Positions 1 through 64,000 of a DNA stretch of 64,000 nucleotides are shown one piece after another; position 1 is the first letter of the stretch, and each line of letters opens with the position of its first letter. The DNA comes from an uncultured Candidatus Micrarchaeota archaeon. Lineage in GTDB: Archaea > Micrarchaeota > Micrarchaeia > Anstonellales > Bilamarchaeaceae. Location of the stretch: NCBI GenBank assembly GCA_903828955.1, contig CAIKOA010000032.1:20141-84140 (forward strand). Reading direction: 5' to 3'. The translations under genes were made by a program, and so were the position numbers. The notes below the pieces were generated by a model. The model did not search any database. It saw only the letters and a list, made by a program, of their open reading frames with translations, and had not been told where the DNA came from.

Positions 1-2
1 CA

Positions 3-524
3 TACGGAAACCAGGCAGAGAACGCACTGAAGGACGTTGTCAACCTGCTCGCTGACAAAGTCGCTTTCGAGCCGATTTACATCATTTCAGGCTCCGGAGG
101 CAACTACCAGTCACTCCACGGCCCGCAAGAGCTGCACGAGGACATCCGCGAAAAGATAGTCTTCAACAAATACGGGGAAAAGAAGTGGATGGCGTTCACT
201 TACGATGTGAACGCAAACTGCACTAAGGACAACGCGGATACCTGCTGGAAAGACTCAGCAACCCGCACCGGAGTGAACATAACCGAGGTTGAGGCGGAAT
301 ACAACACTTCCTTCAACGCGATTGCGGATGCGGAAGTTGCAAAGGCGAATGCGGCAGGAGTAAGCGGCTCCCCAACCATTATAATGAACGGGGCGACCTA
401 CAACGGAGGAAGAACTCCGGACGCCTTCAAGAGCTGGATCTGCACCGGGTTCATCACTGAGCCCGCAGAGTGCTCGCAGAACCTCACCGCAACAGCAACG
501 GCAGCCTCAGGCTCCTGCGGTTAA
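3..524 (+). CDS. Secreted Cys-containing thioredoxin-fold (DsbA-like C-terminus) protein; 5' end cut by the window edge
   Basis: The frame is open from position 3, upstream of the M at 189. The C-terminal block GVSGSPTIIMNGATYNGGRTPDAFKSWI resembles the DsbA/thioredoxin-fold C-terminal region. Several Cys are present and an oligo-T tract follows the stop. Confidence 0.4.
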   Translation, partial: YGNQAENALKDVVNLLADKVAFEPIYIISGSGGNYQSLHGPQELHEDIREKIVFNKYGEKKWMAFTYDVNANCTKDNADTCWKDSATRTGVNITEVEAEYNTSFNAIADAEVAKANAAGVSGSPTIIMNGATYNGGRTPDAFKSWICTGFITEPAECSQNLTATATAASGSCG

Positions 525-560
525 TTTTTTCTTTTATCTTCCTTCTTATTTTTGTTCAGA
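525..560 (+). terminator. Oligo-T tract (archaeal-type terminator) after the stop at 524
   Basis: taattttttcttttatcttccttcttatttttgttc lies directly 3' of the stop codon. It is similar to the T-tract after the pilin gene at 15297. Confidence 0.35.
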
Positions 561-620
561 TAATAGTTCAGTGTAAACCCATTGAAAGAATTAGAAAGAC
601 TGGCAGGCCTGCACGCCTAA

Positions 621-2738
621 TTAGCGGACCTTTCCATCCTTAATTTTCACTTTAATCTCTTTTTCTCCAGCAAGCACCGGCAATCCACCCACAAGGAATT
701 CGTGGTTTTTTATTTCCATCTTTATTTTCGCAAATTCCTTTATGCCGATTTTTGGCTTTTCCCCGCGGTGCGTTTTCTGCCCCGCATGGAGCACCTTGCT
801 CCCCACTCCCGCATCCGTGAAAACCACTTCCACAGCCCCCTCCGCATTCTCTGCGGCAAGGAGCATCCCCTGGGATTCCACCCCGCGCAATTTCGCAGGC
901 TCCAAATTCTTTACAATGATTACCCGCTTTCCCTGCAGTTCCTCCTTTGGAATATATGGCGCAAGCCCGGAAACAATCTGCACTTTCTTATCAGAGAGCT
1001 GCACTATCTCCACATAGAGCTTCTCCGCACCGGAGTGCTTCTCAACAGAAATTACCTCCCCCACTTCCAGGTCCAAATCCCCAAAGGAGATTTCCCTTTC
1101 CTTGAATGGGGCATTCTTCCCCGAGAACCTCTCCTTCAATTCCTTTGCCTGCTTCTCTTCTATTTTCCTGAATAATATCTCGGCTTTTCCGATCTTCGTC
1201 CCGGGTTCAACAGTAGGAAGGCCCGCATCCGCCCATTTTCGCGGCTCTATTCCCAATTGCTTGGATATGCCCGCGCTCGTGTGCGGAAGGTATGGCTCGC
1301 AAAGTATCGCAACATCCTTTACCTGGTTTGCAAGCACGAACATGACCACATCCGCGCGCGCCTTGTCATTCTTGACCAATTCCCAGGGCTTATTGTCCTG
1401 GAAATACTTGTTCGCGTTCTTCCCGAATTCCAATAAGTGGAGCACGCCGTCCTTAATCTGCACTTTCTCCAGGCAGGAGGAAATTTCCGAAATAATCTTC
1501 TTCTGCTCCCCCGCGAACTCCAAATCCTTTGCAGAAAGTTCCCCTCCGGGCACTTTTCCTTCGTAATTGTTCGCAATGAACACGACCGTCCTGTTCACCA
1601 AATTCCCGAGGTTTGCAAGAAGCTCATTGTTCGCCTTATCCGCAAAGTCCGACCAAACGAAATCCGTATCCGCCTTCTCCGGCCTGTTTCGGAGCAGATA
1701 ATATCTCCATACATCCGCAGGAATCCCGGACTCTTTTGCATCATTCCCGAACACTCCCACATTCCTGGATTTGGAAAACTTCCCTCCCTCATAATTGAGG
1801 AATTCAGTAGTGCTCAAATGATGGAGCATTGTCCATTTTTCCCCGCTCCCAATAAGAGTTGATGGGAAAATAACCGTATGGAAAAGCACATTGTCCTTTC
1901 CCATGAACTGGTAAAGGTGCACATTCTCGCCCCCATCCATCCACCAGTTTTTCCATTTATCCGTAAAGTTTGCGGTTATCGAAATATACCCGATTGGCGC
2001 ATCAAACCAGACATAGAATACCTTGTCCTCAAATCCCTTTAACGGAACCGGCACTCCCCATTTCAAATCACGGGTAATTGCCCTTCTCCGCAGCCCTTCT
2101 TTTAGCCAGCTTTCCGTAATCGCCTTTGCATTCTCATTCCAAGAGCCCGCAAGTGAGGCTTCCGCAATCCATTCCCTTAGTTTAGGCTCTATTTTCGGCA
2201 AATCTATGAATAAGTGCGTTGTTTTCTTCCTGACCGGGGTCGTCTTGGAAATCCTGCTTGTTGGGTTGATTAATTCATCAGGCTTGAGGACTTTTCCGCA
2301 GCCGTCGCACTGGTCTCCCCGCGCGCTCGGCGAGTTGCAGTGCGGGCAGGTCCCTTCCACATACCTGTCCGCAAGGAACATCCCAGCTTTCTCATCATAA
2401 AGCTGCTCGATTTCCTCTTCTGCAACAAATCCGCCCTCATTCAATTTCGTAAATATTTCTTGCACAATTTCCGTATGCTTGGGGGTAGACGTTCTCCCAA
2501 AATAATCGAATTTGATTCCAAACCACTCGTAAATGTCCGCGTGTATTTTATGGTATTTGTCGCAGATTTGCTCAGGAGTTAATCCTTCCTCTATCGCCTT
2601 GATTTCCGTCGCAGTCCCGTACTCATCCGTTCCGCAAATATACAAGGTTTCGTATCCCCTGCTCCTGCAGTAGCGGGCATAAACATCTGCGCTCAGCACG
2701 CACCCCACAATATTGCCTAGGTGCGGCACATTATTCAC
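621..2738 (-). CDS. metG: Methionyl-tRNA synthetase with C-terminal EMAP/Trbp111-like tRNA-binding domain
   Basis: The class I HIGH region (PYVNNVPHLGNIVG) and MetRS-wide similarity are present. A C-terminal OB domain is present (LDLEVGEVISVEKHSGAEKLYVEIVQL...QGMLLAAE). The annotated start is GTG inside the HIGH region. The frame stays open upstream to about 2822 (ILITSALPYVNNV) without any ATG/GTG/TTG, so the true start is uncertain. Confidence 0.9.
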   Translation of the reverse strand: MNNVPHLGNIVGCVLSADVYARYCRSRGYETLYICGTDEYGTATEIKAIEEGLTPEQICDKYHKIHADIYEWFGIKFDYFGRTSTPKHTEIVQEIFTKLNEGGFVAEEEIEQLYDEKAGMFLADRYVEGTCPHCNSPSARGDQCDGCGKVLKPDELINPTSRISKTTPVRKKTTHLFIDLPKIEPKLREWIAEASLAGSWNENAKAITESWLKEGLRRRAITRDLKWGVPVPLKGFEDKVFYVWFDAPIGYISITANFTDKWKNWWMDGGENVHLYQFMGKDNVLFHTVIFPSTLIGSGEKWTMLHHLSTTEFLNYEGGKFSKSRNVGVFGNDAKESGIPADVWRYYLLRNRPEKADTDFVWSDFADKANNELLANLGNLVNRTVVFIANNYEGKVPGGELSAKDLEFAGEQKKIISEISSCLEKVQIKDGVLHLLEFGKNANKYFQDNKPWELVKNDKARADVVMFVLANQVKDVAILCEPYLPHTSAGISKQLGIEPRKWADAGLPTVEPGTKIGKAEILFRKIEEKQAKELKERFSGKNAPFKEREISFGDLDLEVGEVISVEKHSGAEKLYVEIVQLSDKKVQIVSGLAPYIPKEELQGKRVIIVKNLEPAKLRGVESQGMLLAAENAEGAVEVVFTDAGVGSKVLHAGQKTHRGEKPKIGIKEFAKIKMEIKNHEFLVGGLPVLAGEKEIKVKIKDGKVR

Positions 2739-3000
2739 ATATGGAAGCGCGGAAGTTATGAGTATCTTGTGTTTTCCGTTTTGATGCGTTATGAAATCAC
2801 CTGAAATAAGTATTATTTTCTTCTATCCATTAGGGTTTTTAATTCCGATTACTCGGCGCTTCTCCGTGCAGTTGGAAAACATCGCGTAAGGAGATATTCA
2901 AAACGTCTCGAAGGTTGCGTCAGGAGATGTACAAAGAGTTGCAAAGAAAGGAACACCAACGGTTTTTAATAAACTTTTTTGCCAGCGGAATACATAAGGA

Positions 3001-3055
3001 CAAAAAAGTTTAGGGGTGGCTGAAGGGCCCTGAAGCGCAACGCCTCAGGAGCCCT
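3001..3055 (-). terminator. GC-rich hairpin followed by a T-tract on the minus strand, downstream of rps8e
   Basis: The sequence gggccctgaagcgcaacgcctcaggagccc forms an 8/9-bp stem (ccugaagcg / cgccucagg). On the minus strand it is followed by cuuuuuug. It sits immediately 3' of the S8e stop. Confidence 0.35.
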
Positions 3056-3072
3056 ACAGCCGGGAAGGAGCT

Positions 3073-3456
3073 TTATTTTACTAGAATTCCATTCACTACG
3101 CCGTCCTGCCCGACGCGGTTGGTCACGCGGACCCGTCCGAGCTCGGTGTTCAGGATTGCGCCTTTAGTAATGATGTTTTGCCTCGCGTAGTGCGGATTGT
3201 GGCTCTCGGTAACGGCAGTGATTTTTGCCTTCTTGCATTTCCCTTCAATGATTACGTTCACAAAGGGCGCCCTCTTCAATCTGTTGCGGGCATTTCCGCC
3301 CCTCATCCTCTTGGTTTCTTTCCTTTCCTCAGCAGCAACCCTGGTCGAAGTGAATACTCCGCCAATGTGGGACTTCTTCTTGTCCCTTCCCTTTCTCCTC
3401 ATGCCGCCGGTTCCCGAGGAAACCTTCTTGAGCGTTGATTCGTGATATTGGTCCAT
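3073..3456 (-). CDS. rps8e: 30S ribosomal protein S8e
   Basis: RMRGGNARNRLK...NPHYARQNIITKGAILNTELGRVRVTNRVGQDGVVNGILVK matches the archaeal S8e consensus (ARRNIITKGAI..T..G.A.VTSRPGQDGVVNA). Length is 127 aa. Confidence 0.85.
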   Translation of the reverse strand: MDQYHESTLKKVSSGTGGMRRKGRDKKKSHIGGVFTSTRVAAEERKETKRMRGGNARNRLKRAPFVNVIIEGKCKKAKITAVTESHNPHYARQNIITKGAILNTELGRVRVTNRVGQDGVVNGILVK

Positions 3457-3508
3457 CTATACACCTATTTCTGTTAGAATAGTAGAGCATTCTATGAGGA
3501 GTAAGATT

Positions 3509-3516
3509 TTAAATAT
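3509..3516 (+). promoter_or_regulatory. TATA-box-like element (TTTAAATA) about 25 bp upstream of the cgi121 start
   Basis: The context is aagattttaaatatctccccctgcctataaacccATG. The spacing to the ATG at 3537 fits a short-leader archaeal promoter. Confidence 0.35.
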
Positions 3517-3536
3517 CTCCCCCTGCCTATAAACCC

Positions 3537-3932
3537 ATGATTTTCTTCAGCGCTTCCTCACCCCTTTCCGCAGAAAAACTGCTGGAACTAGCAAAGGAAA
3601 ACTCGTTCCTGCTTCTGAACCCCGAGAAAATCAACTGCGAAGAGGAGCTTCTTCTCGCGGAAAAGCTCACGGAAATTTCCATCAAGGAAAAGAAGGCAAT
3701 CGCAAAAACGAGGGAAAACGAATTCCTTCTCTGGCTTTCCGCAAAAAAAGACATTTCAAATGCATTCCGGGAATACGGGTTCAAATCCCCGGAAAAAATC
3801 CTGGTAATATCATTCTCGCAAACCAAAAAGCAGCTCCTCAAAATGCTGGAAGCAAAAGAGAAGAAACTAAATTTAAAAAAGAAAGCAACCCCTCTTGAAA
3901 TAGAAAGAATCTCCCTCTCAAGGGTTCTCTGA
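3537..3932 (+). CDS. cgi121: KEOPS complex subunit Cgi121
   Basis: Length is about 130 aa. FLLLNPEKINCEEELLLAEKL...KAIAKTRENEFLLWLSAKKDISNAFREYGFKSPEKILVISF follows the Cgi121 pattern (ILN.e.v....hvl.Ai..A.....iaKs...E.L...sg.rqI..Ai...G). The minus-strand ORF 3527..4039 is low-complexity antisense and was discounted. Confidence 0.6.
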   Translation: MIFFSASSPLSAEKLLELAKENSFLLLNPEKINCEEELLLAEKLTEISIKEKKAIAKTRENEFLLWLSAKKDISNAFREYGFKSPEKILVISFSQTKKQLLKMLEAKEKKLNLKKKATPLEIERISLSRVL

Positions 3933-3947
3933 CCACTTCCGTTTAAA

Positions 3948-5171
3948 ATGTTGCTGCCCATAGTATATAGTGGAAATTTCATGGGAGTTATAAAAAACGC
4001 TATAAAAGAAAGCGCGTTGCTGAAGATGGCCATAGGCATTGTTGCTGCCGGGGCTGTTATGGGAGTTTTATCCTATGGCGCCAGAAAGGCACTCAATATG
4101 CCGATGGATGAAGGCATCATGCGAACGCCCATCTCCGCGCAGGTGCAAACCAATTCCAAGCAGAAAAACACGGCCGAACTAATCCGGTTGTCGGATCAAC
4201 AATTTAAACAAACAATTGCAATGCTCGGCAGCAAGGCAACAAGCGATGTTGAAAAAGCAAGGGCCGCGCATATTCTGGGGGAAACAGGAGATAAAAGGGC
4301 CCTGCCGGCTCTTGTCAATGCGCTCCAGGATAATACGCTAGTTGATCCTGATGCGCGGGACGCGGTAGTATTTGCGCTTGCGAGGCTAAGAAGCAAAACA
4401 GCAATTCCATCTCTCGCTTGGGAATTGAAATCCCAGAATTCCACCCAGAATCCCAAGAACATCTACCCTCACCCCATAGATGTGGCATATGCGATTGGAG
4501 AGATTGCTGAAGCAAACCCCGGCAGCCCGGCATTATTTATAGCAGTGGACCCCCTGATTACTCTTCTGAGGAAAGGGCTTCCGGATAAAGTAGATCGAAA
4601 GTTTGCCATAATGCGTGAAGAGTTCGATCGTTACGATCGTTTGTTCGCTGGCTACGGTGGCCCGGCCAGGGACAAAGAAGCGGAGGAAAACTACGACAAA
4701 TACAGATACTGGGAGAACTTTATTCCCCATAGAATCGCAGCCGCGGAGGCTCTTGGAATGATAGGGAACAAAAAAGCAGTTCCCGAACTAATCAAGGCAA
4801 TGAGGTATGATTTTGTGCCAGTTAGGATGACGGCAGCGATAGCCCTTGGGGAAATAATCAGGAAGAACAAGGGCTACATGTATGTGGAAGGGGTATTGCC
4901 CCCGCTTTCATCCTTCGAAGTGTCCGAACGCGTGGTGGAAGCGAAACAAGAAGCGCTTAAAGGATTTGAAAATCCGGCATATGTGCCTGCATTAATCTCC
5001 CTGCTGGACCATGAATGGGGTTGCACGCGCCATGAAGCTGCTGTTTTGCTTGGCGAGCTTGGAGACAAGCGCGCATTGCCAGCACTGAAAAAACTTGCTG
5101 AAAACGACCCTAAGGAAGAGGTCAGAGAAGTTGCAAAAGAGTCAGTAAGCTGCATTCTGGAGCAGAACTAG
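3948..5171 (+). CDS. HEAT / PBS-lyase-like repeat protein with N-terminal membrane anchor
   Basis: There are multiple HEAT-like repeats (AHILGETGDKRALPALVNALQDN.., RIAAAEALGMIGNKKAVPELIKAMRYD.., RHEAAVLLGELGDKRALPALKKLAEND..). An N-terminal hydrophobic segment is present (MAIGIVAAGAVMGVL). Confidence 0.7.
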   Translation: MLLPIVYSGNFMGVIKNAIKESALLKMAIGIVAAGAVMGVLSYGARKALNMPMDEGIMRTPISAQVQTNSKQKNTAELIRLSDQQFKQTIAMLGSKATSDVEKARAAHILGETGDKRALPALVNALQDNTLVDPDARDAVVFALARLRSKTAIPSLAWELKSQNSTQNPKNIYPHPIDVAYAIGEIAEANPGSPALFIAVDPLITLLRKGLPDKVDRKFAIMREEFDRYDRLFAGYGGPARDKEAEENYDKYRYWENFIPHRIAAAEALGMIGNKKAVPELIKAMRYDFVPVRMTAAIALGEIIRKNKGYMYVEGVLPPLSSFEVSERVVEAKQEALKGFENPAYVPALISLLDHEWGCTRHEAAVLLGELGDKRALPALKKLAENDPKEEVREVAKESVSCILEQN

Positions 5172-5172
5172 C

Positions 5173-5218
5173 AACCCCTCTTGAAATAGAAAGGATCTCC
5201 CTTTCCCGCATTCTCTAA
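5173..5218 (+). pseudogene. Degenerate duplicate of the last ~45 bp of cgi121 (encodes ATPLEIERISLSRIL*), not joined to any ORF
   Basis: gcaacccctcttgaaatagaaaggatctccctttcccgcattctctaa is about 85% identical to 3888-3932 (gcaacccctcttgaaatagaaagaatctccctctcaagggttctctga), the end of cgi121. The two copies flank the HEAT-repeat gene. Confidence 0.6.
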
Positions 5219-5221
5219 ATT

Positions 5222-6859
5222 CTATTTCTTGGGTGGAATCGGAGTCGAAAGCCTCTGCAGTAAAACTTCCTCATCAATCGGGAGGTCTATTCCCAGAAGC
5301 TTGTGTATAAACATGAAAATCTCAACCACGCGCTTATTGTCTTTCGAGGTCTTCGCAGCCATCTCGCGCAAATCCATGTTCTTTCCAATCAATTGGTAGA
5401 GCATCACTCCTTCGCGCCCATACCGCTTATACACAGAATACCCGTCTTCCCCGTATTTTTTCCTTATGTCGTCCCTTGTCGCGGGCTTGAAGGCAATCAT
5501 CCCTTCCTTCTTCAATATCGCAAGTATCTCATATACTGTATAGAGCGGAACCCCGGAAACCAAAGAAAGCTCGACCGCATCCCTCATCCCATCAATCAGT
5601 TCCAGCACCTTCACTCCCGGCTGCCTGTACTTAATCAGCAGTGCGGCCTTCAACTGGATTTCCTTAATCAGGTTCCCTGCAAATTTCGCAGGCACATCCA
5701 GCACAAATTCCGGCCCCTCAGCCGCCTGCACCCCGGGCGCAACCCCCGGGCTCACGGTGCCTTCAATCATTGGCGCAAACCCGCCTTCTTCGTGCGCAGC
5801 AGGCGCGCGGGGCGGAGGGGTGACCGGCTTCTTCCCTCCCGGGTGCTCCAATTTGATTATGCCCTCCTTCTCCATGAAATCGAGCATTTCGATTAGTTTT
5901 GCCTCCGTAACCCCGGTCTGCTTCATTATCTCTTCCGCGGTCCGCTGCCCATCGATTAAATTGTAAATATCAAGGCCCTGCTGGCCATACTTCTCCTTTA
6001 TCTTCTTCTCACCCGGGGTAAGGAACGCTTCCTCTCCCTCAGGAGCCTCCTCTTCAGGTTTTTCCTCTTCCTCTTCGTGGGCTTCAATCTCTTTTTCCTC
6101 TTCCGCAGGCTTCTCCTCTTCCATTTCAAGGGGGATTACGTCCTCTTCCTCTTTCGGGGCTTCTTCCTTTTCCTCCTCTTCGGCCGGCGGTTTCTCCTCC
6201 TCTTCCGGAGGCTTTTCCTTCGCAGCCTCCTCTTCCTCTTTTGGAAGCTCCTCTTCCTCAGGGACTATTTCCCCTTCAGGGGCAATTGCCTTTTCCCCGG
6301 GAGCCTTCTCCTCCTCTTCCAGCGGGGCGATTTCCTCTTCAACCCCTAGCTTCTTTTTCTTTTTCGCAAGCTCTTCCGGAGGTGCAACTTCTTCTTCAAT
6401 AGCAGGTTTCTTTTTTGGGAGTTCCTCTTCAGGCGCCCTTTCCTCTTCCGCAGGCTTCTCTTCCTCAGGAGCAATTTCCTTTTCCTGGGCGGCCTCTTCC
6501 TCCTTTTTCTTCCCTTTTTTCAGAGGCTCCTCTTCAATCGGCCCTTCAGGCTCGGCAAGCTCGGTCTCCTCTTCAACTTCAGGAGGGGCCTCGCCTTCCG
6601 CGGGCTCAATCATTGCTTTTTCTTCCAAAAACGCGAGAATCTCAGCAAGTTTCACCTGCTCAAGGCCGGTCTTTTCCATCAATTCGCTTACGGTAATCCC
6701 GGTCTTCCTTATCGCGCGGTACACCTTCAGGCCGGTGCTGCCGAATTTTTTCACTACCCTGTTCTGGTTCTTGAATTTTTGCAGGGAAGTTTTCTCAACC
6801 TTCCTTATCGGGCGGTCGAGACCTTTGTCGCTGGCCATTGCGTACATTCCTCTTGGCAT
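5222..6859 (-). CDS. Protein with four TrmB-like winged-helix repeats separated by a ~200-aa extremely acidic E/P/K-rich linker
   Basis: There are four related ~45-aa modules (VYRAIRKTGITVSELMEKTGLEQVKLAEILAFLEEKAMIE; IYNLIDGQRTAEEIMKQTGVTEAKLIEMLDFMEKEGIIKLE; VLELIDGMRDAVELSLVSGVPLYTVYEILAILKKEGMIAFK; LYQLIGKNMDLREMAAKTSKDNKRVVEIFMFIHKLLG). The linker is low-complexity EEEKPAEEE... Confidence 0.6.
   Translation of the reverse strand: MPRGMYAMASDKGLDRPIRKVEKTSLQKFKNQNRVVKKFGSTGLKVYRAIRKTGITVSELMEKTGLEQVKLAEILAFLEEKAMIEPAEGEAPPEVEEETELAEPEGPIEEEPLKKGKKKEEEAAQEKEIAPEEEKPAEEERAPEEELPKKKPAIEEEVAPPEELAKKKKKLGVEEEIAPLEEEEKAPGEKAIAPEGEIVPEEEELPKEEEEAAKEKPPEEEEKPPAEEEEKEEAPKEEEDVIPLEMEEEKPAEEEKEIEAHEEEEEKPEEEAPEGEEAFLTPGEKKIKEKYGQQGLDIYNLIDGQRTAEEIMKQTGVTEAKLIEMLDFMEKEGIIKLEHPGGKKPVTPPPRAPAAHEEGGFAPMIEGTVSPGVAPGVQAAEGPEFVLDVPAKFAGNLIKEIQLKAALLIKYRQPGVKVLELIDGMRDAVELSLVSGVPLYTVYEILAILKKEGMIAFKPATRDDIRKKYGEDGYSVYKRYGREGVMLYQLIGKNMDLREMAAKTSKDNKRVVEIFMFIHKLLGIDLPIDEEVLLQRLSTPIPPKK
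6040..6560. repeat. GAA/GAG-rich coding low-complexity tract (acidic linker of the wHTH-repeat protein)
   Basis: Degenerate repeats of cctcttcctc / ttcctcttc occur on the plus strand, encoding E/P/K-rich peptide on the minus strand. Confidence 0.5.
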
Positions 6860-6942
6860 TTAATCCGCCATAATCTTTATTAACCATTCCTCGGTTTTTG
6901 GAAAAGTTTGCAGAAAAAGAGATTAAACAAAAATAAAATAAT

Positions 6943-7371
6943 TCAGGGCGCATTCCTTGCGCGCTGAAGCGGCTGAACCTGCCTCGGCTGCACCGCAACC
7001 GGAGAATTTTTCTGCTGTTTTCTCGCCACGCATGCCTTCCACTGGTCCACTTTATCCGCGAACTCCTTGTCAAAGGCGCTCTTCTCCTCCGCATTCACCT
7101 TTAGTTTCGCTTCAATTGCAGACGGAGCAGCACTATCATTTATCCCAGCAAGGAGATGCTTGTCCGCCCTAATTGACTTCGCTTTTGCTTCAATTGCAGA
7201 ATTCAGGTAGCCGGCGCATTCAGCCCCTCCTTTTGCGCTAGTTATATGCGCGGCTAATCCCCACACCCCTGCGGTTAAACCAGCTACTGCTAAGATAATT
7301 GCTGATTTTATCACAACCGGGCGCGTCCTCACAGGAATCCAGCCGCCTACGAAATCATCCTTTCCAAGCAT
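6943..7371 (-). CDS. Small membrane-anchored hypothetical protein, upstream in the same orientation as the wHTH-repeat gene
   Basis: It has an N-terminal TM segment (VVIKSAIILAVAGLTAGVWGLAA) followed by a soluble A/K/E-rich domain. Confidence 0.4.
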   Translation of the reverse strand: MLGKDDFVGGWIPVRTRPVVIKSAIILAVAGLTAGVWGLAAHITSAKGGAECAGYLNSAIEAKAKSIRADKHLLAGINDSAAPSAIEAKLKVNAEEKSAFDKEFADKVDQWKACVARKQQKNSPVAVQPRQVQPLQRARNAP

Positions 7372-7512
7372 TTTCCCACCCGTTTATTTCTCCCCAAACA
7401 CTTTAAAATCATACGCTAACACTTAGCAACACACATTTCCCGCAGAAAAGTGCAGAAATCCCCCCTTCCCATAGGGATAATATTTATAAATCGTAATAGG
7501 GATACGAACGGT

Positions 7513-9294
7513 ATGGAGATGGATGAGCTTCTCATCAGCACAGGAGTAGATTCGCTTATTCGCCTCATAAAGGAAAAGAAGAGGATAGAGCTTACAATGG
7601 TTTCCAAGCTCCTCAACCTGCCCGCAAGCACCATTGAGGACTGGGCCCACATTCTCGAAGAGGAAGGCATCATAAAGATAGATTACCAGCTCACAAAAGT
7701 CTACTTTGTCTGGGCAGAGGCAACAATTGATGAAATCGAGCGCGAGCGGGGGGTATTCACAGCGCGCAAGGGAGCGGTAAACGAACAGGTCCAAAAGGTC
7801 CAGGGGGTACAGGAAGAAGGCGCAAAGGACCTGGAAGCATACGCAAAGGACATGGAGAAAATCACTGCAATGTTCTCCCAGAAGTTCGCAAGGCTTGAGC
7901 AGATTTCCGCCCAGCTGGACGAAACCTCCAAAAAGCGCGGAGAGAGCTCCAAAGTTTCCGAAGAAAAGCTCGATTCGCTCTTCTCAAAAATAGCCGAAGT
8001 GGAATCCTCCATGAAGGAACTCACGGCTCAGCTCAAGGAGGCCGGAGGCGCATTCGCGCACGAGGGAATCGAGGAGAAAATGGCCAGCATCAAGAAGGCA
8101 AAGGAAAACATGAAGGCGCTCGATTCCAAAGTGAATTCTCTCATGAAGAAGGTCGAGGAGGCCCGCACAAAAGCCCCCAAGGAGGGAAGCGTGGAGCTTG
8201 GCTCTATGAAATCCGATTTCGAAGGCTTGCGCAGGGAATTTGCAAAAATGCGCGAGGAATCCGAATACCTCCGCTCCGTAATTTCCGAATTCAAGATAAA
8301 TGCGGAAACCGTCCGCGACGCGCTCGGCCACATTACCGAACTTGGAAAGCATGCTGATGACAACCGCAGCCGCTTCCAGGACGAGCTCACCCAGATTGAG
8401 AAGATAAAGGCCGAGCTCCCCACACTTGAAAAGCGCATAAAGGAGGACCTTGCGGTCGCAGACCAGTATTCCGAAACAATCAGCGTTGCGCAGGAAGTTC
8501 TCCAGAACGTGCCCCCCAAAGAAGAGGTGCTTTCCCGCCTTGGGGAAATAGAGAAGGAAGAGGAAAGAATCACTACCGAATTCCGGCGCTTCGAGGCAAC
8601 CCTTTCAGGGGCAAGCGGAAACGCCCTCGCCCTAGGAGACCTCATAGATGAACTTGAAGACATGAAGGAGGAGGTGGAATCCGCACGCAGGCAGCTCTCG
8701 GAGGAAGCTGACGAAATCCTCTCCGCAATTGAAGAGGAGACCGCAACCTACGAAACATTCCAGAAAATAAAGGCAAAGACAAAATCCTCAATCGATGCCT
8801 ACCTTTCGCAGCTTGCAAAAATCCGCGAGGACGGGAAGCAGATAAAGGGAGAGCTCACCGCGCTTAGGGAGGAGACCTCCAAAAGAATGGAGGAATTGAT
8901 TTCTTCTGTTTCTCCCGCTTCCGCAAAGGAGGCGGCAGGGCTGCTCACAGAGCTCAAGGCAAAGAAGGCCGACTTAGACCGCATCCGCGCAATAATCGCG
9001 GACCTGAATGCGCGCTCGATGATGATTGAAAAGAACATCAAGCTCCTCTCAAGGGAAGCGCAGTTGATAGAATTGAGGGAAGCTTCCCTCGGATCAGGCG
9101 CCCCGGCTCAGAGAGAAGAGGAAAGGGGAGAGAAGGGAGAAAAAGGCGCAAAGCCTTCAGTTCCGGCTCCCGGAAGCAGGGAGGCAAAGGAAGCAAAAGA
9201 AAAAGCCTCCCTGAGCAAGAACGAGCAGGAAGAGTTCGAGTCCAAAAGGAAGGAATTAAAAGACCTGATACGCAAGTTATGGGAATCAGAATAA
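7513..9294 (+). CDS. wHTH (TrmB-like) N-terminal domain fused to a long coiled-coil; pilus-locus accessory protein
   Basis: The start is taken at MEMDELLIS. The ORF track offers an alternative upstream start at 7450. The N-terminal is STGVDSLIRLIKEKKRIELTMVSKLLNLPASTIEDWAHILEEEGIIKIDYQ. The rest is heptad-rich E/K/L/A sequence for about 500 aa. Confidence 0.6.
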   Translation: MEMDELLISTGVDSLIRLIKEKKRIELTMVSKLLNLPASTIEDWAHILEEEGIIKIDYQLTKVYFVWAEATIDEIERERGVFTARKGAVNEQVQKVQGVQEEGAKDLEAYAKDMEKITAMFSQKFARLEQISAQLDETSKKRGESSKVSEEKLDSLFSKIAEVESSMKELTAQLKEAGGAFAHEGIEEKMASIKKAKENMKALDSKVNSLMKKVEEARTKAPKEGSVELGSMKSDFEGLRREFAKMREESEYLRSVISEFKINAETVRDALGHITELGKHADDNRSRFQDELTQIEKIKAELPTLEKRIKEDLAVADQYSETISVAQEVLQNVPPKEEVLSRLGEIEKEEERITTEFRRFEATLSGASGNALALGDLIDELEDMKEEVESARRQLSEEADEILSAIEEETATYETFQKIKAKTKSSIDAYLSQLAKIREDGKQIKGELTALREETSKRMEELISSVSPASAKEAAGLLTELKAKKADLDRIRAIIADLNARSMMIEKNIKLLSREAQLIELREASLGSGAPAQREEERGEKGEKGAKPSVPAPGSREAKEAKEKASLSKNEQEEFESKRKELKDLIRKLWESE

Positions 9295-9310
9295 AATATA
9301 ATGATAAATA

Positions 9311-11164
9311 ATGGTGGAGAATATGCCAAAAAATGACAAACCCGCCCAAAAGGGAGAAAAGAAAAACCCCGCAAAGAAAAGCGTTAGCGACATCATCAAG
9401 AGAATACGCGAGTCCCAGATGAAGGCTTCCCAGGCAGCAGAAGAGCCGGAAGAACGCACCGAGGAACTCCGCCCTGAAGAGCCCGAAGAGGCCCCGGAAG
9501 AGGCGCCCGCAGAGGAAACCCCTGCGGAGGAAGCCCCGGAAAAGGACGAGGCAGAGGCGGTCCGCGACCAGATGGAATTCTCCGAGGAAAAGGAAACTCC
9601 CCCTGCCGAAGAGGAAACGCATGAACCCGCTTCTGAACAAGAACCCGCACAGGAACCCGAACCCGAAGAGGCCCCGCGTGGAAGAAGGGAAAAAGTGATC
9701 GATTCCTACACGTTCCTTAGCGAGTCAATCCCGGTAGAAGTTACGATACTTGAAACCGAGGACTTCGTCCCAATCTACTCGATTTCCATTCCGGGAATCG
9801 CAGGGGGGACAAAGCTCCTTCTTGAAACGAAGCTCAGAGGCGAATTAATTTCCGACGTAAAACTCGACATCACCGAAATCCTCGACCCGAAGAAGGTCGA
9901 GATGGTGAAATCCAAGTTCAGGGACTCCGCAATGAAGGTCCTTGCAAAGAACTTCCCGCAACTTCCGGAGGACAAGAGGAACATACTTGCCTCTTACCTG
10001 ATCCAGAACACGCTCGGGCTCGGGGAACTCGAAACCCCGCTCCACGATGAACTCCTGGAAGAAGTCGTAGTCAACAACTCCCGCGACCCCGCATGGGTCT
10101 ACCACAAGAAATACGGCTGGTGCAAAACCAACCTTAAACTCAAGAACGAGGAGAAGATTTACGACTACGCATCGCTGGTTGCAAGAAAGGTGGGAAGGCA
10201 GATCAACATCCTCGCCCCGCTTCTCGATGCGCACCTTCCAAACGGGGACCGTGTGAACTCCACTTTGTTCCCGGTTTCCAATTTCGGAAATACGCTCACG
10301 GTGAGAAAATTCTCAAGGAACCCCTGGACAGTCACGAACCTCATCCGCGGAAAAACCATTACTCCTGAAGTTGCAGCCACAATCTGGATGGCGGTGCAGA
10401 GCGAACTTTCCTTGATAGTTGCAGGAGGCACAGGAAGCGGAAAAACTTCCTTCCTTAACGCGCTCGCAGGATTGGTCCCCGCAAACCAGAGAATAATCAG
10501 CATTGAGGACACAAGGGAGCTCACCCTCCCCACATTCCTGCACTGGGTGCCCATGGTTACCCGTGAGCCCAATCCGGAAGGAAAGGGCGAAGTCACCATG
10601 CTTGACTTGATGGTGAACGCACTCCGGCAGAGGCCCGACCGCATAATCGTGGGAGAAGTAAGGAGGCAGAACGAAGCCGAAGTGCTCTTTGAAGCGATGC
10701 ACACCGGGCACTCGGTATATGCAACACTCCACGCGGATAATGCGGAGCAGGCAATCACAAGGCTCATTAACCCGCCAATTAATGTGCCCGCAGAAAACCT
10801 GGATGCGCTCGCAGGGATTGTCGTCCAATACAGGCACAGGCGCCAGAACGTAAGGAGGACGCTCGAATTTGCGGAAGTGGGCAAGAACGGAAAACTGAAC
10901 ACCGTATACCGCTGGGACTCGAAACGCGACGCAATGATAAAGTCCGGAAAGCTGGACAAGATCGCAACCACTATTGAACTCTACTCAGGCCTGAGCGACA
11001 AGGAAATCGATTCCGAAATCGCGGAGAAGGTGCAGGTGCTCAACTGGATGGTCAAGAACGGATACGAAGCCGTAAATGAAGTCGGCTCAATCGTTTCCAA
11101 CTACTACAAGACCCCGGACGAAGTGCTTGAAAGCGCGCGCAAGGGCAGGAAGTGGGAGTTCTGA
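9311..11164 (+). CDS. Type IV pilus / archaellum-family assembly ATPase (FlaI / PilB / GspE superfamily) with ~120-aa acidic N-terminal extension
   Basis: Walker A is GGTGSGKTSFLNALAG. The Asp box / Walker B (RIISIEDTRE ... DRIIVGEVRRQNE) and His box (HTGHSVYATLHAD) are present. The first ~120 aa are E/P/A-rich low complexity. Confidence 0.9.
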   Translation: MVENMPKNDKPAQKGEKKNPAKKSVSDIIKRIRESQMKASQAAEEPEERTEELRPEEPEEAPEEAPAEETPAEEAPEKDEAEAVRDQMEFSEEKETPPAEEETHEPASEQEPAQEPEPEEAPRGRREKVIDSYTFLSESIPVEVTILETEDFVPIYSISIPGIAGGTKLLLETKLRGELISDVKLDITEILDPKKVEMVKSKFRDSAMKVLAKNFPQLPEDKRNILASYLIQNTLGLGELETPLHDELLEEVVVNNSRDPAWVYHKKYGWCKTNLKLKNEEKIYDYASLVARKVGRQINILAPLLDAHLPNGDRVNSTLFPVSNFGNTLTVRKFSRNPWTVTNLIRGKTITPEVAATIWMAVQSELSLIVAGGTGSGKTSFLNALAGLVPANQRIISIEDTRELTLPTFLHWVPMVTREPNPEGKGEVTMLDLMVNALRQRPDRIIVGEVRRQNEAEVLFEAMHTGHSVYATLHADNAEQAITRLINPPINVPAENLDALAGIVVQYRHRRQNVRRTLEFAEVGKNGKLNTVYRWDSKRDAMIKSGKLDKIATTIELYSGLSDKEIDSEIAEKVQVLNWMVKNGYEAVNEVGSIVSNYYKTPDEVLESARKGRKWEF

Positions 11165-11175
11165 GGTAAACGCAA

Positions 11176-12761
11176 TGGATTTCAGGTCCTCTGTAGAAGA
11201 TATCGCGGCAATCGAAAAGAATGCGGCAGAATACAAACCTGCAAAAGGCGATACCTACAAGGCGGAGCGCGTCATAGAGATGTCCCCCCAGGAAATCCTG
11301 GACATGGGCTATGATGAGGCACTCAACCAATACGACCGAATTGAGAAAATAATCAGCGCCTCCAGCATGGACGTCGGCCTAATTGGCACCGGAATGCAGC
11401 CAGAAGCGCCCGCAGAGGAAGCGCCACCTGCAGAAGTTAGCGCAGAGGCGCAAAACGCGGCAGCGCAGATGCGCTCAATAAGCGCCGCAAGCGCCCGCGA
11501 ATCTGAAATTCTCACAAAACCCAAAGAGGAGAGGCCTGCAATTTCTCTTCAGGGGCAGAAGCCCGTGGCCCCCCAGGCGCCTGCAAAGGCGCCGCCCGCA
11601 GAAGAAATGCCTCTTCCAGAAGAGGAAAGGGCTCCGCCTTCCGCTCCTTCACCCGCTCCTTCATTAATGAAGAGGAAAATGCCAAGGGAAGAGGTTCCCC
11701 CGGAAGAGGAGAAGGAAGAGGCTCTTCCCGAAGCCCCGGCCCCAATAACTGAAAAAATGCCACCCGCTCCTCCAAGAGAGTATGTTCCCCCAGCCCCCCG
11801 CTTTGTTGAAAAGCCCGGGGCTCCTCTCCCGGAGATAGGAATGCCCGCCCTGCTTTCAGAATCCCCTGAACGGAGCGCGGAAGCAACAATAAGCCGCCTT
11901 GAGCAGCAATTCCAGGCCCAGTTCGCCCCGGCCGCGGGAAAGGCTGCAGGGGCAGGAAAGAAAGTTGACACGGAAGGCGCTAAGAAGAGGATGATGGAGC
12001 TCACGCGCGAGCTTTTCCGCGAGCGCTCCTTTGACCGCCGCGAAGAGATAAAGAAGGAAATCGTCCTACTCAAAAACATGATTGCGGATGCGGGGGTTGC
12101 CCCTAAGGCCGGCGCAGGTGCAGGCGCTCCCGCAGCCGGCGCATTCCTCACCGCGCTAAAAGGAAGCCAGGAATACGAGCTTTCCGCAGCAAAAAAAACA
12201 ATCCGGGAGGCCTTTGAGCAGAACCTCAAATCCCTCTCATCGCAGATGGAGATGCAGATGGCCCTTGAAAAGAAGGAAGAGGCAGTGGACTCCTTTGAGG
12301 GCAATGCGGTTTCACTCGAGCAGAGGCTCATCACAATCATTGAAAAATACCAGATTTTCATCACCGCAAAGCACAATGCGGAACTCTCCGCGCTTTCGGC
12401 AAAGGGCCTTTCCTCAGCGGAATCCGAAAAGATGCGCGAAACGCTCCGCGACCGCTATGCCCATGATTTCTCCTCGCTCAAGAATACAATAGGCGAAGAA
12501 ATACACTCAAAGGTCCAGAACGCAAAGGAAACGCTTACAGAGCAAGCAGGGGACCCGAAAGCAAGGGCAATTGCGCAGGTAAACCGGGCAACGGAGGAGG
12601 AACTCCTGAACCTGCTCCAGTCAACGGACCCGCGCAGCTATGAGAAGTATGCGCGGGGCGAGCTTACGCGCGCAGAGGCCCTCACTTCCGCAAGAAGGAG
12701 GATGGCCCTTCAGGCAGGCCTTGATGAGGATACCATAAATAAACATTTTGGTGGTAAGTAA
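11176..12761 (+). CDS. P/A/E-rich + coiled-coil hypothetical protein between the ATPase and platform genes
   Basis: The ATG at 11176 is 9 nt after the ATPase stop. The ORF track's 11076 start overlaps the ATPase. The N-half is Pro/Ala/Glu-rich and the C-half is helical (EELLNLLQSTDPRSYEKYARGELTRAEAL). Confidence 0.55.
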
Positions 12762-12778
12762 CTAGAGAATATTCAACG

Positions 12779-13678
12779 GTGAAGACGATGCAAAAGACCA
12801 AACAAGTGGTGACCCCGGTTGCCCTTCCAGTAAGGGAACAGGCCCAGAGGGGCCCCCTTCGTTCCTTTTCGGAATACGTACTTCCGTATTTCCCTGCACT
12901 CCGCAAGCAATTGCTCCTTGCGGATGTGAGGACATCCCCCGAAGCCTTCATGGACAAGGTCCTTTTGTTCACAATTTGCACAGCGATTGTGCTTACTGTG
13001 CTCGCGGCAGCAATTTTCCGCTACGCGTTGGTAGATATGATATTCGCAGTGCCGCTGTTCTTTGTCCTCCTGTTTGTAGGTTTCTTCTACTTCATGGCTT
13101 ACCCAACCGTAATGGTAATCCGCAGGAGAAAGATGATAGACTACGAACTCGTGTTCGCAGTCCGCCACCTCCTTATCGGGCTCCGCGCAGGGATGCCCCT
13201 TTTCGATGCAATGGTGGGAGTTTCCCGCGGTTATGGCGAAGTGAGCAAGGAGTTCAACAGAATAGTAGAGAAAGTGACCCTGGGAACCCCGATGTCGCAG
13301 GCAATGCGCGAAGTTGCGCAGAGCAACCCGTCCTCTTCCTTCCAGAGAGTGATGACGCAGCTCGCAAACACGATTGGTTCAGGGGCCGACGTTGCGGATT
13401 CACTAGAAGTCGTTCTCAACCAGATATTCAAGGAGCAGGTCCTTGAGCTGAAAGCCTACGGGCAGAAGCTCAACCCGCTCATAATGTTCTACATGATTTT
13501 CGGGATCATCTTCCCCTCGCTGGGGCTTGCATTTGCGATAATCGTGTTTTCATTTATAGGCTCAGGCCGTTTCGAGATAAACGCGCCCGTCCTTCTCCTC
13601 TTCCTGGTGATGGTCGGCGTGATTCAGTTCATGTTCCTCTCGATGGCTGAGACCTCAAGGCCGAGGTATGCATTCTAG
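12779..13678 (+). CDS. Pilus/archaellum platform protein, FlaJ/TadB-like (T2SS-F domain), first half
   Basis: The T2SSF-domain signature is LLIGLRAGMPLFDAMVGVSRGYGEVSKEFNRIVEKVTLGTPMSQAMREVAQSNPSSSFQRVMTQL. Polytopic TM segments are present. Confidence 0.8.
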   Translation: MKTMQKTKQVVTPVALPVREQAQRGPLRSFSEYVLPYFPALRKQLLLADVRTSPEAFMDKVLLFTICTAIVLTVLAAAIFRYALVDMIFAVPLFFVLLFVGFFYFMAYPTVMVIRRRKMIDYELVFAVRHLLIGLRAGMPLFDAMVGVSRGYGEVSKEFNRIVEKVTLGTPMSQAMREVAQSNPSSSFQRVMTQLANTIGSGADVADSLEVVLNQIFKEQVLELKAYGQKLNPLIMFYMIFGIIFPSLGLAFAIIVFSFIGSGRFEINAPVLLLFLVMVGVIQFMFLSMAETSRPRYAF

Positions 13679-14753
13679 GGGGATTACGATGAGCGCGCTC
13701 ATGGGTTTTTACGAAACAATCGGAAGGCTTCTTTCCAGGAAGCAGGTTCGTGACATTGAAAAGTCGCTTGCAGGGGCAGGCATCATGATCGCCCCGGAAT
13801 CCTTCATAGGTTTCTTCCTTGTGATTTGCACGCTCATTTCTGCGCTCGCCTTCTTCGTAATGCTAAGCGATTCCACGGTTCCGCGCTTCCTCTATGCGGT
13901 GTTCGGGCTCGGCTTCGTGCTTCCGGAATTCGCATACGTCCTGCTTACGCTCATAATCGCATTTGCAGCCGTATTCATCTCCTTTGGATTGCTCATCTGG
14001 GTCTGGGTTGCGCTCCAATCCGAAGCGCGCAAGACTGCGGTTGAAACGGTCCTCCCGGATTTCCTCAGCCTGATGGCAGGAAACGTCCGCTCAGGAATGA
14101 CTACCGACCAGGCAATGTGGTATGCCGCAAAGCCGGAATTCGGGCTCTTTTCAATAGAAGTTAAGAAGGTAGTGAAGAACGCATTCTCCGGAGAGCCAAT
14201 TGAAAAATCCCTGGACCGCCTGGACATGCGCTTTAATTCCAGGGTTCTCCACCGCACCATCCTCCTCATGAAGCAGGCGCTTGCAACTGGGGGCGAAGTC
14301 GCGGAAATCCTTGAGGAAACCGCAGAAGATGCGCGCGAAATCCGCATCCACAAGCAGGACATTGCGGCAACCCTAATTGTATATATAATTTTCCTGGTAT
14401 TTGCAGCCACAATTGGGGCTCCGTTCCTTTTCTCGGTTGCAACCAACCTGATCGGAGTTCTTGCAATGGCATTTTCATATATCCCTTCAGGAGGCGTGGA
14501 CACTGGCAGCATGCCGGTGAGCTTCTTCGTGATGCCCCGCGCCCCTGCAATCAGCATGAGTGAGTTCTACTGGTTCAGCATCGCCCTCGTGTTCATTACC
14601 TCGGCGATGTCCTCGATGCTCCTTGGAGTGGTCCAGGGCGGCTCGAAGACCCAGGGGCTGAAATACTTCCCGTTCATGCTGATAGTTTCGTACGTTATTT
14701 ACTTCATAGTGGGCTCGTTCCTGAGCTCGATGTTTTCAAGCATGTTGTTCTGA
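13668..14753 (+). CDS. Pilus/archaellum platform protein, FlaJ/TadC-like (T2SS-F domain), second half
   Basis: A second T2SSF domain is present (DFLSLMAGNVRSGMTTDQAMWYAAKPEFGLFSIEVKKVVKNAFSGEPIEKSLDRLDMRFNSRVL). It overlaps the previous gene by 11 nt, which suggests a split FlaJ. Confidence 0.8.
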   Translation: MHSRGITMSALMGFYETIGRLLSRKQVRDIEKSLAGAGIMIAPESFIGFFLVICTLISALAFFVMLSDSTVPRFLYAVFGLGFVLPEFAYVLLTLIIAFAAVFISFGLLIWVWVALQSEARKTAVETVLPDFLSLMAGNVRSGMTTDQAMWYAAKPEFGLFSIEVKKVVKNAFSGEPIEKSLDRLDMRFNSRVLHRTILLMKQALATGGEVAEILEETAEDAREIRIHKQDIAATLIVYIIFLVFAATIGAPFLFSVATNLIGVLAMAFSYIPSGGVDTGSMPVSFFVMPRAPAISMSEFYWFSIALVFITSAMSSMLLGVVQGGSKTQGLKYFPFMLIVSYVIYFIVGSFLSSMFSSMLF

Positions 14754-14768
14754 AGAGGTTGATGAAAG

Positions 14769-15296
14769 ATGAAAAATTTGAAAGGACAAGCGGCAATGGA
14801 GTACCTGATGACTTACGGGTGGGCACTTCTAGCAATCATCATCGTGATTGCCGCGCTGCTTTATTTGAACCCGTTCCGTGCGCCAGAATTGTGCCTGTTC
14901 CAGCAGCAGGGCTTCTCCTGCAGCGAGCCGAATGCCCAGGTTTACCTTGATGGAAATAACATAGACATGAACGTAAGGCTGTGGAACAAGCTCGGAAAGA
15001 CAGTAACAATCAAGGGAATAGCCTGCACGGATTCACAGTCTGCTAAATTCAAGCTTGGTGATGCTGCAGTGAAAACCTATAGCGTGCAGATCCCGACCGG
15101 AGACTCTGCAGACTTCAAGGTAGCCGACACTATTCCTTGCTACCACGCTGATGGTACAACCAGGATTAGCGACATGAGCCTAAACCAGGAATTCCGTGGA
15201 AGGCTGATGATCTGGTACAACTACCAGGACGACCTTGACCCAAACATCCAGCACGAAGCGCAGGCAAACGTCATTTCGCTGATAGTCCAGCAGTAA
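14769..15296 (+). CDS. Type IV pilin-like protein with class III (prepilin peptidase) signal peptide
   Basis: MKNLKGQAAMEYLMTYGWALLAIIIVIAALLY is the canonical archaeal pilin/DUF361-type N-terminus (KGQ/AxEY + hydrophobic helix). Confidence 0.8.
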   Translation: MKNLKGQAAMEYLMTYGWALLAIIIVIAALLYLNPFRAPELCLFQQQGFSCSEPNAQVYLDGNNIDMNVRLWNKLGKTVTIKGIACTDSQSAKFKLGDAAVKTYSVQIPTGDSADFKVADTIPCYHADGTTRISDMSLNQEFRGRLMIWYNYQDDLDPNIQHEAQANVISLIVQQ

Positions 15297-15330
15297 ATTT
15301 TTTCTTTTTATTTTAATTTCTTTTTCTGCA
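15297..15330 (+). terminator. Oligo-T tract after the pilin gene
   Basis: aattttttctttttattttaatttctttttctgc lies immediately after the TAA stop. Confidence 0.3.
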
Positions 15331-15337
15331 ATAACTA

Positions 15338-15367
15338 GCTCAAGTGCCTACCATTCGAGCCTTCCCC
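15338..15367. pseudogene. Degenerate duplicate of the 3' end of apgM (about 75% identity to 15530-15566)
   Basis: ctcaagtgcctaccattcgagccttccccagag aligns with ttaagttccaaccatccttgctttacccatagcg, the last codons plus stop of apgM on the minus strand. Confidence 0.4.
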
Positions 15368-15514
15368 AGAGCCCTTCAGGGGGAGCGCCCCCTAAAGGTC
15401 TTCATCGTGCCACCAAGGCACTGGAATGCAACGAATATTATGCGATAATTCCCTCTCCTTCTGCGCACACTAGGTGGCCTTGGCGGCGCGACACCCCAAG
15501 CAACCCCCCATAAT
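15368..15514. repeat. Hairpin-bearing small repeat element, long copy A
   Basis: It starts agagcccttcagggggagcgccccctaaaggtcttcatc and ends aagcaaccccccataa. The same termini occur at 19853-19910. It contains the perfect hairpin AGGGGG-AGCG-CCCCCT (15378-15393). Confidence 0.5.
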
Positions 15515-15532
15515 CTGATTAGTTAAATTTGA

Positions 15533-16729
15533 TTAAGTTCCAACCATCCTTGCTTTACCCATAGCGTTCAGCATTATGGGAAGCAAATCCCATCCGTCTA
15601 TGTGCCCCAATCCTCCGCCCATGCACATAACCTCAGAGAACTTCTTCTGCGTTCCCGTTCTGAACCCAGGCCCAAAAGCAAGAAGCGGAACCTCGTCCCC
15701 GGTATGCTTTCCAAATTTGCACGCAGTGGAGTGGTCCCCGGTAATAATGATGTTTGCCCCGCTCTTTCTCAAAAGCGGAACCAATTCCTTATCCACCCTC
15801 TCAATCATTTTCTTTTTCCCTTCGAAATTCTTGTCATGCGAAAAGCTGTCCGTCGCCTTCACGTGCACAAAAACAAAATCATGGGTTTCCAGCGCTTTAA
15901 TCGCCGCATTCCCCTTCGCCTTCAAATCCGTATCCTTTGAGCCGGTCGCCCCAGGAACCGCAATTACATCCATTCCAATATATTCCGCAACTCCCTTGTA
16001 GAGCGCGCCTCCCGCAACGCATGCGCCCGTAATCCCGTGCATCTTCTCAAAAGGCTCTACTTCCCTATATGCTCCAGCTCCTCTGCAAAGAACCGCATTC
16101 GCAGGAAGTTTCCTCCCGGAATTTTCCGGGGCTCTGGAAAGCGCATCCATCGCTCTCCTAGTAAACTCATTAAGAACGCGCGCAGTCCTTTCCGCACCCG
16201 CTTTCAATGCATGCGACTGCACTACCGCTCCCAATTCATGCGGGTCGGTAGGGGAAATCTCCGCGGAAAGCCCGCTCCCATGCAGCACAACCACTCCCCT
16301 GTGCTCCACAGTGCTCACAAATAAAACTTCAACCCCCTCAATATTCATTTTCCCTATCTTCTGCTGCAATTTCTTCCCTAATTCAGTAGGAATTCTTCCG
16401 GCTCTCCTATCGATAATCTGCCCGTTGCGCACGGTTGCAAAATTCGCCCTAAAAGCCACATCTCCCCTATGCAATTTTATTCCAGACCCAAGAGCTTCCA
16501 GAGGGCCTCTTCCCCCATAGAATTCCCAGTAAGGATATCCAAGAAGAGTTAAATGCGAAGTATCGCTTCCAGGCACATTCCCCCTTCCTATAGGTGAAAG
16601 CAGCCCAAGAATCCCGCTCTTGGCCATTTTATCCATATTCGGCTTCTTAGCCGCAGAAAGGGGCGTCCTTCCCTTTGCGTCCTGAAGGTCCCCGAGCCCG
16701 TCCATTATAAGTAAAATGCCTTTTGACAT
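15533..16729 (-). CDS. apgM: 2,3-bisphosphoglycerate-independent phosphoglycerate mutase, archaeal type
   Basis: ILLIMDGLGD...GRTPLSAAKKPNMDKMAKSGILGLL...IGRGNVPGSDTSHLTLLGY are ApgM metal-binding motifs. Length is 398 aa. Confidence 0.9.
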   Translation of the reverse strand: MSKGILLIMDGLGDLQDAKGRTPLSAAKKPNMDKMAKSGILGLLSPIGRGNVPGSDTSHLTLLGYPYWEFYGGRGPLEALGSGIKLHRGDVAFRANFATVRNGQIIDRRAGRIPTELGKKLQQKIGKMNIEGVEVLFVSTVEHRGVVVLHGSGLSAEISPTDPHELGAVVQSHALKAGAERTARVLNEFTRRAMDALSRAPENSGRKLPANAVLCRGAGAYREVEPFEKMHGITGACVAGGALYKGVAEYIGMDVIAVPGATGSKDTDLKAKGNAAIKALETHDFVFVHVKATDSFSHDKNFEGKKKMIERVDKELVPLLRKSGANIIITGDHSTACKFGKHTGDEVPLLAFGPGFRTGTQKKFSEVMCMGGGLGHIDGWDLLPIMLNAMGKARMVGT

Positions 16730-16832
16730 GCTTGGGGTTCTTCATTAAGAGATTAAAAGTTTTGCATGCCTTTACAGTGGAAAGGAACCCTCCAAATCCT
16801 TTTTAATCCTTCCAACTATACCCATAGATGCT

Positions 16833-18884
16833 ATGTCTGGGGAGGATATTTCTTCATTAGTGTCCGTGTTCGAAGACTTCTTCACAGGCATCTATAAAGA
16901 ACGCATCAATAATGTTCTTGCTTCTTACCCGAACCGCCGCAGCCTTGAAGTAAACTACGACGATTTGGACAAATTCGACACCGCAGTTGCGGATAAACTC
17001 GTAAAAGAGCCCGAAGTGCTCACCGAAGCAGCCGAGGAGGCAATCCGCAACATGAACCTCACCCCTGCTTCCGGAGGCGAATTCAAGCCGCACGTGCGCT
17101 TCTTCAATGCTCCCGGAGGCGACAAGCTCACAATAGAACGGCTTAGTTCAGAACGCTTAAACGAACTCGTCTCTTTCCGCGGAATCGTAACCAAACGCAC
17201 GGACGTAATGCACAAAGTTAAGATTGCCCATTACGCCTGCCAGGCATGCGGCTCAGAACTGGATGCAGCCGTGACCCGCTCATTCAAGCCGCCCAAAATG
17301 TGCCCTTCCTGCAAAAAGCTCGCCTTAATCCCAAATGAGGAAAAATCCCGCTTCACGGATATGCAGAAATCCGAAACACAGGATTTGCTTGAGCGCGTTC
17401 GCGGAGGCGCCCCAGCCGCAAAAGTGGAACTCTGGTTCGAAGACGACATCGTGAACACGGTAACTCCCGGAGACAATATAGAAATAACCGGAATTCTCCG
17501 CATAAAGCCCACCCAGAACCTGAAGCAGAAAAACGATTTTCTTTTCACCCGCTACATAGAAGTAGTGCATGCAAAGAGCCTCAAGAGGGATTTCGAGGAG
17601 ATCGAGCTCACCCGCGAAGACATCGACCACATAAAAGAGATGGCCAAAGACCCGGACATAGAAAAGAAAATATTCTCTTCAATCGCGCCCGCAGTATATG
17701 GGTACACGGAAGTGAAGAAAGCCCTCGCGCTCCAGCTTTTCGGAGGCACCCGCGACAAGATGATGAAGGGCGGCGCGATGGTGAGGGATGACATCCACCT
17801 TCTCCTTATTGGAGACCCGGGTATTGCTAAAACCAGGTTCCTGAACTCCTCGGTTGCAATCGCGCCGAAAGCAATCTATGTGAGCGGAAAGAGCGTTTCC
17901 GGAGTCGGCCTCACCGCTTCCGCGGAAAAAGATGAGCTTGGGGATGGGGGCTGGACCCTCAAGGCCGGCGCCCTCGTTCTCGCTTCCGGCGGAATAGGCG
18001 CAATTGATGAATTCGACAAAATAGATGAGGAAGACCGCGGATCCCTTCACGAAGTGATGGAATCACAAACGGTTTCAATAGCAAAGGCCGGAATAGTCGC
18101 AAAATTCCGCGCCAAAACAGCAATCATCGCAGCCGCAAACCCGAAGCACGGCCGCTTCAACCAAACCAAGAACCTCGCAGACCAGTTCGATGTCCCGCCA
18201 TCCCTCCTTTCCCGTTTCGACCTTATTTTCCCGATAATTGACGTCCTTGATGAAGAAAAGGACCTGAACCTCGCAGAGCATATTCTCACTTCGCACATAA
18301 ATGCCGCAAAGGGAAAAATGCATGAAGACAGCGCAGACGAAATCGACCGCGAACTCCTTAGGAAATATATTTCTTACGCCCGCAGGGAGATAAAACCGGT
18401 TCTCAGCGAGGCTGCAAAGAACCGCATAAAGGATTTCTACCTTGATTTGAGGAGAAGGGGAAAATCCAGCGGCTCAGTCCCCATCACCCCCAGGTATTTG
18501 GAAGGGATGGTCCGCCTTTCCGAAGCGCACGCAAAGATGCGCCTTTCCGATGTTGTCGAACTTGCGGATTCGGAAGCGGCAATCGGCCTAATGGAATATG
18601 TCCTCAAGAAAGTGATGACCGACCAGGAAACCGGCCGCTTCGATGTGGACATAATCACCACTGGAAAAGCCCGCTCGCAAGTTGAAAGAATAGAAACAAT
18701 TCTAGATATCCTAAAAGAGAAAACCCGCGACCAGGAAGCGGTTCCCAGGGACGAAGTCCTCAGAGCCGCGGAAGCTTCCGGAATGGACCCCTCCCTTGCA
18801 AAGCGCATCCTCCAAGAACTAATGCACAAAGGCGAAGTTTACGAAAAAGAGCCGGGCTGGATAGCGCTGGTAGGAGAGAAATAG
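16833..18884 (+). CDS. mcm: Minichromosome maintenance (MCM) replicative helicase
   Basis: Walker A is LLIGDPGIAKTRFL. The Zn finger is CQACGSELD...CPSCKK. The arginine finger / MCM box is IIAAANPKHGRFN...SLLSRFDLIF. Length is 683 aa. Confidence 0.9.
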   Translation: MSGEDISSLVSVFEDFFTGIYKERINNVLASYPNRRSLEVNYDDLDKFDTAVADKLVKEPEVLTEAAEEAIRNMNLTPASGGEFKPHVRFFNAPGGDKLTIERLSSERLNELVSFRGIVTKRTDVMHKVKIAHYACQACGSELDAAVTRSFKPPKMCPSCKKLALIPNEEKSRFTDMQKSETQDLLERVRGGAPAAKVELWFEDDIVNTVTPGDNIEITGILRIKPTQNLKQKNDFLFTRYIEVVHAKSLKRDFEEIELTREDIDHIKEMAKDPDIEKKIFSSIAPAVYGYTEVKKALALQLFGGTRDKMMKGGAMVRDDIHLLLIGDPGIAKTRFLNSSVAIAPKAIYVSGKSVSGVGLTASAEKDELGDGGWTLKAGALVLASGGIGAIDEFDKIDEEDRGSLHEVMESQTVSIAKAGIVAKFRAKTAIIAAANPKHGRFNQTKNLADQFDVPPSLLSRFDLIFPIIDVLDEEKDLNLAEHILTSHINAAKGKMHEDSADEIDRELLRKYISYARREIKPVLSEAAKNRIKDFYLDLRRRGKSSGSVPITPRYLEGMVRLSEAHAKMRLSDVVELADSEAAIGLMEYVLKKVMTDQETGRFDVDIITTGKARSQVERIETILDILKEKTRDQEAVPRDEVLRAAEASGMDPSLAKRILQELMHKGEVYEKEPGWIALVGEK

Positions 18885-18935
18885 CAATCCCCCAATAATT
18901 CCGCTTTTTATTCCTTCCCACGGTAATACCTCCCA

Positions 18936-19760
18936 ATGAATTTATTGGTAAAATTAATCGGAATGTTCCTCATAGCCCAATTGCTGGGGATTTACGCGGG
19001 CTCCTACATAATAGAGGATGCAAAAAACAACGAAGTAGTTTCGTATATGCTCATAGAGAATTCCGGCCCGGAAACAATCCCCTGGTTCGTATTCGCAGTC
19101 CTTTTCGGGGCAGGAATTTTCCTGGTGCTTGCCAGATTGAAAATCCCATTCCTGTTCACCCTTCTGGAAATTGCAGTAATCAGCGCAACCTCATCAATCC
19201 TGTTCTATTCCTTCATAAAACCCGTTCTCGGCCTTACAATTGAATCAATGGCTGCCGCAATCCTTCTCGCTTTCGTTCTTGCAGTTGCAAAGCAGTTCTT
19301 CCCCAACCTGAAAAATGCAGCCGCCCTTCTCTCAAGTGCTGGCGCAGGCGCAGTCTTTGGCTTCACCTTTGGTTTCCTTGCCGCAATGCTCTTCCTCTTA
19401 GTTCTTGCAATCTACGATTACATTTCGGTCTACAAAACCAAGCACATGGTCACGATGGCAACCGAAATAGTGAAGCGCAACATGGCATTTACAATTACCG
19501 CAAAGGAAAAGCTCCCTTCAGGAAAGGAGTCCAGACTTGATTTAGGCACCGGAGACCTCTCCATTCCCATAATGGCGGAAGTTTCCGCCTATTCAATAAG
19601 CCCCCTCCTTTCCGGCTGGGCGCTCGCAGGCGCGCTCGCAGGAGTCGGAATCGTCCTCTTCACCGCCTGGAAGAGGAAGCAGATTCTCCCCGCGCTTCCG
19701 CCTATTGCACTAGGGATTATTCTATTCACATTATTTGCGTTGCTTACGGGGCTATATTAA
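18936..19760 (+). CDS. Presenilin / signal-peptide-peptidase homolog (intramembrane aspartyl protease, PSH-like)
   Basis: It is polytopic, with YD (VLAIYDYISVY), GxGD (LGTGDLSIP) and PAL (ILPALPPIALG) motifs in the expected order. Confidence 0.7.
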   Translation: MNLLVKLIGMFLIAQLLGIYAGSYIIEDAKNNEVVSYMLIENSGPETIPWFVFAVLFGAGIFLVLARLKIPFLFTLLEIAVISATSSILFYSFIKPVLGLTIESMAAAILLAFVLAVAKQFFPNLKNAAALLSSAGAGAVFGFTFGFLAAMLFLLVLAIYDYISVYKTKHMVTMATEIVKRNMAFTITAKEKLPSGKESRLDLGTGDLSIPIMAEVSAYSISPLLSGWALAGALAGVGIVLFTAWKRKQILPALPPIALGIILFTLFALLTGLY

Positions 19761-19777
19761 TTCTAAATTTCAATCCG

Positions 19778-19852
19778 CCCAAGATTAAAGCACTCTAAAA
19801 TCAATAACCACTTGCATCTTAGAAGCAGAATAAGGCCTGACCTCCCTCTCAA
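19778..19852. pseudogene. Degenerate duplicate (~80% identity) of the last ~70 bp of trm5
   Basis: ttaaagcactctaaaatcaataaccacttgcatcttagaagcagaataaggcctgacctccctctcaaag aligns with 19911-19980, ttaatctattttaaaatcaataactacttgcatcttagacgcagagtacggtcttacttccctcgcaaat. Confidence 0.6.
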
Positions 19853-19910
19853 AGAGCCCTTCAGGGGGAGCGCCCCCTAAAGTGCTTCACCCCCAGCAAC
19901 CCCCCATCAC
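19853..19910. repeat. Hairpin-bearing small repeat element, short copy B (internal-deletion derivative of copy A)
   Basis: agagcccttcagggggagcgccccctaaagtgcttcacccccagcaaccccccatcactt shares both termini with 15368-15514. The hairpin lies at 19863-19878. It abuts the trm5 stop at 19911. Confidence 0.55.
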
Positions 19911-20960
19911 TTAATCTATTTTAAAATCAATAACTACTTGCATCTTAGACGCAGAGTACGGTCTTACTTCCCTCGCAAATACAAATTCAATTTTTCTTCC
20001 GGCTTTACGCGCAGCCTCCTCCACAAACCCGCGCGCCTGCGTAAACCCATTTTCCACATCCACAAAAGAATAGAAGTGCACAATGCACCCGGGTTTCGCA
20101 GCAAGGAAAGCAACATCCAAAAACTCGTGCGCATCCTTTGGGAGCGGCATCGCAATCCGATCAGCCCACCCTACAAACCGTTCCTTCACAACCGCCCGCG
20201 CATCCCCGAGAATCGCTTCCACATTCTTCAGCTTATTCAATCTGATGTTCCCCTCAAAATAGCGGACCGCATCCGGGTTCAGTTCAATCCCAACCACGTG
20301 CGCACAAGGCGAAAATTTCCCAATTTCCAGTGCAAAAGGGCCCACCCCTGCAAAAGGAACGAGCACCTTTTCCCCATCCTTCACAAGTTCGCACAGCCTC
20401 TTCCTCTCATGCGAAAGCCTGGGAGAAAAATACACCTTCCCAACATCCAGGTTCATGCGCACCCCATTTTCCGAGTAAGTGGTTTCCGTTCTTTTTTCCC
20501 CTGCAAGGTGCGCAAGCTTCGTAATCCGAAACTCCCCCTCCCGCCCGCCCGCTTTCTGCAAAACAACTTTTGCGCGCGCTTCAGATTCCAATAAAATCTC
20601 TCCAATCTCCGTCTTCTTCCCTTCCAATTCCCGGGGAATATCGACAATAACTATGTCCCCAACAATATCATAAGAGGAAAGCACCCCCTTGGCATGCTCT
20701 TCCCCAAGCAATTCGATTAATTTCTGCCTGAAATTCTTCCTAATTTCGCGCGCCTCAAGCTCAACCCGTACAATTTCCAATCCAGAGCCGGAAAGTTTCT
20801 CTTCCGCTTCCTCTCCCCCAACTACCGGAAGGTAGACATGCTCTCCCCTCTGCATTGGAAATCTCATCTTATCCATTAATCCCATCCCCACGAGTTTTTT
20901 GCGCGTCTCTTCCGCATTCTTTTTCCGGATGCGCACCGCAGGGCCCTTTTTCTTAACCAT
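19911..20960 (-). CDS. trm5: tRNA (guanine37-N1)-methyltransferase Trm5 / TYW2 family (Met-10 domain)
   Basis: YDIVGDIVIVDIP...YFSPRLSHERKRL...VLVPFAGVGPFALEI are the Trm5/Taw2 family motifs. Confidence 0.8.
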   Translation of the reverse strand: MVKKKGPAVRIRKKNAEETRKKLVGMGLMDKMRFPMQRGEHVYLPVVGGEEAEEKLSGSGLEIVRVELEAREIRKNFRQKLIELLGEEHAKGVLSSYDIVGDIVIVDIPRELEGKKTEIGEILLESEARAKVVLQKAGGREGEFRITKLAHLAGEKRTETTYSENGVRMNLDVGKVYFSPRLSHERKRLCELVKDGEKVLVPFAGVGPFALEIGKFSPCAHVVGIELNPDAVRYFEGNIRLNKLKNVEAILGDARAVVKERFVGWADRIAMPLPKDAHEFLDVAFLAAKPGCIVHFYSFVDVENGFTQARGFVEEAARKAGRKIEFVFAREVRPYSASKMQVVIDFKID

Positions 20961-21021
20961 CGTTCCTCCATTTGCTTATTAGGATTTAAATAATATCTTC
21001 CACAAATCCCAAACGGTAAGA

Positions 21022-21897
21022 ATGCAGAAAGAAGAATACCTAAGCTGGCTTTCCAAATACACGGACGCGGAAGCCTGCGCTTCCGCACAGGAAGACCTTT
21101 CCTACTTCATCAGGGTAAACACCCTCAAGACCAGCGTGGAAAATTACCTGGATTGGACCGGCTTGGAGCTCGAGCCCACCCTCCTCCCTTATGCATTCAA
21201 GGTAATTTCCCCTCCGGAAGGAGGCCTCGGAAACACTTTGGATTTCGCAACCGGCTGCATCCATACGCAGGCCCTCTCCTCAATGCTTCCCCCGCACATC
21301 CTAGGCCCATCCAGAGAAGACACACTTCTGGATATTTGCGCAGCCCCAGGATCGAAAACCACCCAGTGCGCCGCACTAATGCAGAATAGGGGAGCAATTC
21401 TCGCAAACGACTCCAACCGCGGAAGGATAAGCGCACTCTCAGACAACCTTGAGCGCCTGGGCGCAATCAACGCCTCTACCTCAAACCGGAACGGCGCAAT
21501 CTTTGCGCACCCGCACAAATTCTCAAAAGCACTCGCAGATGTCCCCTGCTCATCGCTAGGAAGCAACCCCGGTGCATTCGAGCACTGGAACCTGAACTTC
21601 TCCAAAAGCATCTCTCCCCTGCAATTTTCCATTCTCCGCTCCGCATTCGATTCACTTCAAGAAGGCGGAACACTGGTCTACTCCACCTGCACCTATGCTG
21701 AAGAGGAAAACGAAAAGCCGGTTGCCCGCCTTCTCTCAGAAAACCCGCGCGCGCGTTTAGAAAAAATAGAAGGCATCCCAAACACGCATCCAGGAATTTC
21801 AGATTACGGAAGCGAATTTCGCAACGCAGCGCGCGTTTACCCCCACGAATTCGGAAGCGAAGGCTTCTTCCTTGCAAAAATAAAGAAGGAGGGATAA
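21022..21897 (+). CDS. RNA cytosine-C5 methyltransferase, NOL1/NOP2/Sun family
   Basis: It has IRVNTLK, the SAM motif LDICAAPGSKT, DVPCSSLGS (motif IV Cys) and LVYSTCTYAEEENE (motif VI Cys). The C-terminal is GFFLAKIKK. Confidence 0.85.
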   Translation: MQKEEYLSWLSKYTDAEACASAQEDLSYFIRVNTLKTSVENYLDWTGLELEPTLLPYAFKVISPPEGGLGNTLDFATGCIHTQALSSMLPPHILGPSREDTLLDICAAPGSKTTQCAALMQNRGAILANDSNRGRISALSDNLERLGAINASTSNRNGAIFAHPHKFSKALADVPCSSLGSNPGAFEHWNLNFSKSISPLQFSILRSAFDSLQEGGTLVYSTCTYAEEENEKPVARLLSENPRARLEKIEGIPNTHPGISDYGSEFRNAARVYPHEFGSEGFFLAKIKKEG

Positions 21898-21898
21898 T

Positions 21899-22315
21899 AT
21901 GGAATCGGAACCCGAAAAATTTACCCAATATGTCCTGGAAAGGTTCGGAATTCCAATTCCAGACTGGGTGAAAATAGAAGGAAAAAGCAACCTCCGCATG
22001 ATGAGCTCCGAACTCCAAAACTTCCAAACCACAACCCCAAAAGGGATACCCGCCGCAAATATGAACGGAGTTTTCCCAAAGCCCTCCACCTCCTTCCTGC
22101 AATTATTCGGAAACCTCGCAACAAAGAATGTAATTGAGTTGGAAAAAGAAGATGCTCTCAAATTCGCAACCCGCGAAAACCTCCAAACTCTCCAGAATGC
22201 AGAAACCGGCTACGTAATCCTCAAATACAAGGGAGCCACCCTGGGCTGCGGCTTCTACAAAGAAGGAAAAATAGAGAACTTCTTCCCCAAGCAGAGGATG
22301 ATTACTCTAAAATGA
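21899..22315 (+). CDS. Hypothetical protein immediately downstream of the NSUN methyltransferase (possible RNA-binding accessory or split C-terminal domain)
   Basis: The ATG is 1 nt after the NSUN stop. It has protein-like composition and no recognisable motif. Confidence 0.35.
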   Translation: MESEPEKFTQYVLERFGIPIPDWVKIEGKSNLRMMSSELQNFQTTTPKGIPAANMNGVFPKPSTSFLQLFGNLATKNVIELEKEDALKFATRENLQTLQNAETGYVILKYKGATLGCGFYKEGKIENFFPKQRMITLK

Positions 22316-25028
22316 TTGCGGGCTTCCCAGGGGCTGCAACCGAAGCCTTCTCGTGCCCCGCTGCAGCATCCGCCTCTTTCTTCACGACCACTCTAGCCCC
22401 AAGCTCCTTGGAAAGGAATTCCGAAGCATCAAAGAGCGCAGAGAATTCAACTTCCTCAGAAAGCGCAGGCTGCAATGCATGCACCCTCTTCATCAATCCC
22501 TTTGCAAATGCAGCCGCTTTCCCCATGTCCGCCTTGTTCTTGCGCGCCCACTCAAGTGCGGGATTCATATTCTTGCTTTCGCGCATCTCCTCGTACACTC
22601 CTCTTTTCCATTCCGATGCCGTGTATACATAAACCTTCTCAGGCGTCTTCCCGAACCTTTCCGCAATCTTCTCCGCATCATAAATGAGTTCGGAAATCAC
22701 CCTCTCTCCAGCTTCTATTTCATCATCGATCGCATCCTCATCCGCATGCGGGAACCTTTCATTGACCGCAAAACCCTTCTTCCCAAGAGCATGCCAAATC
22801 TCTTCAGAAAGGTGCGGCATGAATGGAGAAAACGCAATCGCCCACTTCTCAAAGAAGGTTTTCAACGCAGGCTTTTTCGCCCTCTTCATATACCAGTGGA
22901 GTTCCTGCGTCATCTCGTAGAAAAGCATCTGCCCAAGCTCCCGCAGCGCCATGTTTGCATAAAGTTGCGGCGCCTCCTTCAATTTCCTGTTTAAGCGGGA
23001 GCGGAGCCATTTCTCTGCCTGTCCATCCCTATCTGTCCTCGCATACTCAAGAAGGGCAAGCAAATCCCCGACCCTTTCCTTTACCCCGACCGCAACGCTT
23101 TTTTCGAAGTTCGTATCCTGGGAAAGGTCAGCCCCCGCCACAACGGAAAATCTAATCACGTCCGCCCCGTATTCCCTTACTGCTTTCCGCAGCGGAAGGA
23201 TATTCCCGAGAGATTTGCTCATTTTTTTCCCTTCCATGAGCACAAACCCGTTCACTACGATGCTTTTCGGCCACTGCGCAGGAGGGAAAATCGCCGCATG
23301 GTTCAATATGAAGAACGGAAGGTGGTTGCGCACAAGGTCTGCGCCCGAGTGCCTCGCATCCAGCGGGTACCAATAAAGGAATTTCTTCCTTAGCATTTCC
23401 GCTTTCGGGTGCACCTCCTTCCTTCCCCTTCCCAAAAATACATAATCAAAAAATTGCGGAGTGAGTTCACTGGTTTTCATTCCCTTGAGCTCATGCGCAA
23501 CCGTATAGAACGCCATGTAAATTGTTGAATCCGAAAGCGGCTCCACAATTTTTGTCTCATCAAATGGGAATTTCGTCCCCAAGCCCGAAGAACGCGTGCA
23601 AGCCTTCTCTTTCAGCCAGTCAATCGTATTCAGGTATTCCTTGCGGGTAATTTCCGGCACAATGCTCATCTGGCCAAGGCACTCCTTCGCCTTGTTCTTC
23701 CATTCCACATTCCCATAATCTATGAACCACTGGTCATCCACTTTCTTGACTACAATTTTGCATCCGCACCTGCAGAATACCGGCCCATTCGCAAGCACAT
23801 AAATCGTAAATGCTTTCCCTTCCTTCTCGAATTTCTCCCCGACCTTCTCCTTCGCTTCCATAACCGGCATTCCGGAGAACTCCCCTGCCTTCATCCTTCC
23901 CCAGTGCGCCTCTTTTTTGTAAAGCTCCCTGGTTGCAGTATCCGCAAGCGGGTCCGTTGTATCCTTTACCCCTAATTTCTCCACATATTCCTGCGCAGGA
24001 ATTGGCGCGCTCCCCCGGTACTCAATTATCGAAATAGGGGGAACCTCCTTCAATTTCCCGATTTCCCGCAGCGCAAGATAATCAAATGGGGCATGCGCGG
24101 GCACGCTCATCACTATTCCCGTCCCAACCTCCTGCTCCACAAACCGGGCCTCGAATACTGGAATCTTCTTCCCAAGCGGGCTCTCCACATTTTTCCCGAT
24201 AATTTCCTTTGCGGAAACCTCCCCAACTACTTTCCCGCTCACCTGCAGGGAGAGGGATTCCCACGCCTCTTTTGCAAAATAGAGCATTTCCCCGCTATCC
24301 ACCTTCACCTTTACAAGAGTAGATTGGGGATTCAGCCACACATTCGTAACCCCATAAACCGTTTCCGGCCGGTAAGTGCTCACAACCAGATATTCTCCCG
24401 CACTAAGGGCAAACTTAATCGCAACCACTTTCTCTATTTCCGGGTCCACATCCCCTTTCGTATCGTGAGAGCTCACCACATTATTGTCCGATGGGCACCA
24501 TGCAAGCCTGTGGCTCCCCTTCACAATAAGCCCCATCTCATGCAATTTCTTCATGTGCCACTCTATGAATTTGTTGAAATGCGCATCAAAGGTATAGAAT
24601 TTCCTCCTCCAGTCTATCGCATACCCCATCTCCTTCATTCCCTGCTCGATTTCCTCTGAAAAATACATCACTAATTTCTCAGGCTCCCCAAGCTCTGCAA
24701 ATTTAGAAGAAGGAATTCCATAAATATTGCTGAAAATGGAGAGCAATTCCGGGTCTTTCTCCCTCACCTTTTTCGCCATCGCAAGAATAGGGGTACCGGT
24801 AACGTGGAAAGCCATGGGCAAAAGCACATTCTTCCCATTCAATCTTGCATAGCGCGCATGAATGTCCAGAATAGTATAAGTTCTGCCGTGCCCGATATGC
24901 TGGGGCGAATTCGGGTAAGGAAAAGCGGCAGTATAGAATTTTTTCTCCCCTCCCTCATCCAGAGGCTCATAAACATGGGCATCTCCCCATTCTTTCTGCC
25001 ATTTCTCCGCAATCCCTGTTAAATCCAT
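22302..25028 (-). CDS. leuS: Leucyl-tRNA synthetase (archaeal type)
   Basis: HIGH is PYPNSPQHIGHGRTY and KMSKS is KMSKSLGN. Length is 908 aa, with an editing domain. Confidence 0.9.
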   Translation of the reverse strand: MDLTGIAEKWQKEWGDAHVYEPLDEGGEKKFYTAAFPYPNSPQHIGHGRTYTILDIHARYARLNGKNVLLPMAFHVTGTPILAMAKKVREKDPELLSIFSNIYGIPSSKFAELGEPEKLVMYFSEEIEQGMKEMGYAIDWRRKFYTFDAHFNKFIEWHMKKLHEMGLIVKGSHRLAWCPSDNNVVSSHDTKGDVDPEIEKVVAIKFALSAGEYLVVSTYRPETVYGVTNVWLNPQSTLVKVKVDSGEMLYFAKEAWESLSLQVSGKVVGEVSAKEIIGKNVESPLGKKIPVFEARFVEQEVGTGIVMSVPAHAPFDYLALREIGKLKEVPPISIIEYRGSAPIPAQEYVEKLGVKDTTDPLADTATRELYKKEAHWGRMKAGEFSGMPVMEAKEKVGEKFEKEGKAFTIYVLANGPVFCRCGCKIVVKKVDDQWFIDYGNVEWKNKAKECLGQMSIVPEITRKEYLNTIDWLKEKACTRSSGLGTKFPFDETKIVEPLSDSTIYMAFYTVAHELKGMKTSELTPQFFDYVFLGRGRKEVHPKAEMLRKKFLYWYPLDARHSGADLVRNHLPFFILNHAAIFPPAQWPKSIVVNGFVLMEGKKMSKSLGNILPLRKAVREYGADVIRFSVVAGADLSQDTNFEKSVAVGVKERVGDLLALLEYARTDRDGQAEKWLRSRLNRKLKEAPQLYANMALRELGQMLFYEMTQELHWYMKRAKKPALKTFFEKWAIAFSPFMPHLSEEIWHALGKKGFAVNERFPHADEDAIDDEIEAGERVISELIYDAEKIAERFGKTPEKVYVYTASEWKRGVYEEMRESKNMNPALEWARKNKADMGKAAAFAKGLMKRVHALQPALSEEVEFSALFDASEFLSKELGARVVVKKEADAAAGHEKASVAAPGKPAIILE

Positions 25029-25109
25029 GAAAATTACCCATAACTGCTGCTTTACAGAATTAGATTCTGAAACTATATATTTATATTAGTTATTCGCAGA
25101 AATACGCCC

Positions 25110-26303
25110 ATGCAGGCGCCAGCGGTCTTTATGCTTCCGCTACTTCAGGGGACACTTCATGACCTATCTCCTGACATAATGCCGCCCTTCGTATATATCG
25201 CCCTCATCACAGCCGCGGGCATAATCGCCCTCTACTATCTTCTTGGAAAATTCCTGGATTCCCCGCAGATAAACGCATTTGCAAAGGAGGAATTCTCCCA
25301 ATTGGTCTTCTCAATAGGAATAGTCGGGCTTTGGTTTTTCTTCTACCAGGTCGCAACAGCCATTTATTCAGCCGCCGTATGCGGGTCAGAGTCGTGCAAC
25401 ATGTTCGAGGTTGCCTTCTACTCCCTCTCAATCGTCCAATCCAAGCTTTTTTCTGCCTACATCAGCTACCTCTCAATTGAAACCTTCGTGAGCATTTTCT
25501 CAACAATAGGGTTCTCCCTCCCTCTAGGTTTCCCAATCCTCGGGGTAAAATGGCTAAGCCTCTCTCCGCTGGGGGGCCTTGGCCTCCTTAGCAACGTAAT
25601 AGTAACGATTACGGAATCCCTGGGTATGCTCCTTGGGCTCGCCATAGGGCGGCAGCAGCTCCTTGCCCTATTTGAGCAGATAGTGCCCGCGGTTTTGCTT
25701 CCCATGGGGCTCCTCCTGCGCTCGCTCCCGTTTACGCGCTCCACCGGCTCCAGCCTCATCGCATTCTCCTTCGCCGCCTTTTTCATTTTCCCTGCCTCAA
25801 TTGCGTTTTCCCACTACCTGATGTTTTCACTTTACCAACCCACCTTCATCCCCCAGGCCCCCACCTTTGACGGGTTCTGCTTTGACCCCAATAACCCGAC
25901 TGACAAGGCAGCCGCCTCAACCGAATTGCAGGATAACATCGCGCGCGCCGAACATTTCATGACCGACGACATGGACCCAAGCTATGACAGTTATTGGTTC
26001 AGGCTCTCAGAGCTCACCGTGGATTCCGGCAAAGCCCTCAAGTCGACATATAGCAACGGCAAAGACTTCATTTCGGATACCTTCTCCCTCAGCAACCTGG
26101 TCTTCGCGCTCGTCAAGCCGACCACGTTCGGATACATATTCTTCACCCTCGTCACCGACCGCCTGCAGGACGTTGCCCAGCTTGCGGTCCTCACAACCGT
26201 AACTTTCGTATTGGAAATAATAATAACCGTTACCGGATACCGTGCGATTTCAGGAATTCTTGGAGGCGAGATGGAAATCCTCGGCCTCACAAAGGTGGTC
26301 TGA
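25110..26303 (+). CDS. Paralog 1 of a six-member tandem family of polytopic membrane proteins (unknown function)
   Basis: It has N-terminal TM + GKFLDSPQ, the LLPMGLLLRSLPFTRSTGSSLIAF signature, a variable exo-domain, and a C-terminal TM + GGEMEILGLTKVV*. Confidence 0.6.
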   Translation: MQAPAVFMLPLLQGTLHDLSPDIMPPFVYIALITAAGIIALYYLLGKFLDSPQINAFAKEEFSQLVFSIGIVGLWFFFYQVATAIYSAAVCGSESCNMFEVAFYSLSIVQSKLFSAYISYLSIETFVSIFSTIGFSLPLGFPILGVKWLSLSPLGGLGLLSNVIVTITESLGMLLGLAIGRQQLLALFEQIVPAVLLPMGLLLRSLPFTRSTGSSLIAFSFAAFFIFPASIAFSHYLMFSLYQPTFIPQAPTFDGFCFDPNNPTDKAAASTELQDNIARAEHFMTDDMDPSYDSYWFRLSELTVDSGKALKSTYSNGKDFISDTFSLSNLVFALVKPTTFGYIFFTLVTDRLQDVAQLAVLTTVTFVLEIIITVTGYRAISGILGGEMEILGLTKVV

Positions 26304-27239
26304 ATGCTCGCTCTGGACCCCTTCTACCTGGAAATAATCGGAATCGCAGTAGTTGGGATGGCCGCATACATCGCAATCCTCTACATGGCATCCAAATTCC
26401 TCGGCCGCCCGCAGCTCACAGCTTACGCAAACGTTGAGCTGAACCAGCTCGTCGCATCAATCGCAATCCTGGTACTGGCGTTCTTCATAGCGGAATTCGC
26501 AACCACTTTCTCGCAGGCGGTTTCGGGCAGTGACGGCACCCCCATAGACATCTCGGTCAATTTCCTCTCAAAGGTGGTGAACAGGGGCGTGCTCCCGACC
26601 TATTTCGACCTTGTGCGCAGCGAAGTGGTCCTCTCTTACTTCAATTCGCTTGAATACAGGATGGGCCCGGGCGTATGGAACTGGACGACAAAGGCGGTCC
26701 CTGGCCTTGAGCCAATCCTCTCGATAGTGCGCATGCTCGTATTCACCTACACCGCGCTTTATGGAACCCTCAGCATCCAGATAGTCATTTTCCGCTTCAT
26801 AGACGCATTCATGTACACTTTCTTCCTTCCCGCGGGGGTAGTGCTGCGTTTTTTCCCGCCGACGCGGGATGCGGGAATATTCCTCATAGTGATGGCAATC
26901 GCATTCCAGTGCTTTTTCCCCATGCTTTACGCAATCAACTCCACCGCCCTTGATAGCATGTGGTCTCTCCACGGATGGTCGAATGGATACGACCCGCAGG
27001 CAGAGGACATCCAATATTCAGAAGGGATAAGGGCGCAGGCAAGCACAATCCTGGATTTCGGAAACACGATTTCAGACTTTCTCCCGATCTTCCAGCCGTT
27101 TTCGTTCCTCACTTTTCTCCCAACCCTGGACCGCGTGGCCGAAATCTCGCTTGCAGCATTATTCCTCCCTGCATTCTCCATGGGGCTCACGATTGCATTT
27201 ATTAACGCCACAACAAAATTCCTAACCGGAAAGGGATAG
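26304..27239 (+). CDS. Paralog 2 of the six-member membrane protein family
   Basis: It has SKFLGRPQ and FLPAGVVLRFFPPTRDAGIFLIVM. The start overlaps the previous stop (TGAATG). Confidence 0.6.
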   Translation: MLALDPFYLEIIGIAVVGMAAYIAILYMASKFLGRPQLTAYANVELNQLVASIAILVLAFFIAEFATTFSQAVSGSDGTPIDISVNFLSKVVNRGVLPTYFDLVRSEVVLSYFNSLEYRMGPGVWNWTTKAVPGLEPILSIVRMLVFTYTALYGTLSIQIVIFRFIDAFMYTFFLPAGVVLRFFPPTRDAGIFLIVMAIAFQCFFPMLYAINSTALDSMWSLHGWSNGYDPQAEDIQYSEGIRAQASTILDFGNTISDFLPIFQPFSFLTFLPTLDRVAEISLAALFLPAFSMGLTIAFINATTKFLTGKG

Positions 27240-27240
27240 C

Positions 27241-28452
27241 ATGTTGCTCTTGGAACAGATGTTTTCAGACTGGTCGTTGGTGGCCGTTGCGGCCGTGATG
27301 GCAACCACCGCGGTCTATGTGCTCGTCTACCTTTTCGGCCAGTTCCTTTCCGATGAAAAAGTAATCGCCTATGCAAAGCTCGGCTTCGTCGACCTCATCT
27401 ATTCGGGATTCCTGCTCGTAGCCACGGTCTTCATCCTCGGGCTTGCAACCGAAGCCGCAAACGGGTTTGTGGAAACGGCCCATCCCCTCGGCGCGCAAAT
27501 CTGCAGCACCGGCTACGAGGTTCTGCATCCCGATTATGCAAACATGCCCTGCTACATCCGCGGCGCAAAGAACTACCTGGACACCCTCTATATAGAAGGC
27601 AAGGCATTCAACTATCAACTGCTCACGATGAGCATCTGGTTCTCCTTTTTCCAGGGAATAGGGATAAACGCGGATTTCCATGAGCACGCAACCGGAACCG
27701 TCCAGTTTTCGCCAATAGGGGGCGCATTTACCGTTCCCCTGGGGATATATACCTACATGTTTGAATTCGCCTCGAAAGCCCTCATAATGATAAGGTTCCA
27801 GCAGTTCTTCCTCTACTTCATAAACATCGCCCTTTTCCCCGCCCTCACCGTGATTGGGCTGATCCTGCGAATATTGCCGTTCACGCGCAAGCTCGGTGGG
27901 CTTCTGATGGCAATTGGCATCTCACTTTTCTTCGTTTTCCCAATGTTCTATGTAATGGGGGGAATAGTGCTCGAGAACATCCGCAAGGATCAGACGAACC
28001 CGAGCGACCCGGTAATCGGCACCTTCAATTTCGACAGCAACGCATTCTACCAAAAACTGGGCGTTGCAGCAACGGCCGACCAGCAGGACTATGAAGCGCT
28101 TCTAAACGACCCGAATTTCGCATACAAATCCGCAGGGGACCTCCAGAATAAGGTGAAAGGCCTCAACTATTGCACCGCCTCAACAGCCGGTGACATATCC
28201 ACCCTCCAGACAATCGCGGACACCGTGAAGCAGCTCGTCTATGCAATTGATTTCACAGGCATCGTCTCCAATGAAGACTACATCAATTCGCTTGTGGGCC
28301 CAGGAGGCGTAATCGACGGAACCGCGCGCCTCGTATTCTTTTCAATGTTCTTCACATTGCTCTCAGTTTTCTCAACGGTTGGCGCAGTAAGGGCGCTGTC
28401 GCCGCTCCTGGGGGGAGATACGGAAATCGCAGGGCTTACGCACCTGATATGA
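27241..28452 (+). CDS. Paralog 3 of the six-member membrane protein family
   Basis: It has GQFLSDEK and LILRILPFTRKLGGLLMAIG. The C-terminus is GGDTEIAGLTHLI*. Confidence 0.6.
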   Translation: MLLLEQMFSDWSLVAVAAVMATTAVYVLVYLFGQFLSDEKVIAYAKLGFVDLIYSGFLLVATVFILGLATEAANGFVETAHPLGAQICSTGYEVLHPDYANMPCYIRGAKNYLDTLYIEGKAFNYQLLTMSIWFSFFQGIGINADFHEHATGTVQFSPIGGAFTVPLGIYTYMFEFASKALIMIRFQQFFLYFINIALFPALTVIGLILRILPFTRKLGGLLMAIGISLFFVFPMFYVMGGIVLENIRKDQTNPSDPVIGTFNFDSNAFYQKLGVAATADQQDYEALLNDPNFAYKSAGDLQNKVKGLNYCTASTAGDISTLQTIADTVKQLVYAIDFTGIVSNEDYINSLVGPGGVIDGTARLVFFSMFFTLLSVFSTVGAVRALSPLLGGDTEIAGLTHLI

Positions 28453-28465
28453 GGGATAAAACGGA

Positions 28466-29605
28466 ATGCACGCAAACATGAAAATCCTGCTCGTTTTCCT
28501 GCTTCTCCTCAGCTGCGCGTTTGCAGATGACACCCCGAGCACCACGGATTTTTCCAACCTGGACACGACCGCAGGCAAGATAGACGACCAGATAACCGCC
28601 TCTCTTGAAGATTCCGGCATCCTCACAGGGGCCTGCTCCGCAGACCCGGATGGCAGCCTTGTCTCGCTCCTTGGGCCGGCAATGCTTGCGCTCATCCTGG
28701 TCTCCTTCGGAATCGCCATCTTCTACATGGTGGGAAAATTCCTGGATTCCCCGCCCCTTGTGGCCATTGCAAGGAGCGAAACACTTGAAGTGATCAACAC
28801 CGCATTGATAGTGATACTCTTCGCCGCCTTTGTCGCATTTGCAGGAAACATTGTTTTCGGGGGGCAGCCAGACGCGGTTTTCAACAAGTCGATAAACTAT
28901 TCTTCTGTAATGATACATAAGATCTCCAAGGACATGTTCTGGCTTTCAGCATTGAACACCCTCATCCACATGCTCTATGCGGCGCCGCTGCGCCTCGGAG
29001 TCCTCTACCACGCAGTACGCTTCAACCTCGGTGGCCTGCTGAAACCCTTCGTGGACGGAATCGGGACGATGGCGTCCCTCCTTTCATTTGCCCTCGGCGA
29101 GTGGATAGCCAACCTGAATGTGCTCTGCTTTATCCAGAAATTCGTGCCAACGGTACTTCTTCCAATCGGGGTGATTTTCCGCAGCCTTCCCCAGACAAGG
29201 GGAGGGGGCAACGCGATAATCGGGTTCGCAGTCGCGCTCTTCCTTGTTTATCCATCGATGATATACCTGAACTTCCAGGCGTACCAATACCAGTTCGGGA
29301 CCGTTGAGTCAAGGAGCAATATCCAGGAAATAACCAAGGACTTCACGCTCTATAGCGGGGTTGGCGCCTTTACGGTCGGCTTCATCTGGCTTCGCTCAAT
29401 TACCGGAATGCTGATCGGCCTTCCTTTCCTGCTAGGGCTCATCACAACCGTAATAGACGTTTATGCGGATGTCCTGTACACTGTTTTCGTGCTGAGCATC
29501 ATGCTTCCGCTATTGAACATCTTCATCACGCTCACAGTGGCGCGTGAGGTTGCAAAATACCTGGGCACTGAGATCAATATAAGCGCATTCACCAAGCTGA
29601 TATGA
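28466..29605 (+). CDS. Paralog 4 of the six-member membrane protein family (has cleavable-looking N-terminal signal peptide)
   Basis: The N-terminus is MHANMKILLVFLLLLSCAFADD. It has GKFLDSPP and LLPIGVIFRSLPQTRGGGNAIIGF. The C-terminus is GTEINISAFTKLI*. Confidence 0.6.
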   Translation: MHANMKILLVFLLLLSCAFADDTPSTTDFSNLDTTAGKIDDQITASLEDSGILTGACSADPDGSLVSLLGPAMLALILVSFGIAIFYMVGKFLDSPPLVAIARSETLEVINTALIVILFAAFVAFAGNIVFGGQPDAVFNKSINYSSVMIHKISKDMFWLSALNTLIHMLYAAPLRLGVLYHAVRFNLGGLLKPFVDGIGTMASLLSFALGEWIANLNVLCFIQKFVPTVLLPIGVIFRSLPQTRGGGNAIIGFAVALFLVYPSMIYLNFQAYQYQFGTVESRSNIQEITKDFTLYSGVGAFTVGFIWLRSITGMLIGLPFLLGLITTVIDVYADVLYTVFVLSIMLPLLNIFITLTVAREVAKYLGTEINISAFTKLI

Positions 29606-29611
29606 GGGGTA

Positions 29612-30685
29612 ATGAAAATGGGGATACTGGCAACGGCGCAAATCTGCAACCATTCTTCAATCACCGAAGTGTTCTTCATCCCCGAGTGGCAATCCCTTGC
29701 GTTCCTTGCGCTTGTCTGCTCTGCGGCGCTGCTCGCGATTGCCTACATGCTGAACCGCTTCCTCAACAATGAAGAAGGGCAGGTCGCCCTGAAGCTGGAG
29801 CTTTTCGAGCTCTTCGCAACCGCATTCGTAATCTTCGTTTCTATAGGGCTTGTGCAGTCTGCCTGCGAGGTCGAAGCCAGCGGCATATTCTTCGATCCCC
29901 AGCACATGCAGGCGGGAGACAATCTTTTTGATGCGGCCGAAGCGGTCCTCCAGGATTTCTCCGTGGACCTTGCACTGGCGATGACGGCCCTGCACACTGT
30001 GTACATCCCCATTGATTTCCAGACCACCACCACGCTCACGATGCAGCCCATGGGCCTAGGTACCGTCATCCAGCCCACTTCAGGAATCGGCGCAATCGTG
30101 AAGCCGGCAATGCTGAACGCGATGCAGGCAATAGCGCTTGCATACATCGTAATACGCGCGGAGCAGTTCGTCCTTGATTTCTCCACCTATGCGCTCATCA
30201 CTTTCTATTTCCCTATAGGCATCATTCTCCGTTCCTTCACCCCTACCAGAAGGATAGGGGGGACCATAATCGGGCTCGTGCTCGGGCTCGTGCTGGTGTT
30301 CCCGTTCCTCATCATCCTCAACGGCGCGGTTGCCTTCAGCATCTGGCCGAACGTAAATCCCTTTTCGTTCACCGATTCGGATTGGGATAACCTGAAAAAC
30401 TTCACAACCGGCTCCTTTACCGGGATGTTTGGCTCGCTTACCGGCATTTCGGACCTTGCGAATCCGTTCAATTTCTTCTATGCGATCAACCAGCTAATCG
30501 GGGGCACATTCGGGGCAATAATCGGCTTCGTGATATTCTTCTTCATGCGCAGCGCAGGGGCCGCCTTTTTCATAGGGCTCTTTTTCCCCGCCCTCAACAC
30601 CCTCCTGCTGGTCACAACGGTCCGATACATTACAAAATCCCTCGGTGAAGAGATAGATGTGACAAACCTGACGAGGCTGATCTGA
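29612..30685 (+). CDS. Paralog 5 of the six-member membrane protein family
   Basis: It has NRFLNNEE and YFPIGIILRSFTPTRRIGGTIIGL. The C-terminus is GEEIDVTNLTRLI*. Confidence 0.6.
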   Translation: MKMGILATAQICNHSSITEVFFIPEWQSLAFLALVCSAALLAIAYMLNRFLNNEEGQVALKLELFELFATAFVIFVSIGLVQSACEVEASGIFFDPQHMQAGDNLFDAAEAVLQDFSVDLALAMTALHTVYIPIDFQTTTTLTMQPMGLGTVIQPTSGIGAIVKPAMLNAMQAIALAYIVIRAEQFVLDFSTYALITFYFPIGIILRSFTPTRRIGGTIIGLVLGLVLVFPFLIILNGAVAFSIWPNVNPFSFTDSDWDNLKNFTTGSFTGMFGSLTGISDLANPFNFFYAINQLIGGTFGAIIGFVIFFFMRSAGAAFFIGLFFPALNTLLLVTTVRYITKSLGEEIDVTNLTRLI

Positions 30686-30686
30686 A

Positions 30687-31718
30687 ATGGAGTCCTGGGA
30701 AACAATCACGATAATCGCGGTACTGCTCTCCTTTGCGATTTCCGCGGTCATGATAATGTTCTCGCGGCTTTTCCAGCTCCCCGCCCTTGAGCAGTGGGCA
30801 AAAGCCGAAATGGTCTTCACAATCTCCACAGTGGTGCTCGTAATCTGCATTTTCGCGCTGATTGATGTGATCCAGCCCGTAATTGTGCAGATAGTGAGGG
30901 ACATGACCGAAGCGAATTTCGCCTCCACCACCGGGCAAACCCTCCTTTCCCCTGACAATGCAACCCTGATGGATTTCGCCCTTGCCTACATGAAATCCGT
31001 CTTCACCTGCATAACGGGGATCCTCAAATTCCTTATGAAGCTCTCTTTCCCAGCAGAGATGGCCGCCTCTTTCACCACCGATGCCTTCATGTTCGACCTT
31101 GTGACTGGCTGGGCGTTCAAGAGCGTGGTGCAAAGCATCCGGAACGTCGCCAACTACATGACCTTCACTATCTTCATATACTATGTTTTCGTGCACATAA
31201 TGCGCTTCATCCAGGCAACCGCATTAACTGTTTTCCTTCCAGTTGGAATCGTGCTGAGGCAGTTCCCCCCCACCCGCGGCTCCGGCGCGTTCATACTCGC
31301 ATTCGCCCTTGGATTTTATTTCGTATTCCCGTTTGCCTACATAATCGCAGTGAACATCGCTCCGCAGACAATGGCTTGCCCGATAGTTCCTGAGTTCGAT
31401 TACATTCCCGCAAGCTGCGGCTCCGCAAACCCAGACAGCGCATTCGCGTCCACGCTCTGGGTTGAATCAAGCGGAAACAGGGTTTTGAACTTCCTGAACT
31501 CCCTTGGCACATACATTTCCGATGTTTCCCTTGACCCGTTCAGCGTGGTTCCGGATGCCCTTGAATTTACCGGAGGGCAGCTGACCGGTTTTGCAATCAA
31601 CCTCTGCTGCCTGCCCTTCCTTGCGATGGTAATCACGATGAGCTTCATCCTTTCCACAACCAACCTTTTCGGCGCCAATCTGCCGGAGGTGGGAAGGGGA
31701 TTCGTCAAGTTAATCTAA
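30687..31718 (+). CDS. Paralog 6 of the six-member membrane protein family
   Basis: It has FLPVGIVLRQFPPTRGSGAFILAF. The C-terminus is LPEVGRGFVKLI*. It begins 1 nt after the paralog 5 stop. Confidence 0.6.
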   Translation: MESWETITIIAVLLSFAISAVMIMFSRLFQLPALEQWAKAEMVFTISTVVLVICIFALIDVIQPVIVQIVRDMTEANFASTTGQTLLSPDNATLMDFALAYMKSVFTCITGILKFLMKLSFPAEMAASFTTDAFMFDLVTGWAFKSVVQSIRNVANYMTFTIFIYYVFVHIMRFIQATALTVFLPVGIVLRQFPPTRGSGAFILAFALGFYFVFPFAYIIAVNIAPQTMACPIVPEFDYIPASCGSANPDSAFASTLWVESSGNRVLNFLNSLGTYISDVSLDPFSVVPDALEFTGGQLTGFAINLCCLPFLAMVITMSFILSTTNLFGANLPEVGRGFVKLI

Positions 31719-31730
31719 TTCAATTTCAAT

Positions 31731-32708
31731 TTATTTTTTCTCTTTAGTCCATAAGTAGTGGTAGAACGGGCTCTTCTCCGCCCCGCTCTTCAATAATTCA
31801 ATATCATATCCTTCCTTCTCAATCAATTTAATCTTCTCATCAATTTCTTCCTCACTAAGATAATCCATCCGTTTCATCTCAACCGCAAATACTTTCTCGT
31901 GAAGAATCCTCTGCACAAACTCATCCTGGTGCTCCACCTTACCCCCGCACCTCCTCCCCATGAATCCAAAATCTATATCCACTGTGGGCTGCCCCCCATA
32001 TTCGCGCACAACCGACTCATTCCAAATCTCTGGAGGCAATTCCGTAATCTCCCCCTCCCCATAGAATCCATACTCAAATATGCTAATCCCTCCTCCCTCG
32101 CGCAATTTCTTCTTCCATTCCTCCACAATCCCAATCGCCCGCAAATTCACCGGAATCCAGTAAAGTTCCGGAGCCCCCTTCATCCGCTCCGCAGCAATTT
32201 TCGGAGGCTTGCTCTCCTCTGCAACCGCAATCTCCCCATTATTCTCCCCCACCTCGTAGATTTTCTTCCCCTTGCGCATGAATACGCGCGCAGGCACATC
32301 GTCCAAAAGCTCATTCGCCCGAACCCAGAACGCCTCCTTCATTTTTGCGCAATCCTCCGCAGGCGCACAAACGCTTTCCACAGAAAACTCCTTCAAATTC
32401 TCCTGCGCCTCCTCCAGCATTTTCGCGCTCACATCCCAGAGCATATATGCAATCCGTTTCCCAACCGAAGAATCCAGTGCATTCACTTCTTCCAAAAAGT
32501 TCCTCGCAAACTGCCCATCCCCAACCCCAAAATCATAAACCCTTAATTCCCCTTCCACATTGCGCGCATATGGAATAAACTCAAATGCGCATGCCCTCCC
32601 CAATCTCCGTGAAGCAGCAAAAGTCTTGAAATCCGAATAAATTCCCTTTCCCTTTTGCGAATAATACTTTCTATTTTCCTCTTCCATGAACGTTTCCACG
32701 GTCTTCAT
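31731..32708 (-). CDS. Putative class I SAM-dependent methyltransferase
   Basis: A motif-I-like block (VYDFGVGDGQF) is followed by an acidic post-I residue (YMLWDVS). No specific family was recognised. Confidence 0.45.
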   Translation of the reverse strand: MKTVETFMEEENRKYYSQKGKGIYSDFKTFAASRRLGRACAFEFIPYARNVEGELRVYDFGVGDGQFARNFLEEVNALDSSVGKRIAYMLWDVSAKMLEEAQENLKEFSVESVCAPAEDCAKMKEAFWVRANELLDDVPARVFMRKGKKIYEVGENNGEIAVAEESKPPKIAAERMKGAPELYWIPVNLRAIGIVEEWKKKLREGGGISIFEYGFYGEGEITELPPEIWNESVVREYGGQPTVDIDFGFMGRRCGGKVEHQDEFVQRILHEKVFAVEMKRMDYLSEEEIDEKIKLIEKEGYDIELLKSGAEKSPFYHYLWTKEKK

Positions 32709-32761
32709 GCCTCAGTTCTCCCCCCGAAAACAATAATAACCATATCTTTGAAATAGCAGCC

Positions 32762-33319
32762 ATGGAAAGGTTCGTCCTCGATACCAGCCTGTTCGTAAAC
32801 CCCGCCTGCAGAACGCAGTTCGGGAAAGACCCGGGAGCCGCAATAAAGGGCTTCGTAAAGAAGGCAAGTTCCAAAAAGAATAAGGCAGACTTCTTCATGC
32901 CGCCAATCGTATTCACTGAGCTTGAGAATTTCGCAGGAAAGGATGTTTCCAAACTGGCAACACTGGTGAAGAAGCGCGCCCCGAATGTATACGGAATATT
33001 CATCCCAGCCGCGATCCTCTACTCTTATACGGAAGATGTGCGCCTCCGCATAAACAAGGGCCTCCATCTTGCGGAAGAATACGCAAGGGATAATACTCCT
33101 GATAATGCAGCAAAGGTAAACAAGCTCAGGGAACGCTACCGCGACTCGATGCGAAAAGGCTTAGTAGATAGCAAGGAAGACCTGGAAATAATCCTCCTCG
33201 CCTACGAACTCGGCGCAAGGATAGTCACCGCAGATGAAGGAATAATCCGCCTCGCAAACCAAATCGGAGTGGAATGGATAGAAGCAGGGGAATTCGGAAA
33301 CCTTCTCAAAGCACTCTAG
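32762..33319 (+). CDS. PIN-domain protein resembling HARP (homolog of Aquifex RNase P, PIN_5 family)
   Basis: It is about 185 aa. The N-terminal is FVLDTSLFVNP. It has FFMPPIVFTELE, VRLRINKGLHLAEEY, LRERYRDSMRKGLVDSKEDLEIILLAYELGARIVTADEGI. Assignment to HARP specifically is from memory of the Aq_880 family. Confidence 0.5.
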   Translation: MERFVLDTSLFVNPACRTQFGKDPGAAIKGFVKKASSKKNKADFFMPPIVFTELENFAGKDVSKLATLVKKRAPNVYGIFIPAAILYSYTEDVRLRINKGLHLAEEYARDNTPDNAAKVNKLRERYRDSMRKGLVDSKEDLEIILLAYELGARIVTADEGIIRLANQIGVEWIEAGEFGNLLKAL

Positions 33320-34389
33320 TCTGCCTGCGAATAGCCTTCAATCGCCCTGCGCACCTGCTTGCTTCCCTGCCTGAATATTTTCCTGAATTTAATCCTGAAC
33401 CCATTTCTTTCCCGCACAGGAGGCTCGGCCTTAATCTCCACCTCATGCGACATATGCGAAGTTATTTTCTTCCAGGTGTCCATGCTCTTAACCAGAATTT
33501 CAAAATTCTCGGAAACTTCCCCCTTATTCTTAATTGAAGAATAAAGCCCGGAGTGCATCGCCTCCCCAAGCCTCTTATCGTATTCACTCTTATCCAATCC
33601 GAGTTCCGAAATCGAAATCGCAGACCTGAACACCCTCTGCTTCATGAACCCGATCGGCATATCAAAGATTTGCGCGGAATTCTCCCTCAGATCCCGTATA
33701 TCCGAAGAAGGAACCACGAATTTCAAAACCTTGCGCGGGTTATCCTGCCTCATAACCATTCCTTCAGAGCCGCGCTTATCCAGGGAAACCGCAATCTCCT
33801 TCAACTTCTTAATCTCCGGAGTTTTCGTGTGCCCAAGGAAAGGAACAGCAGAAAGCCCGAATTTCTCGCAGAGGTGCATCCTCTCCATGTAATGCACAAA
33901 ATCATTTTTCCCATTCCCAATATCGAATACGAAATAGCGAACATCAAATTCAGAAGTGGGCGCAGTATACGGGGTATTCCCAATCATTTCAAAGTGAAGG
34001 ACCAATCTCGGATATTTGGAAAAGAACCTCATCACTTCCGGAAATCCCGCCATCTTCTCGGTTGCAAAATAATCCAAAAACCCGCCGCGCGAAACGCAAT
34101 ACAATTTCCCGTTCTCATAAACCGCGCGCAAATTGAACCCATCTATTTTCTCTTCAATCCAGAGCTCCTTCTCCTCATCTAAATTCTTATTAACTCCCTT
34201 TTCTAAGGAAAAAACCCGCCTTATTTTCGGATATCCATAAACAACCCGTTTTCCAATCACAACAGTTCCGCGGGGAACCTCATCCCCGATTGATTCCGTA
34301 AACCTGTAAATCCCATCCTTCTTCTCAACCCTTCCCTTGCCTATTGCCTCAAGTATTTTCCTCTTTAGGGAGCTCTTCAGGTCTTCCAT
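33316..34389 (-). CDS. ATP-dependent RNA ligase, archaeal Rnl3 / Pab1020-MthRnl family
   Basis: Nucleotidyltransferase motif I is EEKIDGFNLRAVYENGKLYCVSRGG (KxDGxN). Length is about 357 aa, consistent with archaeal RNA ligases. Confidence 0.65.
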   Translation of the reverse strand: MEDLKSSLKRKILEAIGKGRVEKKDGIYRFTESIGDEVPRGTVVIGKRVVYGYPKIRRVFSLEKGVNKNLDEEKELWIEEKIDGFNLRAVYENGKLYCVSRGGFLDYFATEKMAGFPEVMRFFSKYPRLVLHFEMIGNTPYTAPTSEFDVRYFVFDIGNGKNDFVHYMERMHLCEKFGLSAVPFLGHTKTPEIKKLKEIAVSLDKRGSEGMVMRQDNPRKVLKFVVPSSDIRDLRENSAQIFDMPIGFMKQRVFRSAISISELGLDKSEYDKRLGEAMHSGLYSSIKNKGEVSENFEILVKSMDTWKKITSHMSHEVEIKAEPPVRERNGFRIKFRKIFRQGSKQVRRAIEGYSQAD

Positions 34390-35904
34390 CTAGTTCTCTC
34401 CACCCTCTTTATGCCTATGGGTAGGTTCTTTCTCGGAGTGCGCATGGACTTTTTCTCCACCCCTTTCAACTTCCTTCTTATGTTCATGCGGTTCCTTATG
34501 CAAAGGAGTTTCCTTATGCGGAGGCTTCTGAGAATGCACTTCCTCCTTTTTGGCGGGAAGAGGCTGCTTCCGGTTCTCAATCACTTTTTGCACAATCCGT
34601 TTATCCGCGGCAGCACGCGCCTTCTCAGCCTCTTTTCTGGCAAGAACGTCGTCCTCATCTTCATCCTCGTCGCCGCCCACGCGCACATTCCTGGTAGTGA
34701 TCCTCACTCCAATCGCAGTGAATACGATCGAAGCAACAATCACCACAAACGCAATCTGCGTGAAGGCTTCAAATTGATTATAGAGTGTCCAGTAGGCATA
34801 CGGGGTAATTTTCCCCACGCTGTCCGCAATCATCGTAACCGGGTACATCGCAAGGATTGCGGCCGCAAGCCCGCGCGGCATCAAAGACCGTATCTGGCCC
34901 TCGTTCTCCGTTAATTCGCTCTTGAACAGGGCAAGCTTCACCGCAATGAACCTCGCAACCATGAGAATTACCGCAATTCCAACCCCAATCAATACCACGT
35001 TCAAGTCCGTGATGCTCACAATCATCCCAAGGAATACGAACACAAAAGTGCGCACAAGGAAGGAAATCTCCTCCTGGAACTGCACCATCCTGGGCTCATG
35101 GGTGACATCCTTGAATTTCAGCATCTTCCCGATCTCGGTAGCGTTCCCAAGCATCATTCCAAACATAAGCGCTGCAATTGCGCCGCTTCCTCCCATGAAC
35201 TCCGTAAGTATGTACAATCCAAGCATTAGCGCAAGCGTAAGCATGTAGTAGAAATGCAATTTCCTCATCTTGCTGCTGAGTGCAAGCCAGGCCATCCCGA
35301 ATATTCCTCCAAGAACAGCCCCAATGGAGAAAGCCGCAATCATGTTCCTCGTGGTCCCTTCCACGCTTGCGTGGCCAGAAATGACCGCCTCAATCAGAGA
35401 TAATACAAGCACCGCGCCAACGATATCTGTCATTGAGGACTCAATGGTAACCGTCTGCCTCGCCTTTCCGCTTATGGGCATTCCCTTTGCAATGGGAATC
35501 ACTATTTCCCCTGCGGTTCCGGATACGATTACCCCTAAGATAAGCCCGGTAATCAAATCATGCCCGAGCCCCACCCATACTCCCGCAACCAGCAGCGCCG
35601 CAAGCCCCATCCCCACACTCCCAAGAAGGACCCCTCTTCCGCTCTCGTGTATAATCTTGTATAAGTTCATCTCCAGCCCGCCTTCAAGCAGGAGTATTAC
35701 CAGCGCGAGAGGCGCAACAATATACTCAATGCTGAGCATTAAGTTTACATCAACTATGTGCGTGACCGGACCCAAAGCAAGCCCCGCTGCAAGCAAAATA
35801 AGCGGGGAAGGAATCATGAACCTCCTGAAAAGAACCTCTCCCAAAAACCCGACAAAAATTATTCCCGCAATAATTGCAAACGCTATCAGGGTCTCAATCA
35901 TCAT
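34390..35904 (-). CDS. Na+/H+ (cation:proton) antiporter, CPA1/NhaP type, with hydrophilic K/E-rich C-terminal tail
   Basis: It has 10-13 predicted TM helices over the first ~400 aa with NhaP-like organisation. The tail is charged (HKEPHEHKKEVERGGEK...). Confidence 0.7.
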   Translation of the reverse strand: MMIETLIAFAIIAGIIFVGFLGEVLFRRFMIPSPLILLAAGLALGPVTHIVDVNLMLSIEYIVAPLALVILLLEGGLEMNLYKIIHESGRGVLLGSVGMGLAALLVAGVWVGLGHDLITGLILGVIVSGTAGEIVIPIAKGMPISGKARQTVTIESSMTDIVGAVLVLSLIEAVISGHASVEGTTRNMIAAFSIGAVLGGIFGMAWLALSSKMRKLHFYYMLTLALMLGLYILTEFMGGSGAIAALMFGMMLGNATEIGKMLKFKDVTHEPRMVQFQEEISFLVRTFVFVFLGMIVSITDLNVVLIGVGIAVILMVARFIAVKLALFKSELTENEGQIRSLMPRGLAAAILAMYPVTMIADSVGKITPYAYWTLYNQFEAFTQIAFVVIVASIVFTAIGVRITTRNVRVGGDEDEDEDDVLARKEAEKARAAADKRIVQKVIENRKQPLPAKKEEVHSQKPPHKETPLHKEPHEHKKEVERGGEKVHAHSEKEPTHRHKEGGEN

Positions 35905-35913
35905 CTTTATCGC

Positions 35914-36426
35914 CTACCAGGGGACCTTCTTCAGCCCCACCTTATTCGCTGCAGCATTGCTGATTACGTGCAGCACATATGTAAGTGCTACCATGAATAT
36001 TATGCTCTCAAGCGTATAAACCGAATTCGCAACCGGGTACGCAAACACGAGCGCGCCCGCAATGAAATCCAATTGGTCCACCAGGATGAGCGGCTTTCCG
36101 GATTCTATCCCCATCCTTCTCTTGATGAAGCTCCCAACCGCATCCCCCACAAGCGCGCCAATCGAGAGAAGAACCCCGCTCAGGAAGAGCGTTTTCTGGT
36201 CCCCGAAAATAAGCATTGGGAATAAAACGGAAATAATCCCCGCAACCACGATCCCGATACCAACCCCGCCCAGGAACCCCCGGATTGTCTTGGTCTTCCC
36301 AAGAAGGTCCCCCCCATCCCCAAGCTTAATATCAAAATCCATTCTGGCGCCCCCTCCAAGTATCACGGGCGCTGCATTCGCAAAATAGCACGGGAGCAGG
36401 AAAGCAATCATTGCAAGTAAGTCCAT
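35914..36426 (-). CDS. carS: CDP-archaeol synthase
   Basis: GALVGDAVGSFIKRRMGIESGKPLILVDQLDF matches the conserved CarS block (GDL.GSFIKRR.GI..G...LLDQLDF). The start is placed at MDLLAMIAF. The ORF-track start at 36606 adds a non-conserved 60-aa extension. Confidence 0.7.
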   Translation of the reverse strand: MDLLAMIAFLLPCYFANAAPVILGGGARMDFDIKLGDGGDLLGKTKTIRGFLGGVGIGIVVAGIISVLFPMLIFGDQKTLFLSGVLLSIGALVGDAVGSFIKRRMGIESGKPLILVDQLDFIAGALVFAYPVANSVYTLESIIFMVALTYVLHVISNAAANKVGLKKVPW

Positions 36427-36554
36427 CTGCCTCGCCCCTTTATTCAAATTAATATTTTTAAAGGGAACAGGAATTTCCCCAAAATGATACTTATTTAAGC
36501 ACATTTTAACATATTCTACTATATTATCATGAAATAACCCGGATTTAGGGAAGT

Positions 36555-37814
36555 GTGCAAATGAATCCAAAGACTGATGATTCAACAGAGAAAAAACCGT
36601 CCACAATAATCGCTTCCGTTGACCTCTGGCTGGACAATTACGACGACATCTTCTCGGATTTCGACCCCCGAGATTACCACGAGAGGGCGATTTCCGGAGA
36701 CTTTGTGGATGAGCTCCTGCGCAGGTCCAGGGAGCAGCAGAGGCAGGAAATCTCGTTTCGGCTCAGCGTCCCCAAGGAAAGAAGGAACCGGGAGGTCGAA
36801 CAGATAATCAATGACCGGCTGAAAGAGCATTTCGGGGCGCTCGCTTCGCGCTCAAAGGAAAAAATGAAGAAATCCAGGAAGTTCGGAAGCCTTCTTCTTG
36901 GCGCGGGCGCGCTCGTGTATTTCGGGAGCATCGCTTCCGAGTTCCGTTTCCCCTTCATGCACACGGTGCGCAACATTTTCGAAGTATTCTGCTGGTTCAG
37001 CATGTGGGAAGGCGCAAGGCAGCTCTTCATAGAGAAAGACCCGCATATTGAAAAGTCCGCCCTTTACTCCAGCCTTGCGAATGCGGATTACGAATTCCTT
37101 TCAGAAGAGGACCTTCTTGCAAGCATAACGAAACGCGCAATTAGGAAGGGTTCACGGGCGCGCATCACAGAAGAGGAGGAGCCCGCTGAAGGCCAGCCTG
37201 CTGCTCCAGCAGCCCCTGAGCCTGCGCCGCAGGAAACTGCAAAACCCGCAGAAGCTCCGCAACCCGCCAAAATAGTCCCCAGGAACCACCATGAGAAATC
37301 CTTATTCGAACTCCTGAAAAAACTTGTAGACAAATCCTCAAAGAATAAAAACGAAGAAATGGAGCAGACAATCCACTTTGCAAAGACCCAGATTATCGAA
37401 GGCAAGGCAATCGCAAAGGTTCTTTCCGAATGCATTGCAGCAAACCCTTCGCAAATAAGAAATTCCCTTGAAGGGATGGATAGGGAAAGCGAACAGGCGG
37501 AAACTCTCCGCAAGATTGCGATTGCAGGATTTCTCAGGGGAATCCCGGAATTCCGCCACCTCTCAAATGCGCTTGCCTCGATGGGGCTCCTGCAGGAAAA
37601 AGACATGCGGCGCTGCGCAGACCCGTTCGTTTCAAAACTCGAGCCGGAAGTCCGCCAGAAAGTGATTGACGACCTCCCTGCCCTCCTTGATTTGATTAAG
37701 AAGGCCGCGCTCGTGGATGCAGAACGGATCAGGCCCCCCCAGCAGTTAACGGCGAATCGGCCCCAGGCCGGCCCACTTGCGCCCGGAGTTGCCCCAATCC
37801 GAAAGCTTTCTTGA
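36555..37814 (+). CDS. Hypothetical protein with one TM segment and P/A/E-rich central low-complexity region
   Basis: It has protein-like composition and a hydrophobic FGSLLLGAGALVYFGSIA segment. No motif was recognised. The start is uncertain. Confidence 0.4.
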   Translation: MQMNPKTDDSTEKKPSTIIASVDLWLDNYDDIFSDFDPRDYHERAISGDFVDELLRRSREQQRQEISFRLSVPKERRNREVEQIINDRLKEHFGALASRSKEKMKKSRKFGSLLLGAGALVYFGSIASEFRFPFMHTVRNIFEVFCWFSMWEGARQLFIEKDPHIEKSALYSSLANADYEFLSEEDLLASITKRAIRKGSRARITEEEEPAEGQPAAPAAPEPAPQETAKPAEAPQPAKIVPRNHHEKSLFELLKKLVDKSSKNKNEEMEQTIHFAKTQIIEGKAIAKVLSECIAANPSQIRNSLEGMDRESEQAETLRKIAIAGFLRGIPEFRHLSNALASMGLLQEKDMRRCADPFVSKLEPEVRQKVIDDLPALLDLIKKAALVDAERIRPPQQLTANRPQAGPLAPGVAPIRKLS

Positions 37815-37878
37815 AGCGGCGGCAACCAGTAAGGTATTTATTCCTCTTCCTCCATTTTCCGCCCTATACGTGATTCTC

Positions 37879-38838
37879 ATGAACGAACAAAAGTATCCGC
37901 GCAAGGAGCCGGAGAAAAAATCCGGGCAAAACAAAATCCCTTATTTCGCCCTTGCGCTAATCACACTCGGCTTCATTGTGGTTTTTGCCGCAGCATTGCT
38001 TTCAATTTCTTCTTCAACAGAGCCGCTTTTCGGAAAGTGCGTGGCGGTTGTTGAAATAGACGGCACCCTCACGACCGAATCCACTCCCTCCACAGTGTTC
38101 AGCGAGGGAACCTATGGCTCCTATGACATTGCAAAGAAAATAGAAGAGCTGGATTCAAGGGATGATGTCGGCGCAGTTCTTTTCGTAGTGAATTCCCCCG
38201 GAGGCTCCGTAGTTGCCGCAGATGAAATCTACGATGCGGTAAATAATCTCAACAAACCCAAGGTCGCATACTTCCGCGAAGTCGCGGCTTCAGGGGGCTA
38301 CCTGATCTCAACCCCTGCGGATTACATAATCTCCGAACCTAATGCATTAACCGGCTCAATCGGAGTAATTCTTGAGACCTACGACGTATCAGGCATTCTG
38401 GAGAGGGTAGGGGTGAGCTCCAACCCGATAAAGTCCGGTGATATGAAGGACATGGGCTCCCCATTCCGCGAAATGACTCCGCAAGAGGAAGCGCTCCTAG
38501 GGGACGCAGTCAGGGAAACCTTCCAGCAATTCGTTTCCACAATAAAGGAGCAGAGGGGAAGCAAGCTCAACACCCAACTCTTCAACCAGGCGCTTGATGG
38601 GAGAGTGCTTACCGGAAGGATGGCAAAGAAGGCAGGCCTTGTGGATGAACTCGGTTCCCGGGACACTGCTCTTGCAAAAGCCGCAGACCTTGGGGGGGTA
38701 GAATACAAATCCGTTTCCGAAATCCCAATCTGCAAGGTGGAGACAAAGCCCCAATCCGCAGGCCTCTTTAGCATGGCTTCCTTCATTGATTCGCTGAGAG
38801 GGCAGAGCGGAACGCAGATTTCCCTGAATTACCGGTGA
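37879..38838 (+). CDS. sppA: Signal peptide peptidase SppA (peptidase S49), 36K type
   Basis: The catalytic Ser context is VVNSPGGSVVAADEIYDAVNNL and the Lys context is AASGGYLIS. An N-terminal TM anchor is present. The start is placed at MNEQKYP. Confidence 0.8.
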   Translation: MNEQKYPRKEPEKKSGQNKIPYFALALITLGFIVVFAAALLSISSSTEPLFGKCVAVVEIDGTLTTESTPSTVFSEGTYGSYDIAKKIEELDSRDDVGAVLFVVNSPGGSVVAADEIYDAVNNLNKPKVAYFREVAASGGYLISTPADYIISEPNALTGSIGVILETYDVSGILERVGVSSNPIKSGDMKDMGSPFREMTPQEEALLGDAVRETFQQFVSTIKEQRGSKLNTQLFNQALDGRVLTGRMAKKAGLVDELGSRDTALAKAADLGGVEYKSVSEIPICKVETKPQSAGLFSMASFIDSLRGQSGTQISLNYR

Positions 38839-38842
38839 ATGT

Positions 38843-39244
38843 ATGGAAAGCCAGCCCATAATACTGGCAATCGTTTTCATCCTGGTAGCAGCTGCCCTTA
38901 CCTACATGGTAATGAACATCAACAAGCCGCCGGTAACATATGACTTCAAGCCGGTGAATGTCTCCATTTCCACAACCCCTGGCTTGGAATGCACTTCCGG
39001 GCAGGAAAAACGCTGCACACTCTCCGGATGCATCGGAGCAAGGAAATGCTCCTCGGGCTACTGGGCCGAATGCTCCCTTGAGCGGCAGTGCAGTTCTGGA
39101 GAGAGCAGGGTTTGCGAGTACAGCTCCTGCAGCGATGGAACGCAAGGGTGCGATGAGTGCGGCAGGTGGGAGCCCTGCAAGCCGTTTGCCTCCCAGAACG
39201 CCTCCTGCAACGCTTCAGCTGCCTGCAATTCCTCAGGGGTTTAG
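38843..39244 (+). CDS. Small membrane-anchored cysteine-rich protein
   Basis: It has an N-terminal TM (IILAIVFILVAAALTYMV) then a Cys-rich domain (about 20 Cys in 100 aa). Confidence 0.5.
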   Translation: MESQPIILAIVFILVAAALTYMVMNINKPPVTYDFKPVNVSISTTPGLECTSGQEKRCTLSGCIGARKCSSGYWAECSLERQCSSGESRVCEYSSCSDGTQGCDECGRWEPCKPFASQNASCNASAACNSSGV

Positions 39245-39306
39245 GCCTCCGCTTCCCCGACTTATTATATATCTATTTAAAAACTTTCATTTCCCAAAGA
39301 ATACTG

Positions 39307-39942
39307 ATGAGAACGAGCAAGGCGTTTATCTTTTCCCTGGACTCATTCGTAGCATTCATACTGACAGTAGCCGCGCTCTATTCCCTTCTATTCTTCTCAA
39401 CAGTTCCTTCTGCCTATTACTCTTCATTGATGCAGGCAAACTACCTTGCAAAGGACACCCTGCTCACCCTTGCAACCACGCAATGCACTGCAAACGAGGA
39501 TTGCAAGGGGATGACTTACCTTGATTACATCCTTGATCGGCTTAAAAACGGGGAGAGCCAGGCTGCCCGTGAATACATAGGGAGGGGAATTTCCTCAACA
39601 AGCAAGGATTCCCTGATTCCGGAGCAGTTTGGATACAAAATAGAAGTCCTGCGCTCGGATGGAACATGGTCAAACTCGAGCGACTTTGCGCTAACCGAAG
39701 ACGTGCCGTATGCTTATTACGACACAAAGCTGGATCCGGAGTCCGCAAACAAGAAGGAATACAACAAGCTGAAAGCAGCTGCGCACATCCTCTTCTTTGA
39801 CTATTCCAAAGGAAGCGAGCCTAAAGACCCCTACAAATACATAACCTGCACAGGGAACCAGACAATCTGCGATGTTCCGCATTCGGAATATGAGTTCGGA
39901 AACGCAAACATGCAAGTTGTAAGGTTCACAGTTTACACATGA
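39307..39942 (+). CDS. Pilin-like protein (class III signal peptide-like N-terminus)
   Basis: MRTSKAFIFSLDSFVAFILTVAAL parallels the N-terminus of the pilin at 42717 (MKGQYFSFDAVIGASIFILTL). The start is placed at the internal M. Confidence 0.55.
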   Translation: MRTSKAFIFSLDSFVAFILTVAALYSLLFFSTVPSAYYSSLMQANYLAKDTLLTLATTQCTANEDCKGMTYLDYILDRLKNGESQAAREYIGRGISSTSKDSLIPEQFGYKIEVLRSDGTWSNSSDFALTEDVPYAYYDTKLDPESANKKEYNKLKAAAHILFFDYSKGSEPKDPYKYITCTGNQTICDVPHSEYEFGNANMQVVRFTVYT

Positions 39943-39946
39943 GGAA

Positions 39947-41710
39947 ATGAAAATGGACAAGAAGGGATTTTTCTTCGTAATCGTGGCGTTCGTCCTCCTC
40001 TCATACATACTTGCATCCACGTACATCTGGGTGCGCGCAATCGAGATGGAGGAATCCCGATATTCCGAGTCCTTCCGCACGACCTCGATGGAAATGCTCG
40101 TCGACCAGCTGAACGAGAAGAGCGTTTCGCAGATGGCGAACGTGATGTCCAATTACGCTTTTTACAAACTTGATAACTATTCCATCCGCGACCCGGTCAA
40201 GCCGGGAGGGGACGAAGGCACTCCGGAAGAATTCGACAACATAAAGCTTGCGATGCGCGGCCTAATATTGAATGGAAGCGCATCAAGCGACTATTTTGAA
40301 GGCGCCCAGCTCGAATACAGCGAACAGGAAAAGAGCGACTACACCCTCTACGGCTGGGGCGAGAAACTGAACGGCTCCCTTTCCGCCTCGGGCTTTGAGC
40401 TTGAGAGGTTCGAAATCCACCAGGACAGCTTTGTAATAAACCAGACCGATTACCTTCTTTACGAAGTCAATTTCACAATGGACCTAGTAATAAGGGACAC
40501 AAAGTCGGGTTCCGCAACCTCATTGAACCGCACCTACCATGTTTCCACGCTGGTGAACGCAACCGGCATGGTCGACCCGTACATCGCGCGAGAATCCATA
40601 GATATGAACCTTCCGCACAACCAGATTGCGGAAAAGCAGATGTTCATGGCCCCGCCCGAATATACATATAATGGCAGGGATGTCGGCTATTCGGAGGATT
40701 ATCCCTCTGGCTACCCAACTGACCCTGTTTCCGAAGAAATGTCAGACCCCTTCACAAGCCTCTGCTCTTCCAGGAGCGGGTCATGCTATTATGTTGAAAG
40801 CGGAACCGCAGGCCAGGGCTGGTTTTATGGCCCCATGATTTCCGTAACCGACACATCAGGGATAGACGAAATAATAAACACGGGGGCCAGCCAGCAATAC
40901 ATTCTTGTTGGAAACTATTCCGACATAAAAGAACTAATAAACAACAAAGGGGAGAAATTCGGAGCCTACATACTCACAAACGATCCGACGGAAACAGATT
41001 CCGTATGCGCGCCCCAGAAGGACGAATCCGAGACCTTCAACGCGATCACCTGGGAAGAAGGGACTCCGGAATGCAAAGCAACAATCCAGGGCGATACGCA
41101 CACCTTCGTGCCCTTCGCGGTGGACGAAGGCTTCAAAATGGAAAAATACATCGGGGACAATGGCCAGAACAAGGTCCTCTTTATTTCACAGCATTCTATT
41201 GATGAAGTCGCAAATGTGGATACCGGGGACCCCGCGCTCAAGAAGTACGAAGTCGCCTTCTATGATGTTGAGATGCTCCGCGACTTCGTGGTCTGCGGCT
41301 ACTACCTTCCGCGCTCGGACAGCCCGTCGCTGCTTCAGCGCATGTTCGACATTGGAAAGAACCCCGCATCAATGCGCCCGGGCGGGCTCTTCGGGATAGA
41401 AACCACCGTTGCGGGGCAATGGGCAGGGGGCAACATGACCCCGAGTTATGACCAGTACAGCAGGGTGGATGTTGAATTCTTCGGGCAGCCCCAGGTTCAG
41501 GGCTCACGCATAATGGGGATGCCGGGCTGCAAGAATGTATTCTTCTGCACAGATGATTCGGATTCGGATGTGGGGCAGTTCAGGATAAGCCCGGACGCAT
41601 TTGAGCGCTACAACCTCCCAAGCGAAGACGGCTGGAATAATGACAACATCGCCTGCAATGGAGATGACAGCGGAAACGGAGAACACGCGGTGTGTGATAC
41701 CAATGAATAG
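39947..41710 (+). CDS. Large (587 aa) pilin-like / surface protein with N-terminal KKG-hydrophobic anchor
   Basis: MKMDKKGFFFVIVAFVLLSYILAS is followed by a large extracellular domain with many N-x-S/T sequons. It lies directly upstream of three pilin genes. Confidence 0.5.
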   Translation: MKMDKKGFFFVIVAFVLLSYILASTYIWVRAIEMEESRYSESFRTTSMEMLVDQLNEKSVSQMANVMSNYAFYKLDNYSIRDPVKPGGDEGTPEEFDNIKLAMRGLILNGSASSDYFEGAQLEYSEQEKSDYTLYGWGEKLNGSLSASGFELERFEIHQDSFVINQTDYLLYEVNFTMDLVIRDTKSGSATSLNRTYHVSTLVNATGMVDPYIARESIDMNLPHNQIAEKQMFMAPPEYTYNGRDVGYSEDYPSGYPTDPVSEEMSDPFTSLCSSRSGSCYYVESGTAGQGWFYGPMISVTDTSGIDEIINTGASQQYILVGNYSDIKELINNKGEKFGAYILTNDPTETDSVCAPQKDESETFNAITWEEGTPECKATIQGDTHTFVPFAVDEGFKMEKYIGDNGQNKVLFISQHSIDEVANVDTGDPALKKYEVAFYDVEMLRDFVVCGYYLPRSDSPSLLQRMFDIGKNPASMRPGGLFGIETTVAGQWAGGNMTPSYDQYSRVDVEFFGQPQVQGSRIMGMPGCKNVFFCTDDSDSDVGQFRISPDAFERYNLPSEDGWNNDNIACNGDDSGNGEHAVCDTNE

Positions 41711-41711
41711 C

Positions 41712-42152
41712 ATGAAGGGGCAGGCAGCAACCGAGATGCTCGTTACCATAGGCATGGTACTCGTATTCATAATTCCAATCCTGCTCCTGCTGCTCGTGGT
41801 TGCGCAGCTCCGCTTCGAATCCCTTTCCGAAGTGCAGGGGAGTTCCGCAATCAGCATAATGGCGGATTCAATAAACGAGGTTTACATTGAAGGCCCGGGA
41901 GCAACCAAGATAGTCGTTGTAAATTTACCGACCAATACCAAGAACCTCACGATAACTAAAAACGAGGTAATAGTCACTCTTGAAACCAGGAGCGGAGACA
42001 GCCAATTTATAGTCCCGTTCTTCGGAAACGTGACCGGGGAAAGCAACATAATTACTGCAGGGGGAAGGGCGCCCGTAGGCCTCTACCCGCTCAGGTTCAC
42101 GAACAATAAAGATGGAAAGGTTGCGATAACAACCCCAGCGGAGGGCGGATGA
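41712..42152 (+). CDS. Type IV pilin-like protein (class III signal peptide)
   Basis: The N-terminus is MKGQAATEMLVTIGMVLVFIIPILLLLLVVAQ. The ATG is 1 nt after the previous stop. Confidence 0.7.
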   Translation: MKGQAATEMLVTIGMVLVFIIPILLLLLVVAQLRFESLSEVQGSSAISIMADSINEVYIEGPGATKIVVVNLPTNTKNLTITKNEVIVTLETRSGDSQFIVPFFGNVTGESNIITAGGRAPVGLYPLRFTNNKDGKVAITTPAEGG

Positions 42153-42155
42153 ACA

Positions 42156-42716
42156 ATGGCAAGCAATAAAGGGCAAATCGCAGTTGAATTCCTCATCTAT
42201 GCAGGCCTGTTCATGATAATCGCCATCGCGGTTTATGTTTTGGTAAGCTTCACCGAAAAGGGAGAAATAGGGGTAAGGGAATCCCAGCTGGCGAATTCAT
42301 TCGGATACAAGTTCGGATATGCGCCAACCGTTGATTTCAAGGGAGGGGAAGGCTTTGTATATGATATTTCCTTCCCGGCTCAACTGGATAACCGCCCCTA
42401 CAATGTGACCTATATCTGCATGAGTGACGGAGGCATCAGTTCGTGCTCTGCACACATAGCATGGAAAGGCACCTACCAGCAATATGAATACGTATACACG
42501 ATTGCCCCTGCGAAATATAGGATAGGTTCCGATAACAAGTTCGGAACTTGGGGCTGCCTTAAAGACCTTTCGAGCACTTCAGGATTCGGCCACTATGGAA
42601 TCTTTCTTGACCCCACAACCAGCCCGAACCACCTCATATTCAATAACATCGGGATTGAGCCAGGGAATGAATATCCAACGATTGAGCTTTACTGCTCAAA
42701 GAAGGGGGTTACCTAG
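42156..42716 (+). CDS. Type IV pilin-like protein (class III signal peptide)
   Basis: The N-terminus is MASNKGQIAVEFLIYAGLFMIIAIAVYVLV. Confidence 0.7.
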   Translation: MASNKGQIAVEFLIYAGLFMIIAIAVYVLVSFTEKGEIGVRESQLANSFGYKFGYAPTVDFKGGEGFVYDISFPAQLDNRPYNVTYICMSDGGISSCSAHIAWKGTYQQYEYVYTIAPAKYRIGSDNKFGTWGCLKDLSSTSGFGHYGIFLDPTTSPNHLIFNNIGIEPGNEYPTIELYCSKKGVT

Positions 42717-43217
42717 ATGAAGGGGCAATATTTCAGCTTTGATGCGGTGATCGGCGCTTCCATATTCATACTTACCTTAATCGCAATAATGTCCTACTGG
42801 TATGGGGTGAGCAATTCAATGGAGCAGCAGCAATCCTCTCTTGCAAAGGAAGCGATAAGGATTGCAGACATACTCTATTCCCCCCAGGAAATTCCCTACG
42901 GCTTAACTCTCGGCTGGAACGACAAGCACCTGAATGCAAGCAAGGTCTATTATCTGTGCTCTTCAGGAGAAAACCCGGCAGTTGCGCTTGGCTCAGCATA
43001 CAACGTTACAATCCAGTTCAAGAGCCTCGAAACCGGCCCACACAACTGGGGCGGATGCATCTGGAGCAGCTCAGGCAGCACGGATACCGTGCACATCTCC
43101 TCCAACAACATCTACAAAATGCGCAGGACCGCCTCCCTCTACAGGGAGGACGGAAGCACTGAACGCGCATACGTGGACATCTACGTATATGAGCCTACCG
43201 CTCCAGAAAAGCCCTAA
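42717..43217 (+). CDS. Type IV pilin-like protein (class III signal peptide)
   Basis: The N-terminus is MKGQYFSFDAVIGASIFILTLIAIMSYWYG. The start abuts the previous stop. Confidence 0.65.
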   Translation: MKGQYFSFDAVIGASIFILTLIAIMSYWYGVSNSMEQQQSSLAKEAIRIADILYSPQEIPYGLTLGWNDKHLNASKVYYLCSSGENPAVALGSAYNVTIQFKSLETGPHNWGGCIWSSSGSTDTVHISSNNIYKMRRTASLYREDGSTERAYVDIYVYEPTAPEKP

Positions 43218-44575
43218 ACCAGTTCCCCGAAAAGGCTCCCATAATTTGAATCCTTTATCTTTACCCGCGCCCATTCCCCCAATTTAACCTTCTTTTTTCC
43301 AAGTATGCAGACCTGCTTATAGTTTTGCATTCTCCCGGTGGGGGTTTTCTGCATTTCCGTAATCAGCACATCCGCTTCCATTCCCACATACCCGGAATTC
43401 TTTTCCGCAGAAATCCTCCGCACAAGCGCGCTCATTTCCGTGCTCCTCCGTTTTATCTCCTCGGTCTTCAACTTCTTGAGCGTGCTCGCATAAGTTCCCC
43501 TGCGCGAAGAATATTTGGATACATTCACTATGTCCGGGCGCACCCTCTTAATTAATTTCTTGGTTTCCTCAAAATCTTCTTTATTCTCGCTAGGATACCC
43601 GACAATGATATCCGTGGAAATAACCGTATCCGGGAACTTCTCCCGCACTTTGCCCACCACGAATTCAAAATCCGCAACAGTATGCGCACGGTTCATCTCT
43701 TGCCGCACCTTCTCGCTCCCGGTTTGCACAGGAAGGTGCAAAAACCTGTAGAATTTCGGATTCCCAAGCATCTCAATAATTTCCGGAATGAATTTCTTTG
43801 CATGCCCCGGATTAATCATTCCGAGCCTGACCCGAAAATCCCCATCAAGCGAAAGAACTTCCTTCATCAATTCCGGCAGAGAAGAATTAATGTCTAGCCC
43901 ATATGCCCCGGTATCCTGCCCGGTTATCTGGATTTCACGCGCCCCCATCTCTACTCCCCTTTCCACAGAGCTCCTTACCCATTGCCTGCTGTGGCTCAAG
44001 AGAACCGGCCGCGCAATTTTCGTCTGGCAAAAATGGCAATTCCCCACGCACCCTTCCTGCACAGGAACCCTCAATATGGGCCTGGTGAATATTCTCGGAA
44101 GCCCCTGCTTCCCCTCAATCTCGCTGAATTTGCGCGGCTCCCCCCGCTTTGCGCATTGCACCGCCTCAAAAATGCGCGCAATAGCGCCCGGGTGCACAAT
44201 CACTGCGGTTGGGTCCGCCTTCCGAACCCGCTCCTCATTAATCCCCAGGCACCCCGCAACCACAATCTTCTTCCCCTTCCCCTTCAATTCAATTATTCTG
44301 GAAATGATCTTATTCTCGGTTGCCTCCTTCACAGTGCAGGTGTTCAAAATAAAGGTTTCCGCATCCGGCACAAGAGAATATCCCGACTCAATCAGCACTC
44401 CCTTCATTATGTCGCTGTCTGCCTGGTTGAGCGTACACCCATAAGTCTCAATCCAAACCGCGGAGGGGGAGCGCCCCCTCCCCAGTTTTAGGTTAATCCT
44501 GACCCTCCCCTCATCACCTGGATAGTCGGCATGTTTAGCATTCAGCTGATTATCTCTCTTCTCTATCTTAGGCAT
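43214..44575 (-). CDS. mtaB: tRNA methylthiotransferase MtaB / CDKAL1-like (radical SAM MTTase with TRAM domain)
   Basis: The MTTase N-domain is VWIETYGCTLNQADS. The radical SAM motif is CVGNCHFC. A C-terminal TRAM domain is present. The first ~40 aa of the ORF are probably over-extended. The real start is likely near VWIETYG (about 44440). Confidence 0.85.
   Translation of the reverse strand: MPKIEKRDNQLNAKHADYPGDEGRVRINLKLGRGRSPSAVWIETYGCTLNQADSDIMKGVLIESGYSLVPDAETFILNTCTVKEATENKIISRIIELKGKGKKIVVAGCLGINEERVRKADPTAVIVHPGAIARIFEAVQCAKRGEPRKFSEIEGKQGLPRIFTRPILRVPVQEGCVGNCHFCQTKIARPVLLSHSRQWVRSSVERGVEMGAREIQITGQDTGAYGLDINSSLPELMKEVLSLDGDFRVRLGMINPGHAKKFIPEIIEMLGNPKFYRFLHLPVQTGSEKVRQEMNRAHTVADFEFVVGKVREKFPDTVISTDIIVGYPSENKEDFEETKKLIKRVRPDIVNVSKYSSRRGTYASTLKKLKTEEIKRRSTEMSALVRRISAEKNSGYVGMEADVLITEMQKTPTGRMQNYKQVCILGKKKVKLGEWARVKIKDSNYGSLFGELV
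44462..44481. repeat. Third copy of the GGGGG-AGCG-CCCCC hairpin (extended palindrome GGAGGGGGAGCGCCCCCTCC)
   Basis: The identical 16-mer agggggagcgccccct is found at 15378 and 19863. Here it is in the 5' leader / over-extended N-terminus of mtaB. Confidence 0.4.
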
Positions 44576-44667
44576 GATTCTTCTCCTTAAAAAAATTAAA
44601 ACAGAGGGTGCCTCCGAGCCCCATTAAAGGGAATGCCCGGAAGCACCATCCACAAGCTTCAGTTACT

Positions 44668-46167
44668 TTATTTTGAAGAAGGGATTACAAGCTCCAGCTT
44701 GGTTGGCTTCTTGTTCACATTCCCCATCTTCCCGCCCACAAGCACCATGACGCCCTTGCTCTCCGCAAGGTCCACAAGCCTCTGGGTCACTATTCCATCG
44801 AATACAATTGCGTATATTCCCTGGACCTCTTCCAGCGTCCTAATCACATCGCGCACAGGAAGTTCCTTCATGAGGGCAAACTCCTTGTCGTAGAACCTTG
44901 CCTTAAGGGTTTTTGCAAGGCTCTTGAGTTCGCTCTCAAGCGCTTCCCTCGAGAACTTCCTGGTTACGGCAGTTGGCGCCTGCTGCGCGGGTTCTTCCCT
45001 CGCCTTTGGCTTCACAACCTCTGCTTCAAGAAGCACTTTCTCTTCATTGGTAAGCGCCGGAGGCTCAACCGCTTCGAAATCCCTGGGTTTCTCTTCAACC
45101 TTCACCCTCGGCTTCTCTTCTACGGGCGCGCGGTGTTCATTGGGGCGCTGTTCAGGCCCCTCATCCCTCACATATTGCTCCCCGCGCTCATACCTCTGCT
45201 GTTGAGGCGGTTTAGGCGCAGATGAACGCGGAGGCTCGTACTGCCTTCTCCTTCTGTCATACTCGTCGCGGGCATCCTGGTGGGTGTGCGGCATCACTTC
45301 GTTCCTTTGCGATGGAATGGGCACAACGCCCTTCCCGATTTCCGGCTCAAAGGGAATCTTGTTCTTTAAGCACTTCATTATTTCCTTGCGCGTAAGCTCT
45401 TCCACTTCCTTTCCAGCGGGAGCCCTTGCAACAAAGTCAATATCCGCTCCTGCCTGCGCAAGTTCGCGCAAAATCATGTCTCCGCCTCTGTCCCCATCCA
45501 GGAACACAGTGGCCTCTTTTTCGCGCATCACTTCCAGGATTGTCGGAGTCACTTTAGCCCCTCCAATTGCAACCACGTTCGCCAAATCCTTCTTGAGAAG
45601 GTTCACCACATCCGCCCTTCCTTCAACCAGGATTACTGCTTCCGCCTTGTTTATTCCCGGCCCTGAAGGAAGCCTGTCCTTCCCATAAGTGGAAATCTCA
45701 GCCGCTTTCACTTCTTCCCTAACCATGTCGGAGATTTCCTGGCTCTCAGGCATTTCCGTATTAATGAGCGTGCGCAGAAGCATCTTGGACCTCTCGATTA
45801 ATTTTTCCCTCTTTATGCTGCGCGTATCCTCTACCTTACCGATTATGATTTTTGCCTCGCACGGGCCCACTCTCTCCACGGTTTCAATCGCCGCACCAAT
45901 GATGCAGGTCTCAACCATGTCCAAAGAGCTTGGTATTTTCACTATTCCGGTGGTTTTTCCGCCACGAGGCTTCAAATCAACCTCAATTCTCCCGATCCTC
46001 CCGTTCTTCTGGAGGTCGCGGAGGTCAAGCTCCTCCCCAAGCAGGCCTTCCGTCTGCCCGAAGATTGCCCCGACTACGTCGGGTTTGTCCACTGTCCCAT
46101 CCACTTCTACGTCTGCGTAAATAAGGTACTTCACCGTATCTATGTAAGTTTTTGCCATTGTTTTCAC
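44668..46167 (-). CDS. dnaG: Archaeal DnaG-type primase (TOPRIM), with long low-complexity C-terminal extension
   Basis: The N-terminal is YLIYADVEVDGTVDKPDVVGAIFGQTEGLLG. The TOPRIM is ILVEGRADVVNL...FLDGDRGGD. An R/E/P/Q-rich tail is present. Confidence 0.85.
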   Translation of the reverse strand: MKTMAKTYIDTVKYLIYADVEVDGTVDKPDVVGAIFGQTEGLLGEELDLRDLQKNGRIGRIEVDLKPRGGKTTGIVKIPSSLDMVETCIIGAAIETVERVGPCEAKIIIGKVEDTRSIKREKLIERSKMLLRTLINTEMPESQEISDMVREEVKAAEISTYGKDRLPSGPGINKAEAVILVEGRADVVNLLKKDLANVVAIGGAKVTPTILEVMREKEATVFLDGDRGGDMILRELAQAGADIDFVARAPAGKEVEELTRKEIMKCLKNKIPFEPEIGKGVVPIPSQRNEVMPHTHQDARDEYDRRRRQYEPPRSSAPKPPQQQRYERGEQYVRDEGPEQRPNEHRAPVEEKPRVKVEEKPRDFEAVEPPALTNEEKVLLEAEVVKPKAREEPAQQAPTAVTRKFSREALESELKSLAKTLKARFYDKEFALMKELPVRDVIRTLEEVQGIYAIVFDGIVTQRLVDLAESKGVMVLVGGKMGNVNKKPTKLELVIPSSK

Positions 46168-46215
46168 CTTTTTATTTTTTCATTTTTGTGTTTTGTGTGC
46201 ATTTCGCCCGCGTCC

Positions 46216-46557
46216 TCACTCCGCAAGCTCTTCCATTTTTTCTTCATACTTTTTCCTGAAGTTCTCCAAGGGCCCCATCCTAAGGATGGCAAAAAGCTTC
46301 TTCCTTGTCTCAAGGTCTGCTTTTATCCCGTTAAACTCCAGTTCTTTTCTCACGAACTCCGCAAGCTCTTCGCCCGCAGAATCCCGGTCCGTAAGCACAA
46401 TTACTTCCCGTGCCCCCTTCTCTGCAGCCTTCTCGCATGCGCCCCTCACCCTTCCAGAAACCTGGATAATTGTGCCTCTCACATATGGGGCGATGGCTGC
46501 CTCGTCTTTCTTGCCTTCAACGAATATTACTGCTTTTTCGTCAATTATTTTTTCCAT
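46216..46557 (-). CDS. Small Toprim-domain protein (COG1658-like)
   Basis: It has VIFVEGKKDE and VLTDRDSAGEE (Toprim E and DxD). The start is taken at MEKIIDEK to avoid overlap with the DUF167 gene. Confidence 0.6.
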   Translation of the reverse strand: MEKIIDEKAVIFVEGKKDEAAIAPYVRGTIIQVSGRVRGACEKAAEKGAREVIVLTDRDSAGEELAEFVRKELEFNGIKADLETRKKLFAILRMGPLENFRKKYEEKMEELAE

Positions 46558-46561
46558 AAGC

Positions 46562-46828
46562 TTACCTAGCTCGTGCAGCTGCGCACGCTTTTCTGAGTGC
46601 GTCAATTGCCTCTTTTTCGCTTCCTTCAATTTCCAGCACCTTGTCCCTGGATTTTGCACCCGAGAGCAGGAATACCTTCATTCCAATGAGCTTCCCCAGC
46701 CCTTTTTGGAGCGCGATGTTCGCGCGGTTCCCTTCCGCTTTGGCATCCACGTAAACCCTGAAGCCTTTCTCGCTCTCTTCAAGGCGGAATGCCTTAGCAT
46801 TCGGGACCACTCTAACCGCTATTTTCAT
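46562..46828 (-). CDS. DUF167 / YggU-family small protein
   Basis: IAVRVVPNAKAFRLEE...GNRANIALQKGLGKLIG..VFLLSGAKSRDKVLEI matches the YggU pattern. Confidence 0.65.
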   Translation of the reverse strand: MKIAVRVVPNAKAFRLEESEKGFRVYVDAKAEGNRANIALQKGLGKLIGMKVFLLSGAKSRDKVLEIEGSEKEAIDALRKACAAARAR

Positions 46829-46998
46829 CCTGCCATTCCTTTATGCAGGGCTCACAGAAGCAGTGCCATCCCGAAGCGCCTGTGCCGCACTCTTGTGCGT
46901 GCGCTTCGGAATGTCAGTAGGAGAATGAGCTGTGCACTGTTGACGCAACGGTCATCGCTTCGCTCCCGCGGCCATCCTGTGCACAGCGTGATCGTCAT

Positions 46999-47427
46999 TC
47001 ATTGAAAGCCGGCTTCGGCCTTCTCTTCGATGAGGTCAATCAGCGACGGTAGTATCCTCGATATGTCCCCTTCGCTAATCATACCCACCAGCTCATTTGT
47101 GTCATTCACCACGGGGAACCTTTTCAGGTTGTATCTTTTCATAGCCTGGGCAGCCTCCTCGACGCTTGTCTCCGGAGTTACCACCTTCAATGGCTTGCTC
47201 ATGATTTTTTCCGCAGTGACTTTCGAAGCGTCCGCGCCAACCGTCACGACCTTGTATACGATGTCCTTCTCGGTTATGATCCCTTCGGCCTTCTTGGCTT
47301 TCGAAACCACGATCGAGCCGACTTCGTGCTTTTTCATCAGCTTCGCGACCTCTGTTACAGGCGCATTTGTTTCGATCGAAATAACATCTCTGTTCATGAT
47401 GTCTCCTACTTTGACTTCCGAACCCAT
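46999..47427 (-). CDS. CBS-domain pair protein
   Basis: Two CBS motifs are present (VGDIMNRDVISIETNAPVTEVAKLMKKHEVGSIVV; AEKIMSKPLKVVTPETSVEEAAQAMKRYNLKRFPVV). Confidence 0.8.
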   Translation of the reverse strand: MGSEVKVGDIMNRDVISIETNAPVTEVAKLMKKHEVGSIVVSKAKKAEGIITEKDIVYKVVTVGADASKVTAEKIMSKPLKVVTPETSVEEAAQAMKRYNLKRFPVVNDTNELVGMISEGDISRILPSLIDLIEEKAEAGFQ

Positions 47428-47607
47428 GCTTTCCCTTTCGCGGGAAAGGTTTTAAAAAGCAACATTCCCCGTGAAGTTCTACTGGATTCTACTAATACTC
47501 TATTGTGGATAACCCTTTTTAAACCCTCTTTTTTCTATTTTTTATAACATCTCCTAATGATATTCCATATAAATAATACTTATAAAGGTTATCTCCCCAC
47601 TCTCCCC

Positions 47608-50600
47608 ATGCGCAAATATCTCCCCAACAAACCCTCACGCACAGTAAGCGCTGAGGAAATCGCAGTCCTGCTGATGGTATTCTTCTTCCTTTTCGGCTGC
47701 ATAATAATACCGGAGCCCCCTGTTCCGGTGGAGCTCACGACCTTCTCAAACCTCCAGCCCACGGAAACACTTACTTTCAACAGCCCGGGCGACCACGACA
47801 CATTCCAGCTCAATATGTCTCAGTATACTACTGTCGGAAATTCCTCGGAGCCAACAAGGGGCGGCGGAGTGGTCCAGAACTTCGAAATGGACATCTGCCC
47901 AGAAGAGCTAGGTGGCTCAAACGTCTCCAACCTAACCCTCTACTGGCCGAGCGGAGGCTCAACCCGCTTCTGGAACGACACCCTCTCTGATTGCCAAACA
48001 GTTTACTTAGATCCAATTGAATTCAACAAATACCTCGCAGTCCACCAGGCGTATTCCCTTGCAAGCATGGTCCCCGCGATGCTCTCAGGAGGGGGGGCAA
48101 GCTTCCAATGGGGCATAAGCCAGAAGAACCCGAAGATGCACGATGTTGACGAACCCATAGTCTATCAGTTTGCAATATTGGAGCCGGACCTGCCCCCCAG
48201 CCTCATCGAGAAAATACTGAACGGCTCCGGGGCCAGCCTTCCGGCCGGATTCGAGCTCTTCCTCAGCTCCCGCCTGGACGGGATCGCCTACACCTGCTAT
48301 GACTCCGACGGGGTGCGCACAGTGGCGTCCCCCACGGAAAAATACCAGGTAAGGATGTCGCTGCCCAACCTCAATCTCAGCTCCCTAATCTCCTGGCTCG
48401 ACATCCCTAACAGCACAGTGCTTGTGAATGCAAGCATCTTCAACCTTCCCTGCCCGGCATACGAAACCCCGGGAAGATACCGCGCAGATGTGCGCAGGCT
48501 CCTTCTTCATTTGGACAACTACACGGGGCTGGTCCCGTCCGATTATTTCTCCGACGATTTCAACACCACCTCCCTCTCCGGAAGATGGGTTATCCGCGCC
48601 GCGGGCACACAGGGCGCAAACGGCTGGTTTGTGGACAATTCCGCCTCCAGCACCCTAGATCTTTATTCCGAAGGTAACGTTTCCGGCTCCATGTTCTTCT
48701 ATTATAGAAATTATACCGTAGATGAAAGCGGTGGCTCAATATTCCTCTCCGCAGACATCTCAACAGCAGGAGAACCCCCCGTGAACCTCTCCTTAGGACT
48801 GCCCGAGGGCGCAGGTTTCCTCGGCTTCATGAACGAGCCGGTTTACCCAGGCGCATTCACGGCCGAAGTAGCCCCCCACCTGCGCGGCGGCATGTTCGGT
48901 TTTGGAAGCAATGCCTCGCTAGTAGTATGCCAAAATGGAACTTTTGCGTACCTTGCGCCGACCTCCGCAGGCTTCCACCTCTACGAAATAAATGCCACAA
49001 ACAATACGCAGACATTCTATCTGGACGGAGCGCAGGTCGCCCAGTGCACAAACGAGGTATCATCTGATCTATATCCGTTCATCGCCTCAGACCCCGGAAC
49101 CGACATATTCCGCGGCAACGACTCCGCGGATTGGGTGAACATAACAACTTATTCCGGAGGCCCGGGCACCTGGTCACAGGATTGGAAGGATTTCGACCAC
49201 TTCAATTCCGCATTGAACACTTCCAAGTGGCTGATGCGCAATGTTTCCGCAGTGACCGAGACGGGCCATTACATCTACAACCCCTCGATGAGCAGGATAG
49301 AGCTCTATTCCAGCACGCAGACCACCCCGCCTAATTCCACGGCGATCCTGATGTATTACAACGACTCCTTCGCCGCGCCCACCTCCAACGAGAGCGGCTA
49401 CTACTTTAGCGCAAAGATGTACGTGGACCCGGATGTGAAGACCTCCGCAACAGGCTTCGCATTCATGACGGACATCGTCAACCCGGGCTCCCTCTCATCG
49501 GTGCTTCCCTACAACCGCGGCTCAATGTTCTACGCAAACGACATGCTGATGGCGATATGCCCGGATTTCGGCTCCGCCCTTATGGAAAACATGAGCGGGC
49601 TCATAACCCCGGGCTACCACGATTTCGGCTACCTCGCAAACAATGACACCGCGGTCTTCCTCTTCGACAACGTCCCAATCGCGAACTGCTCCCCGCAGAC
49701 CGAGGATGTGTATGTGGCATTCACTTCCGACCCGCTTACCGACATGTACGAGGGAAACACCAGCATCGACCTGGTTTCGCTCTACGAAGTCCAGCAGAAG
49801 GACCAATACACCGGGAACGCATGGTTCGACATCGGCCTCCTCAACTACCTCGGCTACCTGAATGGAAGCGTCTACTCGGACGCGATAATCTTCGACCAGG
49901 ACATGGACGGCAGCAGCAAGTACGGCCGCCTATTTGATTTCGAAGTGGGCTCGGATTCCCCGGGAACCCTAGACATAAACCGCATAAACGTGACCTACGG
50001 CTCCCTGATTTCCTATGGGCAAAACGGCTCCTACCCGACCTCTTCCATCGACGACGCCTCCAACTTCTCCTGGTACGCGATCAACTCGCACATCTACAAC
50101 TCGGACGTTGAATTGAATTCCTACCTATACAATTCCACTGTCAACAATTCGAAACTCGTCCTCTCAATGGTCACCTGCTCAAACGTTTCGAACTCCCGCA
50201 TGATTTACTCAAGCTCGGTCTATGACCCCTCCACATTCGGCCTCGGCGGCCTCATCCAGGTCCAGGGATGCTCCGGAGTGGTCCAGGATTCCGACATGAA
50301 CTTTGCAATCATTCTCGCGGGCAATGTGAAGAATTCCACGCTAAAGACGATTCCCATAATGGTCCTGATGGATTTCGAGGACGCATACGTTGACAACCTC
50401 ACCCTTTACAAGGGAAAGATGATCCTCAATGGAACGAAAGCCCCGGGCATGTTCGGCGGCACTGTGGACCTTGGCTCCCTCCTAGGAGGGATGTTGGGGG
50501 GCAGCTCAGGCCTCCCTATTTCCTGCACGGAAAACGGGGATTTCGTGATGGACAGCGCAGCGGACCTCCGCCTTGCAAACCTCCCAGCGGGAAACATCGA

Positions 50601-51876
50601 ATGCAGGTTCGTCCTCTACAATGCAAACGTCACAATCCAGAACCTCACCTTCCACAATAAGTTCGGGGGCGTCCGCCTTTCCCTGAACAACGCAACGCTG
50701 ATTGCGCAGAACATGACCGAGCCCATAAACGTGACCGCTTTCAACGATTTTGCGGACCTTGAACTGCGCAACCTGGATACGAACGAATTCGATTTCCCGG
50801 TAGTTCTTTCCAGCAACGAGATGCACCTTGAAACCGGAATGATTTCGATAAACGGAAGCGCCTTCAACCTCTCCGGAGTAACCGGGGATACCGATACATA
50901 CGTAGTATTCCACGGAATAGATTCCTGGGACGGAAAAATAACCTACTACGAGAATTTCACCACGAACATGAGCGAAGCGGTTGCAAATGGAGTTGAATGC
51001 CCGCACACACAATGCCTTAGCACCTCCTTCAATTCAGGCGAGCAAACCCTCACGGTCCGCGTGAATGGCTTCTCCACCTACGTGGTCAATTATGCCGGAA
51101 ACGATACTTCCGAGCCTTCAGAGGGAGGAGGCCATCAGTTCGACCTTGAAGTCTCAACTGATTGCGCAGGAGAACCAACAACATTTACCGCAACATACGG
51201 AGCGATAAAATTGGACGGCACGTCCATCCGCGTATATGGCCCGGATTCGCACACCTCCCTCTATGATGCAGTCAGTACGGATTCCAATGGGGAAGCCGAA
51301 TTCACTCCATCCGAACCCGGCACCTACTACTATTCCGCCAGGCAAAGCGGATACTTGGAGCAAGATGGCTCTTTCTCAATAGAAGAATGCGGAGCGTCCC
51401 CCGCCCCTCTGGAGCAGCCACAGCCTGCCCAGCCAGAACAAAATAATAGTCCGGCCAACACTCCGTCTCCGGCCCAGCCTCCGGGAGCGCAGCCGCCCTC
51501 CGGTTCGCATGCGGGTGAGTGCGGCGAATACATAAACGGCGCCTGGGTCTCCTACGAATGCTGCGAGGACAGCGAATGCGGGCAGACCTCATATTGCATC
51601 CAGCACATGTGCAGCGCGCCGAAACTCCCAGCGCAGGGAGGGAGCACCGTAAGCGTGACTTCCACGCAAGAAAGACCTCCTGCGCAGGAAACCCCCGCCC
51701 CGCAAAAGGCGACCTCCTGCTGCCTTGGCGGAATCTGCGGGGATTTGCTTGGCATATGCTGGTTCTACTGGGTCGCGATAATACTCTTCTTCATTGTTGG
51801 CGCAATCGTGCTCAATTACCTCTCGAGGGCCCCGCAGGAGCTAGCGGAACCGGCTCCCAAGAAGCCAAAAAAGTGA
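47608..51876 (+). CDS. Giant (about 1420 aa) secreted surface protein, probable S-layer/adhesin glycoprotein with C-terminal Cys-rich module and TM anchor
   Basis: It has an N-terminal signal anchor (IAVLLMVFFFLFGCIII) and very many N-x-S/T sequons. A proline-rich spacer, a Cys-rich module (GECGEYINGAWVSYECCEDSECGQTSYCIQHMC) and a C-terminal TM (WFYWVAIILFFIVGAIVL) + KKPKK are present. A strong AT-rich promoter region lies upstream. Confidence 0.7.
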   Translation: MRKYLPNKPSRTVSAEEIAVLLMVFFFLFGCIIIPEPPVPVELTTFSNLQPTETLTFNSPGDHDTFQLNMSQYTTVGNSSEPTRGGGVVQNFEMDICPEELGGSNVSNLTLYWPSGGSTRFWNDTLSDCQTVYLDPIEFNKYLAVHQAYSLASMVPAMLSGGGASFQWGISQKNPKMHDVDEPIVYQFAILEPDLPPSLIEKILNGSGASLPAGFELFLSSRLDGIAYTCYDSDGVRTVASPTEKYQVRMSLPNLNLSSLISWLDIPNSTVLVNASIFNLPCPAYETPGRYRADVRRLLLHLDNYTGLVPSDYFSDDFNTTSLSGRWVIRAAGTQGANGWFVDNSASSTLDLYSEGNVSGSMFFYYRNYTVDESGGSIFLSADISTAGEPPVNLSLGLPEGAGFLGFMNEPVYPGAFTAEVAPHLRGGMFGFGSNASLVVCQNGTFAYLAPTSAGFHLYEINATNNTQTFYLDGAQVAQCTNEVSSDLYPFIASDPGTDIFRGNDSADWVNITTYSGGPGTWSQDWKDFDHFNSALNTSKWLMRNVSAVTETGHYIYNPSMSRIELYSSTQTTPPNSTAILMYYNDSFAAPTSNESGYYFSAKMYVDPDVKTSATGFAFMTDIVNPGSLSSVLPYNRGSMFYANDMLMAICPDFGSALMENMSGLITPGYHDFGYLANNDTAVFLFDNVPIANCSPQTEDVYVAFTSDPLTDMYEGNTSIDLVSLYEVQQKDQYTGNAWFDIGLLNYLGYLNGSVYSDAIIFDQDMDGSSKYGRLFDFEVGSDSPGTLDINRINVTYGSLISYGQNGSYPTSSIDDASNFSWYAINSHIYNSDVELNSYLYNSTVNNSKLVLSMVTCSNVSNSRMIYSSSVYDPSTFGLGGLIQVQGCSGVVQDSDMNFAIILAGNVKNSTLKTIPIMVLMDFEDAYVDNLTLYKGKMILNGTKAPGMFGGTVDLGSLLGGMLGGSSGLPISCTENGDFVMDSAADLRLANLPAGNIECRFVLYNANVTIQNLTFHNKFGGVRLSLNNATLIAQNMTEPINVTAFNDFADLELRNLDTNEFDFPVVLSSNEMHLETGMISINGSAFNLSGVTGDTDTYVVFHGIDSWDGKITYYENFTTNMSEAVANGVECPHTQCLSTSFNSGEQTLTVRVNGFSTYVVNYAGNDTSEPSEGGGHQFDLEVSTDCAGEPTTFTATYGAIKLDGTSIRVYGPDSHTSLYDAVSTDSNGEAEFTPSEPGTYYYSARQSGYLEQDGSFSIEECGASPAPLEQPQPAQPEQNNSPANTPSPAQPPGAQPPSGSHAGECGEYINGAWVSYECCEDSECGQTSYCIQHMCSAPKLPAQGGSTVSVTSTQERPPAQETPAPQKATSCCLGGICGDLLGICWFYWVAIILFFIVGAIVLNYLSRAPQELAEPAPKKPKK

Positions 51877-51917
51877 ATTAATTCCTTTTTATAATTTTTC
51901 ATCCATCTCTTCACTCA

Positions 51918-52832
51918 ATGCCAATCATGGATAAGCTCAGGAAGGCAATTTCCATAAGCCGACCAATTTTCTGGCTCGGGCCACCCGCACTCTACAGGCT
52001 GGGCCTTCTCCTAGCCGGAATTGACCGCGGCCCCATAGAAATTATTGAAATGCTTCTCCTTTCCTTTCCACTCTCCTTCATAATTTACGGGCTCAACGAC
52101 CTTCACGACATTGAAGTTGATAAGAAAAATCCACGCAAAGGAGGAATCTGGGGCGCAAAGCTTTCCCCGGAGGACGCCCCTTGGGTAAAACAGTTAATTG
52201 TCGTCTTCTCCGCACTCATAATTCTCGCCGCAATTTCCACCTTAAATCCCCTGCACATCTTTCTTTCCTTATTCGCAATCGGCATTCCCTATATTTACTC
52301 CGTCCCCCCAATCCGGCTCAAATCACGCCCAATCCTGGATTCCTTAGTTTGCGTTTTCTACGGGATTGGCCCCCTTCTTTATGCGTATTCCCTTTCGGGG
52401 GGCCTCCTTCTCCACCCCTATATTTTCTCGCTTTCGCTGGGCTTCTCAGGATTGCATGCAATCGCAACCATAATGGATGTTGCGCACGACCGGAAGACTG
52501 GCACGCGCACCTTTGCAGCCGCATTCGGAACGCGCGCCCCAGCAATATTTGCATTAGGAATCTGCCTTCTCAACCTCTGGATCACTTGGGGCTACTCCTT
52601 TGCATTCTCTTCCTCAATCGCATTTGCAGCCCTCCTTTCCCTCTGGGTTGCAATAGCTCCAACCCCTGAAAACGCGCGCACGGAATTCAAGCTCCTCTTT
52701 GCCTACACCTTCCTCTGGATAGGATACTTTTTCCTAAAATACGTACTTCTCGGAGCCTGGTTTGCGGATTACTCGGAAATGGAATTCCACACGGTTCTTC
52801 CGGAGCTAATTAAGAATGCCCATCCGCTTTAG
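51918..52832 (+). CDS. UbiA-family prenyltransferase
   Basis: It is polytopic, with the first Asp-rich motif NDLHDIEVDKKNP and a second region DVAHDRKTG. Confidence 0.6.
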   Translation: MPIMDKLRKAISISRPIFWLGPPALYRLGLLLAGIDRGPIEIIEMLLLSFPLSFIIYGLNDLHDIEVDKKNPRKGGIWGAKLSPEDAPWVKQLIVVFSALIILAAISTLNPLHIFLSLFAIGIPYIYSVPPIRLKSRPILDSLVCVFYGIGPLLYAYSLSGGLLLHPYIFSLSLGFSGLHAIATIMDVAHDRKTGTRTFAAAFGTRAPAIFALGICLLNLWITWGYSFAFSSSIAFAALLSLWVAIAPTPENARTEFKLLFAYTFLWIGYFFLKYVLLGAWFADYSEMEFHTVLPELIKNAHPL

Positions 52833-53137
52833 CAAACAACATGCCCGCGCTCCTTCCTTATCCACTTGCATACTTTGCAAATAAGGTTCTTGCAGCGCGG
52901 CCTCTTCTTCGCGATTCCCTGCACATACGTTTTCTCTTCTGCGCTCAATATTTCCTTCTTCCCCCGCTTCTGCTTCGCATACTGCGAAACTGCAGCTTCG
53001 GTAGTTCCGAGCATTTTCGCAATATCCTTCTGCTTAATTCCCATTTTTATCCAGTCCAGCGCAAGCTCCCGCTTTATCGCAGGCACAAGCGTCCAGTGGA
53101 TTTGTTCGCACGGAATTATTTTTCGTGAACCGTTCAT
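52829..53137 (-). CDS. Small HTH transcriptional regulator with C-terminal Cys cluster (putative metal-sensing, TRASH-like)
   Basis: The HTH is IAKMLGTTEAAVSQYAKQKRG. The C-terminal is CKNLICKVCKW...C. It is divergent from the copper operon. Confidence 0.55.
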   Translation of the reverse strand: MNGSRKIIPCEQIHWTLVPAIKRELALDWIKMGIKQKDIAKMLGTTEAAVSQYAKQKRGKKEILSAEEKTYVQGIAKKRPRCKNLICKVCKWIRKERGHVVC

Positions 53138-53211
53138 CGCAATTACCTTCGCATAATACTCTTATAACCCTATTGATTGCAATAAACCTTACAACCAACA
53201 GGCGTAATATT

Positions 53212-53236
53212 CTTAACAATCGTTAAGTTTTATAAA
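53212..53236 (+). promoter_or_regulatory. Inverted repeat CTTAACaatcGTTAAG overlapping a TTTATAAA TATA box, about 30 bp upstream of the copper operon
   Basis: The 6-bp arms with a 4-bp spacer lie immediately 5' of the TATA-like element, between the regulator gene and the HMA gene. It is a candidate operator. Confidence 0.35.
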
Positions 53237-53263
53237 CCTTGCAGTATATAACAACCCCAAAGG

Positions 53264-54214
53264 GTGGAACCTATGAAGGAAGAAAAAATCCACATAAAAG
53301 GAATGCACTGCAGGAGCTGCAAGGAAATTCTCGAAATGAACCTTGGCTCCCTTGCAGGAGTGGAAAAGGTTTCGGTCGACCTCGCGGGAAATTCCGCAAG
53401 AATCACTTACGACCCGACTCAAACAACTATTGAAAAAATACAGGAAAAAATCGAGCAGACAGGCTACTCGGTTGAAGGAAGCGCTGAAAAACCCCAGGAC
53501 AACAAGAACGGATTGATGCAGGGCCTCATTTACGGCCTCCTCCCGCACGTAGGGTGCATCGCCTTCATAATCGGCTCGGTGCTCGGCGTCGCGGTATTGA
53601 TGGAGTTCTTCCGGCCGCTTCTAATGGACCGGAACTTCTTCAACTACCTTCTCGGGCTCGCATTCGTATTCGCAACTTTCTCCTCAGCCCTTTACCTGAG
53701 GAACAACGGGCTGCTTTCCTTTGCAGGAATGAGAAAGAAATGGAAGTACCTCACCGCAATGTACGGCTCAACGATAGGGGTGAACCTGCTTCTTTTCATG
53801 TTCATCTTCCCGCTCTTTGCAAACTCACCGGTTGCGGCAACTGCGCCCTCCGCAGAATTCAATTGCCCAGTGGGCGGAGGGGCAGCCTGCCCAACAGAAA
53901 CGCTTGCAGGAGCCTCAATCGGGCAGCAGAGTGGAGCCCAGCAGCCAACTGGAGGAATCCAGCCGCCTCCTTCCGGAGTTTCCCAGTCCGCGCCGGTCGC
54001 ACTCTACACGAAGATGAAGATTTCAGTGGACATTCCGTGCCCTGGACACGCTCCGCTCATCACCTACGATTTGAAAACAATAGGCGGAGTAAAGGGAGTC
54101 GAATTCTCGCAGCCGAACGTATTCGACATCACCTACGACCCTTCGCAAACGACCGAGTCCCAGATACTTGCCCTGGACGTCTTCAACACCTACCCGGCAA
54201 AGAAGCTCGCATGA
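53264..54214 (+). CDS. Heavy-metal-associated (HMA) domain membrane protein, putative copper-binding
   Basis: The N-terminal GMHCRSC HMA fold is followed by about 4 TM helices and a C-terminal ferredoxin-like domain with Cys. Confidence 0.65.
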   Translation: MEPMKEEKIHIKGMHCRSCKEILEMNLGSLAGVEKVSVDLAGNSARITYDPTQTTIEKIQEKIEQTGYSVEGSAEKPQDNKNGLMQGLIYGLLPHVGCIAFIIGSVLGVAVLMEFFRPLLMDRNFFNYLLGLAFVFATFSSALYLRNNGLLSFAGMRKKWKYLTAMYGSTIGVNLLLFMFIFPLFANSPVAATAPSAEFNCPVGGGAACPTETLAGASIGQQSGAQQPTGGIQPPPSGVSQSAPVALYTKMKISVDIPCPGHAPLITYDLKTIGGVKGVEFSQPNVFDITYDPSQTTESQILALDVFNTYPAKKLA

Positions 54215-54251
54215 GCACCCTTTCCCTTAATATATTTTTTATTCGGAGGTT

Positions 54252-56402
54252 ATGCAGATGAAGAAGGAGATTGCAATTTCCGGAATGCACTGCGCCTCCT
54301 GCGCCGCGGTGCTTACACATTCGCTAAGCAAAGCAAAAGGAATATCGAGTGCCCACGTAAACTATGCAACCGCAAAAGCAACAGTTGAGTTTGATGAGCA
54401 CATCATTTCCGAAGAGCAGATCCTCCAGATAATAAAATCCCGCGGATACTCCGGAACATTCTCCATAGACCGCGAGCACCTTGAGAAGATGCAGCAGAAA
54501 GAGATCGGCGATTTAAGGAAGCTCATCCTCTTCAGCGCGCTCTTTTCCATTCCAGCCCTTCTTATTGGAATGTTTTTCATGGATATTCCCTATCGCTTAC
54601 CGGTTCTTTTCATTCTTGCAACCCCTGTCCAATTCATTGCGGGAAGAAGGTTCTATTCTGGCGCATACACAGCTCTCCAGAATTTCAGCGCAAATATGGA
54701 TACCCTGATTGCAATAGGCACGAGCGCAGCATATTCCTACAGCGTTGCCGCACTCCTGGGCTTTGCAACCGAGCAATACTTCGAAACCTCCGCGGTTCTT
54801 ATCACATTTGTACTTTTAGGAAAATATTTAGAGGCGGTTGCAAAGGGAAGAACAAGCCAGGCCATTAAGAACCTCATAAAGCTCTCCCCGAAAACCGCCC
54901 TAATAATCATTAATGGAAAAGAAAAGGAAATCCCGATAGATGAAGTGAAACTCGGCTACCTCCTTCTGGTAAAACCCGGAGAGAAAATCCCCGTAGATGG
55001 AGAAGTAGTTGAAGGAGATTCCTTTGTGGATGAGAGCATGCTCACCGGGGAAAGCATGCCCGTTAAGAAATTTCGCGGAAGCAAAGTGGTTGGCGGCACC
55101 CTGAATAAAAACGGAGCTCTTACAATCCGCGCGCTCCGCGTAGGAGAAGGCACAATGCTTGCGCAGATAGTGCGCTCAGTAGAGGAAGCGCAGGGAAGCA
55201 AGGCGAATATAGAAAGGTTTGCAGATACTGTAAGCGCTTACTTCGTCCCCGCAGTTATTGGAATTTCCCTCCTCTCTTTCCTGGTCTGGAATGTTGTTTT
55301 CAACCAACCAATCTCTTTTGCGCTCTCGATTGCAGTCGCAGTAATCGTGATTGCATGCCCCTGCGCCCTCGGGCTCGCAACCCCCACCGCGGTAATGGTT
55401 GGCACCGGAATCGGCGCAACCCGCGGCATCCTTATTCGGAATGCGGAAACCCTTGAAACAATGCACAAGATAGATGCGATCATATTCGACAAGACCGGCA
55501 CAATCACTGAGGGAAAGCCGGCAGTTACCGATTTTATTTCAGAAGACGATGAGAAAATACTTGGAATAATTTATTCCATAGAATCCAAATCCGAGCATCC
55601 TCTTGCTTCCGCGATAGTTGAATACGCAAAGCAGAAGGGAGCAAAGAAATACATAATTTCCAAATTCCGCGCCCTTGAAGGAAAAGGGGTCGAGGCTGTT
55701 TGCGGAAAGCACAAAATATTCATAGGAAAACCCGACCACACGCTCTCCGGGGAATGGGCGACCCGGGCAAAAACGCTCCAGGAAAAAGGCAGAACCACAA
55801 TCGCAGTCCTTGTAGATGGAAAACCCAAGGGAATTCTTGCGGTTTCCGATACAATCAAGCCCACAAGCAGGGCCGCGGTTTCAGAGCTAAGGAAAATGGG
55901 CATGGAGGTCTGGCTGATTACCGGGGACAATGCGAGGACCGCACAGGCAATAGCGCGGCAGGCGGGCATTCCCCAGGTCTTTTCCGAAGTCTTTCCCACC
56001 CAGAAAGCCGAATACGTAAAGAGATTGCAGAGGGAAGGCAAAGTTGTCGCAATGGTAGGGGACGGAATAAACGACGCGCCCGCGCTTGCGCAGGCAAACG
56101 TGGGGATTGCAATGGGCTCCGGAACCGATGTTGCAATTGAAGCAGGTTCTATTGCGCTTATGCGCAGCGACCCGCAGGATGTTCCGCGCGCAATCCGCTT
56201 AGGAAGGGCCACAATGGGCAAAATCAAGCAGAACCTGTTCCTTTCCCTTTTCTACAATGTCCTTTGCATCCCGGTTGCCGCAGGAGTTCTTTATTTCCCG
56301 TACGGAATTCTTCTCTCTCCAATAATTGCAGGAGGAGCAATGGCGCTCTCCAGCGTTTCCGTAGTTACGAACGCGTTAACTCTGCGCTGGGCAAAACTCT
56401 AG
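54252..56402 (+). CDS. copA: Copper-translocating P1B-type ATPase
   Basis: It has HMA (GMHCASC), CPC ([12 protein letters not shown]), [17 protein letters not shown], and 8 TM helices. Confidence 0.9.
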
Positions 56403-56426
56403 AATTAGTTTTTTCTCTTTCCGCTC

Positions 56427-57500
56427 CTATTTCCTCATCTTGAAAATTCTCGTTCTTCCAGCTCCAGTTCCTTCCAGGAATTCAGATTCAATCAGCCCCA
56501 TGCTCTCCAGTTTTCCCAGATGCAGCCTGACCGTGCGCTCATTTGCGCCCGCCTTCTCATAAATAGTTCCGCTCTGCGCTCCTTTCGCACCGCCTTTCTT
56601 AATCAGTTCAACTATTTTTTTGTCCAGCTCCTCCAGGTTCTCAACCCGGTCATTCCTGAGGCTATCCAGAGTGGTCTGCTTTACCTCTTCCACATCAGAA
56701 ACCGAAATCTCCTGTTTTCCCTTCTTTTCCGCATTCCTTCCGGCAATCCATAAAAGATTAAGAGCAATCCTCGCATCCCCCCCATTCTTCGCCCCAAAGC
56801 CAGAGCAGAGCCCGATCACTTCTTCGCTATACGCCCCCGGAATCAACCCTAATTTCGCCCTCTCCAATACAATCTCCTTCAATTCCGCAGGTGTATACCT
56901 CTTGAATTCCAGGAAAGACTGCATCAATGAACTCCGTATTCGCGTATCCAGCTTCGCAAGCACTTCGCCCCGGTTAGTAATCGCAATCACTCCTACTTCT
57001 ATCCCCTCATTCTCCTTCATCCTAAGCAGGTCGTAGAAAATCCCTTCCTCTTCCCCTGCAACCACATCTGCCTCATCGAGAACAATCACCGGAACCTTTC
57101 CAGCCCGTTTAAGCGCGCTAATCATCTCCGCCCAGACCTCATCCACCGCAACCCCTCTGCGCGGCACAAAGATTCCAATCTCTTCCGCGATTTTGCTAAG
57201 AATAGAAAATCTGCTCGGGTAATTCCAGCAGTTAATGTACACCGGGAAGCACCTGGAGGTATATTCTGAAAGCTGGGCAACCACATTCTTCACAACGAGC
57301 GTTTTCCCGGTCCCAGGGGGCCCGTAAATAACCATGGATTGCGGCCTCCTCTTCTCCGAAATGGGGCGGAGCGCAAAGGCAACCTCCTTGGCCTCCTTAT
57401 CCCTTCCAATTACCTCTTCCGGAAGGTATTCCGGCGCAAAGGCTCCCTCGTTCCTGAAAATCCTTCCCCCCTCGCCCATTTCCCGGAATACGTTGCGCAT
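56427..57500 (-). CDS. cdc6: Orc1/Cdc6 replication initiator
   Basis: It has an AAA+ Walker A (YGPPGTGKT) and a Walker B / sensor region. A C-terminal winged helix is present (LHLGKLESMGLIESEF). Confidence 0.9.
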   Translation of the reverse strand: MRNVFREMGEGGRIFRNEGAFAPEYLPEEVIGRDKEAKEVAFALRPISEKRRPQSMVIYGPPGTGKTLVVKNVVAQLSEYTSRCFPVYINCWNYPSRFSILSKIAEEIGIFVPRRGVAVDEVWAEMISALKRAGKVPVIVLDEADVVAGEEEGIFYDLLRMKENEGIEVGVIAITNRGEVLAKLDTRIRSSLMQSFLEFKRYTPAELKEIVLERAKLGLIPGAYSEEVIGLCSGFGAKNGGDARIALNLLWIAGRNAEKKGKQEISVSDVEEVKQTTLDSLRNDRVENLEELDKKIVELIKKGGAKGAQSGTIYEKAGANERTVRLHLGKLESMGLIESEFLEGTGAGRTRIFKMRK

Positions 57501-57575
57501 GAATGCCCACCTATTTTTTCCTGTTTTATACTTATTATATAAGGATTAAATATCTCCTCTTCGCAATATATTCCC

Positions 57576-60500
57576 ATGAAGGGACCTCCCAGAGCGCCTT
57601 CCATACGCATGCTTTCGGACGCTCAGCTGGACGCACTCCAATCCTTCATAGAGAAGCACGAATTGGAAATAGAGCTCGGAAAGCAGAAATCACTCTCCTT
57701 CCTTTACACTCTTTACAAGAAAGAGGATGCAAAAAGGGCGAAGAAAGAGAAGTATTCCAAAAAACTCCTAAAGGACGCGGAAAACCTCATTCTTTCCATG
57801 CAATCCATCCCGCCAGGCAGTGGAACGCGCCCAAGCGAACCCCCTCCTGCTTATGCGCAAGCGAAGCCAGCAGGAAAAATTAAGGACAGGAAGCTCCTGG
57901 AAATTGAGGAGCTCGCCTCCTCATCCAAAGAAGAAAGAATACGCAGAAAGCTCGCAGAACTCTTCAACCAGGATGAAAAGAGCCTTGAAAAGATGGTCAA
58001 GGCGCTCCTGGAAAATAAAGAGGGGGAAAAGCTTGCAGCCAGAATTTCCTCCTTATTCATCCAGATCAAAGAACAGGAACATAACACCAAACTACATGAT
58101 CTTCTTCTTAGTGGAACCTCTTACATCTATATTCCCGATCTCGCGGGCGCATGTGAAGAGCTGGGAAGCATCTTCGAAGGGATCGGGCTGATGGATTTTG
58201 CAGGGGAGATTTACAGTCTCCAGGCAGATGCTTTGAGGGAAAAGGAGCCTGAGAGGGCATCGGAAATCTACAAGAAATCCGCCGGCCTCCTCATTGAAGG
58301 CAGGAATCCGGATTCCGCAGCCAAGGCATACGGCAACTCGATGTCTCTTTTTCCAGCCGGGAAAGAAAAAATCCTGGAAACGCTATATTCCGAAGTGGGG
58401 AATTCCGAAAACGCAAACAATTACCAACGCGCTGCAAACCTCTGCTTCACCCTGGCGTATCTCCTGGAGGGAGACTCAGCAAAGCATGCGGAGTTGGAGG
58501 CGAAGGCCGGAGACTATTCAATGAAATGCGGAGAATACCGGGATGCCGCAGTGGCATATAAAGACGTCGCGGCAACATTTTCGAACCAGCTATCTGATAT
58601 GAGCATGCTTCGGGACAATGCACGCGAGAGGCATGCGAATATGGAACTCAGCGCTAAAATCGTGGCCTTCAATATAAAATCCGCAGAAGCATTCGAGGAA
58701 GCCGCAAAAGCCACCGCGTCGCCCGCAGGCAATAAAATGGACCTTCTCAACGCGGCAGAAAGGTATTGGGCGGCGGTATTTGCGACGCTGGATAAAACGG
58801 AAAAAGAACAACTCTGCGAAAAAGCAGGCAATCTTTTCCCACAAGCGGGAAGGTATGCCGAGGCAGCCGAGGCGTATTCGCGGCTTGCGGATCTCTTAGG
58901 CTCAAAAAACCCCATAAAAGCGCTTGAAGCGAATGAAAACGCAGTTCAGAATTACTTCAAGGCAGAGAACTATGAGAAAATCAATTCCCGGTACTACTCA
59001 ATAGATTCCTTGGTGAGGGGCAAAGATCGTGAGGAAGTGCAAAAGCACCGAGAAGCAATGGCCGCCAAACTTGCAGCCAAGGCGGAAGAGCACGCAAAAG
59101 CAGGAGACTACATCAAAGCAGGCTATGCATACACCACTGCAGCGCAACTAATCTGCTCTACTTTAGAAACGGGGCCGCTCCCAGCCAAATTGCTAAAAGC
59201 GTCCGGACTCTATGAAAAATCCGCAGACTCCTACGCGGAAGCTAAAAATGATTCGGCAGCCCAACTTTACGCAGAAGCGGCCCAACTAATCGAGAAATCC
59301 AGGCCTGAAAAAGCAGCAGAACTCTACGAAAAATCCGGGGACATCCGTAATAAAAACAACCACTTACTGCAGGCATATGAAGCATACTCCAAAGCAGCCG
59401 AACTAATCAGGAACTCCAACCCGGAAAAAGCAGCAGAACTCTATGAAAAATCCGCAGACGCCCACGTAAAGCTAAAGATATACGATGCGGCATTCGAACA
59501 ATATTCAGAAGCGGTTGTGCTGGACCCGAAACTCAGCGGGAGAATCGCAGGGAAGAAAATCTTCTCCGCCATCCTCTCAGGCAGGTGGGAATCAATTGCA
59601 AAGGAGATAGAAGAGAAATATCCTTCGCTGCATGCACTGCTTCCGGAAACGGACGAGCATTGCGCCGCTTTCCTAAAGGATTCCGGGGTGTCCATGGACC
59701 CGGAGCGGATAGAGTTTGCAATAAGGGCATTTCTGGAAGTAAAAAAAGAAGTCGGCTTCATAAACGTAAGGATGAGGGAGGACTTACTGTTCCTCTCCAA
59801 AGGCTTTGCCCAATTTGAGAAGAACGGTTTCAGGAAAATTGAGGGGATCCCGAGCTGGTTCCTTCTCCAGGCCTACGCGGCAACCGGAGGAAACCCCGAA
59901 AAAGCCGCCCACATAAGAAAGATATGCGAAAGCAAGGAGTTCAGGAATTCAAAGGACAGGCGGAAGGAGATTTCCTGGCTTCTTGCAGACCATGCAGATG
60001 AAAAGCGGTACATGGCCGAACTTTACCATATTGTGAACCTTTCCTCTTCAAAGAAAATTTTCCAGAACATCACCTCGTTCAAACTCCTCAAGGCGATAGA
60101 TTCCATGCTGCAAATTGACGAAATCAAAACCCAGGGGGAGTTCGACTCGGAATTTGAAAAAGAGGTACACGATTTCATACAAAACAGAACCGAAAGCAAG
60201 AAGGTTGTGGAAACGTTCCTGAAAAAGCTCGAGTCGTTATATTCAAGCGGTTTCCTTATTGCCATAACCACCACCTACTCGCAATACTTGAGATATGCTG
60301 GGCTGGACAAACTCATGGACCTCGCCTTGATTTCCACCGTAATGGGTGATTTTGAGAAGGTAAAGTTCCCCACGGAGGAAGGAATTGCAGGCATGGATTA
60401 CCTGTCGGCTGAGCAGAAGGAAACTCTGATGAAGGCAACCGGCCAGCTCTCCAACTTAGGCGCCTCAAGGCAAAAATGGATTGAGCGCATTGAAATCGCC

Positions 60501-61457
60501 AAAGTTTCAGGCCAGGGGGAGGTAACAATTGAAATGGCGAGGAAGGACCTTGCCCAGAGAATCGAGGACATGAAATTCCACTTTAAGGAGCACATCTCAA
60601 CCAGGGAAGGGGAGCTGGAGAAAGAGTTCGCATTTACCCCCAAATTCCTGGAGAGGATCCAAGCGGACATAAAAACAATTGAGGGGAGAGGGGAGAACAA
60701 ATCCCCGGAGTACATAAAGCTCAAGAACATCGAGCGCATCCTGGTTTCCATCTCCGAGCTCGAGAAGGTCGACCCGCTGAATGCGAGGGAAATGGGCCCG
60801 GAGCTGAAATCCCTCCTCAGGGGGCTCGGGCAGTCCACAACAACCCTGTTCAAGAATTCCTATAAGATGAAGCCGGAAGACATCGATAGCCTCCAGGCAA
60901 AGATGGATGTGGACCTCCTCTCAAAAATGCTTATTGAAGAGAAGGAAAAGCTGAAAATAGACAAACTGGTAGCTTATGACAGCGCAGACCCCATTCACCT
61001 GATACTTGCAGGCAAGCAGCCGGAAAATTCCGGCTCCTGCCAGAGATATGATGGAACCCCCAACCTTATGGCTGGCCTTTCCGGCTACCTCCTAAACGCC
61101 CACACAAAAATAATCCGCGTTGAAAACCAGGACGGAATTGTGGTCGGGAGGGCGATGCTGAAGGCTGTCACCGCGGATGGGGAGCCCGCCCTTTTCCTGG
61201 AAAGGGCATACTACAGGAATGCGGCAAGCAATCCCGAAGTGGACGAGATGATTGTAAGGCTCGCAAAACAGAAAGCTGATTCCCTTGGGATTCCCCTCCT
61301 TTCAACGTGGAGGTCCTCAGGAAAGAGCAAGCAGGCCAGGGTAATCGTTGAAGCCGGGCTTTCGCAGTATGAATACAGCGACGGGCTAGGCGGAGGCGCC
61401 CACGGAAACGTTTCCGAGGGAGGGAGGGACATCAAGCTGCAGGTTAGCATACTTTAG
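57576..61457 (+). CDS. Giant (about 1290 aa) SNAP/TPR-like helical repeat protein
   Basis: It has reiterated A-x-L-Y-x-K-S/A-A/G-D motifs (EKAAELYEKSGDIRNKNNHLLQAYEAYSKAAELIRNSNPEKAAELYEKSADAHVKLK). These resemble alpha/gamma-SNAP TPR-like repeats. Confidence 0.6.
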   Translation: MKGPPRAPSIRMLSDAQLDALQSFIEKHELEIELGKQKSLSFLYTLYKKEDAKRAKKEKYSKKLLKDAENLILSMQSIPPGSGTRPSEPPPAYAQAKPAGKIKDRKLLEIEELASSSKEERIRRKLAELFNQDEKSLEKMVKALLENKEGEKLAARISSLFIQIKEQEHNTKLHDLLLSGTSYIYIPDLAGACEELGSIFEGIGLMDFAGEIYSLQADALREKEPERASEIYKKSAGLLIEGRNPDSAAKAYGNSMSLFPAGKEKILETLYSEVGNSENANNYQRAANLCFTLAYLLEGDSAKHAELEAKAGDYSMKCGEYRDAAVAYKDVAATFSNQLSDMSMLRDNARERHANMELSAKIVAFNIKSAEAFEEAAKATASPAGNKMDLLNAAERYWAAVFATLDKTEKEQLCEKAGNLFPQAGRYAEAAEAYSRLADLLGSKNPIKALEANENAVQNYFKAENYEKINSRYYSIDSLVRGKDREEVQKHREAMAAKLAAKAEEHAKAGDYIKAGYAYTTAAQLICSTLETGPLPAKLLKASGLYEKSADSYAEAKNDSAAQLYAEAAQLIEKSRPEKAAELYEKSGDIRNKNNHLLQAYEAYSKAAELIRNSNPEKAAELYEKSADAHVKLKIYDAAFEQYSEAVVLDPKLSGRIAGKKIFSAILSGRWESIAKEIEEKYPSLHALLPETDEHCAAFLKDSGVSMDPERIEFAIRAFLEVKKEVGFINVRMREDLLFLSKGFAQFEKNGFRKIEGIPSWFLLQAYAATGGNPEKAAHIRKICESKEFRNSKDRRKEISWLLADHADEKRYMAELYHIVNLSSSKKIFQNITSFKLLKAIDSMLQIDEIKTQGEFDSEFEKEVHDFIQNRTESKKVVETFLKKLESLYSSGFLIAITTTYSQYLRYAGLDKLMDLALISTVMGDFEKVKFPTEEGIAGMDYLSAEQKETLMKATGQLSNLGASRQKWIERIEIAKVSGQGEVTIEMARKDLAQRIEDMKFHFKEHISTREGELEKEFAFTPKFLERIQADIKTIEGRGENKSPEYIKLKNIERILVSISELEKVDPLNAREMGPELKSLLRGLGQSTTTLFKNSYKMKPEDIDSLQAKMDVDLLSKMLIEEKEKLKIDKLVAYDSADPIHLILAGKQPENSGSCQRYDGTPNLMAGLSGYLLNAHTKIIRVENQDGIVVGRAMLKAVTADGEPALFLERAYYRNAASNPEVDEMIVRLAKQKADSLGIPLLSTWRSSGKSKQARVIVEAGLSQYEYSDGLGGGAHGNVSEGGRDIKLQVSIL
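59281..59456 (+). repeat. Near-identical ~58-bp direct repeats 120 bp apart inside the SNAP/TPR-like gene
   Basis: gcccaactaatcgagaaatccaggcctgaaaaagcagcagaactctacgaaaaatccg is about 85% identical to gccgaactaatcaggaactccaacccggaaaaagcagcagaactctatgaaaaatccg. Confidence 0.6.
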
Positions 61458-61521
61458 GGCCGAATTTTACTGGGTGTTTTGTGGTAGCTTAATAAGTTTT
61501 ATTGCATAATTCCCAATCGGT

Positions 61522-62304
61522 GTGCAAAGGATGGAAGGCACTGCAAGTGCAGCATTACACATAGTGGATACGGTACCCCGTGCGCGGATAGCCGCCTCCT
61601 ACACCGGAAATCTCCCCCGCGTCTCCTTCTGGGAAGCAAAAAGATTGGCTGCCGAAAAGAATGGAAGCCTGATTTCCGCTAAAAGAATGGTAAATCTCTT
61701 CAAGCTGGTTTCAACCCTCTCCTGCTCAGACTCCACAATCCTGAAAGAATTTGAAGGGGGGATAAGGCTGAACAGCCCGAACTTCAACTGGTTTTTTGAA
61801 GGAACTTCCAGGAAGGAGCTCGCAGCCACTGTTGCGGGCACAAGCCCAGCCTGGGTCGATGCAATCGTCCTTCTTGGCCCATTTCCGGAGCAGGTTAGCA
61901 CTTTTGGCAAAGAGGAAAACAGAACGGTTTTGGAGCTTCCCAGGCACCTGGTAGGCTTAAGCGACATAATGCTCCTCGATTCCGGCTCCTTCACAGATGA
62001 AAGGGATGCAAATGAAAAAAGAGTGAAGGTAGCCGAAGGAGCGGAGCCAATGCTTCTCGGAGAAAGATCCGGAGGCGCCACATTATTTCTCGATGAAAAA
62101 GGAAATTTCACCCATTCTTCTGAGCACAGCAAGAGGAAAACCGACCCCAGGATTCCGGTATTCATCCACACGAATGCGGAAAGAATAAGCCGCCTCATTT
62201 GCGGGATTACCAGCACCATGAGGGATACAAACGAATCTCTCGCAATAAGGCTTTCAACGCTTAACGAGAACGAGAGGATGGGCGCAGTATTCGAATTTCC
62301 CTAA
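61522..62304 (+). CDS. Hypothetical protein
   Basis: Only ORF length and protein-like composition support it. A competing antisense ORF exists at 61599..62219. Confidence 0.3.
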   Translation: MQRMEGTASAALHIVDTVPRARIAASYTGNLPRVSFWEAKRLAAEKNGSLISAKRMVNLFKLVSTLSCSDSTILKEFEGGIRLNSPNFNWFFEGTSRKELAATVAGTSPAWVDAIVLLGPFPEQVSTFGKEENRTVLELPRHLVGLSDIMLLDSGSFTDERDANEKRVKVAEGAEPMLLGERSGGATLFLDEKGNFTHSSEHSKRKTDPRIPVFIHTNAERISRLICGITSTMRDTNESLAIRLSTLNENERMGAVFEFP

Positions 62305-64000
62305 TCAGTTCTTTTCCCGTTCTTTTTCCAATATTCCTTGATATTATTCACAAAGTAGAGTTTTTCCCCGCACTCAGGGCACGAATTATATCCCTTCACC
62401 TTATTCTCAATCACCGCAAACCCTCTCCTGCGCACAAGCATTTCCTTGCATTTCGGGCAGTAGGTGCTTTCGGTTTCCTCGTTCTCTATATTCCCGGAGT
62501 ATGCAAACTTCAACCCTTCTTCCATTGCAATTTCCCGTGCGCGCAAAAGAGTTTCCAATTTAGTCCTCGGCACATCCATCATCTTATTGGACGGATAGAA
62601 CGCAATGAAGTGCATCGGAATGTTCGGATCCAATTCCTTGGTCCATTTGCAAACCGCGCGAATATCATCCTCATTATCATTATACCCGGGCACAATCAAA
62701 TTAATCAGCTCAATATGCCCGATCTTATACAATCCCTTAATTGTCGCAAGAACGCCTTCCAAATCCACATCCCCGCAAACATCCCGGTAAATCTTGTCTG
62801 AAAATCCCTTCAAATCAATCCTTGATGCATCAATTCTTCCCTTCATCTCCGCAATCGCGGCATCACTCTCATATCCATTAGTCACGAACACATTGAAAAT
62901 ATCCTTTTTATGCGCCAATTTTGCCGTATCCAGAGAATATTCCATGAAAATAGTGGGCTCCGTATACGTATACGCAATCCCCGGAATCTTGTGCCCCGCA
63001 GTATAATCCACTATTCTTTCCGGGCTCCATTCTTCCCCAATAATTCCGGAGTACGCCTGGCTTATTTCCCAGTTCTGGCAATTGTGCACCCCTACAAAAT
63101 TTGCAAGGTAGGTATGCTCATCATCCACTTCCAAATTGTAAACAAACCCCGAATAACTCCTTTTCCAAAGCTTCTGCACAGGAACCGCCCAGAAGTCTCC
63201 GCAATCCAGGAAACGGAGCCCTTTCCTGCCCACTTTTGTAGGAATGGAAGACCGCCCAACCAGCGCCTCCCCAAAAACCGCCTTGTTTAATTTCACATAG
63301 TAGAGCGGAGATTGTTTTACCACCCTTCCTTCTATTATTTTGCGCTCTGGTGGAATCCATTTGTGAAAGCAAGGCAGGCAGCCAAGTTTCAAAAGAAGGT
63401 AATATGTCCCAATCGCAAGCTCGTTGGAAACGGTATTCATGGCGATATAGCACACCGTATCCGTTCCGTCCCCCTCGATATACGCTTTCAAGTACGCGTC
63501 AATAATATTTTTTGGGGATTTGAAAAGGAATCCGGGCACTTTTTTCCCAGCCGCGCCTTTTCCACCAAGTTCCTTAAGTAAAACTCCGAGCGAGCTGCTG
63601 CCCACACTCGCAGAGATTGTGGTTCTCCTCTCCAAGACGACTGCTTTAAGCCCGAATATTTTATCCAATAAGAAAGCAGCCCTTTCCGCAAGATGCCTTT
63701 CTTTTCTTCCGAAACTGAAATTCACGTAAAAGGAGTTCGGGCGCTTTTTGCTCTCCACCACTGACCCTTCCGCAACATAATATCCTAGAAGTTCGGCAAA
63801 TTCCTCATCCGCTTCAATTTCTGAAGGAATGCCTTTCTTCTCGCTCTTGAACCTTACCCATTTTCCCTCCTTCACCAAATCTGCAGGATAGAAGAACGTC
63901 TTTTCGCTAATTCCCTCCCGCTTCAACTCCCCCATCAGTTTCCTTAGGTAAACAGGATGCATTCCAACCTTTTCCCCAATCTGCCTTGAAGTACGCCCCT
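62301..64000 (-). CDS. Radical SAM enzyme (PflA-like / AmmeMemoRadiSam-type activase) interrupted by an intein; 5' end beyond window
   Basis: The C-extein CQNWEISQAYSG...VTNGYESD...CPKCK...CPECG resembles PflA-like radical SAM enzymes. The reading frame stays open to the window edge. Confidence 0.7.
   Translation of the reverse strand, partial: GRTSRQIGEKVGMHPVYLRKLMGELKREGISEKTFFYPADLVKEGKWVRFKSEKKGIPSEIEADEEFAELLGYYVAEGSVVESKKRPNSFYVNFSFGRKERHLAERAAFLLDKIFGLKAVVLERRTTISASVGSSSLGVLLKELGGKGAAGKKVPGFLFKSPKNIIDAYLKAYIEGDGTDTVCYIAMNTVSNELAIGTYYLLLKLGCLPCFHKWIPPERKIIEGRVVKQSPLYYVKLNKAVFGEALVGRSSIPTKVGRKGLRFLDCGDFWAVPVQKLWKRSYSGFVYNLEVDDEHTYLANFVGVHNCQNWEISQAYSGIIGEEWSPERIVDYTAGHKIPGIAYTYTEPTIFMEYSLDTAKLAHKKDIFNVFVTNGYESDAAIAEMKGRIDASRIDLKGFSDKIYRDVCGDVDLEGVLATIKGLYKIGHIELINLIVPGYNDNEDDIRAVCKWTKELDPNIPMHFIAFYPSNKMMDVPRTKLETLLRAREIAMEEGLKFAYSGNIENEETESTYCPKCKEMLVRRRGFAVIENKVKGYNSCPECGEKLYFVNNIKEYWKKNGKRTD
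63081..64000 (-). mobile_element. LAGLIDADG-type intein (C-terminal portion within window) inserted in the CxxxCxxC cluster of the radical SAM gene
   Basis: The LAGLIDADG blocks are LLGYYVAEGSV and AYLKAYIEGDGT. The C-terminal splicing blocks F/G are EVDDEHTYLANFVGVHN, followed by the +1 Cys of CQNWEIS. Confidence 0.75.

Follow-up and report, generated by a model that had tools for sequence, protein, structure and literature searches.

For Rhs genes, the model of C-terminal displacement (Jackson et al. 2009, PMC2935791) calls on one crossover with a circular intermediate; for T6SS effectors of Vibrio cholerae, whose ends are displaced as well, the mechanism put forward is homology-facilitated illegitimate recombination (HFIR; Kirchberger et al. 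2017, PMC5361080). In these systems, the incoming DNA combines a short homology to the conserved part of a resident gene with new sequence. The resident gene takes the incoming end, and the old 3′ end is left intact and unattached downstream, after a fragment of the conserved segment. The two ends encode distinct toxin tips, which come with immunity genes; hundreds of base pairs are homologous, and the setting is polymorphic-toxin diversification. Further comparators are integrase-less CIMEs of the ICESt1/ICESt3 type and archaeal tRNA-targeting integrated elements. We describe a locus with a similar layout in a 64,000-nt stretch of DNA (the window) from a Micrarchaeota archaeon, a member of the DPANN, where a HEAT-repeat gene has been inserted at the 3′ end of cgi121. 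The features are collected in Table 1.

Table 1. Features of the cgi121 locus and of the parallel cases at trm5 and apgM (positions in the window)
Feature	Position	Strand	Basis
cgi121 (KEOPS subunit), 131 aa, intact; final 25 nt foreign-type	3537..3932	+	Pfam PF08617 CGI-121, E 4e-9
Repeat copy 1, attL-like; working cgi121 end ATPLEIERISLSRVL, then stop	3884..3932	+	
24-nt block AGCAACCCCTCTTGAAATAGAAAG, identical between copies; putative crossover zone	3884..3907	+	also identical in relative L011
Foreign-type final 25 nt of cgi121	3908..3932	+	differences vs L011/L012/L005 and L013/L010
Cassette leader; TATA-like TTTAAAA at 3942-3948, 33 nt before the HEAT start codon	3933..3980	+	read from sequence
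HEAT-repeat gene, 396 aa	3981..5171	+	HEAT_2 E 2e-29, HEAT_PBS E 2e-20; public gene call at 3981
Repeat copy 2, attR-like; displaced native cgi121 end ATPLEIERISLSRIL, then stop, in no ORF	5170..5218	+	colinearity with relatives; RIL-stop terminus
Convergent winged-helix (TrmB/HTH-like; wHTH) gene, 545 aa	5222..6859	-	domain search and synteny
trm5 case, overall	19785..19979	-	repeat search and alignment
trm5 working gene end; GTG spacer between end and mini-element	19911..19979	-	
trm5 mini-element, 55 nt	19853..19907	-	
trm5 native remnant FEREVRPYSASKMQVVIDFRVL, then stop	19785..19853	-	
apgM case, overall	15340..15559	-	
apgM working gene end, then 21-nt spacer	15533..15559	-	
apgM mini-element, 144-nt version of the trm5 mini-element	15368..15511	-	
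apgM remnant GKARMVGT, then stop	15340..15367	-	

A first-pass annotation of the locus had pointed out that about 45 bp from the end of cgi121 recur at about 85% identity past the HEAT stop, where they code for the same C-terminus without being attached to a gene. Both observations were borne out. The repeat search paired 3884–3930 with 5170–5216 (47 nt, 87% identity, spacing 1286). Read through both stop codons (TGA at 3930–3932 in copy 1, TAA at 5216–5218 in copy 2), the repeat extends to 49 nt (3884–3932 and 5170–5218), with 42 of the 49 positions identical. This match is far above chance: the top off-diagonal ungapped score within 3400–5400 was 32, at offset 1286, as compared with a mean of 11.6 (sd 1.3, maximum 16) in 60 dinucleotide shuffles. 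The initial 24 nt of the copies are free of mismatches, and all seven differences (A/G, C/T, A/C, A/C, G/C, G/A, and G/A) fall in the final 25 nt. Copy 1 encodes the C-terminus of the 131-aa CGI-121 family protein. Copy 2, whose beginning is overlapped by the HEAT stop codon (TAG, 5169–5171), is read in a frame different from that of the HEAT ORF and is part of no listed ORF. No hairpin or inverted-repeat fold of the attC-like or dif-like type was found in the 49-nt repeats (z = 0.0 and −1.7 relative to shuffles). Among 22 Cgi121 homologues, mostly of 130–132 aa, the C-terminal E.ERISL.R block is invariant, and conservation within the protein is highest over the last 15 residues. This segment therefore offers the best DNA homology between lineages, and it is also the one that any insertion must restore.

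The related loci confirmed that the HEAT gene has been inserted at the cgi121 end. In 7/7 orthologous loci recovered, the wHTH gene abuts or overlaps the end of cgi121, and there is no HEAT ORF. The Cgi121 identities of these empty sites are 91% (L011), 86% (L012), 85% (a JGI contig), 84% (L005), 80% (L013), 63% (L007/L008), and 59% (L010). The comparison named beforehand, namely whether cgi121 directly precedes the downstream gene in relatives, thus came out the same way at every related locus recovered, and it supports the proposal that the insertion regenerated the C-terminal helix of the gene. All same-species contigs carry the HEAT gene at the cgi121 end. The cgi121–HEAT junction occurs in at least five independent assemblies, which rules out an assembly artefact, and the 51-nt HEAT-to-wHTH gap holding the remnant is the same in three of these. 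The insertion is missing from a lineage with 88% identical cgi121 DNA. Because of this absence, the preserved frame and stop codon of the remnant, and the allelic character of the differences between the copies, we regard the insertion as recent, and not as the old, eroded integration that had been suggested.

Comparison with the relatives also distinguished the two gene ends. Copy 2 and its downstream flank are colinear with the cgi121 end and flank of the relatives, and its RIL terminus is the one found in the closest relatives (P0002–P0004), while the working cgi121 ends in RVL. The final 25 nt of copy 1 differ at 9, 8, and 8 positions from the close relatives L011, L012, and L005, but at only 4 and 4 positions from the distant relatives L013 and L010. 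Copy 2 shows the opposite pattern, being nearer to the close relatives. The upstream 371 nt of cgi121 diverge from L011 by 10.2%, a rate at which about 2.6 differences would be expected in the final 25 nt, as compared with the 9 observed. The 66 nt before 3884 contain 0–1 differences from L011; the foreign tract does not extend upstream. On the strength of these 25 nt and the flank, the downstream copy is the intact native end in its ancestral place beside the wHTH gene, and the working end is of foreign type. The description of the downstream copy as decayed did not hold. Of the seven nucleotide differences, six leave the coding unchanged (five synonymous codons and the stop codon), and the seventh causes the lone V-to-I change. 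If the differences were placed at random, the probability of so well preserved a peptide would be p = 0.002 at cgi121 and p < 2e-5 jointly with trm5 and apgM. Over the three sites, 18 synonymous or stop-preserving codon differences were counted versus 5 amino-acid changes. This pattern shows that the copies differ as two alleles, mostly synonymously, and not by decay.

The inserted unit of 1,286 bp comprises the final 25 nt of a foreign-type cgi121, a 48-nt leader, the HEAT gene, and the 24-nt conserved block, giving an insert of about 1.3 kb with one cargo gene. The TATA-like box in the leader is a putative promoter of the HEAT gene, whose start is placed by the public gene calls at the ATG at 3981 (396 aa) rather than at 3948. 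The HEAT protein has a single N-terminal hydrophobic segment (residues 12–30, hydropathy 2.14), which is predicted to be a membrane anchor. The gene is an orphan: among 5.8 billion proteins, only its own cluster matched at 100%, and the next match was 45% identical over 36% of the query. Searches against PADLOC and PHROGs returned generic HEAT matches and no specific defense or phage assignment. The comparison of composition with neighboring genes proposed in the first-pass annotation revealed no anomaly. The GC content of the HEAT gene is 0.49 (versus 0.51 ± 0.03), its GC3 is 0.50 (versus 0.60 ± 0.06), and its codon-usage distance is mid-range. No compositional sign of foreignness in GC, GC3, or codon usage was thus seen in the insert, and the donor was therefore probably a related archaeon.

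As had been noted earlier, mobility functions are absent. The Pfam scans found no integrase or transposase domain in the insert or in any scanned gene of the 64-kb window, no recombinase gene lies within the window, and the insert ends carry no terminal inverted repeats (TIRs). A lone 16-nt inverted repeat (3925–3940 and 5114–5129) is not located at the insert termini. Viral contigs yielded no match to the 23-nt core, the HEAT-stop/repeat junction, or the foreign-type end, and no cgi121; the HEAT gene was found in neither viral contigs nor plasmids. A DGR (template/variable repeat) reading was rejected, as the substitutions are not adenine-specific and the window contains no RT domain. The search for known RNA families yielded nothing at the gathering threshold anywhere in the window; near the insert and the mini-element, the matches at E ≤ 5 were mere noise.

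The pattern of gene end, insert, and second gene end, which had also been reported for apgM and trm5, was confirmed at both genes, so that one genome has three insertions of this architecture in a 16-kb stretch. Each of these sites lies between two convergent genes, which in the relatives abut or lie within about 50 nt of each other. At trm5, the working end looks foreign throughout and the remnant native, the latter being native-like from nt 5 onward; the longest identity tract between them is 14 nt (positions 31–44). The relatives are about 20–23% diverged here, which is too far for a sliding divergence analysis to place the left edge of the foreign tract. The apgM end, with 27 nt only, gave mixed native and foreign signals. 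Replacement of the whole trm5 gene, considered in view of its unusual codon usage, was rejected because the homologues follow the identity ladder of Cgi121 (86/82/81%).

The insert at these two genes is a multicopy, structured, non-coding mini-element of 55–144 nt (ATGGGGGGTTGCTKGGGGTG...AGGGGGCGCTCCCCCTGAAGGGCTC), with sharply conserved ends and a variable middle. It also occurs in metagenome contigs, where it is flanked by long imperfect repeats. The flanking repeats of the element are imperfect and of variable length, about 26–72 nt, and the right joint falls exactly at the end of the element in 5/5 mini-element insertions. The element contains no terminal inverted repeats. Matches to its LE motif in viral contig L022 and to its RE motif in L020 lay within high-GC genes and were attributed to chance. 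No further gene-end duplications were found in roughly 120 kb of the relatives' loci.

With the above results in hand, we consider that the locus is best explained by a single recombination event, in which the chromosomal end of cgi121 recombined with an incoming copy of this end linked to the cassette, and we give this account an even chance of being right. On the incoming DNA, the HEAT gene would have been joined to a copy of the cgi121 3′ end; the simplest form of such DNA is a small circle or a tandem copy. The junction of the circle in such a donor would read GGAGCAGAACT joined to AGCAACC, leading on to GGGTTCTCTGA joined to CCACTTCCG. The incoming copy would have recombined reciprocally, once, with the resident 3′ end, with the crossover inside the 24-nt identical block. 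In the product, cgi121 would close with the cassette-borne RVL end, followed by the HEAT gene with its own promoter, and the native RIL end would be displaced 1,286 bp downstream. It would remain there beside the convergent wHTH gene, whose T-rich 3′ flank it probably still supplies. A single crossover in the 24-nt block would explain both junctions together, including the overlap of the HEAT stop with the repeat. The similar architecture at trm5 and apgM and the convergent, tightly spaced gene pairs at all three sites also argue for the proposal. Several points count against it. An identity of 24 nt is short for RecA/RadA-type recombination, the 64-kb window lacks a recombinase gene, and the foreign and native assignment at cgi121 rests on 25 nt only. 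At trm5, the crossover would have to lie at the extreme left edge and not in the 14-nt longest identity tract, and the unit would need a physically implausible 127-bp double-stranded circle. The searches of proteins, viral contigs, and plasmids turned up neither a circular form nor a donor genome, and no second HEAT gene copy; the donor structure is therefore purely an inference, as are its circular or tandem state, the crossover point, the agent (homologous recombination by the host, or a site-specific recombinase acting in trans), and the selective reason why the remnant was kept.

The same final structure could have arisen by HFIR or one-ended break repair from linear donor DNA, a possible but rather improbable course. 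The donor would be a related archaeon with HEAT directly after cgi121. Its DNA fragment would be anchored by homology at the conserved cgi121 end, and the opposite end of the fragment would be joined illegitimately 49 nt before the stop of the recipient, so that the gene end is duplicated and not replaced. HFIR was invoked for the displacement of T6SS effectors (PMC5361080), and it dispenses with the tiny circle. It fits trm5, with its entirely foreign-looking working end and entirely native-looking remnant, and the right junctions show short microhomologies (AGAA..AG for HEAT, GCT.T for apgM). Nevertheless, the illegitimate joint would have to coincide precisely both with the HEAT stop codon and with the beginning of the 24-nt block, and random end-joining would not give the exact right joints of the mini-element insertions. 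The cgi121–HEAT synteny occurs in none of the relatives sampled, and the foreign tract stops at 3884, with near-identity to L011 in the preceding 66 nt.

Site-specific integration appears unlikely; the tyrosine-type integrase responsible would be encoded elsewhere or would have been lost since then. Here, the HEAT cassette would be an integrase-less, CIME-like remnant bounded by attL and attR, and its attP would have mimicked the cgi121 3′ end of an earlier host. A classic signature of this process is a conserved gene whose 3′ end is flanked by imperfect direct repeats of 47–49 bp and whose frame is restored by the element, and an identical core followed by diverged arms is the product expected of attB × attP recombination. 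The repeat size also falls in the range of archaeal att sites. Against this stand the missing integrase in insert and window, the lack of inverted-repeat or hairpin substructure in the repeat, and the absence of the core or junction from viral and plasmid contigs. Moreover, trm5 and apgM share the mini-element and yet have different target sequences, which a fixed-site integrase does not explain.

A broader and similarly doubtful reading is that this Micrarchaeota lineage possesses a homology-guided insertion process, in which a mobile unit would be carried along with a segment end of 26–72 nt copied from the previous host, and this end would act as the address. The mobile units would range from the 55-nt structured mini-element to a whole-gene cassette, and each would enter the new genome precisely where the matching segment begins. 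Tight convergent-gene junctions would be preferred, so that both neighbors retain their 3′ ends, and a dedicated recombinase or nuclease would act at the element boundary instead of generic recombination.

It is very unlikely that the repeat arose in situ, by a staggered cut or a tandem duplication of the target, with the downstream copy decaying afterwards. Direct repeats around an insert do resemble a target-site duplication, and the variation of the repeat lengths among the three sites (28, 49, and 69 nt) is as in break-repair duplications. However, the supposedly decaying copy keeps its frame, stop codon, and ancestral peptide and matches the relatives, the differences are overwhelmingly synonymous, and neither TIRs nor a transposase are present. 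In addition, the insertion is younger than the split from the lineage with 88% identical cgi121, yet the copies differ by 14–30%. Finally, HEAT-repeat genes are indeed gained and lost in this clade (L023 and L024/L025 have another one, lacking in the window, between rsmB and the PUA gene), but an ancestral HEAT gene lost from all seven relatives is scarcely credible, since repeated precise loss at tight or overlapping cgi121/wHTH junctions is unparsimonious and would make no duplicated gene end, and an assembly chimera is equally so given the identical junctions in the independent assemblies.

The genomes of DPANN archaea are very small and densely packed with genes, and convergent neighbors often abut or overlap, so there is no neutral intergenic space for a new gene. 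The cgi121 locus provides a clean, dated example of gene gain in such a packed genome without breaking the neighbors: the incoming DNA would bring its own copy of the essential gene end that it interrupts, and the native end would stay for the neighboring gene. With the empty site known from seven relatives and the foreign and native copies distinguishable, the event is resolved to the nucleotide. The three uses of this solution in 16 kb and its occurrence in metagenome contigs around the mini-element suggest that this route of gene flow is taken repeatedly in these symbionts. For annotation, the locus serves as a warning: short in-frame "ghost" gene ends mark recent insertions.

Among known systems, CIMEs share several features with the cgi121 insert: imperfect attL/attR repeats of tens of base pairs (here 42/49), a target gene kept whole by element-borne sequence, empty sites in relatives (here seven), and an element-borne copy that reflects the previous host. 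The insert is unlike a CIME in that no integrase or excisionase gene lies in or near it within the 64-kb window, it has one cargo gene (1.3 kb), its repeat is devoid of recombinase-binding substructure, and its sister insertions lie at other target sequences. An integron cassette is likewise a compact single-ORF unit with no mobility gene of its own, whose recombination site abuts or overlaps the stop codon. In contrast, the cgi121 insert has no attC-like imperfect palindrome, integron integrase, attI, or array; it has its own putative promoter, and its recombination site is a copy of the host gene end. Transposons, insertion sequences, and MITEs do not fit the insert, which lacks terminal TIRs and a transposase and is flanked by an imperfect 49-nt repeat. 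The mini-element resembles a MITE in being short, multicopy, structured, and non-coding, with conserved ends and copies at several loci and in metagenome contigs. It differs in lacking TIRs and a short target-site duplication of fixed length, and one flanking copy is native while the other is of foreign type.

The cgi121 locus departs from the Rhs and T6SS cases in that both ends code for the same housekeeping KEOPS peptide, the homologous stretch measures 49 nt with an identical block of 24 nt, the HEAT gene carried along is unrelated, and the organism belongs to the DPANN archaea; there is no variable toxic tip or immunity gene. Nevertheless, the hallmarks of C-terminal displacement are present. 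The gene has acquired a new end, and the old 3′ end is kept unattached downstream, after a piece of the conserved segment. The attached end is of foreign type and the detached end native, both at cgi121, from 25 nt and the colinear flank, and at trm5. The mechanisms proposed for those systems are also the ones considered here, and the best explanation of the locus is an additive integration close to the C-terminal displacement of Rhs and T6SS genes.

Repeat search detected a direct repeat at the end of cgi121 (47 nt, 87% identity, spacing 1286). Extended to the stop codons, the copies agreed at 42 of 49 nt. The top off-diagonal score for 3400-5400 was 32, as compared with 11.6 ± 1.3 and a maximum of 16 in 60 dinucleotide shuffles, so the recurrence of the cgi121 end after the HEAT gene, claimed in the first-pass annotation, is genuine. 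The first 24 nt contained no mismatch, and all seven differences fell within the last 25 nt. The gene for a 131-aa CGI-121 family protein (PF08617, E 4e-9) terminates in copy 1, and the last 15 residues of this protein are its most conserved stretch according to the homologue comparison. The ORF between the copies encodes a HEAT/PBS-lyase-type repeat protein (HEAT_2, 2e-29), and the next gene is a convergent winged-helix (wHTH) gene, part of which codes for a long stretch of low complexity that is acidic, E/P/K-rich, and internally repetitive. Copy 2 encodes ATPLEIERISLSRIL and a stop codon in a frame outside every ORF.

Coordinates of the features in the window and in the comparison loci (L handles: loci or contigs recovered from relatives or metagenomes)
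Feature	Position	Strand	Remark
cgi121 and HEAT gene	3537-5171		
Direct repeat, as found	3884-3930 / 5170-5216		
Copy 1 / copy 2, extended	3884-3932 / 5170-5218	plus (copy 1)	
16-nt inverted repeat	3925-3940 / 5114-5129		TTCTCTGACCACTTCC / GGAAGAGGTCAGAGAA
TATA-like TTTAAAA	3942-3948		
HEAT gene ATG / TAG	3981 / 5169-5171		396 aa
wHTH gene	5222-6859	minus	545 aa; low complexity about 6000-6600
apgM	15533-16729	minus	structure 15340-15559
MCM gene	16833-18884		683 aa
trm5	19911-20960	minus	structure 19785-19979
RsmB/F and PUA-domain genes	21897/21899		1 nt apart
Six tandem paralogues	25110-31718		311-403 aa
Radical-SAM gene	62301-63962	minus	LAGLIDADG_3, residues 53-112
L005, Y1 transposase and DUF2878-like genes	302-754 and 3277-3906		
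L007, PAS_10 gene	5621-6004		
L018, mini-element	500-554		55 nt
L019, mini-element	901-996		96 nt
L021, mini-element	1097-1151		55 nt
L023, HEAT gene	4752-5825		
L024, HEAT gene	6067-7002		
L025, HEAT gene	4257-5192		
L023, MCM gene	8745-12272		1175 aa

The source names of the homologues pointed to a Micrarchaeota-type archaeon. Contigs from several independent assemblies carried an identical Cgi121, followed by the HEAT gene in all cases, and three of them also shared the 51-nt gap between the HEAT and wHTH genes. The HEAT gene was missing from every more distant orthologous locus recovered: L011 (91% Cgi121 identity), L012 (86%), a JGI contig (85%), L005 (84%), L013 (80%), L007/L008 (63%), and L010 (59%). 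There, the convergent wHTH gene lay 0-6 nt after cgi121 or overlapped it by 8 nt, as expected for an empty site. On this comparison, the HEAT gene at the cgi121 end is an insertion, as the first-pass annotation proposed, and a recent one. Since L011 lacks the gene at 88% identity of the cgi121 DNA, the insertion is younger than that split, and the "old, eroded" integration proposed earlier does not hold. Other neighboring genes varied as well. L005 had a gene for an IS200-type Y1 transposase and, as an extra, a DUF2878-like one between the metRS and S8e genes, and in L007/L008, a PAS_10 gene that overlapped the start of cgi121 separated the latter from the S8e gene.

Copy 2 and the sequence after it were colinear with the cgi121 end and flank of the relatives (L011 ...GAAAGGATTTCCCTTTCCAGAATTCTTTAG ttatttcttgggcgg... 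versus window ...GAAAGGATCTCCCTTTCCCGCATTCTCTAA attctatttcttgggtgg...), and copy 2 shared the RIL-stop terminus with the three closest homologues. In the last 25 nt, copy 1 differed from the close loci L011/L012/L005 at 9/8/8 positions and from the distant L013/L010 at 4/4; for copy 2, the values were 5/5/6 and 9/9. Copy 2 is thus the displaced original end, intact rather than decayed as first proposed. The upstream 371 nt diverged from L011 by only 10.2%, with 0-1 differences in the 66 nt that immediately precede the last bin. By this pattern, foreign DNA runs from 3908 through the HEAT gene, and the chromosome is native before it (up to about 3907) and after it (onward from about 5170-5194). 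The seven differences between the copies hit five sense codons and the stop codon. From copy 1 to copy 2, four codons changed synonymously (one AGG to CGC), one changed V to I, and the stop changed from TGA to TAA. When as many substitutions were placed at random, the peptide was preserved this well with p = 0.002 (trm5, 0.0013; apgM, < 2e-5), and no simulation reached the joint match at the three genes. Such peptide-preserving differences argue against in-situ duplication with neutral decay and favor an origin of the two copies as orthologues whose divergence took place under selection in separate lineages.

As read from the DNA, the insert is a very compact cassette of a gene-end copy, a putative promoter, and one ORF. 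The cgi121 stop codon is followed by 48 nt with a TATA-like motif, 33 nt before the ATG chosen by public gene callers. The HEAT product has a single N-terminal hydrophobic segment (residues 12-30, Kyte-Doolittle 2.14), and HEAT repeats occupy the remainder as far as the C-terminus. Its TAG stop runs into the beginning of copy 2. The reported lack of an integrase and of terminal inverted repeats was borne out: Pfam scans found no integrase or transposase in the insert or among the genes of the window, and the repeat search found no terminal inverted repeats at the insert ends. A 16-nt inverted repeat (94% complementary) has one arm across the cgi121 stop codon and insert boundary and the other 40 nt before the HEAT gene end; being subterminal, asymmetric, and of borderline significance, it is probably due to chance. 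The fold test gave no hairpin in the 49-nt repeat, and the insert had no Rfam match. The suggested comparison of composition revealed no anomaly in the HEAT gene (GC 0.49; GC3 0.50 versus 0.60 ± 0.06; mid-range codon-usage distance). Its product was an orphan in the protein homologue search, and no viral, plasmid, or defence-system link was found for it. The GC3 values of cgi121, the HEAT gene, apgM, and trm5 (0.50-0.53, mean 0.60) were among the lowest in the window. Codon usage of apgM and trm5 was the second and third most deviant among 32 ranked genes of 250-650 aa; despite this, trm5 homologues gave an identity ladder matching that of Cgi121.

When every gene end in the window was scanned, exactly three genuine end duplications emerged, at cgi121, trm5, and apgM, in agreement with the pattern noted earlier. 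Downstream of the trm5 stop codon come GTG, a 55-nt element, and a 69-nt gene-end copy (81% identical). The remnant peptide FEREVRPYSASKMQVVIDFRVL-stop is the native end of close relatives, and the working end (FAREV...DFKID-stop) was unique among 120 homologues. The remnant was nearer to all three relatives (13/9/11 differences versus 22/13/19). At apgM, a 144-nt version of this mini-element precedes GKARMVGT-stop, and the end copies differed at 8 of 27 nt with peptide and stop kept in all. Over these 27 nt, the comparison of native and foreign types gave mixed signals. The mini-element is non-coding and has sharply conserved ends (ATGGGGGGTTGCTKGGGGTG ... CTTTAGGGGGCGCTCCCCCTGAAGGGCTC), a variable middle, and a strong 10-bp terminal hairpin. 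The right-hand remnant begins exactly at its end in both genes. It was absent from the relatives' loci, and roughly 120 kb of these held no further gene-end duplication. Three copies were present in metagenome Ga0209777. In L018 and L019, the element lay clearly between imperfect direct repeats of 26-44 nt, with the right-hand copy again starting exactly at the element end. Each of the three window sites, like L018, is a convergent gene pair whose members have almost no spacer between them in relatives. The L018 element adjoins a ParE-toxin pair, the L019 element lies ~60 nt from a putative tRNA-Arg(UCU) with a T-arm intron (by eye; not called by ARAGORN), and in L021, a weak HEAT-like ORF takes its stop codon from the element end.

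In the simplest account, incoming DNA would have carried a cgi121-end copy joined to the HEAT gene, as a small circle or tandem copy. One reciprocal exchange between this copy and the cgi121 end of the chromosome, within the 24 nt identical in both and driven either by homologous recombination of the host or by a site-specific recombinase acting in trans, would account for the two junctions, for a working end that is foreign and a displaced one that is native, and for the overlap at the stop codon. As its most conserved stretch, the end of cgi121 would offer the only long identity between lineages and must be restored. The native copy kept beside the wHTH gene would preserve the immediate 3' flank of that gene, which is T-rich on the minus strand (CCTTTCTATTTC) and may serve as its terminator. 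A linear donor with cgi121-HEAT synteny, entering by homology-facilitated illegitimate recombination or one-ended break repair, is unlikely: it fits trm5 better, since all of the working end is foreign there and all of the remnant is native, but the exact right junction would be a coincidence, and no genome with this synteny is known. We regard as improbable a classical integrase-mediated element shrunk to one gene. This is the usual reading of such a signature; however, there is neither an integrase nor site substructure, and the trm5 and apgM insertions have different target sequences. Because the structure recurs around a conserved mini-element and its right junctions are exact, a dedicated homology-guided insertion system keeps a slender chance. 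In-situ target duplication with decay (native copy 2, recent insertion, peptide-preserving differences), ancestral presence with loss in relatives (all more distant orthologous loci lack the gene), and assembly error (the same gene order in several independent assemblies) are disfavored.

In this clade, genes for HEAT-repeat proteins seem to form a variable accessory class. A different one (357 or 311 aa, TATA-like leader) sits in the close relatives L023, L024, and L025 between an RsmB/F methyltransferase gene and a separate PUA-domain gene, with no flanking duplication seen. The L023 MCM gene contains an intein with a LAGLIDADG domain; MCM lacks it in the window and in L024 (684 aa). The N-terminal LAGLIDADG_3 match of the radical-SAM protein could be an intein or homing-endonuclease remnant. 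The six tandem paralogues share a C-terminal motif (...LTKLI/LTHLI) and the highest GC3 of the window (0.66-0.71); four of them were scanned, without a Pfam match. In the 64-kb window, ARAGORN called no tRNA gene, and no Rfam family reached the gathering threshold.

The HEAT insert lacks the defining features of integron cassettes, IS, MITEs, casposons, and DGRs. Its att-like flanks resemble those of integrase-less CIMEs, but the recombinase that defines such elements was not found among the genes of the window. The closest described process is the "C-terminal displacement" of Rhs genes, for which a circular intermediate and a single crossover shunting the old tip downstream were proposed (PMC2935791). 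Displacement of T6SS effector ends was attributed to homology-facilitated illegitimate recombination (PMC5361080). In contrast to both, the host here is a DPANN archaeon and the target a housekeeping KEOPS gene. The incoming and displaced ends are equivalent and share a very short homology (49 nt, with an identical block of 24), and what is carried is either one unrelated gene or a 55-nt element. Taken alone, the HEAT locus exemplifies, with good resolution, a known kind of event, and the host is unusual.

Follow-up and report, generated by a model that had tools for sequence, protein, structure and literature searches.

Two short insertions in a 64,000-nucleotide stretch of DNA from an uncultured Candidatus Micrarchaeota archaeon (the window) appear to have given the housekeeping genes trm5 and apgM a new 3' end each, with the displaced native end standing intact on the far side of a shared non-coding element of ~55 nt, here called E. 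Near-identical copies of E occur elsewhere in Micrarchaeota, some as predicted introns of tRNA genes, and E may well be a non-autonomous mobile module of the intron family that integrates with integrase-like logic, a reading to which we assign an even chance.

The core of E is a hairpin-forming 16-mer, AGGGGGAGCGCCCCCT, with exact matches at 15378, 19863 and 44464, all on the plus strand, where 0.1 matches with ≤2 mismatches would be expected by chance. Two of these three occurrences belong to E (copies A and B, Table 1), as the earlier note had described, and on this the exact matches agree with a covariance model built from nine copies. Copies A and B have identical 5' ends, agagcccttcagggggagcgccccctaaag, and a common 3' tail, agcaaccccccat; folding resolves E into one GC hairpin followed by an unstructured C-rich tail. 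Whilst copy B is matched at 89 bits, copy A is matched in two halves (46 and 27 bits) with an 87-nt hairpin between them, for which neither blastn against the window and all fetched loci nor a viral-contig scan returned a relative; the end of copy A, previously given as 15514, is placed here at 15511. E is without an ORF, terminal inverted repeats, a T-tail or an Rfam match, and its abundance is low, at two full copies in 64 kb and a single exact match in each of three genomes. Both copies lie between convergent genes, as had been noted, apgM and trm5 both being on the minus strand.

Table 1. Positions of E, of the two 3' ends of each target gene and of related features in the window.
Feature	Position	Strand	Basis or detail
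apgM, cofactor-independent phosphoglycerate mutase, target gene of copy A	15533..16729	-	Pfam Metalloenzyme and PhosphMutase domains
Native 3' intergenic DNA beside apgM X	15297-15339	left side on + strand	aligns with L017 3' region
Stranded native apgM 3' end X, encodes GKARMVGT*	15340..15366	-	translation; comparison with L017, L018, L011
E copy A, 5' module	15368..15404	+	AGAGCCC, then 13-bp interrupted hairpin, core 16-mer 15378-15393; model match 15369-15406
Copy A long imperfect hairpin	15405..15491	+	between E 5' module and tail; fold
E copy A, C-rich 3' tail CACCCCAAGCAACCCCCCAT	15492..15511	+	model match 15474-15513
Spacer, 21 nt, E copy A to apgM stop	15512..15532	.	sequence reading
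Replacement apgM 3' end X', gene-contiguous, encodes GKARMVGT*	15533..15559	-	
trm5, tRNA m1G37 methyltransferase, target gene of copy B	19911..20960	-	Pfam
Native spacer, 24 nt, X to SPP stop	19761-19784		
Stranded native trm5 3' end X, encodes FEREVRPYSASKMQVVIDFRVL*	19785..19853	-	matches C-terminus of close relatives
E copy B, 55 nt, hairpin module and C-rich tail, antisense to trm5	19853..19907	+	fold; model match
Spacer (cac), 3 nt, E copy B to trm5 stop	19908..19910	.	sequence reading
Replacement trm5 3' end X', gene-contiguous, encodes FAREVRPYSASKMQVVIDFKID*	19911..19979	-	17/69 nt differences from L019
cgi121 gene-contiguous 3' end, encodes ATPLEIERISLSRVL*, without E	3884..3932	+	
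HEAT-repeat gene, inserted after contiguous cgi121 end	3948-5171		
Stranded second cgi121 3' end, encodes ATPLEIERISLSRIL*, without E	5170..5219	+	
Hairpin 16-mer alone, no other part of E	44464..44479	+	18 bits, model positions 11-26 only

Read from either trm5 or apgM, the order is gene body, a gene-contiguous 3' end (X'), a spacer of 3-21 nt, E in antisense orientation, a second 3' end (X) and native intergenic DNA. At trm5 the unit made up of E, spacer and X' amounts to 126 bp and sits 69 bp upstream of the trm5 stop. The two ends (19785-19853 and 19911-19979) are identical at 56 of 69 positions (81%, close to the ~80% estimated before), a score reached by none of 200 shuffles. Compared with the relatives L019, L011, L012 and L016, X differs at 7, 9, 11 and 13 of 69 nt, respectively, against 17, 13, 19 and 22 for X'; six of the seven differences between X and L019 are synonymous, with one amino acid changed (p=5.6e-4), and the last 27 nt are identical, so that the two resemble an ordinary orthologue pair. 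The protein sequences give the same picture: FEREVRPYSASKMQVVIDFRVL, encoded by X, is the family-consensus C-terminus, close relatives having FEREV..RVL and the further top matches FEKEV..RV., as in X, whereas the FAR and KID variants of X' are native only in distant Micrarchaeota clades. The 150 nt of trm5 upstream of X' show 77-83% identity, compared with 77-81% over the rest of the gene, and at this resolution no foreign tract past X' is evident in them.

At apgM the inserted unit measures 193 bp by repeat spacing and lies ~27 bp upstream of the stop. The earlier note had put the duplicates at ~75% identity; at the nucleotide level their similarity (15340-15366 versus 15533-15559, 19 of 27 identical) does not rise above shuffles, 30 of 200 of which reached the score, and it is translation that is decisive in favour of the duplication. 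All eight differences leave the amino acid unchanged (Arg, for instance, is CGA in one copy and AGG in the other), a pattern that none of 100,000 random-substitution trials reproduced (p<1e-5).

X and X' are intact, in-frame coding copies at both genes, with their stop codons kept; the trm5 pair differs at 13 nt and 4 amino acids (p=4.6e-4 in the coding-constraint test). The second copies had been described as degenerate, but the differences between X and X' are almost only synonymous and X is consequently not decayed; such coding-constrained divergence indicates that X was coding until recently and that X' diverged as coding sequence elsewhere. Since X is closer to relatives, encodes the consensus C-terminus and is followed by the native 3' flank, comparison identifies the stranded copy as the native end and the gene-contiguous X' as the incoming one, which bears out the previously proposed order of gene, replacement 3' end, element and displaced native 3' end. 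X' is probably a pre-diverged, foreign (xenologous) coding copy. The intactness of X also suggests that the insertions at trm5 and apgM are recent, an argument that selection on X by another route would weaken.

Empty sites were found in all six relatives fetched (L011, L012, L016, L017, L018 and L019). In L019, L016, L011 and L012 the stops of trm5 and SPP lie 6-26 nt apart, with the element absent by synteny, and the syntenic apgM locus of L011, L017 and L018 is likewise without it; as every relative is empty, both window insertions are derived on the comparison of these sequences.

Beyond the window, E is near-identical in seven other Micrarchaeota contigs, giving nine loci in at least eight contigs overall, and the columns of E are 93% conserved across the nine copies, which come from different MAGs and metagenomes. 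The 5' boundary is constant at all nine loci; the targets are unrelated (trm5, apgM, the 5' end of dnaK, tRNA-Thr at position 37/38, tRNA-Met and tRNA-Asp at 59/60, and intergenic sites), and the base context 5' of E is different at every copy. Six copies (A, B and four others) lie outside RNA genes, always 0-93 nt downstream of a co-directional ORF, and three lie inside tRNA genes. Among the six, the X / E-spacer-X' / Y architecture is clear in four, weaker in copy A and absent in L009, for which flank alignment gave no clear X/X' duplication; in five of the six the best alignment of left against right flank stops exactly at the 5' end of E. The targets are not only gene 3' ends: in L001 the duplicated segment comprises the ribosome-binding site, start codon and first five codons of dnaK, and L003 and L005 have a duplication although there is no coding sequence to be rescued. 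Flanking repeats measure 21-69 bp, with unequal lengths and 70-97% identity.

These repeats might be taken for long target-site duplications of 21-69 bp, made by a transposon-like insertion, identical at birth and later diverged in place. The 39-bp repeat of L003, with a single mismatch, would suit such an origin, as would the duplications in L003 and L005 that rescue nothing; A-rich spacers, together with duplications of differing length, are reminiscent of target-primed or repair-mediated insertion. Divergence in place predicts neutral decay of X, however, whereas trm5 X is no further from its orthologues than any conserved gene segment would be, with no non-synonymous change of its own, and the apgM differences are without exception synonymous; moreover, where the flanking repeats of copies differ by 19-30%, the E sequences themselves are ~100% identical. 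We consider this origin improbable in general and, for copies A and B, refuted by the coding-constraint and orthologue tests unless the stranded copy is expressed.

The three tRNA copies place E in a different setting. L002 carries E in tRNA-Thr(CGU) and L006 in tRNA-Met, both identities being read from the sequence, and in-silico splicing of L008 yields a canonical tRNA-Asp(GTC); the in-silico-spliced L002 was called tRNA-?(Arg|Thr) by ARAGORN, an ambiguity that arises because the splice made here left the anticodon loop one base short. A relaxed bulge-helix-bulge (hBH) motif is correctly placed in each of the three, with a central 4-bp helix of TTCG/CGAA or TTCG/TGAA and the T-stem or anticodon stem as outer helix. 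Ca. Micrarchaeum has intron-rich tRNAs and an epsilon2 EndA that cuts relaxed hBH motifs at 59/60 in vitro (PMC3239211). By this indirect analogy, E in the tRNA copies is a predicted intron that EndA would splice, and its presence in tRNA genes would be tolerated because it forms the relaxed motif and can be spliced out. What looks like X' in these copies is, for at least part of it, a conserved intron 3' module and not a target copy, and remnants of the module, GGGGAG(TTGGG)CGAAAA, survive in the spacers of L001 and L003, both non-tRNA copies. E evidently belongs, by sequence and placement, to the archaeal tRNA-intron family. This kinship had been missed in the earlier note.

With bulge-helix-bulge (BHB) tRNA introns E shares its positions in three tRNA genes together with the relaxed motif, the occurrence of near-identical intron sequence in different tRNAs and positions, and a host clade whose endonuclease cuts relaxed motifs at 59/60. 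Unlike such introns, the window copies follow stop codons, run antisense to apgM and trm5 and lie outside RNA genes, and the non-tRNA copies bring a target copy that replaces the end of a protein-coding gene. Archaeal mRNA introns exist, for example in cbf5 of Crenarchaeota, and E with X' could likewise be a BHB intron in an mRNA or antisense transcript, such that splicing removes X'-stop-E and restores the X-encoded C-terminus, both copies being translated and selected. This would explain why X is perfectly conserved while trm5 X' has unusual residues, and E is a genuine intron module in tRNAs. Nevertheless, a scan for the canonical geometry (3-nt bulges, 4-bp central helix) found no BHB or hBH motif in the register of the repeats or above shuffles on either strand at the two loci, and minimum-free-energy folds keep the two junctions apart, which makes an mRNA intron very unlikely.

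A plainer possibility is a recurring structural motif, terminator or REP-like, whose flank similarity is coincidental or an assembly artefact. The GC-rich perfect hairpin lies between convergent genes and, in non-tRNA copies, close downstream of co-directional ORFs, and the earlier note had allowed for a bidirectional terminator. Neither strand has a T-run after the stem, the hairpin is not among the calls of the terminator scan, and E is found inside tRNA genes; relatives have empty sites, the flanking repeats are real by statistics and translation, a second assembly of the same organism reproduces the 150-bp spacing, and independent assemblies from other studies carry E. These observations already contradict a motif, terminator or artefact, and we find such an account scarcely credible.

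A close architectural parallel is provided by the integrase elements of archaea and bacteria that enter the 3' ends of tRNA and protein genes, as in the SSV and pNOB8 cases and the model of Sugahara et al. 2012 (PMC3293823). The sequence of gene body, element-supplied 3' end, element and displaced native end is found here too, with the joint at the gene-internal edge of the homology and with tRNA anticodon loops and T-loops among the sites. In contrast to those elements, the DNA from X' to X measures only 57-165 bp and has no ORF and no integrase of its own, the homology blocks share 70-81% identity instead of being nearly identical, and one E family occupies many targets with no shared att site. 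The same logic, with a protein-coding cargo, is followed in a third window insertion, that of the HEAT-repeat gene at cgi121, where the stranded and contiguous ends differ at 7 nt and 1 amino acid (p=0.0017) and the stranded stop is 2 nt from that of the convergent gene 5222-6859.

It is in this light that the description of E as a MITE-sized remnant of site-specific integration has to be judged. Each copy would then be what is left of a larger integrase-bearing plasmid or provirus that entered a gene 3' end and was mostly deleted later; the order of replacement and displaced ends is indeed the classical integrase signature, and the 1.3-kb unit at cgi121, with its protein gene, has the same arrangement. 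Yet nine loci, in several genomes and targets, present the same ~55-nt unit with its 5' boundary abutting X, which excludes independent deletion or decay of large elements, and between X' and X integrase fragments or other element remnants are absent. E is also a tRNA intron, and as the targets differ there is no single att site. We regard eroded large elements as distinctly unlikely, and neither the remnant nor the site-specific part of the earlier description is retained.

Resemblance to MITEs extends to the small size and non-coding nature of E, its internal-deletion or insertion variants (A and B) and its presumed mobilisation in trans. It differs from them in that its termini, AGAGCCC... 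and ...CCCCCCAT, are not inverted repeats, in lacking a short, fixed-length target-site duplication, in its very low copy number and in flanking repeats that are long, unequal and pre-diverged. An IS200/IS605-derived palindrome element was rejected, given a single hairpin with an unstructured tail, variable bases 5' of E and no conserved 4-5-nt target; a diversity-generating retroelement was rejected as well, the differences being of all types and mostly at third codon positions, the targets being housekeeping enzymes, and no reverse transcriptase domain having been found in the ORFs checked.

From the distribution of E and the empty sites we infer, rather than observe, DNA-level mobility of E, present or recent, since the known copies number just nine, with one or two in each genome. 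In the non-autonomous, intron-family module that we favour, two discrete units of E, short spacer and X' would have been inserted into trm5 and apgM by Campbell- or integrase-type integration into the gene 3' end. An att-like homology carried by the element would restore the gene, with the joint at the gene-internal edge of that homology: X' would fuse in frame to the gene body, which would stay whole, and X would be displaced beyond E, still intact. Because the integrated 'element' is only E, the recombination was presumably catalysed in trans or by host recombination or repair. Searches within the copies and around them turned up no recombinase, reverse transcriptase or other mobility gene, the domain scan for recombinases having covered 28 ORFs of the window, about half of the 52 called, and the neighbourhoods of the other copies. 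Neither a free or circular form nor a donor lineage of E was observed; distant lineages with KID or FAR Trm5 ends have no E, and their DNA is too divergent for a donor.

A dedicated recombinase would be unnecessary if an E-bearing allele had been transferred from another lineage, with homology anchoring one side and an illegitimate joint at the other, only products that duplicate a gene end surviving in a compact, convergent genome. X' does look xenologous, and the convergent stops lie just 2-26 nt apart at empty sites, so that any joint placed beyond the gene would harm its neighbour; the 5' end of E also shares microhomology with the target at the junction (AGAGCC, 6/6, in L003; ATAGCG in apgM). 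Against this, at five independent loci the illegitimate joint coincides with the first base of E and brings in no donor flank, trm5 shows no foreign tract past X', and ~80%-identical DNA recombines inefficiently. Homology-facilitated illegitimate recombination of foreign DNA is described in naturally transformable bacteria, and we know of no documented case in DPANN archaea. It is similar in having one joint made by homology to a conserved gene and another with little or no homology, and in importing short foreign segments; it is dissimilar in that the non-homologous joint of E is always at the same base. Allele transfer is, in our judgement, unlikely.

Movement of BHB introns has so far been argued from similar introns in different tRNAs, by a mechanism described as unknown and presumably acting at the DNA level (PMC4090602); in the account of Fujishima et al. 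2010 given there, introns of Thermoproteales are inferred to have been 'transposed' between tRNA genes. No comparable traces of introns moving at the DNA level were found in the literature searched. In the E family one ~55-nt sequence occurs both as tRNA introns, at two positions, and in apparently recent, sharply bounded DNA insertions that bring along a target copy and whose sites are empty in close relatives; such insertions are rare evidence, at the DNA level, of a possible way for archaeal intron-like sequences to move, and the two forms make the question of intron gain testable. More speculatively, the footprints might define a new class of minimal, non-autonomous integrative modules derived from BHB introns, in which a 'homing arm', the copy of a target-gene end, would direct integration to orthologues in new hosts and replace the displaced end, while a module that reached a tRNA loop would act as an intron. 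Intron gain would then amount to Campbell-like integration, at the DNA level, of a circle the size of an intron, which might have been copied from the circular RNA of splicing, and the X / E..X' / Y footprints would be its first direct traces; we advance this tentatively and think it rather doubtful. The window insertions also illustrate that a very short piece of non-coding DNA is able to change how essential genes end, at the C-terminus, in reduced DPANN genomes (trm5 and apgM, and cgi121 by other cargo), and automated annotation will overlook both the stranded and the xenologous gene ends.

The remaining hairpin, at 44464, is translated as part of the N-terminal extension, 37 aa long, that a MiaB-like ORF carries. 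This extension is missing in nearly all of the best 150 homologues, alignments to which start at query residue 39-41, and the hairpin may be what is left of an ancient insertion at the 5' end of a gene.

The window is Candidatus Micrarchaeota (DPANN) chromosome with housekeeping genes that include MetRS, MCM, DnaG-like, Cdc6 and LeuRS, and the 16-mer AGGGGGAGCGCCCCCT occurs in it at 15378, 19863 and 44464, where a pattern search of the window allowing up to two mismatches would be expected to return 0.1 matches. At two of the three occurrences the 16-mer is part of a larger shared unit, the ~55-nt hairpin element E, present as copies A and B (Table). The shared hairpin element that the earlier note placed at two gene ends is therefore confirmed, and is extended by seven more genuine copies that exact-pattern scans located in other Micrarchaeota MAGs or metagenome contigs (93% mean column identity); three further candidates from the metagenome scan (L004, L007 and L010) proved to be unrelated hairpins, i.e. 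false positives. These nine copies are the evidence base for E. A covariance model built from them found no extra copy in the window except the bare hairpin at 44464, and none in a search of 14 loci; a weak match within a 16S rRNA gene was dismissed. Rfam holds no family for E, either for the whole window at gathering thresholds or for the copy A region at E-value ≤10, where only noise was returned, and E is absent from the viral contigs scanned. The 87-nt hairpin specific to copy A has no relative in the window, the fetched loci or the viral contigs.

Features of the window and of the fetched loci (L numbers, contigs of other Micrarchaeota or metagenomes); window positions unless a locus is named
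Feature	Position	Strand	Description
apgM	15533-16729	minus	target of copy A
apgM X'	15533-15559		gene-contiguous 3' end; 19/27 nt identical to X
apgM X	15340-15366		stranded second 3' end
E copy A	15368-15511		5' module and tail as in copy B, split by an 87-nt imperfect hairpin
trm5	19911-20960	minus	target of copy B
trm5 X'	19911-19979		gene-contiguous 3' end; 56/69 nt identical to X
trm5 X	19785-19853		stranded second 3' end
E copy B	19853-19907		55 nt; AGAGCCC, 13-bp interrupted hairpin and C-rich tail ...AGCAACCCCCCAT
cgi121	3537-3932		ends ATPLEIERISLSRVL and stop; end copy at 3884-3932
HEAT-repeat gene	3948-5171		inserted between the cgi121 end copies
Stranded cgi121 end	5170-5219		encodes ATPLEIERISLSRIL and stop; stop 2 nt from that of the convergent gene
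tRNA-Thr(CGU)	L002, 37/38		E at canonical intron position
tRNA-Met	L006, 59/60		E in T-loop; two further introns
tRNA-Asp(GTC)	L008, 59/60		E in T-loop
dnaK spacer	L001, 5233-5304		60-70 nt from E to new dnaK start
Triple motif	L003, 5860-6110		three occurrences around E
HEAT_2-domain ORF	L009, 521-1153		E overlaps TGA stop (cTGAGCCC...)
Bare 16-mer	44464-44479		translated (..GRGRSPS..)
MiaB-like radical SAM ORF	43214-44575	minus	contains bare 16-mer
GC-rich hairpin	44606-44650		GGTGCCTCCGAGCCCC...GGGAATGCCCGGAAGCACC
MCM gene	16833-18884		683 aa, no intein
MCM gene	L011, 7930-11457		1175 aa, intein with LAGLIDADG domain
Radical SAM gene	62301-63962	minus	LAGLIDADG_3 match near N-terminus
Low-complexity ORF	5222-6859	minus	acidic Pro-/Glu-rich repeats
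Low-complexity ORF	7450-12761	plus	acidic Pro-/Glu-rich repeats

Along both apgM and trm5 the order is the gene body, the gene-contiguous 3' end X' with its stop, a spacer (21 nt in apgM, 3 nt in trm5), E in antisense, the stranded second end X with a stop of its own, intergenic DNA and the convergent neighbour. At trm5 none of 200 shuffles scored as high as the X/X' pair, placing the similarity reported earlier above its shuffled background. Which of the two ends is native was read from syntenic relatives, namely L019, L016, L011 and L012 for trm5 (the L019 Trm5 protein is >90% identical to that of the window, and its gene 86% identical in DNA) and L011, L017 and L018 for apgM. Every one of these loci (four for trm5, three for apgM) lacks E and has a single gene end, indicating that both insertions are derived in the lineage of the window; at the empty sites the convergent stops of trm5 and SPP lie 6-26 nt apart, and apgM lies 35-64 nt from its neighbour. 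The stranded trm5 X encodes FEREVRPYSASKMQVVIDFRVL and a stop, the C-terminus found in close relatives, and differs from L019, L011, L012 and L016 at 7, 9, 11 and 13 of 69 positions respectively, whereas X', which encodes FAREVRPYSASKMQVVIDFKID and a stop, differs from them at 17, 13, 19 and 22. Since X is the closer to the relatives, and the DNA beyond X aligns with their 3' intergenic DNA, X is native and the inserted DNA consists of E, spacer and X' (126 bp in trm5, 193 bp in apgM). We hold this anatomy and evolutionary polarity with high confidence.

The stranded ends, described in the earlier note as decayed duplicates, are in fact intact. The 13 nucleotide differences between trm5 X and X' change only four residues and keep the stop, an outcome matched by random substitutions in 4.6e-4 of trials, and all eight differences between apgM X and X' are synonymous (0/100,000 random trials), among them an arginine codon (CGA versus AGG) and the stop codon (TGA versus TAA). 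Between trm5 X and L019, six of seven differences are synonymous (p=5.6e-4), and trm5 X behaves as an orthologue under purifying selection would. Such coding-constrained differences indicate both that X was a functioning gene end until recently and that X' diverged whilst itself coding. The simplest reading is that X' would be a xenologous copy brought in along with E. The odd residues of trm5 X' (an Ala in second position, and KID at its end) are native in distant Micrarchaeota Trm5 clades; the loci of these Trm5 proteins, which end ..KID or start FAR.., lack E and differ from X' at 28-38 of 69 nt, too divergent for a donor lineage. At this resolution no foreign tract is visible in trm5 beyond X', where the upstream 150 nt differ from relatives to no greater degree than does the remaining gene.

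The same layout recurs outside the window. Of six non-tRNA copies, five (A, B, L001, L003 and L005) have a best local alignment between left and right flanks that stops precisely where E begins, giving the arrangement X, E, spacer, X' and gene body. In all non-tRNA copies E lies in sense, 0-93 nt past the stop of a co-directional ORF, those upstream of E in L003 and L005 being short and doubtful. The repeated target in L001 comprises an upstream gene end, a ribosome-binding site, a start codon and the first five dnaK codons, so that X' there provides a new gene start and not a new gene end; in the spacer before this start, remnants of the 3' module of the T-loop intron (AGGGGAGCGAAAAT) are accompanied by A/T-rich stretches, and these could form a new promoter for dnaK, severed by the insertion from the upstream gene. 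The repeats in L003 are 39 bp long and differ at one position. The motif GCATGTGCC[A/G]CACGTGTTCAA, with the palindrome CACGTG within it, occurs three times around E in L003, two occurrences being the flanking 39-bp repeats, which also contain AGAGCC, the hexamer with which E begins; a downstream 577-aa ORF has weak similarity to excisionase-type HTH_17 (E=0.0012, below the Pfam cut-off). The sole non-tRNA copy that does not fit this architecture, L009, has no clear flanking repeat. As for the bare hairpin at 44464, it falls in a 37-aa N-terminal extension of the MiaB-like protein, nearly all of the best 150 homologues beginning at query residue 39-41, and the first codons of the gene are weakly duplicated across it (VWIET versus VRINL); the hairpin may be what is left of an E insertion at the 5' end of a gene, comparable to that in L001.

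The remaining three copies lie, in sense orientation, inside tRNA genes, which ARAGORN overlooks when they bear introns unless these are spliced by hand; run on the window, it reports no tRNAs. At each tRNA junction a relaxed form (hBH) of the bulge-helix-bulge (BHB) splicing motif is predicted to form, with a central helix of TTCG paired with CGAA or TGAA of the conserved intron 3' module and with the T-stem or anticodon stem as the outer helix. Splicing in silico yields a canonical tRNA-Asp(GTC) from L008; L002 gives an anticodon loop one base short, called by ARAGORN as tRNA-?(Arg|Thr), Thr(CGU) being read from the sequence. The Micrarchaeum epsilon2 splicing endonuclease cuts relaxed motifs of this type at 59/60, and more than half of the tRNA genes of Micrarchaeum are interrupted (PMC3239211). 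The intron 3' module GGGGAG(TTGGG)CGAAAA is common to L002 and L006, and its remnants in the spacers of L001 and L003 link the copies outside tRNA genes to an ancestral intron. In L006 (minus orientation) the tRNA-Met, ~215 nt upstream of E, apparently has three introns (D-loop, 37/38 and 59/60), of which the hairpin-forming D-loop intron starts TAGAGCCCCTTTTC... and resembles the 5' end of E (AGAGCCCTTCAG...); the 5' end of E is itself similar to the tRNA D-stem sequence TAGAGCGCC.

For the window copies, removal of E and X' from the mRNA or antisense transcript by splicing, by which both ends would be translated, was rejected: BHB scans of the window loci on both strands, in the repeat register and unrestricted, gave no motif that was in register or exceeded the shuffled background, and folds do not juxtapose the junctions. 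The terminator suggested in the earlier note can be set aside, E having no T-tail and drawing no call from a terminator scan, and a REP hairpin was ruled out alongside it. The differences between X and X' are not adenine-specific, which excludes a diversity-generating (DGR) origin, and derivation from a MITE or from IS200/IS605 is countered by the lack of inverted termini and of a conserved target. E works like a miniature integrative element, and its sequence relates it to BHB tRNA introns. Copies A and B have neither the RNA-gene context nor the BHB motif of such introns, and so are not introns; unlike classical integrative elements they have no integrase and no single att site, and so do not belong with these either. 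Transposition of tRNA introns has been described in Thermoproteales, with its mechanism unknown (PMC4090602), and a model exists in which an integrating element brings an intron into a tRNA gene (PMC3293823). The E insertions are best filed with archaeal intron mobility and with integrative elements that carry replacement gene ends; the literature searched contains no account of E, nor of intron-family sequences in protein-gene ends with replacement ends.

A further site in the window shows the same logic of replacement end, cargo and displaced native end with a 1.3-kb protein-coding cargo in place of E. Here a HEAT-repeat gene separates two copies of the cgi121 end, which differ by seven nucleotides and one amino acid and are coding-constrained (p=0.0017); relatives have HEAT-repeat genes that occupy a different locus and are not orthologous. 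That a different cargo is flanked in this way suggests that end duplication belongs to the integration process and not to E.

As to how E is integrated, our confidence is moderate to low. The insertions are discrete units with sharp boundaries and a displaced native end. The integration proposed in the earlier note holds in outline, whilst its description as a remnant does not. E units would integrate by a Campbell- or integrase-type logic, in which the incoming DNA brings a homology block and the joint forms at the edge of this block that lies inside the gene; such joints are seen in integrative elements that target the 3' ends of tRNA or protein genes (reviewed in PMC3293823). The inserted DNA lacks coding capacity, and neither mobility genes nor a recombinase came up in Pfam scans of ORFs in the window and close to other E copies. 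The catalyst might be a recombinase acting in trans, or host homologous and illegitimate recombination for which the first base of E provides a defined end; a more speculative candidate is a DNA copy of a circular RNA from intron splicing.

Several other features of the window and its relatives were observed. The long, imperfect GC-rich hairpin at 44606-44650 lies in a short intergenic region between Toprim (DnaG-like) and MiaB-like genes and is unrelated in sequence to E. The MCM gene of L011 contains an intein, which is absent from those of the window and of L012 (684 aa), and the LAGLIDADG_3 match in the radical SAM gene may represent an intein or what remains of a fused homing endonuclease. 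The two large low-complexity ORFs, whose repeats are long, are the source of most direct-repeat families in the window, and adjoin type IV secretion/pilus ATPase and T2SSF genes.

Follow-up and report, generated by a model that had tools for sequence, protein, structure and literature searches.

The proteins that come closest to those described here are the VirB6/TrbL proteins of type IV secretion systems (T4SS), e.g., TrwI of plasmid R388 (7o3v). VirB6 comprises about seven long helices, five of which are hydrophobic and which lie partly outside the membrane, and it assembles into a homopentamer, with the oligomer forming a cone at the base of the trans-envelope structure (PMC9259494). It is encoded by one gene, most often on a mobile element, with those for VirB4, VirB5, VirB8 and further components as neighbours. 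Archaeal VirB6-like proteins, CedA and TedA, are chromosomal and "domesticated" and have been recognisable only by profile methods; the Ced and Ted loci combine one CedA/TedA gene with linked genes for a VirB4-like ATPase and for a pilin of VirB2-like type (PMC9905601). These DNA-import loci occur in Sulfolobales and Thermoproteales. Several VirB6 paralogs in tandem are found in the Rickettsiales (rvhB6a-e; virB6-1 to -4 in Anaplasma and Ehrlichia), where the arrays run head-to-tail and are lineage-conserved in host-dependent cells. The Rickettsiales paralogs measure ∼600-1,400 aa, carry clear PF04610 domains, and lie inside an otherwise complete T4SS gene set.

A block of six tandem genes from a Micrarchaeia (DPANN) archaeon, the sextet in the following, resembles these systems in part. 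On balance, we favour the reading that it is one operon for six differentiated subunits of a single integral-membrane complex. Within the window, i.e., the whole 64-kb stretch of DNA analysed, six same-strand ORFs of 311-403 aa have been found exactly where a preliminary description had placed them (25110-31718):

25080..25087, + strand: TATA-box-like TTTATATT, 23-30 nt 5' of the first ATG, read from the sequence
25110..26303, + strand: subunit 1, 397 aa, orthogroup 1; signature loop RSLPFTRSTG at aa 204-213; tail GGEMEILGLTKVV
26304..27239, + strand: subunit 2, 311 aa, orthogroup 2; the minimal member, which alone lacks the C-terminal tail
27241..28452, + strand: subunit 3, 403 aa, orthogroup 3; largest and most variable outer insert; tail GGDTEIAGLTHLI
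28466..29605, + strand: subunit 4, 379 aa, orthogroup 4; cleavable-type signal peptide and acidic N-terminal extension ahead of TM1
28466..28525, + strand: signal peptide of subunit 4 (aa 1-20), cleavable-type
29612..30685, + strand: subunit 5, 357 aa, orthogroup 5; signature loop RSFTPTRRIGG at aa 207-217; tail GEEIDVTNLTRLI
30687..31718, + strand: subunit 6, 343 aa, orthogroup 6; the most conserved member; variant tail GANLPEVGRGFVKLI

The intergenic gaps amount to 0, 1, 13, 6 and 1 nt; where a TGAATG stop/start overlap had been claimed, the genes merely abut with a gap of 0, and overlaps of 1-4 nt have been seen at several junctions in relatives. Ahead of the internal genes there are SD-like motifs, and gene 1 alone is preceded by a TATA-like box, TTTATATT being a candidate archaeal promoter for a (near-)leaderless six-gene transcript. 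No enrichment has resulted from a sigma-70 motif scan, a model irrelevant to archaea.

The paralogy of the six proteins lies far above chance. In leave-one-out comparisons, for which profiles were built from other genomes only and with the protein's own orthogroup excluded, each paralog of the window has matched the profile of the other five orthogroups over its full length (E 1e-31 to 1e-37), and the six-way alignment contains eight invariant columns. As had been proposed, an N-terminal TM helix is common to the paralogs, whereas the (G/S)KFL..PQ-like loop has turned out clear in paralogs 1, 2 and 4 but degenerate in 3, 5 and 6. The signature loop LPxGxxLRxxPxTRxxG is shared, except that the Pro of "LP" is missing from paralog 3, which reads LTVIG, and the helix that follows the loop contains an invariant Pro. 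The C-terminal tail LGxExxIxxLT(K/R/H)L(I/V), expected in four to five members, has been seen in five of six; paralog 2 and all its orthologs are devoid of it and end in TKFLTGKG in all genomes. Residues conserved across all paralogs are the Glu that starts TM2, the Arg of "LR", the Arg of "TR", a Gly, and the C-terminal LGxE..LTKLI tail, and they are predicted to mark the cytoplasmic face. The divergent segment, previously put at 100-150 aa, is in fact a variable outer insert of ∼27-111 aa, depending on the paralog, which is completely different between paralogs and fast-evolving. The signal peptide ascribed solely to paralog 4 is real and kept in nine of nine genomes, but some position-5 orthologs elsewhere carry a lipobox-like N-terminus.

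Exactly six tandem members are present in all 14 related contigs long enough to hold the whole array, to which the copy-number count was confined, and in one divergent lineage among them (L021) the block lies away from the LeuRS neighbourhood and is still intact. When nine genomes were compared gene by gene, 432 of 432 cross-genome best matches fell at the same array position, with scores of 270-356 bits for orthologs vs 26-63 bits for paralogs. The six genes therefore represent six 1:1 orthogroups of fixed order, which, judged from sequence, are ancient and non-interchangeable. Position-specific traits are likewise constant in nine of nine genomes: a signal peptide only at position 4, a tail absent only at position 2, and tail variants distinct for each position. 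Identity amounts to 59-72% in the TM3-loop-TM4 region and 53-80% in the last TM helix plus tail, vs 22-39% with many indels in the outer insert. The family comprises ∼2,960 cluster representatives, all named ones being of Micrarchaeota type, and 135 of 148 global representatives fall cleanly into one of the six orthogroups. These comparisons have shown the six-fold conservation to be phylum-wide at the sequence level; on the favoured reading, the complex would be a hallmark of Micrarchaeota.

Since the same sextet recurs in each of the examined related contigs of Micrarchaeota that is long enough, its products probably form one multi-subunit envelope complex. A conceptual analogue is provided by MCM2-7, CCT and the proteasome α/β subunits, in which the paralog number is fixed as well and each paralog has clade-wide 1:1 orthologs, and therefore a non-exchangeable place in one assembly. 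These are, in contrast, soluble eukaryotic complexes whose genes do not form an operon, and they have no sequence or fold relation to the sextet. The hypothesis of a hetero-oligomer, suggested in the preliminary description, has been strengthened by the constant copy number, the positional orthology and the position-specific traits, and from these sequence patterns an obligate hetero-oligomer appears fairly probable. A point against co-assembly is that the single-chain model of paralog 5 is compact and self-contained, so that its fold does not require partners.

This model (md3550e8e0099; pLDDT 87.4, pTM 0.82) contains seven helices of ≥20 aa, of which numbers 1, 2, 4, 5 and 7 are hydrophobic, together with a β-hairpin; the long helices measure 52 and 59 residues. 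The AlphaFold model of paralog 1 (mc7d068408531; pLDDT 75) has a confident core, both having been computed as single chains only. The predicted topology of a subunit is N-out with five TM helices and C-in, and it is supported by charge and Cys statistics: per 100 aa, loops 1 and 2 contain 12 and 28 K+R residues, vs 4-7 in the outer regions, and Cys is almost entirely restricted to the N-tail, ECD1 and ECD2, being nearly absent from these two loops and from the C-tail. In the models, the TM helices are predicted to project outward and to pack with an amphipathic helix and the β-hairpin into an extracytoplasmic bundle, and the fast-evolving insert between TM4 and TM5 is predicted to face outside. 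The tightly packed and likely translationally coupled genes would deliver six subunits in equal amounts, and these could line up next to one another as a hetero-oligomer in the shape of a ring or cone. Its shared inter-subunit or partner-docking surface would then be provided by the cytoplasmic loops and tails that the subunits have in common, and its stalk base or funnel by the outward helical bundles. Such a complex might provide a stationary platform or conduit in the membrane, comparable to the role of VirB6 in type IV secretion, that moves or anchors something across the envelope of host-dependent cells; the assignment of a VirB6-like platform or conduit role is tentative and, in our estimate, has the chances against it.

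Regarding known families, the six proteins have indeed remained unrecognised, without a match in NCBIfam, PHROGs, PADLOC or PDB sequence profiles. In Pfam, the sole matches have been DUF6790 (E 0.0063; 16.8 bits vs a cut-off of 27.1) and a spurious GCSF, so that no permease, known transporter or enzyme family reaches threshold in curated Pfam-A or NCBIfam. A FlaJ/T2SSF/PilC-like platform has been rejected as well, as none of the six matches PF00482, a profile that the two genuine T2SSF genes of the window (12779-14753) match at 1.5e-16 and 5.7e-20. By sequence, the sextet has thereby been shown to lie outside every known family searched. An argument from cell-surface context made earlier fails because the immediate neighbours are housekeeping genes (LeuRS, methyltransferase, PIN_5, RNA ligase) and the block has moved intact in L021.

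The strongest rival holds that the sextet is a domesticated, highly diverged T4SS part, i.e., that its members are true homologs of VirB6, CedA and TedA and make up the pore through which a conjugation-like apparatus passes DNA or protein across the membrane, with the genes for its ATPase and pilin located elsewhere in the genome. Both families are polytopic inner-membrane proteins of ∼300-400 aa, and for the sextet, as in VirB6 (PMC9259494), about seven long, mostly hydrophobic helices extending beyond the membrane are predicted; VirB6/TrwI has been the recurrent best polytopic structural neighbour. The helix count of the model is equal, and the order (VirB6 α1, α2, α5-α7) fits only with polar helix 6 as an insert. 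With a broader profile (A6), the top local hhalign match of the full profiles to VirB6, a lead that counts for the favoured reading as well, has been the signature loop itself, LPxGxxLRxFpxTR in the sextet vs GPIfIxxLlfxxT[KH] in VirB6, both with identical P-x9-(P)T-[KRH] spacing after a hydrophobic helix and at equal distance from the N-terminus (∼residue 180-215). CedA and TedA, archaeal polytopic membrane proteins too, document that it can take sensitive comparisons of profiles or structures to reveal an archaeal relative of VirB6 (PMC9905601). Every measure of similarity is, however, sub-significant. The A6 match has reached a probability of 1.5-2.7% (P 0.017-0.035) and a score of 24, vs 15-16 in reversed or shuffled controls, with one of 110 shuffles reaching 24 and an unrelated pair of VirB6 and Na/H exchanger scoring 23.6. 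A narrow profile (A5) has given probabilities of 0.2-0.5% against VirB6 alignments, Foldseek against 7o3v an E of 0.52 and a TM of 0.17-0.22, and none of the six matches PF04610 at E≤1, a domain present in all the genuine VirB6 proteins of R46 relatives. The β-hairpin, variable outer insert and conserved C-terminal tail of the sextet have had no counterpart detected in the VirB6 alignments used. A confident profile match of the core to a characterised family had been named beforehand as a refutation, and the weak, recurrent VirB6 resemblance goes part of that way, below a confident level.

The genomic setting differs, too. VirB6 is a one-gene homopentamer, not a hetero-hexamer, a point against our favoured reading. 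The sextet consists of six fixed chromosomal paralogs in a housekeeping, phylum-wide context rather than a mobile element, which speaks against the rival. Among the scanned ORFs of the 64-kb window, several of which are without any Pfam match, no T4SS family (VirB4/CagE_TrbE, TrbC/VirB2 etc.) has been matched, and the ±10 kb flanks in four relatives (L001-L003, L023) contain neither a VirB4-type or CedB-like ATPase nor a VirB2-type pilin or any further T4SS gene, which counts against both readings; L021 has only a DUF87 (HerA-type) gene ∼9.5 kb from the block on the opposite strand. By description, the Micrarchaeota-only sextet is likewise set apart from CedA/TedA by its six paralogs and by the absence of a linked ATPase and pilin. 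The Rickettsiales arrays, in which several divergent paralogs run head-to-tail in a host-dependent lineage, offer a likeness in favour of T4SS descent. Overall, we regard such descent as rather doubtful.

Alternatively, the genes might encode six independent single-subunit membrane proteins, e.g., receptors, adhesins or transport proteins of differing specificity, that are co-transcribed and share no complex. Wholly different, fast-evolving outer inserts would be expected of ligand- or host-specific surfaces, and a monomer model that is confident by itself agrees with this. Birth-and-death families, however, vary in copy number and are not locked at six in fixed order; cross-paralog conservation concentrates on the cytoplasmic face and tail instead of a TM substrate path, there is no likeness to any transporter family, and spacings of 0-13 nt suit coupled translation and equal dosage, all of which renders independence improbable. 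A structural scaffold instead of a conduit, be it a membrane shaper resembling tetraspanins, peripherins or TTYH or an anchor for the S-layer, is very improbable. The Tweety homologs TTYH1-3 have five TM helices, N-out/C-in, and an extracellular helical bundle with a hairpin; TTYH2/3 have been the top Foldseek PDB matches of the paralog-1 model in full-length alignments, and an outward bundle with a variable insert would fit S-layer contacts. These matches are, however, non-significant (E ≥0.16, TM ∼0.17) and have not recurred with the better paralog-5 model, so that TTYH membership has been rejected, and in the genomes compared the sextet has no linked S-layer gene. Mobile elements often carry paralogs in tandem or proteins of VirB6 type, but nothing has been found in favour of a mobile or viral origin, e.g., as the membrane module of an integrated element. 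Such an origin is effectively refuted, given that no relatives were found in 72,556 plasmids (PLSDB), 50,697 phage records (INPHARED) or IMG/VR contigs, that PHROGs and PADLOC are silent, that the GC content of the block equals that of its flanks, and that synteny with MCM, SPP, Trm5 and LeuRS is kept across lineages at ∼40% identity.

Extending the favoured reading of one six-subunit membrane complex, one may speculate, with low expectation, that the sextet encodes an as yet undescribed hetero-hexamer, an envelope machine that defines the phylum Micrarchaeota. This VirB6-like cone of six differentiated subunits, ATPase-independent or remotely powered, would serve the host-dependent cells as a membrane gateway for exchanging lipids, metabolites or nucleic acids with Thermoplasmatales-type hosts, having arisen as a very deep offshoot of the VirB6 fold or as an independent invention. 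In L021, the position-3 ortholog is enlarged to 661 aa.

The six tandem membrane-protein genes (the sextet, numbered 1-6 in array order) span window positions 25110-31718, and the block with its flanks is composed as follows:

22302-25028, minus strand: LeuRS gene, upstream flank of the sextet
23-30 nt upstream of the gene 1 ATG: TATA-like TTTATATT, by sequence reading, only before the first gene
25110-26303, plus strand: paralog 1, 397 aa
26304-27239, plus strand: paralog 2, 311 aa
27241-28452, plus strand: paralog 3, 403 aa
28466-29605, plus strand: paralog 4, 379 aa
29612-30685, plus strand: paralog 5, 357 aa
30687-31718, plus strand: paralog 6, 343 aa
31731-32708, minus strand: Methyltransf_28 gene, downstream flank of the sextet

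Consecutive sextet genes are separated by 0, 1, 13, 6 and 1 nt, and SD-like GGTG/GAGG motifs have been found ahead of the internal ones. The TGAATG stop/start junction described earlier as an overlap is present, with the two genes abutting rather than overlapping. As both flanking genes lie on the opposite strand and a TATA-like element precedes gene 1 only, the sextet reads, at the sequence level, as a single self-contained transcription unit. Its GC content is that of the flanks, and at ~2,200 codons it makes up, in our judgement, a sizeable fraction of a small genome. The motifs that the preliminary description had listed as shared among the six proteins are real, except that paralog 3 lacks the Pro of the 'LP' in the signature loop (LPxGxxLRxxPxTRxxG); the C-terminal tail, LGxExxIxxLT(K/R/H)L(I/V), expected in four or five of six, has been recovered in five, and the outer variable segment, put at 100-150 aa, measures only ~27-111 aa.

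Related Micrarchaeota contigs have been located in the genome collection with an alignment of paralog-1 orthologs as query; the six-paralog alignment offered no sufficiently conserved stretch for a query, and the scan with a single paralog returned no match. With an HMM of the six paralogs, exactly six tandem members have been found in every related contig with enough room (complete arrays in L002, L003, L005, L006, L008, L009, L010, L014, L015, L016, L018 and the deeper lineages L021 and L023), while shorter contigs carry truncated arrays. Subunit sizes are constant across these contigs at ~400/320/425/400/355/335 aa. Within nine genomes, all 432 of 432 cross-genome best hits fall on the same array position, with scores of 270-356 bits between orthologs versus 26-63 bits between paralogs, at ortholog identities of only 31-62%; likewise, 135 of the 148 global representatives can each be placed in a single orthogroup, the median margin being 164 bits. 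This positional orthology and score gap show that the duplications predate the radiation of these lineages, no copy having been lost, gained or swapped. A block duplication among the paralogs, e.g., (1,2,3) to (4,5,6), has been rejected, as cross-paralog scores give no clean pairing. Contig L001 holds the same six members with the position-4 gene split into two ORFs (13464-14731); the gene is intact in the near-identical L002 (13464-14732), and the split is most likely an assembly or sequencing frameshift, not biology.

Synteny around the sextet is conserved in the order MCM, SPP, Trm5, LeuRS, sextet, PIN_5, RNA ligase, Na/H exchanger and CarS. In L021 the sextet remains intact among other neighbours, which argues for selection on the six-gene unit and not on its neighbours. 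The synteny of housekeeping genes between window 16833-36606 and contigs L001, L003, L015 and L023 is unusually well kept, the proteins being only ~40-50% identical; it includes the SPP as a presenilin-like protein, (RsmB) between Trm5 and LeuRS, and (MTase) before PIN_5. The divergent lineage L021 (15154-21986 and 9923-11986) also carries a position-3 subunit expanded to 661 aa and, on the same strand after the sextet, two giant genes of 1,218 aa and at least 1,723 aa (gaps of 23 nt and 75 nt, no Pfam hit on record), which may be lineage-specific partners of the proposed complex.

Neighbouring genes in the window are archaeal (MCM, CDP-archaeol synthase, Cdc6, archaeal-type pilus genes), and the named homologs are all from Candidatus Micrarchaeota, Micrarchaeia or Bilamarchaeaceae, plus one labelled 'ainarchaeum'; the paralog 5 protein is 77% identical to a Bilamarchaeaceae protein. 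HMMER, run exhaustively over 1.84 billion cluster representatives, has recovered 2,962 members at E≤1e-3, of which 2,175 reach E≤1e-10; none has a Pfam domain or an informative name. Scans of all six paralogs against Pfam, NCBIfam, PHROGs and PADLOC have given nothing usable, PDB sequence searches with profiles of 6 and 150 sequences have turned up nothing beyond an HBcAg fragment judged spurious (E 0.23), and Foldseek has given no PDB match at E<0.1, the top matches being TTYH2/3 (E 0.16-0.6, TM ~0.17). In the searchable literature on Micrarchaeota genomics, DPANN protein families and cryo-ET, no prior description of the family has been found, nor has a discussion of a double membrane in the text of the Bilamarchaeum paper. 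After these tests the sextet family belongs to no known family, and its function is a matter of inference.

The structural model of paralog 5 reaches a mean pLDDT of 87.4 and a pTM of 0.82 (150-sequence alignment), and that of paralog 1 is confident in the core. Both run through the same elements: TM1, then a short loop and a long helix that contains TM2, an amphipathic 35-residue helix and a β-hairpin, followed by a 49-52-residue helix ending in the LR..PxTR loop, TM4, the variable region, a 48-59-residue hydrophobic helix and a short C-terminal helix. Among 150 members, loops 1 and 2 carry 12.3 and 27.6 K+R per 100 aa, and the N-tail and both outer regions (ECD1, ECD2) carry 4.4-7.0. Cysteines average 0.85 per protein in the N-tail, 1.07 in ECD1 and 1.30 in ECD2, but do not exceed 0.02 in loop 1, loop 2 or the C-tail. 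This distribution, together with the signal peptide at position 4, points to five TM helices with the N-terminus out and the C-terminus in, and the subunits are predicted to extend a helical bundle and hairpin outward. The residues conserved family-wide (the Glu before TM2, the Arg of LR, the Arg of TR, the Gly and the tail) all fall on the cytoplasmic face of this predicted topology. Inside an orthogroup, identity is 59-72% over TM3-loop-TM4 and 53-80% over the last TM and the tail, but only 22-39%, with 15-40% gaps, in the outer insert between TM4 and TM5; this insert is predicted to evolve fast and to face the exterior.

Each position has its own traits in nine of nine genomes. A cleavable-type signal peptide and an acidic N-terminal extension occur at position 4 only, and the C-terminal tail is absent at position 2 only, where the protein ends in TKF(I/L)TG(K/R)G. 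The five other positions each have their own tail variant: GGE(L/M/I)EILGLTKVV, GGD(I/T/V)E(L/I)AGLTHL(I/V/L), GTEIN..AF.(K/R)L(I/V), GEE(I/V/M)D(V/I).NL(T/S)R(L/M)(I/V) and GANLPE(V/I)GRGF(V/I)KLI. Some position-5 orthologs have a lipobox-like start (…LLSGC…; L003 14634-15782, L005 5786-6910), and others, window paralog 5 included, have a conserved Cys in the short N-terminal tail, a hint of lipidation or disulfide bonding on the outside.

The fixed number of six, the orthology by position and the traits peculiar to each position suggest that every subunit has its own place in a single assembly, as in MCM2-7 or CCT, the same 'paralog ring' logic being here carried by a membrane protein. To our knowledge, such order-locked 1:1 paralog sets are rare in prokaryotes. 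The common cytoplasmic loops and tails would form a surface that all six share for assembly or docking. The long hydrophobic helices, which do not all fit into one bilayer, would be buried where subunits meet in an outward cone or stalk base, and the variable inserts would point to the exterior. Our functional hypothesis is a platform or conduit that serves exchange or a surface structure.

For a specific mechanism, VirB6/TrbL has offered the closest comparison. VirB6 is built of seven long helices, five of them hydrophobic, and assembles in the inner membrane as a cone of five subunits (PMC9259494). Its consensus GP-x9-PT[KH] has the same spacing as LP-x9-PTR of the sextet family. With a narrow IncN/IncW VirB6 profile, hhalign has been negative in full-length, global and region-restricted runs, with a probability <1% and a region-restricted score no better than that of shuffles (reached by 11 of 60); for R388, record NC_028464 was used in place of BR000038. 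With a broader 20-sequence VirB6 profile, no local alignment of the two full-length profiles scores above that of the signature loop, which lies equally far from the N-terminus in both (columns ~179-204 vs 178-203), the match being sub-significant (score 23.5-24.4, P 0.017-0.035, probability 1.5-2.7%). Among the controls, reversed profiles score 15.7 and 16.1, the real VirB6 score is reached by 1 of 110 block shuffles, and the sextet family scores 9.4-19.1 against six unrelated polytopic families; VirB6 against a Na/H exchanger, however, scores 23.6. The VirB6 likeness thus consists of three concordant signals, each sub-significant. The genes for the archaeal VirB6-like proteins CedA and TedA always occur in linkage with those for a VirB4-like ATPase and a VirB2-like pilin (PMC9905601), whereas neither partner has been found in the window or in the relatives' flanks. 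Given these sub-significant signals and the missing T4SS partners, we have not filed the family under VirB6. That the sextet works like VirB6 is, tentatively, our leading specific mechanism; slightly more doubtful is that better profile or structure searches would place the family as a very distant VirB6-like variant, and it is unlikely, at about one chance in four, that the six are true VirB6/CedA homologs of a dispersed T4SS-like system. The reading of the six as independent, diversified membrane proteins is improbable, since the count, orthology and traits, as we infer, do not fit a birth-and-death family of independent receptors or transporters. Less probable again is a membrane-shaping or S-layer-anchoring scaffold, and a mobile-element origin has been rejected, plasmids, phages and IMG/VR contigs having yielded no relatives.

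The Micrarchaeota are archaea of ultrasmall size, most of them dependent on a host, and we know of no molecular account of how they exchange material with hosts across two envelopes. The ubiquity of the sextet in sampled long-enough contigs, its core-chromosomal location, its ~2,960 representatives and its absence from Pfam-A, NCBIfam, PHROGs and PADLOC make the proposed assembly a candidate, open to test, for an envelope machine that defines the lineage. Should the VirB6 link be true, a T4SS-derived channel fold would reach DPANN archaea with a new stoichiometry and without its usual partners; if false, fold and complex would both be new. An organisation of six fixed paralogs, located in the chromosomal core, lacking an ATPase and restricted to one candidate phylum, has no described counterpart.

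Elsewhere in the window, the two pilus loci noticed previously agree with an archaeal type IV pilus-like locus (9311-15296, plus strand) and a second, pilin-type cluster (39157-43217, plus strand). The former encodes a T2SSE ATPase (617 aa, PF00437 at 1.7e-37), two T2SSF platform genes (12779-13678 and 13668-14753) and a 561-aa ORF (11076-12761) with no Pfam match that overlaps the end of the ATPase gene by ~90 nt; upstream lies a 614-aa protein (7450-9294) with a sub-threshold ATG17_like Pfam match. The latter contains several ORFs whose N-termini resemble archaeal class III signal peptides, namely MASNKGQIAVEF..., MKGQYFSFDAV..., an internal ..MNSMKGQAATEM... and a 587-aa protein beginning MKMDKKGFFFVIVAF...; one of these ORFs has a weak DUF7287 match. 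GC skew over window 1-64000 is negative in 29 of 32 2-kb bins (cumulative −4.16) whatever the gene orientation, and positive in only three (8-10 kb and 58-62 kb); lacking a switch, it gives no origin or terminus signal in the window, despite a Cdc6 gene at 56427-57500. Two giant plus-strand ORFs encode 1,439 aa (47557-51876, only a sub-threshold GH16 fragment match) and 1,293 aa (57576-61457, a SNAP/TPR-like segment), and a 553-aa radical SAM protein (62301-63962, minus strand) contains a LAGLIDADG_3 homing-endonuclease-like domain at residues 53-112, which may be an intein or endonuclease insertion.
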